This document shows, one piece after another, positions 1 to 64,000 of a stretch of DNA of 64,000 bases. Under the pieces are notes generated by a model. That model worked only from the letters and a program-made list of their open reading frames with translations, searched no databases and was not told the origin of the DNA. A program made the position numbers and the translations under genes. Each line of letters starts with the position of its first letter. The first letter of the stretch is position 1. Source of the DNA: Piromyces finnis finn (taxonomy: Eukaryota > Fungi > Neocallimastigomycota); contig MCFH01000099.1 of assembly GCA_002104945.1 (NCBI GenBank), positions 1 to 64,000 on the forward strand. The letters run 5' to 3'.

Positions 1-1793
1 CTACCAGAACCAGTAGATGGAAGAGTCTTAGAAGAGGAAGTAACTGGGAGAGTCTTACCAGAGGAAGTGACTGGGAGAGTCTTACCAGAGGAAGTGACTG
101 GGAGAGTCTTACCAGAGGAAGTGACTGGGAGAGTCTTACCAGAGGAAGTGACTGGGAGAGTCTTACCAGAGGAAGTGACTGGGAGAGTCTTACCAGAGGA
201 AGTGACTGGGAGAGTCTTACCAGAGGAAGTGACTGGGAGAGTCTTACCAGAGGAAGTGACTGGGAGAGTCTTACCAGAGGAAGTGACTGGGAGAGTCTTA
301 CCAGAGGAAGTAACTGGGAGAGTCTTACCAGAGGAAGTAACTGGGAGGGTCTTACCAGAGGAAGTAACTGGGAGGGTCTTACCAGAGGAAGTGACTGGGA
401 GAGTCTTACCAGAGGAAGTGACTGGGAGAGTCTTACCAGAGGAAGTGACTGGGAGGGTCTTACCAGAGGAAGTGACTGGGAGGGTCTTACCAGAGGAAGT
501 AACTGGGAGGGTCTTACCAGAGGAAGTAACTGGGAGGGTCTTACCAGAGGAAGTAACTGGGAGGGTCTTACCAGAGGAAGTAACTGGGAGGGTCTTACCA
601 GAGGAAGTAACTGGGAGGGTCTTACCAGAGGAAGTAACTGGGAGGGTCTTACCAGAGGAAGTAACTGGGAGGGTCTTACCAGAGGAAGTAACTGGGAGGG
701 TCTTACCAGAGGAAGTGACTGGGAGGGTCTTACTAGCATTATTAGTTACTGGGAGAGTCTTACCAGAGGAAGTGACTGGGAGAGTCTTACCAGAGGAAGT
801 GACTGGGAGAGTCTTACCAGAGGAAGTGACTGGGAGAGTCTTACCAGAGGAAGTGACTGGGAGAGTCTTACCAGAGGAAGTGACTGGGAGAGTCTTACCA
901 GAGGAAGTGACTGGGAGAGTCTTACCAGAGGAAGTGACTGGGAGAGTCTTACCAGAGGAAGTAACTGGGAGAGTCTTAGCAGAAGAAGAAACTGGGAGGG
1001 TCTTAGCAGAAGAAGAAACTGGGAGGGTCTTAGCAGAAGAATTACCAGCATTGCTGTTACCACTACCAATATAAACCTTAGCGTATGGGAAATCAGCAGT
1101 ACCACTAGTACCAGAACCAGTACTACCAGCTTCACCTAAAACCTTAGCTTCGTGCATCTTACCAAGCTTCATACCAAGCTTTTCCCATTGTTGGAAGTGA
1201 GCAGTAATATCAATAGTACCACAGTCACGAGCTTGTTGACGAATACTGAAGAATTGCTTGAATTGAGTATCACCATCAATAGATGGACCGTAACGAGTGT
1301 TTTCGTAAACAGTGTAAGTAGCACCATCAATAACGAAATCACCATGCTTCTTGTTACCAACCCAATCTCCTGGACGCCATTGACTGAGCCAGTTATCAAC
1401 AATGTAATATTCTACAAGTGGGTTTCTACTCCAACCGTAAATACCAACATAGGAGTAATCAACGTTTTGAATGTTTTGCTTAACAAGCTTGAAATCAGCG
1501 TACATGTGACCAAGTTGATCGTGGGTCTTAGTACTATCGAATGAAAGACCAGTACGACATAAATAATCCTTAGCATTTTGGAAAGTACAAGAGAATGAAC
1601 CATCAGAATAGAAAGTAGCACTGTTGTTACCACTATCAGCCCATAATTCATAACCAACACTTCCAATAGTACCTACCTTGTTGGAAGTAACCTTAACACT
1701 TTGTCCAGAGTGACTAGAACCTGAACAGAAACTTTGTCCAGCTACTAAAGAAGTAGCTAAAGATAAAATTGAAGTAAGTGTAACAAATTTCAT
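1..1793 (-). CDS. Secreted GH11 endo-1,4-beta-xylanase (Neocallimastix XynA-like catalytic domain) followed by a very long Ser/Thr/Pro linker; 3' end lies beyond the left window edge
   Basis: Manual translation from ATG at 1793: MKFVTLTSILSLATSLVAG (signal peptide) QSFCSGSSHSGQSVKVTSNKVGTIGSVGYELWADSGNNSATFYSDGSFSC...YGWSRNPLVEYYIVDNW...RYGPSIDGDTQFKQFFSIRQ...KVLGEAG. The GH11 catalytic Glu motifs PLVEYY and GEAG are present, and there are no introns. The frame stays open through the repeat to position 1. Absent from the ORF track because no stop lies in the window. Confidence 0.96.
   Translation of the reverse strand, partial: MKFVTLTSILSLATSLVAGQSFCSGSSHSGQSVKVTSNKVGTIGSVGYELWADSGNNSATFYSDGSFSCTFQNAKDYLCRTGLSFDSTKTHDQLGHMYADFKLVKQNIQNVDYSYVGIYGWSRNPLVEYYIVDNWLSQWRPGDWVGNKKHGDFVIDGATYTVYENTRYGPSIDGDTQFKQFFSIRQQARDCGTIDITAHFQQWEKLGMKLGKMHEAKVLGEAGSTGSGTSGTADFPYAKVYIGSGNSNAGNSSAKTLPVSSSAKTLPVSSSAKTLPVTSSGKTLPVTSSGKTLPVTSSGKTLPVTSSGKTLPVTSSGKTLPVTSSGKTLPVTSSGKTLPVTSSGKTLPVTNNASKTLPVTSSGKTLPVTSSGKTLPVTSSGKTLPVTSSGKTLPVTSSGKTLPVTSSGKTLPVTSSGKTLPVTSSGKTLPVTSSGKTLPVTSSGKTLPVTSSGKTLPVTSSGKTLPVTSSGKTLPVTSSGKTLPVTSSGKTLPVTSSGKTLPVTSSGKTLPVTSSGKTLPVTSSGKTLPVTSSGKTLPVTSSGKTLPVTSSGKTLPVTSSGKTLPVTSSGKTLPVTSSGKTLPVTSSSKTLPSTGSG
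13..1044 (-). repeat. Coding tandem repeat, 27-bp unit (~38 copies), encoding (TSSGKTLPV)n linker
   Basis: Plus-strand unit ccagaggaagtgactgggagagtctta repeated. There is one 30-bp variant (KTLPVTNNAS, ~721-750) and three SSSAKTLPV variants next to the catalytic domain. Confidence 0.97.
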
Positions 1794-3780
1794 TTTTATT
1801 TCTATTTTTATTTTTCAAATCAATTTTCAAATTTAATATTTTTTATTCACCAGTGAATAAATAAATTTTTATTTTATTATTTGATGATAAATAAAAATGA
1901 CAATTGTTTAAAATTGTGGGAAATTTTTATTCTTATATACTTTTTTTTTTATTATTAATACAATGAAGATCTATCGAATTTTAATATAATTTTAATATAT
2001 ATAGTAATAATTCATAATAATTAAGGTTTTAATATAAAACATTTAAGAATTTTTTTATCAACTTTAATATATAAAAATTAATTTTACAAAAAATTTCCAT
2101 TGTATAGAATATGAACTTTAATAAATATAAAAAGCATAAAAAGTAGTACAGTATAGTACTACATAATATGTTTATATTTAATATTGTTGAAAATTAAATT
2201 TGAACATATAATATTTAAAATTTGACTATTATTTATTAATCTAAAGAATAATGGAATTTAATTAATAATTAATATATATAATATTAAATAATCTGTAATA
2301 TTATGAATAACGTAATATTAATATGCGTAAAACTTTGTAAAACATACAAAATAAATAGGTTTATAAATTAAAAAATAAGTTTATCATATTTGTCCTAAGT
2401 TAGTTTATCATTATTATATCTATTATATCATAATAATATTTTTTTCATTACTATTATTATTATTCTTTTTAAAAAAAATTATAAAATGAAATAAAATTTT
2501 ATATAAAAACTATTAATAGATAATTATAGTATTTTCATTATTATTTAAAATTATTAAATATAAATTTCCCTTTACAATAAAAATCTAAAAAGGTGAAAAT
2601 AAAAATTGGAATTCTTATTTATATTTTTAAAAATTAAGAGTTTTTTAAACTTTATCCATATATATTCATATTAATGTCAAAATATTTTATTAATAATTAG
2701 CTTTTAAATGTTTTTTTTTTTTATTTATTTTTGATTCATAATTTAAAGTTTTACTTTAAAACTTTATTTTATATTTAATCTTATATTAAAAAATAGTAAT
2801 AAATGTTTATACACATTAAATATAATTTTAATAGTATAAAAAAAATATTGTTTTTTTTTTTCTACCGACGATAAACCTTGTGAATAAGTTGAATAATGGC
2901 AATATTAATTGTTAAATGAAAAGTTAAATCATTTTAATGTTTTGATACTCCTTTAATTAATAGTATACAATAGCTATACAATAGCTATACATACATGAAA
3001 TATTTCATTTATTATTTATTTGAATTTATATCAAATATTTTCTATAATTATCATAAATAATTAGATAATAAGATATTTATAAGGGAATATAATAAAGATA
3101 ATAAATAAACTTTTTTTTTTGTTTGTTTATAAATATAATTATATGAAAAATAATTCCATAAAAGATAATAAAATTATAAAATTATCTTTGTTTTAGTAAT
3201 GACTAACTATAAAAATACAATTGGAAATTATCCACTTAAATAGTATTATAATAAAAATAGGCAATTGAATATTTATTTATGGTAACAAATAATAATTTAT
3301 TAAATTATAACAGAGTATAAATAGAATTATTATTAAATATAATTACGCTTAAATTAATAATTCTTTTTCTAAAAATAGCTTTCCTTTGTTTTTAAAAAAA
3401 AAAATAAATTAGGTTAAATGTATCTTAATACTAATTAAAATTTTAATCAATTATTACAATGTAAAAAATAATGATAATAATAACAAACAATAGAATTAAA
3501 TATTATATTTGTTTTTATTTATTGTTTAGTTAGCATATTATATTTATATTTAATTATTTAATTATATTTAATATCATTAATAATTATTACTGATGTTGAA
3601 TTTTATATTTTATTATAGAAAATTTAATTAATATTATAAACTTTTTAAATCGTATCCGTAATAATATTATATAATCATATGTTATAATGTTATTGTTCTA
3701 TTATACTTGTTTTAGTTCTGTTTTTATAGTTTTTATATACATTCTTTCTTAATTTATATTAATATAATATCAATATCTAA

Positions 3781-3911
<131 letters not shown>

Positions 3912-4424
3912 CTATATTTATTATATTTATTATGGATAGAATTATTTTTTTTTTTATAATGAACAATATATTGATATATTTTAGATTATTTATACATATC
4001 TTTGTTGTTAATCTCATGTTTAAAAAAAAAAAAAAAAAAAAAAAAAGGGAATCTATAGTAAATGAAAGTAACAAAAATAAATAGATGCTTTTTCAAAAAC
4101 TTTAATATCTTATTATATGAATCAAAATAATATTCAAAAATAAAAATAATAATAAAATAAAAAAAAAAAAAAGGGAAATTATATGCATTATACACTATTC
4201 ATTTATAAAATAAAATTATTAAAAAAAAAAGTAGTAGGGCTTGAGCAAACATTTTTTATAAAATAAATATTAAAGTTAAATAGTTTATACTTTTTTTTCT
4301 TTCTTTCTTATTAATATTTCTATAATATCCCTTTTTCAATCTTTATAATTGAAATGTTATTATTTTCTTGGTTTATTTAATAAAAAGAAAAAAAAAGGGG
4401 GGAATTGATGAAGACAAGAAACAT

Positions 4425-5982
4425 TTATTTGTATCCTATATATAAATATGAAATAGAACATATTATTTAGTTAATATTGGTATAAAAATATGTAACACAT
4501 GTAGCTTATATAAATAAAGAATCTACCTGGCATACCCATCATCATATTGGTATTATTTGGATTCCCTGGTATATTTTGTGGTTGATTCATAAGACCATTC
4601 ATTGGTGATATTTGATTATTCATATTTACATAGTGAGAACCATAATTCATTGCAGCAGCATTTGATTCCATTGACATCATCCAATTAGAGTTCATATTAT
4701 TATTGACTTGAGGCGGTAAATTCATTCCATTTATATTTTGATTATGCATTGGGAAATTAGATGGCATTTGACCATTAGTTTGATTCATATTTGGCATCAT
4801 ATTTTCAGTATTCATACCATTCATGGTGTTTATTTTATTCATATTATTTAATGAGTTCATAGAATTCATATTATTTAATCCTTCCATATTATTAATACTG
4901 TTATTCATGGTATTAATACTATTCATACTATTCACTGAATTTATTTTTGACATTTGCTGTTGGTTCTCCATTATGGATTGATAATTAGTTGAATTTATTT
5001 TATTATCTAATTGCTCATCTTTTATTTAAAAATAAAAAATAAAAATAAAAATAATAAAAAAGAAAGAAAAAGAAAATTAATTTTAACATTCTAGACTTAT
5101 ATATTTTTCGTTTTGATGATTATGCATGGTTTTACTTTGTTTTTGTTTTTTCTATTTATTATTTTTATCAATAGTGTAATTTTTACTTACTTATAGTATA
5201 TGGATTATAAACGACACTATTACTTCTATCTTCTAAAAGAGCATAGTATAATGTACATTCTGTTTTAACTTGTTTTAATGATATTGGATCATAAATGATA
5301 TAAACACCTTTTTCATAACCATCACCCTTTAATACAACATCGTTTCCTGGCTCTTTTGAAAACCATAAACTATACTTTTTATGATATCTCCATTTTCTAT
5401 TAAATAATTCTTGAGCTGCTGCTTCTTGGAAATAGGTTTGTGGCATATTATAAAACATATAGAATAAAATTTCTTCACTGAATCTAGTAATTTTTGATAA
5501 AGCTGAAAATGGTTTCTGTTGAACTTTATAACATTCAGGTAATTTAAAATTAGTTTTTGTATTTATCATTGGTGAATTTGAAAATGGTGATCCAAATGTA
5601 GAATAAAATTTTCTTTATCAAAATAAATAATAAATCGAAATAAAATGCATATATATATATATATATATAAAAAGAAAATAGGACATTCAATTAATAATTG
5701 AAATATATATTGATATGAATATTGAAATTTTAAATTAATAACATACTCATCACTATTAAAATCAAATCCTAAAAATTTTAAATCATTTCCTTTAACTAAA
5801 ATGTCTGCATTTGGAGATTTAAATATATCTAACAATCCCACCATTCCATAGCGATTATCTTCTTTTGTTTTCTTATTTTCTTCTTTGGCTATTGGGTTTT
5901 CATTTTCACCTGGATTTGTTGATGTTGATGGATTGGGTGGTTGTTCAATTTTCTCTGTTTCAGTTGGATTATTAGCGTTCAT
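4425..5982 (-). CDS. NOT2: CCR4-NOT complex subunit NOT2 (NOT2/3/5 domain) with an N/M/Q-rich C-terminal extension; about 4 exons
   Basis: RYGMVGLLDIF...GNDLKFLGFDFNSDE joined via a GT-AG intron (5746-5613) to KFYSTFGSPF...KITRFSEEILFYMFYNMPQ..QEAAAQELFNRKWRYHK (NOT-box). A phase-1 intron after 'ATA A|gtaagt' links to the N/M-rich exon (~5020-4527), and a last mini-exon ends G-Y-K-stop at 4425. An upstream exon is possible. Confidence 0.88.
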
Positions 5983-6553
5983 TGTCGCAAAATTATCCTG
6001 ATGAATTGTAATAAATAAGTCAAAAAATATAGTAGCTTTTTATTCGATTATGCATATTTGTGTGGATAAAATAATAAAATTAATTAAAAATTAATATAAA
6101 TATTTTATAAGGTTTGTCAATGGTAATATCAATGTATTAATTATAAAGAAAATAATATTAAATATTAATTTGTAATGTTTGTCAATATAATATTTTATCT
6201 TTTCAATTCTTTCTTTTAGTAAAAATAAAGAAGAAGCAACAACGATACTAATAATAAAAATATAAATAGAATTTTATTGAGGAAACATTAAATATTATTG
6301 TTTTTATTTTTGTATAATAATTATTTATATTCTGAAAAAGCATACAATGAATAATTTTCTAAAAATTAAAGAAAAGAATTAATATTTCAAATTTTTATTT
6401 TTCAATTATATGTATTTATATTATAAAACAATGTTTCAATTTATTAATTCTTAATTTGTTGTTTCTCACATATATTGTATATATAAATTTCATATATTTT
6501 TACTGATGAAAAAAACATTTATGTTTAAACATTAATAATAATAATAATAATAC

Positions 6554-6590
<37 letters not shown>

Positions 6591-8707
6591 TATTATAAAA
6601 AGCATAATATCATTAAGTAATACATCATGTAATAAATGGAAATTCTATTATTTCATTAACTATGAATTTTATAATGGTATTAAAAAAAAAAAACATTAAT
6701 AATTTAATACATTCTACAGATGGTTCAGCTCTTTCTGTTCTTCTGCTTGTATAATATGTTATAATTAAATAAAAATAATATATTTTTTAATTACACATAA
6801 ACATTAATTATTTTAATAATTATGTAACGATAATATCCAATCAAATATGTAAATAATGGATTTTCAATACATTTTCAAAAATAATTGCAATGTATATCTA
6901 ACCCTTTATATTAAAAACATAACCTTTAATATGTCCTTTTGAAAAGGTATTGTTCAGTTTAGTTAACTACGAATAGAAAAGTATAGGTATTTTAATAAAC
7001 TAATAAATTATTTGTTAAGACTTTCTCTTCATTTATATCAGAAGAAGAATAATATCTAATAATCTCTAAAATAATAATTATGCTTTATTTTTTTTAATAA
7101 ATTTGCATTTATTTATAAATCTGGCAAATGTTAACTTTACTAATGATGTCGTACAAGTTTTTTAAAATTTCAGTTGTTAGATTTAATATCAAACCACTAA
7201 TATAAATTGTAGTAAAAATCATTTAACAAGCATTACTAAGCTATCTTTTATATTATTTTAAAATATTTGCTTCGTTTTTTTCTTCTTTTTTTTTTCTTTC
7301 TGTTGTTTTTACTTTATTCAAAAATGAAAATAATGAAAATAAAAATTCATTAAATTTTAAATTTTCTTAATTACAAAATTATATTTATAATATATTCCTT
7401 TTAAGAAATTTCTAATCTATAACTTTAACTTTTAAATAATATTAAAAACATTTTATATATCTTATAAAATATAATGAAATTTTAATAATTGTAATAATCT
7501 CGTTACAAATAATATTAGTCATTTTAATAGAAATAATAATAACTTTTAAATAACATTAAAACATTTACATGTGTAAGTATCTAGTTATCAAATACTCTTA
7601 ATTATCACTATTACATTTTATAATATTAATAATAATAGTTGTAAGAATATTATGAATAAATTAATTTATTAAGAATAGTAATATAAATAATATAAGTCAC
7701 ATATTTCTATAGTTAGTAATATTATGCTTAAAAAAAAATGATGCTTTTAAGCGCTAAAGTATTGTTAATTATAAATATAATTTCATATTTATTAATAAGA
7801 ATGTTAAATACTCTTAACAGACACATTCACAGATCAATCATGATTTATTTTAGTGTGAAATAGGTTTGATTTTATAAACTATGAAAATTGATTTCATTAA
7901 TATAAAGTTTTATATGAAAGATTTTAATTTAATAATGATTACAATTTCATCTATAAATATATTATATATATTTGTATGTACTTGAAGAAAAATTAGGAAT
8001 ATTGTTAATACTAAATAAATAATGTCTAAATAAATTATTATAATTATATCATTTATCATTTTTTGTTTGTTTGTTTTCTTAATTAATTGTACTATGAAAC
8101 CTTCAATGTACGATATTTTTAATTATCATAAATGAAAATTTAAAAAATGTCAATATATAATAATATAACAAAATATTTGTTATTTTAGTTGATGTTATTT
8201 GTAGATTTCATTTTAAGTTTTTTATTTTGACATAATATGTTTCATCAATAATTTTTTCGGTTAAAAATTTGTTACTATAGTTTTATTATTTAATTCACTA
8301 TGTATATATATTTTAATACTATGTACTTTTTAAGTTTATTTCAATGTTAATCTTTTATTAAAACATAGATATATTTTTATTCAAATTTATTTATATTTGT
8401 ATTTTTATTACTTTTTTTTTTTTTTATATTTGGATTTGAAAATATCCTATAAAACAAATTAGTTTATTAATATTATATAAATTTTAAGTTATAAATCATA
8501 AAAAATTTAAAATATATGTTCAAAATATAAAATTTAAATTAGTAGTTTGTTTCAATAAAGAAAATGCGCTATTTATATTAGTTTAATAATTGAACTTGCT
8601 ATATAATAAGATGAATAGTGTAGAATCTAAATGAATTTCCAATTTACAATTTATCATATTATAAATAAATATGAAATAAGATGTGGTAAAAAGTTATATT
8701 CGTATAC

Positions 8708-8754
8708 TAATGGAACTTATATATATATATAGTATATATATATAAGTTCCATTA
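8708..8754. repeat. Near-perfect inverted repeat (about 22-bp arms)
   Basis: TAATGGAACTTATATATATATA...TATATATATATAAGTTCCATTA. Confidence 0.8.
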
Positions 8755-10830
8755 ATAAATTAAATGCTATTTAGAATAATAATTTAGGCATTAATAAATA
8801 ACTAAACTTATATATATATTAATTTTATGTATAAATCATATTATATAAATAAAAATATTAATATTGTAGTATAGTAAGTATTAAGATAACTTTTAAATGT
8901 TTATATAGAGTGATTTAAAATAAAAATTTATATATTCTTAATAATAATAACAATAATAATTATTGTTAATAATAATAGTAATAAAAGTTCAGAATATTTC
9001 TTTGCTTTTTTATGTACAGTGGATTAGATTATTTTTAAAACTATTTGAATGTCCCTTACTATTTTATTGGCTGAAATCATTTATTGTACTACATTTAGTT
9101 TTAAATGAATTGTATATTAAAAGTAATTAAATTTATTTTATCTTTGTATAATGTTTTTATTATTAAAATATTAAATATAGATTTATAATATATTTTAATT
9201 ATAAATTATTTGATAAAACAATCATTCCATATATTATCAATATATTAAATATATTGATTATAAATTGATAGACAAACTTTGAAATATATTATTTTCTACT
9301 ATTAATCTTTTAATTAATTCTTGTAGAATATAAAAATAAATAAACGAATAAATAAATATTAAATAAATAAATAATTATAATTTTTTAACAAATAAATAAA
9401 TAAATAATATACTAATCCTATATGAATTTATCTATTTATTACTTATTTTATTCATTAATATACTTTAATTATTTATGTAAATAATATATTATTTATTCAT
9501 TTATAAATTTATTGTAACTTTTTTTTTTATTTATTTAATAAGATTATTTATAATTATTATTACAATTTTTTTTTTTTTAGTTCAAAAACCTTTTTCTTTT
9601 TCTATTTGATAATTATAACCAATTTTTATATATTTTTTATTTTTTCTTTTAAAGTTTTTATATTTTTAGAAATTTTAAAAGGAAAAAGAATAAAAAACAA
9701 AAGAAAAAGGAATTGCAATAAAACTAGTATTTTCTATTTTAAAAGAAGAAATAAAAATATAAAAGAAAGTAGTATTGATTAAAATTTAAAAAGTATAAGG
9801 AATTAAAACTACTTTTTTATACAATATAATAAAATTAAAATAAAACAAACAAAACAATAATATTAATAATACTAATAATACTAAAAATAATACTAATAAA
9901 AAGGATACAAAAAAAAAAAAAAAAAAAAAAAATAAAAGAGCATAAAAATTAAATAAAATATAAATAATCTCAAAGTATGATGAAAAATTAAAAAGTTTTA
10001 ATATAAAAAATAAAAGTGAAAATAAAAACCAAATAAAATATAGAACAAAATCTGAATAAAAAATAAAACATTTATTACTTAACAAAAAAACAACAACAAT
10101 TAATAGTAATAAATAAATAAAAAATAATAACAACAATTAATATAATAGAATTTAAAAACCAAGAATACTTTTTATATATCTTCGATCATTTTCGAGAACT
10201 TCTTATGTAATGAAATACTTAATATAAAAATCCAATAATAAAACATTAGAAATATTAAATAATAGATTTATTTGAGAATTTCTTGAAACACAAGTCATTT
10301 TTTTTTATTTAATTAAAGTAATAATTGGTAATCTAATCCATCTTTATAAAGATTAAGCATAATCACGCATTAAAATTAATATAAGCATTACAACTAATAT
10401 AAATAATATTAATATAACATTTTTTTTATTTTTTTTTTTGAGAATATCAATTATTAATAATTAAATTTAATTTTATCTTTGTATAGAATTAAATAGCCTT
10501 CCTATATCAACAAATATTAATTATTTCATAATTTAAATTATTTATTTATTTATTATTTTTTTTTTCAATTACTTTTGAAAAACTTTTTTTTTATTTTATT
10601 TTATTGATTTTCTTTCATGAAATTATTTAGTACTAATTAGAAATAAATCTTGAAAGAAAATACATAATAAAATAAAAAATAATTTTAAGTAATCAAATAA
10701 AAAGTAAATTATTATAAAATACGATATAATATCAATATATTTTTATTTTTTCCATTTTTTTCTTTTAAAGCATAAGAATATAAAAACAGTTATATAATCT
10801 AAGTAATTATTATTATAAAGATAAATTAAT

Positions 10831-12676
10831 ATGAAAATGAAGTTTTTTAAACTATTGACTTTATTTGCAGTAACAATTGTACAAGGGGCACGAGTTTTAA
10901 ATTTTACTCAGTATGATGCAGAATGGGTTAAAGGTAAATATATAAAAGTTAAATGTAATTAAATATTAATTTTTATTTTAAAATAAAATTTCCATTATTA
11001 GTTATTATGAAATTTATACTAATTTTCAAACTAATTGGTAATGATAGGAAAAGATTATAATATTCAATATTCATATTTAGAAGAACCAACTTTTTCAAAT
11101 TTCCAAATTAGATTATATAATTCCACAAAATCCATAGAACTTAAAGAAATCTCAACAAGTGATTATAGCGAAAAGGATATTCATTCAGTTACACTTTCAT
11201 ATCCAGAAGCTATAACAGGAAGATATAAAATTGTTGGGTTATCAGAAGGTGAAGAAATATCAAATAATTTCTCAGTGAAACTTGTATTGAAAGGTATATT
11301 AAGTTATATTCATTCTTTTTATTATTATTTTTAATAGAAGAACTAAACAATTTTTTAATTTATGTATATTTTTTAAAAAAATATAGCATCCCCAACCACA
11401 ACTTCAACTCCAAGTTCAACTACAATAAATGAAAGTTCTACCCAAACAACCGATACCAATACTAATACCAATGCAAATAAAGATAAAAAGGAAAATGATA
11501 GTAATACATGGAAAACTATTGCAATTATTGTATTAGTATTAGCTGTACTTCTTATTTTATCCATATTAGGTTTTGTTTTATATAGACGGTATAAAAATAA
11601 TAAGAAATATGAAGAAGAAGCTAATACTAGTATTTGGAAAGTTCCAATTTCCGAGAAATCAATGATTGCTAGTAACAGAGGTGTTAATGTTTATTCAGTC
11701 CCAAATGCTTCAGTGACCGAAAGAGATCTTTCATTTTCTTCTGATCTTGATGGGTTTTATTCTTACAGTTCTCAAGTTAGAAATCCAGATTATTTTACAT
11801 CAAGTATGGGTTATAGGGAAAGAAAAGAAAGAACCAAAAGTGTTTATTCTTATTCTACTAATGTTACTAAAGCAAGTAACAATATCTTAGATATTCTTTA
11901 TCCAACTATGGAAAAGAAAGAAAAGGAAAAATCACTTCATGAAAAGTCTGAAGTTAGTATTGATCTTGGTCATTCTCATTCTCAAAAAAGTGCAGGAAAG
12001 AGAAAAAAACATAATAATACTATTAGTAATGGTCAATTAAGAAATCCAAGATCTAGAAGTACAGAAAGAGGTAAATCCTATCCTGAGGCTCGTGCTAGAA
12101 GCAACTCTTTTAAGGCTAATGCTATTGCAACTAGGAAGAGTAGAGTTTCTTTAGCTGAAAGTGAAAATGCTATTCTTAGTAAAAAGAGTAAGGCTTCTCT
12201 TAGTGAAAATGAAAAAAATACACATATGCTCAACCAAATCAATGAAAATGATGGTGACATTTCTTTAAATAATATTAATACTTCCCCAAGCGTACAAAAA
12301 AATGATGAAGCTTTAATAAATACTCCAGAATATTACATTAAACATACCAAATTAAATAAGAAATATATTGCATTATGCAATTTCAAGCCAAAATTAACAG
12401 ATGAAATGAGTATTACCAAAAACGATATTATAGTTATTCATGAAGTATTCACTGTAAGTATTAAGCTTATGATTAACATTTTTTTTTAATGAAAGAAAAA
12501 GAAAATAAAAAAAGAAAATCGGTAGACAATGTAATATATATTCATTATGAGAATTTTATACTCATATTTTTTATTTGTATTTAATATTTTTTTAGGATGG
12601 TTGGGGTTTAGGTAGAAATATAACTACAGATAAAGAAGGTTTATTACCATTAAATTGCTTAAATATAGAAGCTTAA
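10831..12676 (+). CDS. Type I membrane protein: signal peptide, small extracellular domain, S/T stalk, TM helix, long cytosolic region, C-terminal SH3 domain; 4 exons
   Basis: MKMKFFKLLTLFAVTIVQGA (signal peptide); exon GKDYNIQYSY...; TM TIAIIVLVLAVLLILSILGFVLY-RRYK; SH3 motif YIALCNFKPKLTDEMSITKNDIIVIHEVFT|DGWGLGRNITTDKEGLLPLNCL, joined across a GT-AG intron (gtaagt...tttag). Confidence 0.85.
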
Positions 12677-12916
12677 AAAAAAAAATCTTCGTTTTCTCTT
12701 TATTTATTTTTAGTTATAATTTTTTTTTTTAATTTTTTTTTTTTTTTAATAATAATAAAAAAAAAAAACATACTATTTTGTATTTTTTAAATAATTTCTA
12801 TCTAATATTAAAAACTAAATAATAAAATAAAATCTAAAGTTTGAAAAAAGCAAAGCAAACAAACAAACAAACAAACAACCAAAAAAAAAAAAAAAAAAAC
12901 CATAAAGAATAAATAA

Positions 12917-12949
<33 letters not shown>

Positions 12950-13594
12950 ACAACAATGAAAAAAAGTAAACAATAAATAAAATAAACAAATAAACAATAA
13001 CAACAACAATAATAATATAATAAAAATAAAATAAAAATAAAAATAAGAAAAATATAAATGGAAAAGGTTGTAATAAAAACAAATTTAGTATAATTATAAA
13101 ATATATATATAAAATATATCTTTTATTATATTCTTTTTTGTTTATGATTTTAATAGACTAAGAAATACTTTTTTTTATTTTTTGTTATTATTAAAATTAT
13201 TATATAATAGTTATTATTAGTAAAGTTGATGCATACATTTTTTTTTTCTCCATATATATGAATTATAAGTATATAAAATTTACACATTTGTAAATTTATA
13301 TATTTAAAGTGTGTGGGTTTCATTTTGGATGGGTATAGGGCAATAGAAATGTTATTTTTATGAGGATATCCAAGTATGATATTGATTTTACAATAAAGTT
13401 TAATATAGATGAGAAATACAAGTATATTTTCGAAACTTATAATCTTTTATCTGGTAACCTAGGTTTAATTGTACACATTTTATCTTTGAATTGATATTAT
13501 CTACACATCATCAATTCGAATTACTATTTTTATTTTAATGACAGCAAAATTTTTACTAAATTATTTAATCAAATTTACAATTTTATTTTTTTTT

Positions 13595-14875
13595 AACGGC
13601 GGCATCAAATATTTTATTGTACACATTTTCATTATTATTGATAGGACTATTGGAATTGCGTTGATTGGAAAAATTTAATAGCTGGACTATGCAATTGTAA
13701 TGTTTAATACGGATATCTCTAAATGTTGGACAATCTAATAACCACTCTTGCAACATGGACAGTAGTTAGGAGTTAGGACAAACTGGATCAACAAATTTAG
13801 CAGCTTTTGTAACTCTAGCATCCAACTTATATCCGGTTCTTGTTTTCAATAACAGCCAGTAGAAGCCATAGACAAACTCTGGGTACTCATAATATAATTT
13901 AATAAAATCTATAGTTTTAATAATTTTATTATTGTTGATAGTATTAAGCTTTGATTGAATTTCTTTTGAGATCTTTCCAATAGAAGTTTTTAACTGCTTT
14001 AACATCTCCATGCTTCTTTAATTTTTTATCAAGTGGCCTACTTGATTTGCACCATGTATATTTTTTAAATTTAAGAATGTAATTGACAAGGTGTGAGATG
14101 ATACAATTTGAGTTTTTCCACTTGTTAAAGCGTCTATCCTGAGCTAATGCGCATTTGGCTAACAATAGAGGAATATTCAAATCTTTTAAACTAGAGTATA
14201 GAGATATAAATGATACAGCTTTATGAACTTCAGCAACTTATCGTATTCCTTTGTAAACATGCTTCTGAGCAATCCTAGACCTAGCTTTATGAAACTCTGT
14301 TGATTACTTGTAAGTTAAGTACTAACTTTTAGAAAGGAATAGGATTATTAGGATTATCTTAAGAGTTGACTTACTAAAAAAAAAAAAATGTCCTTTCAAA
14401 ACCTTGTTATTAAAAACTTTAATAACTGGTTTAAGGGTCAAATTCTTATCAAATGGAATACCAAGATAGGTGTAACAATCAGTAGTTGGAATGGATTTTC
14501 TTGCTAAGTAAAATATTAGATCTTTCTTGTTCTAATTTTCTACTGATTCAGGACGTATTATCATCGTTGAATATTACTGGATACCAAATTTCATTTCATT
14601 ATACAAAGTCCATTCGATAACTCTTTTTAGCAACTTTTTTAAGTATCTTCTTAATAGAGTATAAATAACTATATTATTTGCAAAAAAAGTCCACCACAGC
14701 ATCGAATGCCTCCTAAACTGACACCGAGATCTTCGTACTCTTTAAAAATATTATTAATAAAAAGATTAATAAGAATAGGAAAAAATGGGCAAGCTTGACG
14801 GACTTTTTTCTTAACATCAAAAGATTTCGAGAATTGACCAACAAATTTGACATTAGATATTAAATAAAAATTTAC
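13595..14875 (-). pseudogene. Decayed, internally deleted, 5'-truncated older copy of the LINE (3' half of RT and CCHC region)
   Basis: ORF fragments 13766-14011 and 13944-14180 align to the intact ORF with many substitutions and frameshifts. The 3' terminus is ttttaacggcggcatcaaatatt. Confidence 0.88.
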
Positions 14876-14886
14876 GAAAGTTGATT

Positions 14887-15137
14887 AAATATTTTTAAAC
14901 TCTATTATTAAATTAATTAAAATTATAATACGTAATTAAAAAATTAAAAATTAAAATAAAAATAAAAAAAATAGGTTTAAAGAAACACAAATGAATAAAA
15001 ATTGAATATAATGTATTCTAGTCATTTTAATTAAAGTAAAAAAACCACTATCATACTAAAGTATAATAATTGTATTTGACTTCCAATGGGATTTTTTTTA
15101 TTTTTTTTTTATTAACGGCATTAAATATTTTCCAATA

Positions 15138-15140
<3 letters not shown>
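14887..15140 (-). mobile_element. Diverged 3'-UTR fragment of the LINE plus a ~40-bp mini-insertion (T-run plus terminal ~18 nt) bounded by an imperfect direct repeat
   Basis: 3'-UTR-like sequence ends ...gacttccaatggga (15091), followed by a T-run, taacggcattaaatatt, then ttccaatagga (15130-15140). Confidence 0.75.
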
Positions 15141-15179
<39 letters not shown>

Positions 15180-15841
15180 GGCATCAAATATTTTAAACTT
15201 TATTATTAATTTAATTAAAATTATAATACATGTAATAAAAAAATTAAAATTAAAATAAAAATAAAAAAAAATATGTTTAAATAAACACAAATGAATAAAA
15301 ATTGGGTATAATGTATTCTAGTAATTTTAATTAAAGTAAGAAAGCCACTATCATACTAAAGTATAATAATTGTATTTGACTTCCAATGGGACACCGAGCC
15401 AAAGATCAAAATTTTGTCATGGAACAAAATTATGATCTCCATTGGTTGCGCTGGCCCTCCTGGCCTGTCTTACTGTTTCTTCAGCATTGACGCTCTTGGA
15501 TGTTGCTTCAAACCTTTTGAACATTGACCATTGCTGGCCAATAGCAAAAGGCATGATTTTGGTTAGAAGTTCCGCGGTTACCGTCAAGAATGGTGTTCCT
15601 TCATTAGTACCAGATTGAATCTGACGCTTACAAAGTTCTTTCCATTCCCTTGAATTGTAATTAATATTGTTAAAACTTCTTCCCCCAAGAAGGAATTTAA
15701 ATATTTTACTGCACACACTAGAATAATCATACACATTAGTATTCACCGGATTATTAGAACTATTACTATCATTAACTAAATTACTATCTAAATTAGAATT
15801 ATTATCTTCACTATTGTTATCATTACTAATATTATTATTTC
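15141..15841 (-). mobile_element. 5'-truncated LINE copy (~665 bp plus poly(A))
   Basis: T-run 15141-15176, then 3' UTR and ORF C-terminus, breaking inside the AAT-rich coding tract. Confidence 0.92.
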
Positions 15842-16615
15842 TTTTTTTTTTTTTTTTTTTTTTTTTTAACGGCATCAAATATTTTAAACTTTATTATTAA
15901 TTTAATTAAAATTATAATACATGTAATATAAAAATTAAAATAAAATAAAAATAAAAAAAAATATGTTTAAATAAACACAAATGAATAAAAATTGGGTATA
16001 ATGTATTCTAGTAATTTTAATTAAAGTAAGAAAGCCACTATCATACTAAAGTATAATAATTGTATTTGACTTCCAATGGGACACCGAGCCAAAGATCAAA
16101 ATTTTGTCATGGAACAAAATTATGATCTCCATTGGTTGCGCTGGCCCTCCTGGCCTGTCTTACTGTTTCTTCAGCATTGACGCTCTTGGATGTTGCTTCA
16201 AACCTTTTGAACATTGTCCATTGCTGGCCAATAGCAAAAGGCATGATTTTGGTTAGAAGTTTCGCGGTTACCGTCAAGAATGGTGTTCCTTCATTAGTAC
16301 CAGATTGAATCTGACGCTTACAAAGTTCTTTCCATTCCCTTGAATTGTAATTAATATTGTTAAAACTTCTTCCCCCAAGAAGGAATTTAAATATTTTACT
16401 GCACACACTAGAATAATCATACACATTAGTATTCACCGGATTATTAGAATTATTACTATCATTAACTAAATTACTATCTAAATTAGAATTATTATCATCA
16501 CTATTGCTATCATTACTAATATTATTATTTCTATTACTATTATTGTTATTATTACTATTGTTACTATTACTATTGTAATTATTACTATTGTTATTATTAC
16601 TATTTCTATTACTAT
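15842..16615 (-). mobile_element. 5'-truncated LINE copy (~750 bp plus poly(A))
   Basis: T-run 15842-15867, then 3' UTR and ORF C-terminus, breaking in the AAT-rich tract. It is followed by a 36-bp diverged element fragment (16616-16651). Confidence 0.92.
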
Positions 16616-16649
16616 CTTCGGCATTGACGCTCTTGGATGTTACTCCAAA

Positions 16650-16651
<2 letters not shown>

Positions 16652-16689
<38 letters not shown>

Positions 16690-19600
16690 GGCATCAAATA
16701 TTTTAAACTTTATTATTAATTTAATTAAAATTATAATACATGTAATAAAAAATTAAAAATAAATAAAAATAAAAAAAATATGTTTAAATAAACACAAATG
16801 AATAAAAATTGGGTATAATGTATTCTAGTAATTTTAATTAAAGTAAGAAAGCCACTATCATACTAAAGTATAATAATTGTATTTGACTTCCAATGGGACA
16901 CCGAGCCAAAGATCAAAATTTTGTCATGGAACAAAATTATGATCTCCATTGGTTGCGCTGGCCCTCCTGGCCTGTCTTACTGTTTCTTCAGCATTGACGC
17001 TCTTGGATGTTGCTTCAAACCTTTTGAACATTGACCATTGCTGGCCAATAGCAAAAGGCATGATTTTGGTTAGAAGTTCCGCGGTTACCGTCAAGAATGG
17101 TGCTCCTTCATTAGTACCAGATTGAATCTGACGCTTACAAAGTTCTTTCCATTCCCTTGAATTGTAATTAATATTGTTAAAACTTCTTCCCCCAAGAAGG
17201 AATTTAAATATTTTACTGCACACACTAGAATAATCATACACATTAATATTCACCGGATTATTAGAACTATTACTATCATTAACTAAATTACTATCTAAAT
17301 TAGAATTATTATCTTCACTATTGCTATCATTATTAATATTATTATTTCTATTACTACTATTGTTATTATTACTATTTCTATTATTACTATTACTACTATT
17401 GTTATTATTACTATTGTTATTATTATTATTGTTACTATTACTATTACTGTTATTGCTATCTCTACTGACATTATCAATTTCATTATTATTGATAGGACTA
17501 TTGGAATTACGTTGACTGAAAAAATTTAATAGCTGGACTATGGAATCATAATGTTTAATACGGATATCTCTAAATGTTGGACAATCTAATAACCAATGTT
17601 TAATACTTTGATCTCCACACTTGCAACATGGACAGTAGTTAGGACAAACTGGATCAACAAATTTGGCAGCTTTGGCAACTCTAGCATCCAACTTGTATCC
17701 GCTTCTTGCTTTCAATAGCCAGTAGAAGCCATAGGCAAACTCTGGGTACTCATAACATAATTTAATAAAATCTTTAGTTTCAATAAATTTATTATCATCA
17801 TAATATTGCGCTTTGATTGAATTCCCTTTGAGATCTTTCCAATAAAAGTTTTTAACTGCTTTAACATCTCCATGTTTCTTTAATTTTTTATCAAGTGTCC
17901 TACTTGATTTGCACCACGTGTATTTTCTAAATTTAGGAATGTAATTGACAAGGTGTGAGATAATACAATTTGAGTTTTTCCATTTGTTAAAACATCTAAC
18001 CTGAGCTAACGCACATTTGGCTGACAATGGAGGAATATTCAAATCTTTTGAAATAGAGTATAAAGATATAAACGATACAGCTTTATGAACTCCGGCAACC
18101 CATCGTATTCCTTTGTTAACATGCTTCTGAGCAATCCTAGACCTAGCTTTGTTGGATCCAAGTAATGGTGCAAAGTATGAAACTCTGCTAATCACTTGAG
18201 AGTTAAGTACTAGTTTTTTGAAAGGAATAGGAATATTAGGATTTCTTAAGAATTTACTGACTGAGAAAAGTCCTTTCAAAACCTTGTTATTAAGAACTTT
18301 AATTACTGGTTTAAGGGACAGATTCTTATCAAATGGAACACCAAGATAAGTGTAGCAGTCAGTAGTTGGAATGGGTTGTCCTGCTAAGTAAAATGTTGGA
18401 TCTCTCTTGTTCTGATTTTCTATTGATTCAGGACGAATCACCATCGTTGAACATTTCTGGATACCAAATTCCATTTCATTATACAAGGCCCATTCATTAA
18501 CTCTTCTAAGCATCTTTTTTAAGCATCCTCTTGTTGGAGCACAAATAACTATATCATCTGCAAAAAGTCCACCACAGCATCGAGTGTCACCTAAACTGAC
18601 TCCGAGATCTTCACACTCTCTAAATATATCATTAATAAAGAGATTAAAGAGAATAGGAGAAAGAGGGCAACCTTGACGGACTCCTTTTTTCACATCAAAA
18701 GATTTCGAGAATTGTCCATCTAATTTGACATTAGCCTTAGATGTTAAATATAAATTTTTGATAAATTGTAGACTCTTACCTCGGATTCCTAAACAATCTA
18801 ATTTATGGAGAATATTACCGATTGGGACTGAATCGTATGCTTTCCTGAGATCTAAAAAGGCCAAATATGTCTCTTTATTATCTAATTGACGTCTACGGCA
18901 TATTTCTTGGATTGAAATGAAAAGACTGATACTTTCTTCCTTTTTTCGAAAACCAAATTGTTCAGGTCTAATGAAATTATTCTTAAGACCATATTCTGAG
19001 ATTCTAGTGGTGACAATTTTGGAGATCAACTTAATACCATTATTGATAAGTGATATACCTCGATAGTTATCACAATCTGTCAAATCTCCCTTCTTAGGAA
19101 TAGAAACAATACTGGATTCATTCCATGAGTTGGGGAAATCTCCATCCCAAATACGGTTAAATAATTTAAGAATAAAATTTAAACCATGAGCATCATTATC
19201 TGAAGTAGTATTACCAGAAGAATTATTATCTGTAGCATTATTAGAATCATTACTTGATGGAACTAATGCTTTGTAAAATTCAATTGGAATACCATCCGGA
19301 CCTGATGCTTTATAATTTGGAGTAGTGAGGATAGCTGACTTGACTTCATCAATACTAATATCTTGGTTGATATCCCACTCATCAAGCATAGGAAGTGAAA
19401 AACGTTTATTCGTTGGTTCTTCATACCAATGCTCCAAATCAAGACTTACACCACTTGGATCTGATGCAAGATTTTCGAAATGATCATGCCACACATCTAG
19501 TTGTTCTTCCGTAGCAACAACTAATTCTCCATTTTTATTTTTAATTGGTTGAGCAATAAAGAAAGAATCTTTTCCAATTTTTGCAGTTTTCTTGATCCAT

Positions 19601-22110
19601 TTCCAGGCCTTCTTAGGATTATGACTCTTCATATACTCACATCCTGTTTTAATCCAATGAAGATATTCTTGTTTCCTAAATTCATTACATCTTTTGTGGA
19701 TGTAATCAATGAGCTTACGGTAGATTTTAATTCTTTTAATAAATTCATCTATATCATAAATTCTTTCTTTTTTAAATCTCTTATACAACTTCATTTTGAT
19801 TTTTTGGAGATTAAAAATTTGTTGTGAAATATGAAATGAAGACTTTATAACATTATTTGCTGAGGTAATACTGAGCTCGTCTGCAATTGAAAAAGCAGTT
19901 GAAGTAAACTCTTTGGAAAGTTCATCTGTAGAAACATTAGGATCGTTGAATTTTGCTGAAAGAATTTGGAATTTATTATGACTGAGAATAGATTCCTTTT
20001 CCTCAATACATTTTAATCTATTCCATTTCAGAATTTTCTTAGGAACATTAAAGTCATTAGAAAAATCTTCCATAGGAATAATTTTACCATTAATAAGAAG
20101 TGGCTTATGGTCTGATACAGGATAAAAATTATTTATAAATGATCCTGAGTGAATAAGATCTTTCATCTTCGAATTGATAAGAGCATGGTCAATGTCGGAA
20201 GATTGATCACCTCGAGTCCAAGAGATAGTCGACCCTCTAAGCGGAAGAATTTCCCAATCTCCTAATCCATTAGTTGATAACCAGTTGGATAATTTTACTT
20301 TAGACATATTAAAATCACCAACAAGAATCGATGGATGGGATGAATGAGTTTGTAACCACAAGCGAACTTCTAACTTTGCATGATCAACATAGATGTTGTG
20401 ATGACTATGAGGCATATAAACATTTCCAATCGAGCATTTGAATCTATTCCAGAGACTAAAAGTATAAATAGAAATAATATACTTTCCAGAGAAGTTTTCA
20501 AGTGAGGCTTGACACGAATTGTGAAAACCTAAATATAAACCTCTCATTCCTGGAACTGATTCGTCAGCTTTCTTGAAAAAGTGTCTATAGTTTCGCAAAG
20601 TAACACGACAAGGATAATCTGTATTCGATCCAGAACCATTACCAGTTTCTTGGAAACATAAGAATAATGGTTTGAAAATAGCTGTGAAATAGCTAATACT
20701 ATCTCTCTTTTCGTGATTCCACCCATTGGTGTTCCAACTAAGACAAAAAGAAAAGTTATCAGGCTTGTTGGATGAGGAAGAATCGTTGCTATTATTATTA
20801 TTATTAAAGTCATCGTTATTAATGGATGATGCATCAGAGGAATAAGTAGAACTATTATTAGATGGCTGTAAAACTGAAGAACTATCAACTATTGAACTGT
20901 TATCAGAGTTGATAGAACTATTAGAATTAATTGTTGAATGTTGAGATTGAAATTGTGTTTGCTGTAGATCTGGAATATTTTCATGATGGGAAACTTGTTG
21001 AAGATCTTGTTGAAGATCTTGTTGAAGATCGGATTGTTGATGAGATTGTTGAACTGATTGTTGAAATGATTGTTGAATAGAATGTTGATGTTTATTAGAA
21101 ACTAAAATTTTACGTTTGAGAGTGGAAAAAGTGTATTTGTGATTCCTTCTACTACGAGCTGAAAAGGAAATTGAGGTAACTGAAAGTTTCTTCTTTAACA
21201 TGTGTAAGATTTTAATACAATCTTTTGATGAACCATGAACCTTGACTAAGAAAAAGTGATCATTGAAAGTCTGAAAATATTTAACACTAATAACTGAATT
21301 AAATTTATCTTCTAGAATAACCTCGAGTTTTTCCCATAGCATATTTACTGACCATGATCGAATACCACGGATAAAGAAGGAGCGAATATCATCTAAGGGG
21401 ATACCAAAAGACCGGGTACCACGTCTGATATAATTCTTATCTTTAATATAAATGACTGACATGATAATTAATTCTAATTAAAAAAAATTGAATATAAAAT
21501 AAATACTAATAAAAATTACAAATATAACGTATATGGAAAAAAATCTGTCTCTCTCTCTCTTCTTAAAAGTACTGGATAGTACAAAAATTGTTACGATGCT
21601 TTGTTTAAAGTTTCTTTTTTTTTTTTTTTTTTTGAATTCTAGTTGTAAATTTTCTTTAAAAATTCTAGTTTTGGTTTGTTGTTAGTAAATTCGATTCGCT
21701 TTTTGACACTAAAATTGTTTGACTTTACTTTTCATTAAATATTTAAATTGGTAAAAAATTTGAATCAAGAATGTCGACACCAGAAAGCTTGTGAATAGTA
21801 TTTTTACATGATGTAGAGTGAATCAGTCTCTTACAAGAAACAATACAACAATAGCTACATGAATATAAAAATACAATGCAAATGCTAAAGTTGACTACAT
21901 TGGATTCTTACAAGAGAAGAGTAGTACTACATGAATACATGAATAAAAGAAAAAATACAGCAACAAAATGTATTACTCTTCTAATTAAATACTATACAAA
22001 CTTACCTGAATATCAAACATTCAACTTATTCATCAAATACTTAATTCGATGAATAAAATGTTTTTTAATCGCTCAGTACCATGAGCTTAGTCCTAATAAT
22101 TTTCCCTTGA

Positions 22111-22114
<4 letters not shown>
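16652..22114 (-). mobile_element. LINE copy 1: near full length, lacks the 5' monomers
   Basis: Poly(A) 16652-16686, 3' UTR with AATAAA about 22 nt before the tail, intact ORF and 5' UTR ending at ...ttcccttgaagac, where copies 2 and 3 continue into the monomers. Confidence 0.95.
16924..21462 (-). CDS. LINE polyprotein, 1512 aa: N-terminal RRM-like region, Q/S/N linker, APE endonuclease, reverse transcriptase, CCHC knuckle
   Basis: APE motifs SWNTNG, CFQET, GNVYMP, LVGDFN, SDIDH and SDHKPL. RT motifs ASGPDGIP, YRGISL, EQFGFR, AFLDLRKAYDSV, GVRQGCPLSPILFNLFIND, LFADDI and YTYLGV. C-terminal CPCCKCGDQSIKHWLLDC. Confidence 0.96.
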   Translation of the reverse strand: MSVIYIKDKNYIRRGTRSFGIPLDDIRSFFIRGIRSWSVNMLWEKLEVILEDKFNSVISVKYFQTFNDHFFLVKVHGSSKDCIKILHMLKKKLSVTSISFSARSRRNHKYTFSTLKRKILVSNKHQHSIQQSFQQSVQQSHQQSDLQQDLQQDLQQVSHHENIPDLQQTQFQSQHSTINSNSSINSDNSSIVDSSSVLQPSNNSSTYSSDASSINNDDFNNNNNSNDSSSSNKPDNFSFCLSWNTNGWNHEKRDSISYFTAIFKPLFLCFQETGNGSGSNTDYPCRVTLRNYRHFFKKADESVPGMRGLYLGFHNSCQASLENFSGKYIISIYTFSLWNRFKCSIGNVYMPHSHHNIYVDHAKLEVRLWLQTHSSHPSILVGDFNMSKVKLSNWLSTNGLGDWEILPLRGSTISWTRGDQSSDIDHALINSKMKDLIHSGSFINNFYPVSDHKPLLINGKIIPMEDFSNDFNVPKKILKWNRLKCIEEKESILSHNKFQILSAKFNDPNVSTDELSKEFTSTAFSIADELSITSANNVIKSSFHISQQIFNLQKIKMKLYKRFKKERIYDIDEFIKRIKIYRKLIDYIHKRCNEFRKQEYLHWIKTGCEYMKSHNPKKAWKWIKKTAKIGKDSFFIAQPIKNKNGELVVATEEQLDVWHDHFENLASDPSGVSLDLEHWYEEPTNKRFSLPMLDEWDINQDISIDEVKSAILTTPNYKASGPDGIPIEFYKALVPSSNDSNNATDNNSSGNTTSDNDAHGLNFILKLFNRIWDGDFPNSWNESSIVSIPKKGDLTDCDNYRGISLINNGIKLISKIVTTRISEYGLKNNFIRPEQFGFRKKEESISLFISIQEICRRRQLDNKETYLAFLDLRKAYDSVPIGNILHKLDCLGIRGKSLQFIKNLYLTSKANVKLDGQFSKSFDVKKGVRQGCPLSPILFNLFINDIFRECEDLGVSLGDTRCCGGLFADDIVICAPTRGCLKKMLRRVNEWALYNEMEFGIQKCSTMVIRPESIENQNKRDPTFYLAGQPIPTTDCYTYLGVPFDKNLSLKPVIKVLNNKVLKGLFSVSKFLRNPNIPIPFKKLVLNSQVISRVSYFAPLLGSNKARSRIAQKHVNKGIRWVAGVHKAVSFISLYSISKDLNIPPLSAKCALAQVRCFNKWKNSNCIISHLVNYIPKFRKYTWCKSSRTLDKKLKKHGDVKAVKNFYWKDLKGNSIKAQYYDDNKFIETKDFIKLCYEYPEFAYGFYWLLKARSGYKLDARVAKAAKFVDPVCPNYCPCCKCGDQSIKHWLLDCPTFRDIRIKHYDSIVQLLNFFSQRNSNSPINNNEIDNVSRDSNNSNSNSNNNNNNNSNNNNSSNSNNRNSNNNNSSNRNNNINNDSNSEDNNSNLDSNLVNDSNSSNNPVNINVYDYSSVCSKIFKFLLGGRSFNNINYNSREWKELCKRQIQSGTNEGAPFLTVTAELLTKIMPFAIGQQWSMFKRFEATSKSVNAEETVRQARRASATNGDHNFVP

Positions 22115-22141
<27 letters not shown>

Positions 22142-22369
22142 AACGGCATCAAATATTTTAAACTTTATTATTAATTTAATTAAAATTATAATACATGTAA
22201 TAAAAAATTAAAAAATAAAAATAAAAATAAAAAAAATATGTTTAAATAAACACAAATGAATAAAATTTGGGTATAATGTATTCTAGTAATTTTAATTAAA
22301 GTAAGAAAGCCACTATCATACTAAAGTATAATAATTGTATTTGACTTCCAATGGGACACCGAGCCAAAG

Positions 22370-22406
<37 letters not shown>

Positions 22407-22842
22407 GGCATCAAATATTTTAAACTTTATTATTAATTTAATTAAAATTATAATACATGTAATAAAAAATTAAAAATAAATAAAAATAAAAAAAAAATAT
22501 GTTTAAATAAACACAAATGAATAAAAATTGGGTATAATGTATTCTAGTAATTTTAATTAAAGTAAGAAAGCCACTTTTTCCTTTAGAAAAGGAGAGGATA
22601 TAATAAAAAGGTTTCAAAAAAAAAAAAAAAAAGGACAGAAAAAAACTATACTTTTTCCTTTTTTAATCCACTCTTGATTAAATCATCATCTGGTGGCATC
22701 CTCTCCTTTCTTTGTGAATAAAGCAATATTTACACCACAAAAATATAAATATTATGCCAAAGATCAAAATTTTGTCATGGAACAAAATTATGATCTCCAT
22801 TGGTTGCGCTGGCCCTCCTGGCCTGTCTTACTGTTTCTTCAG

Positions 22843-22844
<2 letters not shown>
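22115..22844 (-). mobile_element. 5'-truncated LINE copy (22142-22375 plus 22756-22844) interrupted by a later insertion
   Basis: Removing 22376-22768 restores contiguous element sequence gagccaaagatcaaa-attttgtcatgg...ctgtttcttcagca. Confidence 0.9.
22376..22755 (-). mobile_element. Chimeric insertion: poly(A), 172 nt of LINE 3' UTR and 180 nt of non-element sequence, flanked by the 13-bp TSD gccaaagatcaaa
   Basis: TSD at 22363-22375 and 22756-22768. Element sequence runs 22404-22575 and foreign sequence 22576-22755. Confidence 0.88.
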
Positions 22845-22887
<43 letters not shown>

Positions 22888-23321
22888 GGCATCAAATATT
22901 TTAAACTTTATTATTAATTTAATTAAAATTATAATACATGTAATATAAAAATTAAAATAAAATAAAAATAAAAAAAATATGTTTAAATAAACACAAATGA
23001 ATAAAAATTGGGTATAATGTATTCTAGTAATTTTAATTAAAGTAAGAAAGCCACTATCATACTAAAGTATAATAATTGTATTTGACTTCCAATGGGACAC
23101 CGAGCCAAAGATCAAAATTTTGTCATGGAACAAAATTATGATTTCCATTGGTTGCGCTGGCCCTCCTGGCCTGTCTTACTGTTTCTTCAGCATTGACGCT
23201 CTTGGATGTTGCTTCAAACCTTTTGAACATTGACCATTGCTGGCCAATAGCAAAAGGCATGATTTTGGTTAGAAGTTCCGCGGTTACCGTCAAGAATGGT
23301 GTTCCTTCGTTAGTACCAGAT

Positions 23322-23324
<3 letters not shown>
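22845..23324 (-). mobile_element. 5'-truncated LINE copy (left part); its remainder is at 34654-34716
   Basis: Ends ...ttagtaccagattga before a T-run. The sequence resumes as agtaccagattgaatctgacgcttacaaag... at 34654. Confidence 0.9.
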
Positions 23325-23359
<35 letters not shown>

Positions 23360-23595
23360 GGCATCAAATATTTTAAACTTTATTATTAATTTAATTAAAA
23401 TTATAATACATGTAATAAAAAATTAAAAATAAAAATAAAAATAAAAAAAATATGTTTAAATAAACACAAATGAATAAAAATTGGGTATAATGTATTCTAG
23501 TAATTTTAATTAAAGTAAGAAAGCCACTATTATACTAAAGTATAATAATTGTATTTGACTTCCAATGGGACACCGAGCCAAAAATCAAAATTTTG

Positions 23596-26500
23596 TCATG
23601 GAACAAAATTATGATCTCCATTGGTTGCGCTGGCCCTCCTGGCCTGTCTTACTGTTTCTTCAGCATTGACGCTCTTGGATGTTGCTTCAAACCTTTTGAA
23701 CATTGACCATTGCTGACCAATAGCAAAAGGCATGATTTTGGTTAGAAGTTCCGCGGTTACCATCAAGAATGGTGTTCCTTCGTTAGTACCAGATTGAATC
23801 TGACGCTTACAAAGTTCTTTCCATTCCCTTGAATTGTAATTAATATTGTTAAAACTTCTTCCCCCAAGAAGGAATTTAAATATTTTACTGCACACACTAG
23901 AATAATCATACACATTAATATTCACCGGATTATTAGAACTATTACTATCATCAACTAAATTACTATCTAAATTAGAATTATTATCATCACTATTGCTATC
24001 ATTACTAATATTATTATTTCTATTATTGTTATTATTACTATTGTTATTATTAATATTATTACTATTACTATTACTGTTATTGCTATCTCTGCTGATATTA
24101 ACACATTCATTATTATTGATAGGACTATTGGAATTACGTTGACTGAAAAAATTTAATAGATGGACTATAGAATCATAATGTTTAATACGGATATCTCTAA
24201 ATGTTGGACAATCTAATAACCAATGTTTAATACTTTGATCTCCACACTTGCAACATGGACAGTAGTTAGGACAAACTGGATCAACAAATTTAGCAGCTTT
24301 GGCAACTCTAGCATCCAACTTGTATCCGCTTCTTGCTTTCAATAGCCAGTAGAAGCCATAGGCAAACTCTGGGTACTCATAACATAATTTAATAAAATCT
24401 TTAGTTTCAATAAATTTATTATCATCATAATATTGCGCTTTGATTGAATTCCCTTTGAGATCTTTCCAATAAAAGTTTTTAACTGCTTTAACATCTCCAT
24501 GTTTCTTTAGTTTTTTATCAAGTGTCCTACTTGATTTGCACCACGTGTATTTTCTAAATTTAGGAATGTAATTGACAAGGTGTGAGATAATACAATTTGA
24601 GTTTTTCCATTTGTTAAAACATCTAACCTGAGCTAACGCACATTTGGCTGACAATGGAGGAATATTCAAATCTTTTGAGATAGAGTATAAAGATATAAAC
24701 GATACAGCTTTATGAACTCCGGCAACCCATCGTATTCCTTTGTTAACATGCTTCTGAGCAATCCTAGACCTAGCTTTGTTGGATCCAAGTAATGGTGCAA
24801 AGTATGAAACTCTGCTAATCACTTGTGAGTTAAGTACTAGTTTTTTGAAAGGAATAGGAATATTAGGATTTCTTAAGAATTTACTGACTGAGAAAAGTCC
24901 TTTCAAAACCTTGTTATTAAGAACTTTAATTACTGGTTTAAGGGACAAATTCTTATCAAATGGAACACCAAGATAAGTGTAGCAGTCAGTAGTTGGAATG
25001 GGTTGTCCTGCTAAGTAAAATGTTGGATCTCTCTTGTTCTGATTTTCTATTGATTCAGGACGAATCACCATCGTTGAACATTTCTGGATACCAAATTCCA
25101 TTTCATTATACAAGGCCCATTCATTAACTCTTCTAAGCATCTTTTTTAAGCATCCTCTTGTTGGAGCACAAATAACTATATCATCTGCAAAAAGTCCACC
25201 ACAGCATCGAGTGTCACCTAAACTGACTCCGAGATCTTCACACTCTTTAAATATATCATTAATAAAGAGATTAAAAAGAATAGGAGAAAGTGGGCAACCT
25301 TGACGGACTCCTTTCTTCACATCAAAAGATTTCGAGAATTGTCCATCTAATTTGACATTAGCCTTAGATGTTAAATATAAATTTTTGATAAATTGTAAAC
25401 TCTTACCTCGGATTCCTAAACAATCTAATTTATGGAGAATATTACCGATAGGGACTGAATCGTATGCTTTCCTGAGATCTAAAAAGGCCAAATATGTCTC
25501 TTTATTATCTAATTGACGTCTACGGCATATTTCTTGGATTGAAATGAAAAGACTGATACTTTCTTCCTTTTTTCGAAAACCAAATTGTTCAGGTCTAATG
25601 AAATTATTCTTAAGACCATATTCTGAGATTCTAGTGGTGACAATTTTGGAAATCAACTTAATACCATTATTGATAAGTGATATACCTCGATAGTTATCAC
25701 AATCTGTCAAATCTCCCTTCTTAGGAATAGAAACAATACTGGATTCATTCCATGAGTTGGGGAAATCTCCATCCCAAATACGGTTGAATAATTTAAGAAT
25801 AAAATTTAAACCATGAGCATCATTATCTGAAGTAGTATTACCAGAAGAATTATTATCTGTAGCATTATTAGAATCATTACTTGATGGAACTAATGCTTTG
25901 TAAAATTCAATTGGAATACCATCCGGACCTGATGCTTTATAATTTGGAGTAGTGAGGATAGCTGACTTGACTTCATCAATACTAATATCTTGGTTGATAT
26001 CCCACTCATCAAGCATAGGAAGTGAAAAACGTTTATTCGTTGGTTCTTCATACCAATGCTCCAAATCAAGACTTACACCACTTGGGTCTGATGCAAGATT
26101 TTCGAAATGATCATGCCACACATCTAGTTGTTCTTCCGTAGCAACAACTAATTCTCCATTTTTATTTTTAATTGGTTGAGCAATAAAGAAAGAATCTTTT
26201 CCAATTTTTGCAGTTTTCTTGATCCATTTCCAGGCCTTCTTAGGATTATGACTCTTCATATACTCACATCCTGTTTTAATCCAATGAAGATATTCTTGCT
26301 TCCTAAATTCATTACATCTTTTGTGGATGTAATCAATGAGTTTACGGTAGATTTTAATTCTTTTAATAAATTCATCTATATCATAAATTCTTTCTTTTTT
26401 AAATCTCTTATACAACTTCATTTTGATTTTTTGAAGATTAAAAATTTGTTGTGAAATATGAAATGAAGACTTTATAACATTATTTGCTGAAGTAATACTG

Positions 26501-28089
26501 AGCTCGTCTGCAATTGAAAAAGCAGTTGAAGTAAACTCTTTGGAAAGTTCATCTGTAGAAACATTAGGATCGTTGGATTTTGCTGAAAGTATTTGGAATT
26601 TATTATGACTGAGAATAGATTCCTTTTCCTCAATACATTTTAATCTATTCCATTTCAGAATTTTCTTAGGAACATTAAAGTCATTAGAAAAATCTTCCAT
26701 AGGAATAATTTTACCATTAATAAGAAGTGGCTTATGGTCTGATACAGGATAAAAATTATTTATAAATGATCCTGAGTGAATAAGATCTTTCATCTTCGAA
26801 TTGATAAGAGCATGGTCAATGTCGGAAGATTGATCACCTCGAGTCCAAGAGATAGTAGACCCTCTAAGCGGAAGAATTTCCCAATCTCCTAATCCATTAG
26901 TTGATAACCAGTTGGATAATTTTACTTTAGACATATTAAAATCACCAACAAGAATCGATGGATGGGATGAATGAGTTTGTAACCACAAGCGAACTTCTAA
27001 CTTTGCATGATCAACATAGATGTTGTGATGACTATGAGGCATATAAACATTACCAATCGAGCATTTGAATCTATTCCAGAGACTAAAAGTATAAATAGAA
27101 ATAATATACTTTCCAGAGAAGTTTTCAAGTGAGGCTTGACATGAATTGTGAAAACCTAAATATAAACCTCTCATTCCCGGAACTGATTCGTCAGCTTTCT
27201 TGAAAAAGTGTCTATAGTTTCGCAAAGTAACACGACAAGGATAATCTGTATTCGATCCAGAACCATTACCAGTTTCTTGGAAACATAAAAATAATGGTTT
27301 GAAAATAGCTGTGAAATAGCTAATACTATCTCTCTTTTCGTGATTCCACCCATTGGTGTTCCAACTAAGACAAAAAGAAAAGTTATCAATCTTGTTGGAT
27401 GAGGAAGAATCGTTGCTATTATTATTATTATTAAAGTCATCGTTATTAATGGATGATGCATCAGAGGAATAAGTAGAACTATTACTAGATGGCTGTGAAA
27501 CTGAAGAACTATCAACTATTGAACTGTTATCAGAGTTGATAGAGCTATTAGAATTAATTGTTGAATGTTGAGATTGAAATTGTGTTTGCTGTAGATCTGG
27601 AATATTTTCATGATTGGAAACTTGTTGAAGATCTTGTTGAAGATCTAGTTGAAGATCGGATTGTTGATGAGATTGTTGAACTGATTGTTGAAATGATTGT
27701 TGAATAGAATGTTGATGTTTATTAGAAACTAAAATTTTACGTTTGAGAGTGGAAAAAGTGTATTTGTGATTCCTTCTACTACGAGCTGAAAAGGAAATTG
27801 AGGTAACTGAAAGTTTCTTCTTTAACATGTGTAAGATTTTAATACAATCTTTTGATGAACCATGAACCTTGACTAAGAAAAAGTGATCATTGAAAGTTTG
27901 AAAATATTTAACACTAATAACTGAATTAAATTTATCTTCTAGAATAACCTCGAGTTTTTCCCATAGCATATTTACTGACCATGATCGAATACCACGGATA
28001 AAGAAGGAGCGAATATCATCTAAGGGGATACCATAAGACCGGGTACCACGTCTGATATAATTCTTATCTTTAATATAAAGGACTGACAT
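23596..28089 (-). CDS. LINE polyprotein, 1497 aa (APE-RT-CCHC), intact
   Basis: Near-identical to 16924-21462, with all motifs intact. Confidence 0.96.
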   Translation of the reverse strand: MSVLYIKDKNYIRRGTRSYGIPLDDIRSFFIRGIRSWSVNMLWEKLEVILEDKFNSVISVKYFQTFNDHFFLVKVHGSSKDCIKILHMLKKKLSVTSISFSARSRRNHKYTFSTLKRKILVSNKHQHSIQQSFQQSVQQSHQQSDLQLDLQQDLQQVSNHENIPDLQQTQFQSQHSTINSNSSINSDNSSIVDSSSVSQPSSNSSTYSSDASSINNDDFNNNNNSNDSSSSNKIDNFSFCLSWNTNGWNHEKRDSISYFTAIFKPLFLCFQETGNGSGSNTDYPCRVTLRNYRHFFKKADESVPGMRGLYLGFHNSCQASLENFSGKYIISIYTFSLWNRFKCSIGNVYMPHSHHNIYVDHAKLEVRLWLQTHSSHPSILVGDFNMSKVKLSNWLSTNGLGDWEILPLRGSTISWTRGDQSSDIDHALINSKMKDLIHSGSFINNFYPVSDHKPLLINGKIIPMEDFSNDFNVPKKILKWNRLKCIEEKESILSHNKFQILSAKSNDPNVSTDELSKEFTSTAFSIADELSITSANNVIKSSFHISQQIFNLQKIKMKLYKRFKKERIYDIDEFIKRIKIYRKLIDYIHKRCNEFRKQEYLHWIKTGCEYMKSHNPKKAWKWIKKTAKIGKDSFFIAQPIKNKNGELVVATEEQLDVWHDHFENLASDPSGVSLDLEHWYEEPTNKRFSLPMLDEWDINQDISIDEVKSAILTTPNYKASGPDGIPIEFYKALVPSSNDSNNATDNNSSGNTTSDNDAHGLNFILKLFNRIWDGDFPNSWNESSIVSIPKKGDLTDCDNYRGISLINNGIKLISKIVTTRISEYGLKNNFIRPEQFGFRKKEESISLFISIQEICRRRQLDNKETYLAFLDLRKAYDSVPIGNILHKLDCLGIRGKSLQFIKNLYLTSKANVKLDGQFSKSFDVKKGVRQGCPLSPILFNLFINDIFKECEDLGVSLGDTRCCGGLFADDIVICAPTRGCLKKMLRRVNEWALYNEMEFGIQKCSTMVIRPESIENQNKRDPTFYLAGQPIPTTDCYTYLGVPFDKNLSLKPVIKVLNNKVLKGLFSVSKFLRNPNIPIPFKKLVLNSQVISRVSYFAPLLGSNKARSRIAQKHVNKGIRWVAGVHKAVSFISLYSISKDLNIPPLSAKCALAQVRCFNKWKNSNCIISHLVNYIPKFRKYTWCKSSRTLDKKLKKHGDVKAVKNFYWKDLKGNSIKAQYYDDNKFIETKDFIKLCYEYPEFAYGFYWLLKARSGYKLDARVAKAAKFVDPVCPNYCPCCKCGDQSIKHWLLDCPTFRDIRIKHYDSIVHLLNFFSQRNSNSPINNNECVNISRDSNNSNSNSNNINNNNSNNNNNRNNNISNDSNSDDNNSNLDSNLVDDSNSSNNPVNINVYDYSSVCSKIFKFLLGGRSFNNINYNSREWKELCKRQIQSGTNEGTPFLMVTAELLTKIMPFAIGQQWSMFKRFEATSKSVNAEETVRQARRASATNGDHNFVP

Positions 28090-28735
28090 GATAATAAATT
28101 CTAATTAAAAAATATTGAATATAAAATAAATACTAATAAAAATTACAAATATAACGTATATGGAAAAAAATCTGTCTCTCTCTCTCTTCTTAAAAGTACT
28201 GGATAGTACAAAAATTGTTACGATGCTTTGTTTAAAGTTTCTTATTTTTTGAATTCTAGTTGTAAATTTTCTTTAAAAATTCTAGTTTTGGTTTGTTGTT
28301 AGTAAATTCGAATCGCTTTTTGACACTAAACTTGTTTGACTTTACTTTTCATTAAATATTTAAATTGGTAAAAAATTTGAATCAAGAATGTCGACACCAG
28401 AAAGCTTGTGAATAGTATTTTTACATGATGTAGAGTGAATCAGTCTCTTACAAGAAACAATACAACAATAGCTACATGAATATAAAAGTACAATGCAAAT
28501 GCTAAAGTTGACTACATTGGATTCTTACAAGAGAAGAGTAGTACTACATGAATACATGAGTAAAAGAAAAAATACAGCAACAAAATGTATTACTCTTCTA
28601 ATTAAATACTATACAAACTTACCTGAAAAATCAAACATTCACTTATTCATCAAATACTTAAATTTGATGAATAAAATGTTTTTTAATCGCTCAGTACCAT
28701 GAGCTTAGTCCTAATAATTTTCCCTTGAAGACTAA

Positions 28736-28925
28736 CCAAGCATCCATTGCGCAATGCTTGGATTTAATTCTTTCTACTCTCTCAGTACCATGAGCATGAG
28801 TAGACCCCTTGAGAAATTACATTTATTAAATAAATGAAGGCACATTCCTAAGAGGGCACCAAGCATCCATTGCGCAATACTTGGATTTAATTCTTTCTAC
28901 TCTCTCAGTACCATGAGCATGAGTA
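28736..28925 (-). repeat. 5' tandem monomers of copy 2 (123-bp period; the outer monomer is interrupted by copy 3)
   Basis: ccaagcatccattgcgcaat(g/a)cttgg... starts at 28736 and again at 28859. Confidence 0.9.
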
Positions 28926-31900
28926 TTTTTTTTTTTTTTTTTTTTAACGGCATCAAATATTTTAAACTTTATTATTAATTTAATTAAAATTATAATACAT
29001 GTAATATAAAAAGTTAAAAATAAAATAAAATAAAAAAAAAAACATGTTTAAATAAACACAAATGAATAAAAAATGGGTATAATGTATTCTAGTAATTTTA
29101 ATTAAAGTAAGAAAGCCACTATTATACTAAGGTATAATAATTGTATTTGACTTCCAATGGGACACCGAGTCAAAGATCAAAATTTTATCATGGGAAAAAT
29201 TATGATCTCCATTGGTTGCGCTGGCCCTCCTGGCCTGTCTTACTGTTTCTTCAGCATCGACGCTCTTGGATGTTGCTTCAAACCTTTGGAACATTGACCA
29301 TTGCTGGCCAATAGCAAAAGGCATGATTTTGGTTAGAAGTTCCGCGGTTACCGTCAAGAATGGTGTTACTTCATTAGTACCAGATTGAATCTGACACTTG
29401 CAAAGTTCTTTCCATTCCCTTGAATCGTAATTGATATTGTTAAAACTTCTTCCCCCAAGAAGGAATTTAAATATTTTACTGCACACACTAGAATAATCAT
29501 ACACATTAATATTCACCGGATTATTAGAACTATTACTATCATTAACTAAATTACTATCTAGATTAGAATTATTATCATCACTATTGCTATCATTACTAAT
29601 ATTATTATTTCTATTATTGTTATTATTACTATTGTTACTATTACTATTGTTATTACTACTATTGTTACTATTACTATTAATGTTATTACTATCTCTACTG
29701 ATATTAACATTTTCATTATTATTGATAGGACTATTGGAATTACGTTGACTGAAAAAATTTAATAGCTGGACTATGGAATCATAATGTTTAATACGGATAT
29801 CTCTAAATGTTGGACAATCTAATAACCAATGTTTAATACTTTGATCTCCACACTTGCAACATGGACAGTAGTTAGGACAAACTGGATCAACAAATTTAGC
29901 AGATTTGGCAACTCTAGCATCCAACTTGTATCCGCTTCTTGCTTTCAATAGCCAGTAGAAGCCATAGGCAAACTCTGGGTACTCATAACATAATTTAATA
30001 AAATCTTTAGTTTCAATAAATTTATTATCATCATAATATTGCGCTTTGATTGAATTCCCTTTGAGATCTTTCCAATAAAAGTTTTTAACTGCTTTAACAT
30101 CTCCATGTTTCTTTAATTTTTTATCAAGTGTCCTACTTGATTTGCACCACGTGTATTTTCTAAATTTAGGAATGTAATTGACAAGGTGTGAGATAATACA
30201 ATTTGAGTTTTTCCATTTGTTAAAACATCTAACCTGAGCTAACGCACATTTGGCTGACAATGGAGGAATATTCAAATCTTTTGAAATAGAGTATAAAGAT
30301 ATAAACGATACAGCTTTATGAACTCCGGCAACCCATCGTATTCCTTTGTTAACATGCTTCTGAGCAATCCTAGACCTAGCTTTGTTGGATCCAAGTAATG
30401 GTGCAAAGTATGAAACTCTACTAATCACTTGTGAGTTAAGTACTAGTTTTTTGAAAGGAATAGGAATATTAGGATTTCTTAAGAATTTACTGACTGAGAA
30501 AAGTCCTTTCAAAACCTTGTTATTAAGAGCTTTAATTACTGGTTTAAGGGACAGATTCTTATCAAATGGAACACCAAGATAAGTATAGCAATCAGTAGTT
30601 GGAATGGGTTGTCCTGCTAAGTAAAATGTTGGATCTCTCTTGTTCTGATTTTCTATTGATTCAGGACGAATCACCATCGTTGAACATTTCTGGATACCAA
30701 ATTCCATTTCATTATACAATGCCCATTCATTAACTCTTCTAAGCATCTTTTTTAAGCATCCTCTTGTTGGAGCACAAATAACTATATCATCTGCAAAAAG
30801 TCCACCACAGCATCGAGTGTCACCTAAACTGACTCCTAGATCTTCGCACTCTCTAAATATATCATTAATAAAGAGATTAAAGAGAATAGGAGAAAGAGGG
30901 CATCCTTGACGGACTCCTTTCTTCACATCAAAAGATTTCGAGAATTGTCCATCTAATTTGACATTAGCCTTAGATGTTAAATATAAATTTTTGATAAATT
31001 GTAGACTCTTACCTCGGATTCCTAAACAATCTAATTTATGGAGAATATTACCGATTGGGACTGAATCGTATGCTTTCCTGAGATCTAAAAAGGCCAAATA
31101 TGTCTCTTTATTATCTAATTGACGTCTACGGCATATTTCTTGGATTGAAATGAAAAGACTAATACTTTCTTCCTTTTTTCGAAAACCAAATTGTTCAGGT
31201 CTAATGAAATTATTCTTTAAACCATATTCTGAGATTCTAGTGGTGACAATTTTGGAAATCAACTTAATGCCATTATTGATAAGTGATATACCTCGATAGT
31301 TATCACAATCTGTCAAATCTCCCTTCTTAGGAATAGAAACAATACTGGATTCATTCCATGAGTTGGGGAAATCTCCATCCCAAATACGGTTGAATAATTT
31401 AAGAATAAAATTTAAACCATGAGCATCATTATCTGAAGTAGTATTACCAGAAGAATTATTATCTGTAGCATTATTAGAATCATTACTTGATGGAACTAAT
31501 GCTTTGTAAAATTCAATTGGAATACCATCCGGACCTGATGCTTTATAATTTGGAGTAGTGAGGATAGCTGACTTGACTTCATCAATACTAATATCTTGGT
31601 TGATATCCCACTCATCAAGCATAGGAAGTGAAAAACGTTTATTCGTTGGTTCTTCATACCAATGCTCCAAATCAAGACTTACACCACTTGGGTCTGATGC
31701 AAGATTTTCGAAATGATCATGCCACACATCTAGTTGTTCTTCCGTAGCAACAACTAATTCTCCATTTTTATTTTTAATTGGTTGAGCAATAAAGAAAGAA
31801 TCTTTTCCAATTTTTGCAGTTTTCTTGATCCATTTCCAGGCCTTCTTAGGATTATGACTCTTCATATACTCACATCCTGTTTTAATCCAATGAAGATATT

Positions 31901-34584
31901 CTTGCTTCCTAAATTCATTACATCTTTTGTGGATGTAATCAATGAGTTTACGGTAGATTTTAATTCTTTTAATAAATTCATCTATATCATAAATTCTTTC
32001 TTTTTTAAATCTCTTATACAACTTCATTTTGATTTTTTGAAGATTAAAAATTTGTTGTGAAATATGAAATGAAGACTTTATAACATTATTTGCTGAAGTA
32101 ATACTGAGCTCGTCTGCAATTGAAAAAGCAGTTGAAGTAAACTCTTTGGAAAGTTCATCTGTAGAAACATTAGGATCGTTGGATTTTGCTGAAAGTATTT
32201 GGAATTTATTATGACTGAGAATAGATTCCTTTTCCTCAATACATTTTAATCTATTCCATTTCAGAATTTTCTTAGGAACATTAAAGTCATTAGAAAAATC
32301 TTCCATAGGAATAATTTTACCATTAATAAGAAGTGGCTTATGGTCTGATACAGGATAAAAATTATTTATAAATGATCCTGAGTGAATAAGATCTTTCATC
32401 TTCGAATTGATAAGAGCATGGTCAATGTCGGAAGATTGATCACCTCGAGTCCAAGAGATAGTAGACCCTCTAAGCGGAAGAATCTCCCAATCTCCTAATC
32501 TATTAGTTGATAACCAGTTGGATAATTTTACTTTAGACATATTAAAATCACCAACAAGAATCGATGGATGGGATGAATGAGTTTGTAACCACAAGCGAAC
32601 TTCTAACTTTGCATGATCAACATAGATGTTGTGATGACTATGAGGCATATAAACATTACCAATCGAGCATTTGAATCTATTCCAGAGACTAAAAGTATAA
32701 ATAGAAATAATATACTTTCCAGAGAAGTTTTCAAGTGAGGCTTGACATGAATTGTGAAAACCTAAATATAAACCTCTCATTCCCGGAACTGATTCGTCAG
32801 CTTTCTTGAAAAAGTGTCTATAGTTTCGCAAAGTAACACGACAAGGATAATCTGTATTCGATCCAGAACCATTACCAGTTTCTTGGAAACATAAAAATAA
32901 TGGTTTGAAAATAGCTGTGAAATAGCTAATACTATCTCTCTTTTCGTGATTCCACCCATTGGTGTTCCAACTAAGACAAAAAGAAAAGTTATCAGGCTTG
33001 TTGGATGAGGAAGAATCGTTGCTATTATTATTATTATTAAAGTCATCGTTATTAATGGATGATGCATCAGAGGAATAAGTAGAACTATTACTAGATGGCT
33101 GTGAAACTGAAGAACTATCAACTATTGAACTGTTATCAGAGTTGATAGAGCTATTAGAATTAATTGTTGAATGTTGAGATTGAAATTGTGTTTGCTGTAG
33201 ATCTGGAATATTTTCATGATTGGAAACTTGTTGAAGATCTTGTTGAAGATCTAGTTGAAGATCGGATTGTTGATGAGATTGTTGAACTGATTGTTGAAAT
33301 GATTGTTGAATAGAATGTTGATGTTTATTAGAAACTAAAATTTTACGTTTGAGAGTGGAAAAAGTGTATTTGTGATTCCTTCTACTACGAGCTGAAAAGG
33401 AAATTGAGGTAACTGAAAGTTTCTTCTTTAACATGTGTAAGATTTTAATACAATCTTTCGATGAACCATGAACCTTGACTAAGAAAAAGTGATCATTGAA
33501 AGTCTGAAAATATTTAACACTAATAACTGAATTAAATTTATCTTCTAGAATAACCTCGAGTTTTTCCCATAGCATATTTACCGACCATGATCGAATACCA
33601 CGGATAAAGAAGGAGCGAATATCATCTAAGGGGATACCATAAGACCGGGTACCACGTCTGATATAATTCTTGTCTTTAATATAAAGGACTGACATGATAA
33701 TAAATTCTAATTAAAAATATTGAATATAAAATAAATACTAATAAAAATTATAAATATAACGTATATGGAAAAAAAAATCTGTCTCTCTCTCTCTTCTTAA
33801 AAGTACTGGATAGTACAAAAATTGTTACGATGCTTTGTTAAAAGTTTCTTTTTTTGAATTCTAGTTGTAAATTTTCTTTAAAAATTCTAGTTTTGGTTTG
33901 TTGTTAGTAAATTCGAATCGCTTTTTGACACTAAACTTGTTTGACTTTACTTTTCATTAAATATTTAAATTGGTAAAAAATTTGAATCAAGAATGTCGAC
34001 ACCAGAAAGCTTGTGAATAGTATTTTTACATGATGTAGAGTGAATCAGTCTCTTACAAGAAACAATACAACAATAGCTACATGAATATAAAAATACAATG
34101 CAAATGCTAAAGTTGACTACATTGGATTCTTACAAGAGAAGAGTAGTACTACATGAATACATGAATAAAAGAAAAAATACAGCAACAAAATGTATTACTC
34201 TTCTAATTAAATACTATACAAACTTACCTGAATATCAAACATTCAACTTATTCAACAAATACTCAATTCGATGAATAAAATGTTTTTTAATCGCTCAGTA
34301 CCATGAGCTTAGTCCTAATAATTTTCCCTTAAAGACTAACCAAGCATCCATTGCGCAATGCTTGGATTTAATTCTTTCTACTCTCTCAGTACCATGAGCA
34401 TGAGTAGACCCCCTTGATAAACTCCATTATTAAATAAATGAAGGCACGTTCCTAAGAGGGCACCAAGCATCCATTGCGCAATACTTGGATTTAATTCTTT
34501 CTACTCTCTCAGTACCATGAGCATGAGTAGACCCCCTTGAGAAACTACATTTATTAAATAAATGAAGGCACGTTCCCAAGAGGG
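28926..34584 (-). mobile_element. LINE copy 3: full length, inserted into the outer 5' monomer of copy 2
   Basis: Flanked by the 13-bp TSD atgagcatgagta (28913-28925 and 34585-34597). Its 5' terminus reads CCCTCTTGGGAAC on the minus strand. Confidence 0.95.
29127..33695 (-). CDS. LINE polyprotein, 1522 aa (APE-RT-CCHC); last residues frameshifted relative to copies 1 and 2
   Basis: Near-identical to the other two ORFs. The C-terminus is ...HNFSHDKILIF... instead of ...HNFVP. Confidence 0.95.
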   Translation of the reverse strand: MSVLYIKDKNYIRRGTRSYGIPLDDIRSFFIRGIRSWSVNMLWEKLEVILEDKFNSVISVKYFQTFNDHFFLVKVHGSSKDCIKILHMLKKKLSVTSISFSARSRRNHKYTFSTLKRKILVSNKHQHSIQQSFQQSVQQSHQQSDLQLDLQQDLQQVSNHENIPDLQQTQFQSQHSTINSNSSINSDNSSIVDSSSVSQPSSNSSTYSSDASSINNDDFNNNNNSNDSSSSNKPDNFSFCLSWNTNGWNHEKRDSISYFTAIFKPLFLCFQETGNGSGSNTDYPCRVTLRNYRHFFKKADESVPGMRGLYLGFHNSCQASLENFSGKYIISIYTFSLWNRFKCSIGNVYMPHSHHNIYVDHAKLEVRLWLQTHSSHPSILVGDFNMSKVKLSNWLSTNRLGDWEILPLRGSTISWTRGDQSSDIDHALINSKMKDLIHSGSFINNFYPVSDHKPLLINGKIIPMEDFSNDFNVPKKILKWNRLKCIEEKESILSHNKFQILSAKSNDPNVSTDELSKEFTSTAFSIADELSITSANNVIKSSFHISQQIFNLQKIKMKLYKRFKKERIYDIDEFIKRIKIYRKLIDYIHKRCNEFRKQEYLHWIKTGCEYMKSHNPKKAWKWIKKTAKIGKDSFFIAQPIKNKNGELVVATEEQLDVWHDHFENLASDPSGVSLDLEHWYEEPTNKRFSLPMLDEWDINQDISIDEVKSAILTTPNYKASGPDGIPIEFYKALVPSSNDSNNATDNNSSGNTTSDNDAHGLNFILKLFNRIWDGDFPNSWNESSIVSIPKKGDLTDCDNYRGISLINNGIKLISKIVTTRISEYGLKNNFIRPEQFGFRKKEESISLFISIQEICRRRQLDNKETYLAFLDLRKAYDSVPIGNILHKLDCLGIRGKSLQFIKNLYLTSKANVKLDGQFSKSFDVKKGVRQGCPLSPILFNLFINDIFRECEDLGVSLGDTRCCGGLFADDIVICAPTRGCLKKMLRRVNEWALYNEMEFGIQKCSTMVIRPESIENQNKRDPTFYLAGQPIPTTDCYTYLGVPFDKNLSLKPVIKALNNKVLKGLFSVSKFLRNPNIPIPFKKLVLNSQVISRVSYFAPLLGSNKARSRIAQKHVNKGIRWVAGVHKAVSFISLYSISKDLNIPPLSAKCALAQVRCFNKWKNSNCIISHLVNYIPKFRKYTWCKSSRTLDKKLKKHGDVKAVKNFYWKDLKGNSIKAQYYDDNKFIETKDFIKLCYEYPEFAYGFYWLLKARSGYKLDARVAKSAKFVDPVCPNYCPCCKCGDQSIKHWLLDCPTFRDIRIKHYDSIVQLLNFFSQRNSNSPINNNENVNISRDSNNINSNSNNSSNNNSNSNNSNNNNNRNNNISNDSNSDDNNSNLDSNLVNDSNSSNNPVNINVYDYSSVCSKIFKFLLGGRSFNNINYDSREWKELCKCQIQSGTNEVTPFLTVTAELLTKIMPFAIGQQWSMFQRFEATSKSVDAEETVRQARRASATNGDHNFSHDKILIFDSVSHWKSNTIIIP

Positions 34585-34652
34585 ATGAGCATGAGTAGAC
34601 CCCCTTGAGAAACTACATTTATTAAATAAATGAAGGCACGTTCCCAAGAGGG
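34340..34652 (-). repeat. 5' tandem monomers: two complete units of copy 3 (34340-34462 and 34463-34584) plus the displaced end of the copy 2 monomer (34585-34652)
   Basis: Unit ccaagcatccattgcgcaatgcttggatttaattctttctactctctcagtaccatgagcatgagtagacccccttgagaaactacatttattaaataaatgaaggcacgttcccaagaggg(ca). Confidence 0.92.
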
Positions 34653-35207
34653 AAGTACCAGATTGAATCTGACGCTTACAAAGTTCTTTCCATTCCCTTG
34701 AATTGTAATTAATATTAACTTTATGCTATATACTTTTAAAATTTCCTTTCTACTTTAAAAAAAACTTAAAATGTTTATAATTTCAAACATTCCTACTTTT
34801 CAAACATTCCTAAGTACTTACAACTTCTATTTAAATTTAAGAATCTAATTAAATAAATGAAATTTAATTTGTAATATTAAAAATGTTTTTTTTTTTTTTT
34901 TTTAATTTATTATTGAAATTCTAAAATATGTAATTTTTGTTATTTATATATATATCAAAATGAACATTTATGTAATATTTATAATGAATAATTGATATTA
35001 ACATATGATAATAAACTAAAGAAGATATTTTAATAATAAAAAGAAATTAAATATAAAACCCATATTACTTTATAATACAAGTTCACATAAAAAACATATA
35101 TTAATTACATCAACGTATTTATATATTATTTTTTATATATTTATTTATTTATTTTATTGATTGCTAAATTCTTAAAATTCATCACAATGTCAATATTTAT
35201 TTCAAAT

Positions 35208-36084
35208 TTACTTTAAGGATGGGAAGTCATTAGTATCGTCGACGTTAACCTTGTTGTTGGCTGGACGCTTGTTGTTGTTTCTGTTTTGGCGACCACCGCG
35301 ACCACCACGACGACTGTCGTTGAATCTTTGTTCGATTTCGTAAACAAAAGTCTTTTCCTTTTGCTTCTTAACCTTGTGAACCTTTTCGTTACCCTTACCG
35401 GCGAAGTAAGCTTCTTCATCCTTGGATAATTCAACAGTTTCACCCCACTTAGATTCATCAACACCTTCGTTAGCAGATCTGATGGTGTTTTCGTTGGCAA
35501 CAGTCTTCTTAGCTTGACTAGCAAGGTAGTCTTCTAAAGTCATTAATTTTTCTTCTGGCTTAGTTTCCTTAACTTCTTCTTCAACTTCGTTTTGTTCAAC
35601 TTCAGCGGTTTCTTCTAAGTTTTCGGTATTCTTACCCCAAGAACCCTTACCAGCAACATCCTTCTTTTGACTGTCTCTTCTGGCAGAACCACTGTGACGA
35701 TCGAATTCACGACCACGTCCCTTGTATTCACCACGACCACCACGACGACGGTCACCACCACGACGGTTGTCACCACCTTCAGCAGATCTAGCTGGTCTGG
35801 CTGTTTAACAAAAGTAATAATAATAATTTAATATACGTAATTCTAAAATTTCTATTTTAAATAATACAAATTTAATATATTTAACACTTACAAGATTTAC
35901 CAGCGAAACCACCACGCTTTGGGTATTCGTTTCTTAATCTGTTTTCTCTTGGAGTAGCACGACTGTTGTCGACGACTTCGTTCTTGAGAACCTTCTTTTC
36001 ATTTCTGGTGAGCTTAGTGGTGTTTTGGGTAGTTTCTTCTTCACCCAAAAGTTCGAAAGGATTTTTTGACCGGACGTCAGCCAT
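35208..36084 (-). CDS. STM1: Stm1/SERBP1 (HABP4_PAI-RBP1) family ribosome-associated RNA-binding protein; 2 exons
   Basis: N-terminal SKNPFELLG, RGG tracts, REFDRHSGS..DSQKKDVAGKGSWG, MTLEDYLA and C-terminal DDTNDFPSL. GT-AG intron at 35900-35801. Confidence 0.88.
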
Positions 36085-37633
36085 CTTATTGTTATATTTA
36101 AATAATATTATAAAATGAAAATATATTTATTATTATGCTGAACATTTTTTTTAATTTCTTTTAATTTAATAACAGAACAAATTCTTTTTTTTTTATATTT
36201 TTTTCTTAAAAATAAACCCATTTTACATTTCGTATTGTATCTTCACATTTATAGTTTTAAATCTTCTTATATATTTTTTTATTTGAATATATTAAAGATG
36301 GATGAATATTTAATATTTTCTTTCAGTTATTATGGTTATTGTTTATTTACACCTATTATTTTTGTCATTTAACATTTATTTTGTAATCATTTTGATTACA
36401 ATAAACTATATACATCCATTAAATATTACCAGTACTTCTTTAAAATAATAACTTTTCCACTTAAATTAAAAATTAAAAATAACAATTAAATACACATAAA
36501 AAACTTATTCCACATAATCAACATCATTATATACCTTTTATTTCTAGTAAATGTATGGAAATAAAATTTAAAAAGAGAGGTAAATTTATTACAAAATTAT
36601 TCAACTTTTCTAACATTTTGATTGACAAATAATATTTAAGAATTACTAGTAGGAAAAAATTTTAAAATGATTTTGACCAATCAAATCAAGTTATTCAAAG
36701 TGGGATAATAAACAAAAATAAAATAATATTATGTAATAAATATAAAAAAAACAAAAATTAAAGAAAAAAAGTGGTGAAAAAATGGTAGTAGTGTTAGAAT
36801 TATGGTACTATGTGTTATAAAGATATATTTATATATTTTACACTATTAATAAAATTGATGATTTTTTTTTTTTAACAAACATTATGGTATTAAAAAGTAA
36901 ATTTTTTGATTTTAGTATAAAGAAATTTATATTGAAAATAAATATTATTTAAAGGGTTTTTTTTCTTTTTTTTTTTTTTTGTGTGTGTGTGCTATTAATG
37001 TATTATTATATTATAAGGGTATTTTAGTAATTATTTCTTAAATATGAAATTGTCAAATTATAGTAAATTTGTCAATCTTTTAATAGATGAATTTTCTTTA
37101 AAAAGTTAAAGAAAACTATAGTTATTTACATATCCTTAAACGTTATATTAATCTTTTTAATTTAGTATTAATTTTATTGAAGTTTTTTTTATATTAAACT
37201 AAATAGTAATGAGGAAAAAAACAAAAACTAAAAAAAAAAAATAAAAGAAAAAACAATTTATAAAAAGGCATCAAAAAAATTATTAAATTTTATTTGGGAA
37301 GGTGTTTATTTATTTTTTTTTCTTTTAAAATATCTTTATATTTCAGCAATATTGAATGTTTTTTTTATAGTATTTTATTACATGTTTCTTTTTTTTTTTT
37401 TGTTTTATTTCATTTGACTTTATTTGATTCTAATTCATATATCTGGTTTTTTAATATATAAAATATGATATTTTTGTATAAGACTTTTAAAATTTTATCA
37501 CAATTTGACTTTTTTTTTTGAAAAAAAAAAAAAATGAAAGTAAAGTATTCTAATGAGGAATAACTTTTTATTTTTGCTTTTCCTTTATCTATATAAATAT
37601 TTCCTAATAATGAAGAAAAAGAAAAATAGTATT

Positions 37634-39813
<2,180 letters not shown>

Positions 39814-41972
39814 TTATATTTATATATTTTTATTTTATTATTATTGTTGTTTATTTTTTTTTTTACTTGTTTCTATTTTATTTTATTTTATTTATTTTTT
39901 ATTTTTGAATTTGTATAAATATATATTTTATTTATAATTTGATTTTGATATTATAAACAATGTTCTATTTCTATATATTGTATTATACTATTATAATGGA
40001 AAGATATTTTTCTTTTATTTATTAAATATTTTTCTTTTTATTGAAAAAATTGGTATTTAGGGATTTCTTTCTTTTTATTAAAAAGAAAATAAATTTAATA
40101 GTTGTTGTTGTTGTTATTATTGAATGAGTGATAATTATTAAGAGTTTTTTTTAAGAAGAAAAAAAAAAAAAAGAAAAAAAATTTAAAATCTAAATTTTAT
40201 TGTTATGTTTTTTTTTTTTTTATTTTTTTTATTTTTTGTTTTTGTTTTTTTTTTTTTTTTTGTTTTTTCGTAAAGAAAATAATAATTTTAATTTTGAATC
40301 ATGAAATTTGATAATATAAAAGTTTAATTGTTTTTTATAGTTGCTATTATTATTAAAGTCTTAAATTATGTTTTATGTATTGATGATTGAGTTATTTTTT
40401 TTCCCTTCTAAATAACTTTATTTTAAAGAATAATAAGTATACATATATATATTTTTTTAAGGAATCTTCAATTTAAAGTGAATATCATATAAACTTTATT
40501 ATAAATATTTAATATATTATTATTTTATAATTTTTTTTTACTGTTAAAAATTTAAAATTTTTATTTAATTTATAAAAAAAAATTTTATTTAGTTTCGATT
40601 ATACTTTTTTTGTTAGATGATGAAAGTTAATTTTATATTATATTAAACTATAATATAATTTAATAGTTAAATAAATTAAAAAAAAAAAAAAACCAGGAAA
40701 AAAAAACAATATAGTAATGAATACTATAAATAAAAATAAAATTTAGTAACAACACAATTTAGATAAATAATATATTTTTATTTATTAAAATTATTATTTA
40801 AAATAAAAAGTATCTTTAAAAAAATTCATTTATTCTCTTATTTTTTATTATTTATTATTTTTAAAGTTGTTTAAGCACATTCATCGTTTCCCTTTTAACT
40901 TTGCATTCACCATCCTTTTATGCTTAATTCAGTCAAAGAATTTCGTACGACATACATTTCATATTAAATAAAGTTGAAAATTTATCCAATAAAATAAAAC
41001 GATCAAAAACCTTTTTTAAAGTATTAATTCTAACCTAGAATTTGTTAAATTGTTCAAATTATAATAAAAAAAAATAGGTATATAACAATAGCTATACTTT
41101 ATTTCAGTAATACTAATTAAATAAAATTTAAAAAGATTATTATTTAATACTATTAAAGATATCGTGTAGATGGGTAATATATATATTTTTACTCTATAGA
41201 CTTTTTATATTACTATTTATTAATATAATTTATATTTTTTAAAAATTCAACCAAATATAAACATATAAGCCATACTTTTTTTTTTTTTTTTTGTTTCCTA
41301 TCTCCTTTCCCCTTTTGTTTTTCTATGGAAAATTAAATTTAAAAGAAAAAATATTTTCTTTTTTTTTCAAATGTTTTTTGGTATCCATACTATTTATTTT
41401 ATATAATTATATCTTTTTCATTTTTAAGTATAATTCCTATTCTTCTTCAGAAAGTAATTAATAATATTTTTTTCATATATTTTATCATTTTTATTTAAAG
41501 TCTAAAATAGGTATTTATATATAAAAATAAGTATAATACATTTGTATATACATGTTTTTTTATTGTAATTTAATGGTAATATATAAATATATTTTATTTA
41601 TGATTTATGCTTTTTTTTCTTATTTTTAGATTGCATTAATAATAATAAAAAAAAAACTGTTATTAATTAATAATTATTATTATTATTATCATTTTTTTAG
41701 CAAAATACAATATATGACATATGATTTTATTAAAAAAAAAGCCTTCTAAATTGTAATTCTATAATGAAAACAATTTAATTACTTTAATAATTTTTATAGG
41801 TATATATATATATTATTAAGTTCTAATAAATGTTTATATTGTATAATAATGTATAATGTGTATTTTTATTTTACTATATAACAACTATATAATAACTATA
41901 TTTTTTTTAATATATTATGTAATTTTTATTTTGCTTTTTTTTCTACTATGGTATATTATTTTTAGATAATAT

Positions 41973-44490
41973 TTATTTCTTGCTACGGCAACACATAAAT
42001 AAACCAATGACAATGACAATAACAACAGCAACAATACCAGCAACAATCCAGTAGTTGAAACCACCTTCATCAGTTGATTTATCTTTGGTTTGAATATTAC
42101 TGTTTAATGGTACGGTATTGTTCATTGGAACAGTGTTTACTAAAGTATTATTAGTTGATAAAGAGTTATTTGGAAGTAAACCATTTGTGGTAACTATACC
42201 ATCATCAAGATTACGTTCTTTAATAACTTGTCTAAGTCTAGCAACTTTTTCTGGTGAAACACCAGCTTCTTCAGCAACATCGGCCAATTCACTTAAAGTA
42301 AGAATTCTACCTTCAGCTTGTGCCTTAGCATCAGCTTCTCTTATTTTTTCAACCATGGCATGTGGATATCCAAGAGCTTCAGCAATATTACAAAGATCAG
42401 CAATAGTAATTGGTGTACCTTGAGCAGCAGCCAAAGCTTCATATTTCTTAACTTTTTCAAGCATTTTATCGGAGACTCCCATAGCAGCAGCTAATTCAGA
42501 AATAGAAATAGTACTAAAAGTAGAGGATGAAGTTATACCATTTCCAGTAGTAGTGGTGGTGGTATTAGTGGCTGTAGAAGTATTTGTTTTGGAAATAATA
42601 TTATCAAGAACAGTACTAACATCCTCATATGATGCATTATCCTTGGTACCAGAATCTTGTTTATCATTTAAAACATTACCGAAATTACCACTATTATTGT
42701 TTCCACTTTTATAAATATCCATGACTTGATTGATCATGGAATCTGGTATACCATATCCCTTGGCTATTTTAACAACATCATCAATAGTGAGAACTTTACC
42801 TTTTGCAGCATATTCTTTTTCAAGTTGTTTAACCTTTTCAACCAAGTATGGTGGTGCACCATTAGCAGCAGCCAATTCAGACATTGATTGTTGGCCAGAA
42901 GATGAATTATTGTTTTTAATACCTGCATCATTTGAAATTGGTTTTTGTGTAGGTTGATTTGGTTTATTATTATTTTCAGCTGGTGTTGGTAATGGCTTAA
43001 TGTTATCATTACTATTACCATTATTACCATTATTATTACCATTAGCATTATTTATTATATCTTTAATTTGTTGAATCATATCTTCTGTGGCACCATAACT
43101 TCTGGCTAATCTAATGACTTCATCAAGAGTAAGGGTTTTACCTTGAGCTGCATATTCTTTTTCAAGTTGTCTAGCCTTTTCAACTAAAAATGCTGGTGCA
43201 CCATTAGCTTCAGCCAAATCAGCAAAAGATTGTTGATTAGGTAATTTTGTTGGTTCTGATTTATGTGTACTTACAGTTTTAGTGATAATTTGAGGATGTG
43301 AAGAAGTGGTGCTTTTTTTAGTAGTAACGTTGTTACTAGTAACAGTAATGACAGGTATATTTTGAGTAGTTGCTGAAACAGTAGAAGTTTTTGTTTTAGT
43401 TTGAATGTTAGTATTAACATTTTTAATCATCTCAATGACATCATCTGGAATTCCATAAATCTTGGATAATCTAATAACTTCATCTAAGGTAAGAGTTTTA
43501 CCTTGAAGAGCATAGAGAGATTCGACTTGTTTAATTTTTTGAACAATGGAAGCTGGAGCACCATTAGCTTCAGCTATTTCAGAAACAGATGGTCCATGGG
43601 TTTGAACACTTTTGGTTGTAGTAGTAGTTTTTGGTATTGTTGTAGTATGATGAGTTGTAGTAGTAGTATGATGAGTTGTAGTAGTAGAATGATGAGTTGT
43701 AGTAGTAGAATGATGAGTTGTAGTGGTAGAATGATGAGTTGTAGTAGTAGAATGATGAGTTGTAGTGGTAGAATGATGAGTCGTAGTAGTAGAATGATGA
43801 GTTGTAGTAGTAGAATGATGAGTTGTAGTGGTAGAATGATGAGTTTTAGTAGTAGCATGTTGAGTTGTAGTTGTGGTGTGATGAGTAGTTGTAGTAGTTG
43901 TTTTATTAGGTGTTGGAATTGGATTACTAGTTGAAGGAGGTATAAAAACATTACCACCACCGAATCCAGCTAATAATTTAAGTTTGTTAAGAGTACTTTC
44001 AGGAAGACCAGCCTTTTCAGCAATTTCAAAGGCATCAGATAAAGTTAAGGTTTTTCCTTGGTCTTCATATTCCTTTTCGACTGCCTTTATTTTATCTACA
44101 ATATCTTTTGGGGCACCATACATTTGAGCCATTGTTGATACCTTTAAAGCTCTTTTTTCAATTTTTGAAAAATTTTCAAAGAGAGAATAAACATTTTTAT
44201 TTTTTTTGTTGAAATATTCTTTGTCTTTAAATTCTTTTAAATCATTTTTCAAATCTTTTAAATTAGCGATTCTAACTACATTGTTAACGTTTTGATTAAT
44301 ATTATCAATGTATGCTGGTAATGCTGAAATGCAATAGATAAAAACTAGTATTTTTTTATTTTTTTAAAAAAAAAATATTAATTAACTGAAATAATTTATT
44401 TTTTTTATTTTCATTATATATGATAATAATTTGTTCATATATATTCTTTTACTTACGATATGTTATCAATATAATGGACTTAACAAACAT
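41973..44490 (-). CDS. Secreted-pathway type I membrane protein with repeated helical modules separated by T/S/N-rich spacers; 2 exons
   Basis: Exon 1 MFVKSIILITY (ATG 44490, gtaagt donor) joins to LFIYCISALPAY... (signal peptide). A KR dibasic site precedes the first module. The recurring motif is S..ELAxAxGAP..lVEKxKQLEKEYAAQGKxLTLDEV..lA..YGxP..mI..I. C-terminal TM YWIVAGIVAVVIVIVIGLFMCC-RSKK. Confidence 0.88.
43641..43900 (-). repeat. 21-bp coding tandem repeat, (THHSTTT)n, about 11-12 units
   Basis: Plus-strand unit gatgagttgtagtagtagaat. Confidence 0.92.
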
Positions 44491-47196
44491 TTTTAAATTA
44501 TTATTTATTTTAAACTTAAATATTTTATTTATTTATTTATTTTTTTTTTTTTTTGTAAATTTTATTATTATTATTACTTCTAATTTATCATAAATATTTC
44601 ATTTACAATAATTTATAATAACAATAAAAATTACTAATATTATTTATTTCTTTTTTTTTCTTGATTAAAAATAGAGAATTATTTCTTCTTTTATATTTCG
44701 TATTTTTTTTAAAGTACCCAAATAGTTAATTAATAATACACAAGATTTATTTGGATATTTATTAATAAAAAAAGGCAAATTATATTTTTATAAAAGGACT
44801 AATTAATATAATATATTGGGATATTAATTACACATGTATTATACATTTATTATGAATCATATATAATACATAACATTCAATATTATATTTAAATTTATAT
44901 ATTAGGAAATTTATGTTTCACAAATAAAATAATTGTTCTATTTAATATAAATTTTAAATAATATTAAAATTTTAATTGTATATGTGATTTATAGAAATTC
45001 TTTAGTTCCTATTGGATAAAAACCTTTCTTCTAAAACCTTTTTTGTCTATAATAGGATAATAGTAGTTCAGTAATATTATATCCAATAAAAAAATATAGA
45101 CATTTTAGTATTAAAATATATACACAATGTAAATATAAATATATTACAATATATTGATTCTATTCATAATGTGTAATTTGATACAAAAAGCTTTCTTTCT
45201 TTCTTTCCTTTTTTTTTTTTTGGTGAAGTCATATATTATCTTTAAAAATGTAAAATGTGATTTATATACAAAATGTACAATAGGAATTGAAAAGAATAGT
45301 AATTAAAGTTTAGCATCAAAGATATTTTTTTAATATAGTCATCTTTATTAAAATTAAAAATAATAATAAATAAACTTTATTCAAATTAAAATGGAAAATT
45401 TTTATAAAAGTTTAAAAAAATAACATGAGAATTGAAAAATAATCCATAAAAGAAGAAAAGGAATGTCTTTTCATTTATCATAGTAATTCATATATATTAT
45501 AGCTAAAAAATATAGTTTATTTAAATATAAAAAATTAAAATAGTATCTATATTTTTATTTGTTTTTAAAGTTTTTATTTCTATATATTAAAAGCATTTAT
45601 ATATATTTTTGATTATTACTTGCTATTCAATGGCATATTTAATGCTAAAAACATACAAACGAGAAAAAAACTTTTTTTACAACACTATCAATGATAATAA
45701 CAGTTATTTCTGCTACTATTACTACCAATAACAATAAATTAGAAATCATAACATAAATTATAAATAATACTAATAATAATAGTAATGAATTAAAATAAAA
45801 TATATTTTTTTTTATATTAATATTATTTAAAACTAAAATTAGTTTAATGAATTAGAATAATAATAAGTTTATTATTTTTTTTTTATTTTGAAAAAAAAAT
45901 GATACTTTAAAAAAAAAGTGGGATAATTTTAATATAAATATGAATTTTTATTGCATTTTAATTAAAAAACATTTTTAGAATAATAGTAATTATTGTTTAC
46001 TAAAAATTATATTATTAAGTTATCTTTTATAGACAGAATCACGAAATTCATTACTTTCACCTATACCTACTATTCCTAATTATATAATAATAAATAAAAC
46101 AAACATTATATAATAATCAATAATAACAATGGCAATATTAATTAATTAATTAATTAGAAATTTTCGAAAATTTGAAAATATAATTTTGTATATTAAATTG
46201 ACCTTAAAATTAATAATATATTTCTATATTTCATTTTTTTTATAATATGAAACTTAACTTCATTGCTTACATTATAAATAAAAGACTTTTAATTTAATCT
46301 ATTTCCAAGTACTTTACTGTTTTCCTGCGTTTATATAGAGTCTTTGATTTTTTTTATATTATAAAAAATAAAATTCTTTTCATTTTTAATGGTTTTTTTA
46401 ATATTATACTTAAAAATATTTATAATGTTGAGATCATTTTTTTTCTATTTCATTAACAACGTATGATTATATAGATATGCAGCTTTAAATTCGAATTTAA
46501 TAAATTTCATAAGAAATGTAAAAAGTTCTCATTAACTGCTGCTTTATTTTTGCAATTTAGTATTGAATATTATTAAAGATATCATACCATTAGTAATTTA
46601 TATAATTTTAGTAATGATGTTAATAATTCATTCCACGATGGTGCCAGACTTTATAATATTAATTTTGTTTATACAATTTTTCCTAGTGGTAAAGTCAAAA
46701 AAAAGGTTAAAGATTAATAACAAAAAAAAAAAAATAAAAGAAATAAAGATATTAAATAACTATATTAGATATAATAATTTTGATTCTACTTCCTATTATA
46801 AAATATTCATAGTATTTTTTTAAATTATTTATATATATATGTAAAATACACCATTGAAATTCATTTATGATTTTTTAATAATCAAATTAAATAGTTTTAG
46901 ATTAAGGGTTAAGGGAATAACTCTATTATATTAAAAAAAAAAAAAAAAAAAGCAATTTTTTAAAGATGAATAATGTATAATATTTTATTTTTATAGTAAT
47001 ATTATTTTTTACTTATATATAGATGAAATAATATTACTGCTATTACAAATTGAATAATTTTAAACTTTGAATGAAAAATTAATAAATATAAAGTATGCAA
47101 TTTAAAATTTAATAGTACAAATATTTATGATGTATATAATTTATTAAAATTGAAATTGTTTAATAATCAATGGAAAATACAATTGCATATTAAAGC

Positions 47197-47266
<70 letters not shown>

Positions 47267-47321
47267 TTTTAAAAATTATTATTTCAAAATTAAAATATAA
47301 TATTATTTTTGTTTTAATAAT

Positions 47322-50093
47322 ATGGACATATTCAATAAAGATTTTGAAAATATAATTCAATTAATAGAAAATGATGATTTAAAATCTTTAAAAAGTTATT
47401 TAGAAAATAATAATATAAAAATTGAAAAATTTAATAATTCTTTTTTTGATATATTAATATATGCAATAGAATCACGGACATCTATTAGTATTATTGATTT
47501 TATTATTGAACAATGTTCTTATTCTAATCTTAATTATACATTTTATGATAATGGAGTACTAAAGAACAAATATAATTTTTCCTATAAACATCATATAAGT
47601 GATAATGGGTGGAAAGTTCCTTTATTTTCTGCTATTGCATTTAATAATTTTGAAATTTCAAACTTATTAATTGGGAAAAAGGCAAATATTAATTATGTTA
47701 TAAAAGAGAAAAAGCATTCCGAAAAAAATATACTACAGTATTTGGAACATATTTATTATCTTAATAAGAAAAATTTAAATTATGTATTAAATAATGGTTT
47801 TCATGTAAAAGGCATAACATTTGATTTAATGAATAAGTTAATTAGTGTAGATAATGATGGTTTTTTAGATATCATATTTAAACATTATATATTTAATAAT
47901 TCTTTCATTCTAGGTTTTCTATATTTTAATAAAAGTAGAACACCTTTATCAAAAAAACAATTAAAGCAAATTGTGTTTAAAGAAAAAAGTAAAATTAAGA
48001 TAAAAAAAAGTATGTATCAAAATGCATTTATTCTCTGTTTTGAAAGAATGGATATTATTGAATTACTTATGGAAAACGATGTTCGAGATCCGACAGCTAT
48101 ATTAAATCAAATTAATATCTATGTATTATTGGAAAATGCCCTTTTTCTTCAGTCATTAAATATGGTAAAAAGAATATTAAGTAATTCTTTTGTAAAATTT
48201 GATATTAATAAATTAGAGAATATATTTCAACATGAAATTAGAAACAATCGATACGAGAACTTGAAATACGCTCTAGAAATTCTTGAAAAGAATTGTTCTT
48301 TTAATATTAATCAATTAAATTTTGAAAAATTACTTTTACATGCAACTCATGATAATGATAATTCGTTATATATTAAGTATAAGGAGATAAAAGATGTCAA
48401 CCATAAAATTATTATATTTCTTCTTCAATTCATTTTGAAAGCACCGATTCATTGTATAGAACGTATTGATGTCTCATTATTAAAAAATAAAGGTCCTTCA
48501 TATTTATCATTAATATTAAATGCTTTAATAATTTTGCAAGAATTACCCTTGATTAAATTTCTATTGGAAAAGGATGAATTAAAAGTAGTCTTAAATATTA
48601 ATAGTCCAGATAAAAATAATAATTTCCCTATCTTTATAGCCTTATCCAAAACTTACTCAGACGAAAATTATTTGGAGAGTTTAAAAATATTCGAATATTT
48701 ATTAATAAAGGGTGCTAATTGTGCAGTGATGAAGCATGACGAAACTTTATGGTCATCCGTAATAAATGCTAGAAATTATTTTACCATTAAATGCTTATTA
48801 AAAAACTGTTGTTTAGCGCAACAAAGAAAAGATGTATTACAAGGCCAGGGATTGTTGAGAAGGCTTGAAGAAAATGAAAACTATAATGTTGATCGTACTG
48901 ACGATATTATATTAAAAATTTATGATAATTTAGATGAATGGAGACCATTAGTTTGTGCAATTTGTAATGACGATTTAAATTTGGTTCAAGATATAATTAA
49001 AGAAATGAAAATTAAGAGGTGTAATGATAAATTATTTCCCAATTTTTTAGTTATTTCTTATTTAATAGATCGTAAAGAAATTTTTAAATGGTTGATTGAA
49101 AATGTAAATATTAATGAGTGTGATCAATATGGTTGTACCATATTATTTTATGCTATTGTTAAAGGTGATTTAGAGGTAGTTCATTTTTTAATGAATGCCA
49201 ACGTCAATGTTAACGTTGTATATTATAATAAAAAACAACCCATACGAAACCATGATAAACAATGGAATGATATTTTGGATATTGGTTTTAAAAGGTATTT
49301 ATCAATGATAGGAAACATGTATAATAATAAAAAAAATGTTCATAATCAAACAATGTATAGTGCTGGAGATTTTTCTCTTCATATATCCATTTATTGTGCA
49401 AATAAAGATGTTACCTATTCATTACTTCATCATAACAATATTAATATAGATGTCTATAATGAACAGGAAGAAACTCCCTTAATATCTCTTATTAAAAATC
49501 AATATTTTACTATGGATGATAAAGTTGAAATAATAAAAGTACTTATTGCCAAAGGGGCTAATATTCAATATATTAACAAAAAAAGTAAAAAGTCGCCATT
49601 GGCCTATGCCATTCAATATCATTCTTTACCCATTATAAAGTTATTAATCGAACATGGTGCTAATTTTAATAGTAATATGATGCTTCTAGAACAAAACCAA
49701 TCTTTAATTAGGTTCACTATTTTACAAGGAGATTTTGAAATTTACAAGTATTTTGTAGATTCCATCCATAAGGATATATTTAATGATAATAATTTTATAT
49801 GTTCTCTAATGGAGACGTTTAATAAGCATAAGAATTTAGAGATCTTTAAGCATTTAATAAGAAATATGATCGATATTAATAATTTTTCATGTGACATTCT
49901 ACCAGTGATCATCTCTGTTAGTCATTTAGAATTATTAAAATTATTTGTGGAATATGGATTAGATTTAAAGGGAAAATCTAAAGATTTTGGTGAAAAAGCT
50001 CTTCAATATGCCATTAACAATGAAGTATTATCCATAGCAGAATATTTAATTGAAAATGGTGTAAATTCGTCTTATCTTTCAGAGAATATTTAA
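47322..50093 (+). CDS. Intronless ankyrin-repeat protein, 923 aa
   Basis: Ankyrin-like motifs: GCTILFYAIVKGDLEVVHFLMNANVNVN, ETPLISLI..IKVLIAKGANI, KSPLAYAIQYHSLPIIKLLIEHGAN and KALQYAINNEVLSIAEYLIENG. Confidence 0.9.
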   Translation: MDIFNKDFENIIQLIENDDLKSLKSYLENNNIKIEKFNNSFFDILIYAIESRTSISIIDFIIEQCSYSNLNYTFYDNGVLKNKYNFSYKHHISDNGWKVPLFSAIAFNNFEISNLLIGKKANINYVIKEKKHSEKNILQYLEHIYYLNKKNLNYVLNNGFHVKGITFDLMNKLISVDNDGFLDIIFKHYIFNNSFILGFLYFNKSRTPLSKKQLKQIVFKEKSKIKIKKSMYQNAFILCFERMDIIELLMENDVRDPTAILNQINIYVLLENALFLQSLNMVKRILSNSFVKFDINKLENIFQHEIRNNRYENLKYALEILEKNCSFNINQLNFEKLLLHATHDNDNSLYIKYKEIKDVNHKIIIFLLQFILKAPIHCIERIDVSLLKNKGPSYLSLILNALIILQELPLIKFLLEKDELKVVLNINSPDKNNNFPIFIALSKTYSDENYLESLKIFEYLLIKGANCAVMKHDETLWSSVINARNYFTIKCLLKNCCLAQQRKDVLQGQGLLRRLEENENYNVDRTDDIILKIYDNLDEWRPLVCAICNDDLNLVQDIIKEMKIKRCNDKLFPNFLVISYLIDRKEIFKWLIENVNINECDQYGCTILFYAIVKGDLEVVHFLMNANVNVNVVYYNKKQPIRNHDKQWNDILDIGFKRYLSMIGNMYNNKKNVHNQTMYSAGDFSLHISIYCANKDVTYSLLHHNNINIDVYNEQEETPLISLIKNQYFTMDDKVEIIKVLIAKGANIQYINKKSKKSPLAYAIQYHSLPIIKLLIEHGANFNSNMMLLEQNQSLIRFTILQGDFEIYKYFVDSIHKDIFNDNNFICSLMETFNKHKNLEIFKHLIRNMIDINNFSCDILPVIISVSHLELLKLFVEYGLDLKGKSKDFGEKALQYAINNEVLSIAEYLIENGVNSSYLSENI

Positions 50094-50492
50094 TAATATT
50101 CTTTTTGTATGTGTATATAACAAAAATCATTATTTCTTTTTTTTTATATTTATATTTCCTTTCCTTCAATTTAAAGTTAGAAATACTATCTTTTATTCTT
50201 TTGTAAATTTGAAATGATATTTAATATTATATATATTTTATATTAAATAAAAAAGATGTATAATATTAAAAAATAAAAATATTAATATATATAAAATGAA
50301 ATATATAATTAAAGATTTTGGATAGTTTTTTCAACATTTATTATTATATATATATATATATTATATTTTATTTATTTTTAATAATGTTTTAAAGATAGAA
50401 ATTATTGTTATTATTATCATGAATTTTTTTTTTTTTTAAATTTTTATTTATTTATAGTTTGTTATTATTTATTAATAAAGTATAATCAATGA

Positions 50493-52397
50493 TTATTGAG
50501 CTAATTCTAATTTTTCTAGATCCTCCGGATCTTTATCATGATTTTTAATTCTACGCCTGACAATTAAAATAATTAAAAACCATGAATATAAACAAATCCA
50601 GACAGGGAAAGGAGAAAGTATAACTGTGAATATTCCACCACTTATAAAACTTGTAAGGAACGCTATTAACATTTGAAAAATACCAAGAATACTTAAAAAT
50701 AATAATGAAATAATATGGTTTCGTTTTGATTTATGATTTAGATAGACAATAATAATGGTATTAATAAATGGTATCAGGAAAAATATCACCATATACATTC
50801 CATATTGATCAAAAGTATTAGCCCACTGACCTGAACCATATAAACCGTACAAAAATTCGCCGAAAAATCGTGAAATATGTTCACTGGTTCTAGCCATTAT
50901 ACCTATTTTTGCAGGGAGAACAAGCAAACATATCACCAATATTTGTAATGGATAAAAAATACCATTAAATGTGAAAGCTTCTATAAATGGTAATAAGATT
51001 GCTCGTTTGAAGAAACTGTTTTGTAAACTTTTTGTTTCCTTAAGAATAACATCGCCAATATATTTAGTAGGGAGAAAAGGAAGATCTGGATGATTTGGAA
51101 TGATATATTTGATGGAATAAAATCTTGGAAGTAGAATAATCAATTCGTATATAATATATTCAATACCAAATAGTATTGGAAGCTATATTTGAAAGAATTA
51201 TAATATTTATGTATAAATTCATACACCATCATAAAGAAGAAGAAGAAGAAGAAAAAAAAAAAAATAGTTAGTTTAAATTTTTTAATCTTACAAGAAAAAT
51301 TTATCAATGGATGAAAATTAAATTTATTAAAAATAAATATACTAACAGATTTAACTAAAACTGATGTTAATACAAGTTTACTAAAGAATGTTGTATTCAA
51401 ATCATCTTTTTTTCCATCATGACGAAACGTTATGGCATTTTCACCTTTTTGATTATTATTATCAATGGCCACAATTTTTAACTGATGTGACTTACCATCA
51501 TTATATAATGAACTATCCCATTTTGCAATCCAGAGTGGGGGTGTATTAAATTCATATGTGTATTTTTCATCTATGGATTGATTTTTTTCATTTCTAGAAT
51601 TAATATTTATGACATCGTTAGATCTTTTGTTCAAACTCTTATTTCCTACATATTCAAATTGTGTTGATTGAAGCTTATTATCAATATAGAAAGAAAGTTT
51701 TAAATTTTCTGAAGATTGACTACTAAATACCAAAACTCTAATGATATTTGATGCTAAAGCTTCATTAACCGGTTCTTTTGTTTTTAATATAAATTTACTA
51801 TTTTTAGGTGAAGTGATATGAACAATAGGTGGTATGTTTTGTTTAAATACCTCTGGTGGGTTATTATTTAATTCTTCTATCACAGAAGTTTTAAAATCAT
51901 ATGGTAATTTTGGCAATGGAAGTACATTATCCGTTACAGATACAATATCATTATCAACTGCAATAATACGATATTTACCATGTAATTTGAAATCGTTTAA
52001 TTCTAGTTCTAAGAAATTGTTGTGGTAAGCATACATATATTCTCCTATATATATATATATATTTAAATATTATTATAAATAAATATATTCTGTATTCTAT
52101 TATAAATTAAAGTCTAAATAAAAAAAAAATTTTTTTTTCTTCTTACCAGCAATATTATGAAAATGACCACTAAGTAATAATGAAATATCTTTGGTATAAT
52201 CTTCCCATTTTTTACCCGAAGAAGATTTTCCGAATTTTGCAGTTGTTTCAGGATAGTGTATAAATACAAAATTGTGTTTATTTTGTGGTTGTTCCTTTGC
52301 TTTGTCCATTGATTCACTAAACATATCCATTGTTATTTCATCAATAACACCAAAAAATGGATTTGTTGCTGTATATATAGGACTTTAAATTCAAAAA

Positions 52398-52457
<60 letters not shown>

Positions 52458-53463
52458 AATAATATAGGATATTGAACATTTATTTGATAGAATCGAAGAA
52501 AGAAAAATAATATTTTTTATTTTTATTTTATTCTATTTTATCTATCTATATAATTTATAATTATATTAATGACTTACCATCCATCTAAACCAATAAATGA
52601 ATAAGAGCCAAAAGACGTTTCATAATTAAATGAAAAACCTCTTGTTTTTGTTTTAGAATAATCTTTAAAATAATTGTATTGATGATTCCATTCAGGCACT
52701 AAAAAGCAGTCGTGGTTACCTCTTAAGTCCCATAAAAAAGTTCCATTATTTTTATTTAAAACACCGGTATACTCGAGAATTTTATGATACATTTTCCATT
52801 CCACTTCATGTGTTCCAAATTTTACACCTCCTAAATTTTTTGAGTTTGTTATGTCACCGGTAATAAAAAGAAAATTGGGTTCAATGATAGGTATTAACTT
52901 TTTTAAAAAGTAAAATAAATGACCTTGAGCACCTTTTGTAAAAACATCGGACATATGAATATCTGAAATCTTTATTGTTTTATATATTATATAAAGATAT
53001 TTAAATAATTTCAATTAAGAAATTTTTATTAATTATTAATGAATTTCATTTTGTTTGTTATATTAAATAGAAATAATCATCACAGTAAAGAAATATCAAC
53101 TATTTTCTCAAATATAATATGTTTAATATATTAAAATTCCTTAGCTCTAAAATACTATATTTATTTATATATTTTAAAAAAAAAACAAAGAAAATGATTT
53201 ATAATTCAAACCTGAGCAAAGTATAACAAATTATCCGGTTTAGAATATTTTAATTCTGAATTTTCTATTACATTGCTGTTATTTGAAGTGGTATCATAAA
53301 TCTTACTTATATTTGGGGAAGCATTTTTTAAGTCTTCTTTTCCAATATGAGGTTTCGTACCTTCATGTTGTGCAATAAAATGTATCGAGAAACCAATACA
53401 ATAAAATATTATTGTTATTAAAAATATCCAGTAATGTTTTAATTTTATTATAGTGTCATTCAT
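50493..53463 (-). CDS. TMEM62-like calcineurin-like metallophosphoesterase with a C-terminal multi-TM region; about 5 exons
   Basis: Metallophosphoesterase motifs (I)SDIH, ITGDIT, DLRGNHD and LLLSGHFH, an N-terminal TM anchor, and a hydrophobic C-terminal exon at 50493-51143. The start codon is tentative. Confidence 0.8.
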
Positions 53464-53745
53464 TGGTTTTATATATAATTTTTTTTTTTTTTCAGAATTA
53501 TAAAACTGATTCAAAAATGTCAATATATATATATATACTGGTTTTGTTTATATTATTATTTTATGATATTTCTATAATAATAAACTAAATAATAATTATT
53601 CATTTATTTTTTTTTTTTTTTTCAGATTAATTCCATTTTTTAAAATTTGGATTTCAAAATCTTTAAAACTATATTTTATCTGGTAACCCTTGGAAAGTGG
53701 AAAGAATAACGTGACAAATTTTAATTTAAAATATAATAAAAAAAT

Positions 53746-53948
<203 letters not shown>

Positions 53949-54189
53949 TATAAATACAATTTAACTCTATTAAAATAACTAAATTTTTAATATTCTTTTG
54001 TGGTACATCAAAGGAAAATTAAAAATCATGCTGCTGTAATTAAAATCGTTATCAAGATATATAAATATTTTCTAGTCACATTATATTTAATTTATAATTA
54101 TCAGAAAATAGTAAATAACAATTAACGAGTAAATATTACTAAGAACACGATACTATATCCATATTATTTTGAGTGAATAAAAATGATTA

Positions 54190-54222
<33 letters not shown>

Positions 54223-54509
54223 TTTTCGTATTTATATACTTTTATTTAATTATTATATTTGCAAAAATCTAATTTCTTTTATGTAGTTTATAAATAGTGA
54301 AAGAGTTATAACTTAAATAAATATAAATAATAAATAATTTACTTATGTAACAAAAAAGAATTCTTAAATAATTGAAAAAAAAAAAAAAAAATTAAACAAA
54401 AATGGATTTACGAAATCCAACTTTTTTTTTTATTCTGAAAAATAAAAATTTTCAATGTAGCAGTAGATTTCATTTAATTAGTATTTATAAAATTTATTTA
54501 TTTACGCAA

Positions 54510-55517
54510 TTAAACGGAATCTTGAATAGCTGGTTCCTTAAAAGCTCTAGAAACCTTTGAACCCATATCATCATTACCTCCGTGAAGTTCCATAAGTTTT
54601 CCGACATCGAATTTTGGAGCCTTAAGAATTTTAACCTTACGAACATAAACATTTTGTAATGGATAAATATTTTGACATTCCTTTTCAATTCTTTTACCCA
54701 TAACTTCAAGAGTTAATTTTTGAACTAATTCTTTAATATCACAGTTAGAAGCTTCCTTTTGGACAATATCAAAAATCTTCTTTCTAATTTGTCTAATTTG
54801 AGCGGTTTGGGCATAAGTAGTTTTTCTAAGTTGATTTCTACGTCTTTGAGTGAAAGCAATAACGAAGAAACGAAGAAGATAACCATCATTAGTCTTAACA
54901 TCTAAATAGGCTTCAATTAAAGATTGCCATTTCTTAACCATAGACTTTAATTTGTCGGAAGTAATGTTCATTCCATGGAAGTTTGTAAGACAGTTTTTAC
55001 CTTGGACTTCATCAACTCTAAGCTTGATCTTACGGAAGGCATCTTCTTGGTTACCAGTGAGATCAGCAACTGAAACGTCAACAACACTACCCTTAAGATA
55101 ATCAGATGAATTTTCTTTAAAAAGGATAAATAAATAATGAAAGGTTAATATAAATATATATTTTCAATTATATTTTCTTTTTTTTTTTTTTTTTTTATCC
55201 TTATCTACCCTAAAAATTAAAGTTTACTTACTTAAACCTTGAGTACGGTTAACAAGAGTCTTACCAATATCTCTGTTTTCATAGAAATTTGGAGCCTTGA
55301 TATCATACCATTCTTTTCTGGTAAATGGATCGATACTAAGTTAAAATATAATTTTAATTCACACGTTAATATTTAAAAATTTCTAAAATTGAATAACGAC
55401 TTATCAACAAAAATTATAATACATATGAAATCTTACATCTTCTTCTTGAGACCTTTTTTACCTTTAGAAAGACGCCTAATTAATTGTTACATTATAATAA
55501 CACAAATTACAAATAGA

Positions 55518-55592
<75 letters not shown>

Positions 55593-56271
55593 TTATAACT
55601 ATTTAATATTATAAAAATGGATATAATTGCATATTCATATTTATGTTCATATTTAATTAAAAATAAATTCATTAAAAAAGAAAGTTAAAAACTATTTAAA
55701 TTAAAAGTAATAATTATTATATCAAGAATAATTCTATAATTACTCTTGAAATTTATTCTAACCTATTTTCCAACACTACATAATGTTTGTAACAACTACT
55801 TAATAATTATATAAATTTCAAAAAAAAAAAAAAACTCTACAATAATTAAATTATATTATTGTGTTTAAATAATATTAAATTAATGATGGACTTTAAATAA
55901 AATAATTATATATATTTATTTTAATTCTATTAATAATTGGACTTAAAATTAAATATATAATAATTATTAGACAAAAATACTTTTTAATGTTTTAATAAAA
56001 CCATTTCTAATTTAAAAAAGAAATGAATTTCTATTAAAATAAAAGGAATTTCTGAATCAGCACCACATTATTTAAAATATAAAAAATAAAACACTTTATT
56101 ATTAATAATTCATACTCAAAAAATTTTATTCAAATAAATTATTTAATTCATTCTTTTAATATATTTCAAATATTTTATTAGCAAAAAATGAATTTGAATT
56201 ACTTTAAATATATATATTTTTTAAATTATGAGTTGAATTTTTAAAATTTACTTGTTTTTTCCAACGGCCAT
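54510..56271 (-). CDS. RPS1: 40S ribosomal protein eS1 (S1/S3a); 4 exons
   Basis: MAVGKNK|[13 protein letters not shown]|..[14 protein letters not shown]...[11 protein letters not shown]|..[11 protein letters not shown]...[23 protein letters not shown]...[11 protein letters not shown]...[22 protein letters not shown]. Confidence 0.96.
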
Positions 56272-56945
56272 TTTTTTTTTTTTTACTTTTCCTTTACAAT
56301 TAATTTAAAATAAATTATATATATAAAAAAAAAAAAAAAAAAAATTCTTTGTGTGTTTTTAAAGTAAGATGGTAAAACATAATATGATTGGTCTAGAATT
56401 AATTAGTTTGTTGGTTTTTTTCCTTATTTTTTTATATTTTTATTTATATTTTTTTCCACATTATTAATGCCTTTTAAAGAAGGTTCTTATTTTAATATTC
56501 ACAATACTTTTAAAAATAAAAGAAAAATAATAATATATAGTTTGACAAAAAAAATATATATATTATAAATTATAATATTCTTTTCATTATATATGGAATT
56601 GATTTGAAGAGTTTCAATGTTATAATTTATATATCTATATTTTTAAGAAAATATGATGATTTGTTATAGAAGAAAATGGTCAATTATTTTAATTAGTATT
56701 AATAATATTAATGAAATTATAGAAATCCTTTAATTGTAAATAATTTATTGTAAAATATTATAAGTCCAAAGAGTCTTTAGGTATATCCTTACTATTTTAT
56801 AAAATTTAAAATATTCCTATTTCATCATAACTTTTTTCTTTTTAAATATTAAAGACTGAATTTTTTGTTACTAATACATAAAATATTTCAAGTTATATGA
56901 TAAAAAATAGATTTTTTTATAAATGTTTAATTTCTTCTTTTTTTT

Positions 56946-56989
<44 letters not shown>

Positions 56990-57274
56990 AAATATATATT
57001 TAATTATTTTTATTGTTTTAAAATGTTTTTTATTATTATTTTTTCTTTTTTTTTTTTTATTATTATCAATATTTTATTATTTATATAAAATAAATACTAT
57101 TTTTTTTTTTTTTAGTTTTTTAAATATTTCTTCAAGTGTATTTAATTTTATATTTATGCTAATGCTAATTATTATTTTTTGATTCCTAAATCTAATTAAT
57201 AAATAGTTACTATAATTATTATTATTAATTATTTGATTTATTAATACACTTTTTTTTTATTATTATTACAAAAT

Positions 57275-59248
57275 TTATTTTCCATTATCAAGATTATAAA
57301 TTTGTTTTATTAAGAATGCCTTTTCTTCATTGAATTGTTCATCATCTTTTTTTTTATTTATTTTGAGGTTATTGGTATATAAAAATAAAATTAAATATTT
57401 TGTTAATATTAAATTTGTTTATTAAATAAAGATATTATATTTCATATAGAAATGATGATGGTTATGTTTACCTGAACGATCATTATGGAAGTTACGTAAA
57501 AAGGTTAAAAGCTTTTCTTTATTCTTTTGTAATATATCTAAAATTGGTGGAGTCTTATTTGGGTTGGCAACAAAGACCTTTTAATATTAAATATTTAAAA
57601 AAAAAAGTTTTATAATTAAGATTTTTTTTTAAAAAAAAAAGAAAAAAAAATTAATAAAACTTGAAATTACCTTGAATACATGGAAGGCTTCGAATTGAAT
57701 ATTTCTACTTTTATCTCTTAATAAATTCATCATTAATTTTAAGTTTTCTGCGTTTGTAATATATCTACTCATAATGTTGAAATTTGTACGATCAAGTAAT
57801 AATTCACCAAGAAGCTTTATATAGAAATATTTAAAAAAGGATAGATTAATATATTCATATATATTAAAATCGTCAATAATTCTTACTACTATTATACTAT
57901 TACACTATTATACTATTATATTATTTTACCTTTAAAGATTGTCTCTTGGTAACATAATTATTGGAAACAAGTAATTGTGTGTAGTGTTCAAAAACCTAAT
58001 AATATATATATATGTATATTTTTTTTTTAAATTTTTATATAAATAGTAAAATTTAATATTTTGGTATAAGAAAATAAATATTTATTATATTAATTTTTTA
58101 AAAGTTTATATAATATTATGTACTTGATCATAGTTAGCTTCTAAAAACTCAGCGACTAAAGCCTTATGTCTTGTCAAAAGATCCTTTATTATATTGAATA
58201 ACCATTATTATTAGTTTAAAATAATTTATTATTAAAAGTTTATATTTATTTTTTATAGTTTAACAATTTTAATTGTCTAATTACTTTAAAGGTAGCAAAT
58301 GCATCAGATGCAATATCAAAAGTTGAAAGTTCTACATAACTAAAGAATCTCCAAAAATGTTGAGAGTATAATACAATTTTAGCTAATGGTTCATGTCTTA
58401 TACATTCTCTGAGCATAATACCACAATTTAATGCGATATCTTGATTATCGTAGCTAATTATCAATAAAATAAAAAAATTTATATAATTTTATAAATATTA
58501 ATGAGATATTTTTAGTTTTTCTTTTTTTTTTTTTTATTTTCCATTTTTCTTATTGCTATTAATGATCCATACCCATTAATTAATTGAAATATTATTTCTT
58601 CCTTGTTAGCAATATATTCGACGGTTGGGGAACGTGTTCCTATTTGTCTACGTAATATATTATTGAAAATTTGAGCAACATCTTTCTTGGCCTTAAATTA
58701 TTATTATAATGATAATGACATAGACAATGAAAAACAAAAAGAATATCAAAAATAACAATTATAATATAAAAACGAGAGTTTTAATATTAATATTTTCATC
58801 TTATAATATTGACAGTTATTTAAATATTTACTTCAAATTCAAATTTTCCAATATTCTGAACAAGTAATTGTAATAAATCGTTTCCATAAACTTCTTGTGA
58901 TAATTGAACGACTAATTCTGGTACTGGGTCATTTTCTTTTTATTGTATGTAAATATAAAACATTAAATGTTGAATAATAGTTTATATCATATTCATTATT
59001 TTTATTATTATAATAATCGTAAAAACAAAAGGATATATAAAATATGAATATATTTAGAATAATAAGGAAAATATTTCGAAATCATTTAAAATAAATGAGT
59101 AAAGTATTGACTAATTTAAATAAATTAAATATTTTTATCACTTTATTTTTCGTACCTCCATCACCATAAAGAATATTTTTCATTGATACTAAATTTCTTG
59201 AAATTTCTTCATTTGACTTTTAAATTATCAATTAATATAAATAATAAG

Positions 59249-59281
<33 letters not shown>

Positions 59282-59452
59282 ATAATTAATCAATATTTAT
59301 TTCATATTGCAAAAAGGAATATATATTGAAATTTATTTATAATTTACCTTTCTTTTATCACCTCCAGAAGCCTCTAATTTGATAATTGCATCTCTTGTAT
59401 TTTTAACTAATTCTTGTGGAGTCTTAGTTTTCGTTTTGAATAAGAAACTCAT
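57275..59452 (-). CDS. HYM1: MO25/CAB39/Hym1 family scaffold protein; multi-exon
   Basis: [17 protein letters not shown]..., [72 protein letters not shown] and C-terminal [16 protein letters not shown]. Confidence 0.92.
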
Positions 59453-61249
59453 TTTGGTGAGATTTTATATACTTTTTTAAAATCTTTTTTTAATTATATA
59501 TTTGTTACATATATAAAAAAATTAGTATTATATATATAAAATAATATTTAACGTTAATACTAATGATATGGTGATTAAATAATTTATAGTTTTTATTTAT
59601 ATAGTATATAACATATAATTATATATCCATTTATAAAAAAACATAAAATAAATAGTAAAATGGTCCATCTAATATTTTTATTTTATAATTCAATTTTTTT
59701 TTTTTAATAAATTTTACTAATAAGTACTGTTTTTTTATGATGAAAAAATTAAACATTGATATATATATATCATATTCTACTATTTTTATTAGTGATTATT
59801 TTTATATTTTTTAGTATTTATATATGCATATATTGACGTTCCATATACTAATGATAAAACATCAATATTTTGAATTTGTGAATGTTATTTATTTTTAATT
59901 ATATTGTCTATATTTTAATATATTCTTCTTTTTCTTGTTGTTATTGTTGTTATTATCATTGTGACTTTTAATATTTTATTTATTGTTTAAAAGCTTGTAT
60001 TAAACAAACGTCTTTATTCATTTATTCTAATTAATATGTTGTTAAAATGGTTTTATATTTTGTAATAATTATTTTTGAAATAAATACATATATACACTAT
60101 ATATACTTTTATTTCTGATTTATATATATATAGATATTAAACATTAATAACTAGAGAATAATAAATATTTGATAATATTAATGTCTTTTTACTAATTATG
60201 CTTTTAATTTATTTTTATTATTTAAAATTTTTAAAATACTGAAAATGGTATGTATTGTATGTATTGATATTTTATATATCCTATTTTTTTTTTAAAGGTT
60301 TATAAATAGGATATTGACTTTTCATTTATATTTATATATATTTATATATATATTCACTTGTCATTTATAATATGCATTGAATATTACTTTTTTTTATAAA
60401 TTCTCTTTGGTGAAAAGACAATAGTTTTCTTAATAATAAAATTATATAATATATATTAGATATTAGAATAAGAATCTTTACTTTTATATAAAAGAAAAAA
60501 AAAAAAACCAAAGTAATTGTTTTATTATTATTAATTATTAATGAAATAATTAATGTTTTAATTACTTTTTTTTTACTTTTTTTTTATTATTCTTTTTTAT
60601 TATTATTATTATTAATATTAATATTAATATTAATATTAATTTTTTTTTTTTTTTAAAAAAATTTATTTAAAAAAAAAGTTTGGAATTCATACCTAATACT
60701 AATAATTATAATTTTGTTATATATTAAAAGTTAATGGGAATATATAAATTCAACTATACTATTTAAAATATTAACAACCTGATAATTATCTCTAAATTAT
60801 TATTTATTATACTTTATTTATAAATATAAATAAATAAAAAACTAGTTTATTTAAAAAAAAAAAAAAGACTACCCTCTTGATAATTAATCTTTAAATGGTT
60901 TCTGCAATGATTCTTATATTTATATATATTATAATATATTGTACAATTGAGTTAAAACTATAAATATAAATAAGAATAATATATGGTGTTAAAACTATAT
61001 AATATATGAGTGATAAAAATTTTAAATACAATTGTAATACTATGTATTATATGTATGATACATTCCACTAAATATGGGTATGCTATGTATATTTAGTGGA
61101 TATTCTATATAACCATACAATATATAGAATATCTTGAAAAAGTAAAAAAAAAAAAAAAAAAACTAGAATAGAATAGAACAGGTAGGTTTACTCTATACTA
61201 TTCCCCTTTACACGTGCAACTGTATTGGAAAAAAAAAGAGAGAATCATG

Positions 61250-61280
<31 letters not shown>

Positions 61281-61344
61281 TTTAATATGCTTTATTTCAT
61301 CATTGATAACTAAAAAAAAAAAATTAAAATAAAAAAAAATATTC

Positions 61345-61376
<32 letters not shown>

Positions 61377-61396
61377 TAGAATAATAATAATAATTA

Positions 61397-61447
<51 letters not shown>

Positions 61448-61869
61448 GAATACATTATATATTATTATTACAATATAAAAAAGTTGGTATATTAATATTT
61501 ATTAAGAAAAACGTTAAAATACTTAAAATTATGTTTACATTATAATTTTATGTAAAAAGTTTTTTTTTCTTTTCTTTTCAGATAATATCATCATTAGTAA
61601 AACGTAATTTAATAAAAAAGAAATTAAAGAAATAAATATATAATAATAGTAATAGTAAAATTAATATATATATATAATATGTACATCTTTAATTTTTTTT
61701 TTTTTTTTTCATTTTTTTTTTTCAATAAATATATTATAATGTTGCTTTCAAAAAAAAAAAAAAAAAAAAAAAGATATGTAATTATCTTTCTCATGAGATG
61801 ATGACTTATCCTTGTAGTGTATTTTTTACCAATTAATACATAATTTTTTTTAATAATTTTTCTTAATAA

Positions 61870-64000
61870 TTACTTTTCTTCAAAATTTAATATTTGGTCT
61901 TTGATTAGACAAGCAGAATAATTATAAGTAATTAATTCTTTCAAGATACATATACCATTAAAGTATATACCTAATTCCATAGTTACTATTCTTAAAGTCC
62001 ATTTAGCTATAAATATTGAATATTCAATCAATTCTGGGACCCAGCCATCTTTGAATGAAATTATTGTTTCAAATTTTTGAGCAACGGCATATTCATTTAT
62101 ACCAATAAAATCTTCAAAGGCAGCCGAACAATAAATCCACCAGAAATATATAATGACAATTAAAAGTAAGGGTTTTAACTTGAGATCTCTGTTGAAATGA
62201 TGTCTAATGACCATTTCAATACTATCATAAAGTATAATAGTATTTATTATACTGGATTATATATATATTATATATATATTGTATAGTATGTTTATGAAGA
62301 AAAAATTTATTAGTGTCCATGTCAAAAAAAAAAAAAAAAAGAAAAAAAAAAATAGGAATAATTTTATTTTATATAATTTATGAGATAAAAAAAAAAGGAA
62401 AGAAAAATTGTGAATTCTATTATATACCTTCCCCAGAAAAACATTCCTGCTAATACATGATAAATTATAGAAGATAAAACATTAATACCTCGTAAAAAAC
62501 CTGTTGAAAACAATATTTCATGGAGAGTCAAATCTTCTGATGTATTATCTACCGTTTCTTCAAAACTATAAATTATATTTTCCTCTGGGTATAAATTTTG
62601 ATTTTCTGAAAGTTGTAATTGACAATTATCTTGATTTAAAATAGAATCATCATAATTATTAATATCCCATAAAGAAGAATTGGCATGTTCGGAATATTCC
62701 TCATATTCTATACCTATATCCAAATATTTATAGGTAATATCCAATATATATTTCATGATAAATCCACCAAACACAACTAATGCTATTATCATTAAGAAAA
62801 GTAGGATATTTTGAATTTTCTTATTTTGAAGTTTAGTATACCACTTATTATTATCTTTTTTTCTGTAACTTTGCCTTTTTTTTTTTTTATAGAAGAGGTG
62901 AAAATAAAAATGGGATAATATAGAAATAGTATTATGTGTTAAATAGATGAAGATTAAAATTGGTTAATAATAAAAGATACATTAACTATTTATTAAAAAT
63001 AAATTTACCTGCATAAAATACAATTTTCTTGTTGTCCAACTTCAAGGGATGTTTTCATTCTCCATTCATCTAAACAATAACTATGAACATATTTCTAATT
63101 TATTAAATATTAAAAAAAAAATGGATATAAATAAAAATATTTTTTATTTTATAATATTTAATCTTAATAATGGGATAATTCTATAGACTAATAAAAATTT
63201 ATATGTATATAATATTAATCAACATTATTAAAAATATACCTGACTTCCTTTACAATTACAAGGAGATATTAATTTATCTATATAATAATTAACATCTTCT
63301 GGTATACGATTTAAGAAAAAGTATTTTTTTTGATAATTTTTAATTTTATTCTGATTTTTCCACCAACTTTTTTGTATGTTTTTTTGTACATTTATGGAAA
63401 AACTTAATTTATTTTTTTTGTAATGAAAAAGCTTACGGGTATCGTCAAATCGTACTTTTAAGGGGTAAATGCATGTGCAATATATTTTGTTAGAAATAGG
63501 TTGATTAATAATTCTTTTTTCAAAACTTGAAATGGTATTGTAGAGAGAATGTTTAATTTTTTGTTTTTGAGAATGGATATTTTTTTGGTAGGAAGAATCC
63601 GTATTATCGGTAGGTACGTTTTCATGACTATCTGAATTTTTAAAGAATTCATCTAAACTCATATAAGATGAACGTAATATATTTTTTTCTTTTTCCACCC
63701 CAAGACTTGATTTATTCGTATCATTAAATGGATGGAAAAAACTACCTGAATTTGATTTTCTTAATGGTATTTCCAAAGAATTAGCCTTTTTAATGGTTCT
63801 TTCTACTATATTTAGACTACTGAGACTACTACTCGTTCTCATAACTGACTTTTTTAAATAGTATAACCTATTAAAACTGCTATTTATTTCAATATTTTTT
63901 CTAATGTCATCATTATTATTGTTATTACTATTAATATCATAGGAATAATCATCATCATCATTATTATTATCATTATGCTGATTATGCTTTATACTAGTTT
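61870..64000 (-). CDS. RING-CH (RINGv/MARCH-like) membrane E3 ubiquitin ligase; 5' part beyond the right window edge
   Basis: KLISPCNCKGSQ|KYVHSYCLDEWR...ENCILC across GT-AG introns (63239-63095, 63008-62875), followed by TM segments. The reading frame is open from 63240 to the window edge. Confidence 0.8.

Follow-up and report, generated by a model that had tools for sequence, protein, structure and literature searches.

Co-oriented, nested insertion of an abundant LINE into its own resident copies in a 21-kb pile-up of the Piromyces finnis genome

Site-specific LINEs (R1, Tx1, TRAS/SART) recognize one defined target sequence and leave target-site duplications (TSDs) of fixed length, and a narrow TSD range occurs in non-specific LINE families too. 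Self-nesting in tandem orientation, whereby a LINE inserts into resident copies of its own family, is already published for Cnl1 in the fungus Cryptococcus and for Zepp in green algae (PMC9942834, PMC8226300, PMC3446292). Cnl1 of Cryptococcus neoformans/deneoformans is 3.4–3.5 kb long and forms subtelomeric nested arrays of full-length and 5′-truncated copies (PMC9942834), with TSDs that, in a reporter gene, were absent or 1–12 bp long (10.1101/2021.08.11.455996). Zepp and Zepp-like LINEs of Chlorella, Coccomyxa, and Chlamydomonas form one cluster per chromosome, at putative centromeres.

The LINE of Piromyces finnis described here displays both aspects of this behavior, insertion into resident same-family copies and tandem orientation. 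[quoted passage not shown] Cnl1 arrays are subtelomeric and Zepp clusters centromere-associated; the Piromyces cluster has ordinary genes within a few kb on its flanks. The element is longer than Cnl1 (5.66 kb, with 123-bp 5′ monomers), and its three clean events have TSDs of 12–13 bp. It is not a close relative of Cnl1, as no Cryptococcus protein occurs among the best 120 homologues of its ORF; algal proteins are likewise missing from these 120, so that, by its best homologues, the element belongs to neither the Cnl1 nor the Zepp lineage. The earlier note on this DNA did not recognize any such system from these fungi. A literature search found no description of LINE self-nesting in Neocallimastigomycota, although the behavior as such is known from Cnl1 and Zepp.

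The window analyzed is the 64,000-nucleotide stretch at positions 1 to 64,000 (forward strand) of contig MCFH01000099.1 of the anaerobic gut fungus P. finnis finn, assembly GCA_002104945.1. The single ORF of the LINE encodes an APE-type endonuclease and a reverse transcriptase; the element ends in a poly(A) tail and bears 123-bp monomers on its 5′ side. The reverse transcriptase domain (RVT_1, E=1.3e-35) is preceded on its N-terminal side by an apurinic-like endonuclease (Exo_endo_phos, E=1.7e-7, scoring 31.7 bits where 24.5 is the cut-off), a domain (PF03372) also carried by homologues of the ORF; a zf-RVT match in the copy 3 ORF is weak. Human L1 ORF2p is the best solved relative (E=4e-33), and the best 120 homologues come from anaerobic gut fungi, metagenomes, Batrachochytrium, and Smittium. 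At the DNA level, pure T-runs of 20–40 mark eight of the ten 3′ ends in the pile-up, the element 3′ end at the three TSD pairs reads AACGGCATC directly after the T-run, and 5′ truncation is common (truncation points ref 195–771, where ref coordinates are element positions counted from the 3′ end, up to 5659). Together with the TSDs, these properties identify the element as an APE-type non-LTR retrotransposon.

The family is abundant and apparently still active: the full-length ORFs are open in all three long copies, and contigs from RNA libraries cover 99% or more of the ORF. An exact-protein look-up for other copies returned no record, and a metagenome scan using the element 3′ end gave 0 matches. 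One relative, at 45% identity, stands alone on its 20-kb metagenome contig, with no poly(A) run of at least 12 beside the LINE.

About 10 same-strand copies of this LINE make up a 21-kb pile-up (13.6–34.7 kb), only part of which is covered by the three TSD pairs of the earlier note. Its features, in window coordinates, are as follows.

13623–14872, minus strand: S1, an old, diverged LINE fragment at the left edge (~85% DNA identity; ORF residues 903–1330)
14884–15091, minus strand: O_a, the 3′ part (ref 27–237) of an old copy O, ~90% identical to young copies and the target of later insertions
15092–15138, minus strand: S3, a minimal copy, interrupted T-run plus 18 bp of 3′ end; followed by its TSD, 'ccaatagga' (9–11 bp, one mismatch to 15083–15091)
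15139–15842, minus strand: S5, a young 5′-truncated copy, 36 T plus ref 1–687
15843–16614, minus strand: S6, a young 5′-truncated copy, 26 T plus ref 1–about 771
16615–16651, minus strand: S7/O_b, 37–40 bp of ref 325–366 with 3 mismatches
16652–22114, minus strand: copy 1, 35 T plus ref 1–5412; ORF 16924–21462 (1512 aa)
22115–22375, minus strand: X4, left part, 27 T plus ref 1–256 of a copy truncated at ~ref 333
22363–22375, no strand: left copy of TSD i (gccaaagatcaaa)
22376–22755, minus strand: pair i insert, 28 T plus ref 1–195 of the LINE 3′ end plus 180 nt of foreign sequence
22756–22847, minus strand: right copy of TSD i (22756–22768) and the remainder of X4 to ~ref 333
22848–23324, minus strand: T, left part, ~40 T plus ref 1–463 of a copy truncated at ref 513; the final 13 bp are the left copy of TSD ii
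23325–28925, minus strand: copy 2, main part, 32 T plus ref 1–5604; ORF 23596–28089 (1497 aa); the final 13 bp (28913–28925) are the left copy of TSD iii
28926–34584, minus strand: copy 3, full length (5659 bp), 20 T; ORF 29127–33695 (1522 aa)
34339–34460 and 34462–34584, minus strand: the two 123-bp 5′ monomers of copy 3
34585–34653, minus strand: right copy of TSD iii (34585–34597), the last 55 bp of the copy 2 5′ monomer, and an extra a (34653)
34654–34716, minus strand: right copy of TSD ii (34654–34666) and the remainder of T to ref 513

Sequence is unique from 34717, on the right flank of T, where no TSD partner was found and which has no counterpart on the left; ordinary ORFs flank the pile-up within a few kb.

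Nesting of the LINE within older copies of itself is confirmed. The three 13-bp pairs of the earlier note are exact (22363–22375/22756–22768, 23312–23324/34654–34666, and 28913–28925/34585–34597). Each 13-mer is present 5–7 times in the window, and its recurrence alone proves nothing because these 13-mers are element sequence; the evidence lies in their position. Directly after the left copies of TSDs i, ii, and iii come pure T-runs (28, 32, and 20 T) and then the element 3′ end, whereas each right copy is directly preceded by an element 5′ end (for pair i, the 5′ end of a chimera). The outer flanks share exactly 13 reference positions (ref 244–256, 451–463, and 5592–5604), and excision of the insert plus 13 bp gives a collinear element in all three cases. 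For the 5′ end of copy 2 aligned with copy 3, cutting 13 bp leaves 2 gap columns, as against 15 with 0 bp and 9 with 20 bp; T and X4, once excised, align to copy 1 with 1 and 3 gap columns, respectively. The order proposed earlier, in which truncated copy T came first, copy 2 second, and copy 3 last, is correct, and the targets are indeed same-strand element DNA close to an end (ref 256, 463, and 5604 of 5659). These junctions record three canonical target-primed insertions with a stagger of 12–13 bp: copy 2 entered T, copy 3 entered the last monomer of copy 2, and a chimera of LINE and foreign RNA entered X4.

A second parse of pair iii gives copy 3 an additional partial monomer of 68 bp and makes copy 2 a truncated insert in the copy 3 tail. 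It was rejected because it requires the truncation of copy 2 to lie, through mere coincidence, exactly 13 bp past the start of an irregular duplication; the copy 3/copy 2 junction carries a perfect 68-bp footprint, twice. More generally, misassembly, unequal recombination, or segmental duplication among near-identical copies, instead of successive insertions, is highly improbable as the origin of the pile-up. The copies do stand in tandem at 97–99% identity, S5 and S6 have two private variants in common, the X4 end and the S7 start overlap by 7–10 bp despite being in the wrong order, and the junctions were read from assembled sequence, not spanning reads. Assembly errors or crossovers, however, do not yield a T-run with the interrupted sequence exactly duplicated on its two sides, nor do they fit the precise restoration of the element upon excision in three of three cases or the ~2% divergence among copies 1, 2, and 3, each with private variants.

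The insert of pair i is a template-switch-type chimera of LINE and foreign RNA: the LINE 3′ end (195 nt plus tail) is fused on its 5′ side to an unrelated, well-folding segment of 180 nt (22576–22755), and one TSD flanks the whole. It resembles the U6/L1-type chimeric retrocopies ascribed to reverse transcriptase template switching in that a LINE 3′ end is joined to foreign sequence; it differs from them in that the foreign part matches no Rfam family. This segment has no further copy within the window.

The earlier claim of an invariant 13-bp TSD, taken to point to a site-specific mechanism, fared less well. TSD lengths in the pile-up are 13, 13, and 12 or 13 bp, with one old pair of 9–11 bp and none at four junctions. 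At the 5′ end of copy 2, an additional base (a, 34653) separates ...gaggg from TSD ii, and additions of this kind (C, G, G, T, T, and C after an a) occur at six other nested 5′ junctions in DNA contigs from the same organism. The first 'a' in the right copy of TSD iii may therefore be untemplated as well, which would leave 12 bp for this TSD. It is improbable that the LINE is specialized for homing to itself with a stagger fixed at 13 bp, drawing its specificity from element-bound protein, RNA–DNA pairing, or chromatin. Such homing would agree with the three TSDs, with the strict co-orientation, and with a nick after A at two of four extra contig junction positions (34554 and 34502, if the stagger is 13 bp). 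Against it are the small number of pairs (n=3), the uncertain and shorter lengths, the four junctions without TSD, one event with a probable 87-bp target deletion, the occurrence of narrow TSD ranges in non-specific families, and targets that differ in sequence and are spread over many positions. The inference from a fixed 13-bp TSD to a new targeting system does not hold up.

An attempt to parse the entire cluster as parenthesis-like nests fails as well: the S5/S6, S7/copy 1, copy 1/X4, and X4/T junctions lack right-hand partners, and the flank past 34716 has no left-hand counterpart. These four are head-to-tail junctions without TSD, with T microhomology only. They may have arisen from 5′-truncated copies entering the poly(A)/T tract of a neighbor and being sealed by T microhomology or, as a second option, may be concatemers formed when reverse transcriptase switched templates and continued on another RNA from its poly(A) tail. 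Copy 1 stops at its 5′ end 1–2 bp short of where 5′ monomers would begin, and the 5′ end of S6 is joined to S7 via 'tct' microhomology. S7 is probably the continuation of the old copy O, implying the 87-bp target deletion. The idea that X4 and S7 are halves of one element, suggested by their overlap, was discarded, as their order is wrong and X4 is of the young type but S7 of the old. Copy O itself also received insertions, among them S5, whose T-run begins at a nick (ref 237, gggA^C) already used by S3.

Within the window, the family occupies a single strand. Wherever the target of an insertion can be read, it is element DNA, and insert and target have the same orientation in six of six cases (binomial 1/64). 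Insertion positions (ref 237, 256, ~333, ~364, 463, ~687, 5412, and 5604) are concentrated in two regions, the 5′ monomers and the 3′-most 700 bp, and none was seen in the intervening 4.7 kb of the three full-length copies; 3′ ends are, however, over-represented among the targets available. Independent DNA contigs of the same organism, built from 31-mers, contain further self-nested, same-strand junctions in which the 5′ end and 1–2 extra bases are followed by the LINE's own sequence. In four of these, the target sequence picks up again within 5′ monomers, three times at the equivalent of 34554; in the other two it does so at 34383, inside the preceding monomer, and at ref 271. There is, in addition, a T-run after 34531, which is 2 bp away from the position corresponding to site iii. 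The contigs pass over the stretch 28860–29048 as repeat, and the pile-up junctions themselves were read from the assembly.

Since every readable target is element DNA, entered co-oriented in six of six cases, with a nick re-used and nested junctions elsewhere in the genome, a preference for landing in own copies in the same orientation is supported, on evidence from one window, chosen for having a nest, and from DNA contigs. The earlier proposal of a self-targeting LINE thus stands as regards this preference, and is not supported as regards its basis in a fixed TSD. As in site-specific LINEs, orientation relative to the target is strict, and TSD length is narrow in the three clean pairs; in place of one defined target, though, the insertions went to at least eight positions that differ in sequence. 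As the earlier note had observed, the three TSDs all end in A and the targets show no obvious consensus: gccaaagatcaaa, agtaccagattga, atgagcatgagta, and cttccaatggga have only the terminal A in common. No single motif unites them, and all that recurs is nicking of the first strand after A (A^R). As candidates for an original target comparable to that of the Dictyostelium TRE elements, tRNA and other ncRNA genes were sought, and none were found by ARAGORN or, at the gathering threshold, by Rfam.

It is likely, in our assessment, that the pile-up reflects repeated retrotransposition of one abundant LINE that lands preferentially, and co-oriented, in its own resident copies. The alternative of near-random insertion, with nests as what survives, is unlikely. 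Under it, insertions would persist mostly in dead transposon DNA, given very AT-rich intergenic DNA; inverted nested copies would be lost, as close inverted repeats are unstable; and high copy number would favor deep nests. The abundance of the family is in fact very high: a DNA run gave 7583 contigs with a summed word depth of 3–5 × 10^5 versus ~150 for single junction contigs, a measure not to be read as copy number. Because the family has thousands of copies, chance alone should produce some nests two or three levels deep, and rough arithmetic (~2600 copy equivalents, genome size assumed to be 100–200 Mb) gives ~5% of full-length copies a same-orientation nest by chance. The position of the cluster among ordinary genes also agrees with an absence of targeting. 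Random insertion fits poorly, however, with at least six resolvable events in 21 kb that are all into element DNA and all co-oriented, with one nick position used twice, and with the clustering of insertions near the element ends. In addition, inserts of 200–700 bp should not destabilize strongly if inverted, yet none is inverted, and tandem nesting of Cnl1 appears de novo in passaged lines (PMC9942834).

As to how preferential landing might come about, homing through strand-specific homology, for example by pairing of the RNA in the RNP with the antisense strand of copies already in place (an R-loop) near the two ends of the transcript, is a speculative and rather doubtful suggestion. If true, it would account for the co-orientation, the end bias (3′ 700 bp and 5′ monomers), and the missing DNA motif, and would give a first hold on the mechanism by which LINEs nest in themselves.

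In other lineages, the transposon islands that self-nesting LINEs build have become subtelomeric arrays (Cnl1) and centromere-associated clusters (Zepp). The Piromyces family, abundant and seemingly active, with clean junctions and a culturable anaerobic host, adds a third independent lineage for comparison, and its repeatedly hit 123-bp 5′ monomers are a convenient feature for study.

Outside one block, the window is very AT-rich (12-33% G+C); that block, the only one with 42% G+C, holds a 27-bp tandem repeat array at 1-1041 (copies 87-97% identical) inside a 335-aa ORF (67-1074). The LINE copies lie on the minus strand, and plus-strand reading gives a T-run, then AACGGCATCAAATATTTT, and the 5′ end last. 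Copy 3 (28926-34584, 5659 bp), whose 3′ end is ref 1 and whose 5′ end is ref 5659, was used as the mapping reference. The 1522-aa product of its single ORF (29127-33695, minus strand) pairs an endonuclease of the APE type (Exo_endo_phos, E=1.7e-7) with a reverse transcriptase (RVT_1, E=1.3e-35), for which human L1 ORF2p is the top solved relative, and shows weak similarity to zf-RVT. The 5′ end of the copy consists of two 123-bp monomers. Among the best 120 homologues, the nearest are unnamed metagenome and JGI proteins together with Orpinomyces and Neocallimastix proteins, with LINE proteins of chytrids and Smittium ranking next, which places the host in or near the Neocallimastigomycota; a search of the LINE 3′ end against metagenome contigs gave no match. 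All three full-length copies have open ORFs and diverge by ~2%, and RNA contigs assembled from three libraries of this organism match the ORF at at least 99% identity, to which DNA carry-over may contribute.

The full-length copies also differ in detail. Copy 3 has lost 1 nt near the end of its ORF (29190-29200) relative to copies 1 and 2 (16930, 23600), and the ORF is thereby 21 codons longer. The 3′ 700 bp of copy 3 carry many private substitutions although this copy is the youngest by nesting, so it stems from a different source lineage. Copy 1 ends (22100-22115) 1-2 bp short of the monomer array start in copies 2 and 3, which could reflect a monomer-less transcript start and not random truncation.

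The LINE pieces form a pile-up at 13.6-34.7 kb, of which the three 13-bp pairs described in an earlier note are only part. In plus-strand order, left to right, its parts are:

S1, leftmost: old diverged fragment, 85% identity
O, second: old copy, ref 27-237, about 90% identity
S3, third: minimal copy, after O
S5, fourth: ref 1-687
S6, fifth: ref 1-about 771
S7 (O_b), sixth: 40 bp, ref 325-366, 3 mismatches
Copy 1, seventh: ref 1-5412, ending 1-2 bp ahead of the monomer start
X4, eighth: 22115-22375 (ref 1-256) and 22756-22847 (ref 244-about 333), minus strand; interrupted by the chimeric pair i insert
T, ninth and rightmost: 22848-23324 (ref 1-463) and 34654-34716 (ref 451-513), minus strand; copies 2 and 3 nested within
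Copy 2: 23325-28925 (ref 1-5604) and 34585-34652 (ref 5592-5659), minus strand

The three 13-mers (pair i in X4, pair ii in T around copy 2, pair iii in copy 2 around copy 3) are present where they had been reported. Because the targets are themselves element copies, each 13-mer occurs 5-7 times within the window, so the evidence lies in positional logic and not in exact recurrence. The two halves of T, copy 2 and X4 each overlap by 13 ref positions; the left repeats adjoin a pure T-run and 3′ end (32, 20 and 28 T in T, copy 2 and X4, respectively), and all three right repeats adjoin a 5′ end. Cutting out the insert plus 13 bp restored a collinear element for all three pairs, while at the 5′ end of copy 2 removal of 0, 5 or 20 bp instead left 15, 10 and 9 gap columns. 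Furthermore, Tandem Repeats Finder detected a perfect 68-bp x2 repeat at 34517-34653, the footprint that insertion of one full-length copy into another, 55 bp from the latter's 5′ end, should leave. Together, these results bear out the proposed order of T, then copy 2, then copy 3.

The invariant 13-bp duplication claimed alongside this order is not established. At the 5′ end of copy 2, one additional 'a' (34653) separates ...gaggg from TSD ii, and six more nested junctions were found in Logan contigs of X1, a DNA run of the same organism, at single-copy depth (130-180). In all six, additional letters separate the element 5′ end from further same-strand element sequence:

34584 plus C: resumes at 34554
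34584 plus G: resumes at 34554
34584 plus G: resumes at 34383
34652 plus T: resumes at 34622 (equivalent to 34554)
34652 plus T: resumes at 34502
34653 plus C: resumes at 29196

Untemplated 5′ bases are thus common, and TSD iii may have one as the initial 'a' of its right copy, so that its length is 12 or 13 bp. Around the older minimal copy S3 (15092-15129), the pair ccaatggga/ccaatagga gives a clean duplication of just 9-11 bp with one mismatch, and four junctions are TSD-free.

At these four (S5|S6, S7|copy 1, copy 1|X4, X4|T), a 5′ end adjoins the next unit's T-run, and no right-hand partner sequence occurs elsewhere; likewise, no partner was found for the right flank of T (34717 onward). 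At each of the four breaks, the ref continues with T (1, 4, 1 and 2 T), which is microhomology with the T-run. S6 and S7 join via 'tct', and the S6 left flank at ref 237 implies an 87-bp deletion in O; the 3 mismatches mark S7 as old type, and it is probably a continuation of O. Either of two models fits these features: insertion of 5′-truncated copies into a resident copy's poly(A)/T tract, or concatemers that arose when the reverse transcriptase switched template to the tail of a second RNA. The pair i insert suggests that this enzyme does switch templates, as 195 nt of LINE 3′ end are fused, on their 5′ side, to 180 nt of foreign sequence within one TSD:

22576-22755, minus strand as RNA: foreign segment, 180 nt, containing a T17 run

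As minus-strand RNA, this segment folds strongly (-46.4 kcal/mol, z = -4.4); neither an Rfam match nor a further copy in the window was found. The insert looks like a template-switch chimera with a cellular RNA.

In two independent minimal pieces (15114-15131 and 13595-13615), a T-run is joined to no more than the element's final 18-21 nt, aacggcat[c/t]aaatatttt, with an additional 'ggc' in the older one. Both end at the same base, right before 'aaac', which suggests that the reverse transcriptase tends to abort or jump early at this point. An exact 14-bp repeat, attgtacacatttt (13468-13481 and 13619-13632), encloses 137 bp that end in T9 plus the 21-nt 3′ terminus and adjoin S1, in an orientation at odds with simple insertion.

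All family fragments in the window lie on one strand, and all six events with a readable target (S3 into O; S5/S6 into O; copy 1 into O_b; the chimera into X4; copy 2 into T; copy 3 into copy 2) entered element DNA in the target's orientation (chance 1/64). Multi-level nests would also arise by chance in a very abundant family: the DNA run yielded 7583 family contigs with a summed depth of 3-5x10^5 (depth not being copy number), thousands of copies should give a few such nests at random, and the window was selected for containing one. Insertion points fall at ref 237 (twice), 256, ~333, ~364, 463, ~687, 5412 and 5604, two insertions having used the same nick after ...ccaatggga (ref 237), and the 4.7-kb interior is free of them in all three full-length copies. 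Among the contig junctions, from other genome sites, five of six resume in 5′ monomers, three at the same equivalent position, and the remaining one at ref 271; contigs also place a T-run after 34531, 2 bp off the equivalent of site iii. A surplus of 5′-truncated targets could produce the 3′-end bias but cannot account for the monomer bias. A preference for the family's own copies, in the same orientation, is considered likely. In an RNA run, a contig with a loose end behind 32283 passes from LINE ORF interior into TTTTTTTTTTTAAACTTCCGAG..., which is not this LINE's 3′ end, indicating another poly(A) retroelement inserted in a LINE copy elsewhere in the genome.

Clean first-strand nicks (CAAA^AT, TTGA^AT, AGTA^GA, GGGA^CA and, from contigs, TAGA^CC) follow an A^R/C pattern with G frequent one or two bases upstream, unlike the L1 consensus TTTT^AA. 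The targets have no motif in common and do not resemble the 3′ end of the LINE itself; allowing for base composition, the terminal A reaches weak significance at best (about 0.05).

The same self-nesting behaviour is seen in Cnl1 of Cryptococcus and Zepp of green algae; neither is a close relative of the present LINE, whose best 120 homologues include no Cryptococcus or algal protein. Cnl1 TSDs in a reporter gene are absent or 1-12 bp (bioRxiv 10.1101/2021.08.11.455996). The present LINE differs from both in being not visibly subtelomeric or centromeric and in having 5′ monomers that are themselves repeatedly hit, and a literature search found no published description of such self-nesting in Neocallimastigomycota. 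The nested pairs are confirmed, and of the earlier proposal of a self-targeting LINE possibly guided by protein, RNA-DNA pairing or chromatin, the likely own-copy preference stands, while a fixed 13-bp stagger and a new site-specific-like system are unsupported; the behaviour is one already known from Cnl1 and Zepp.
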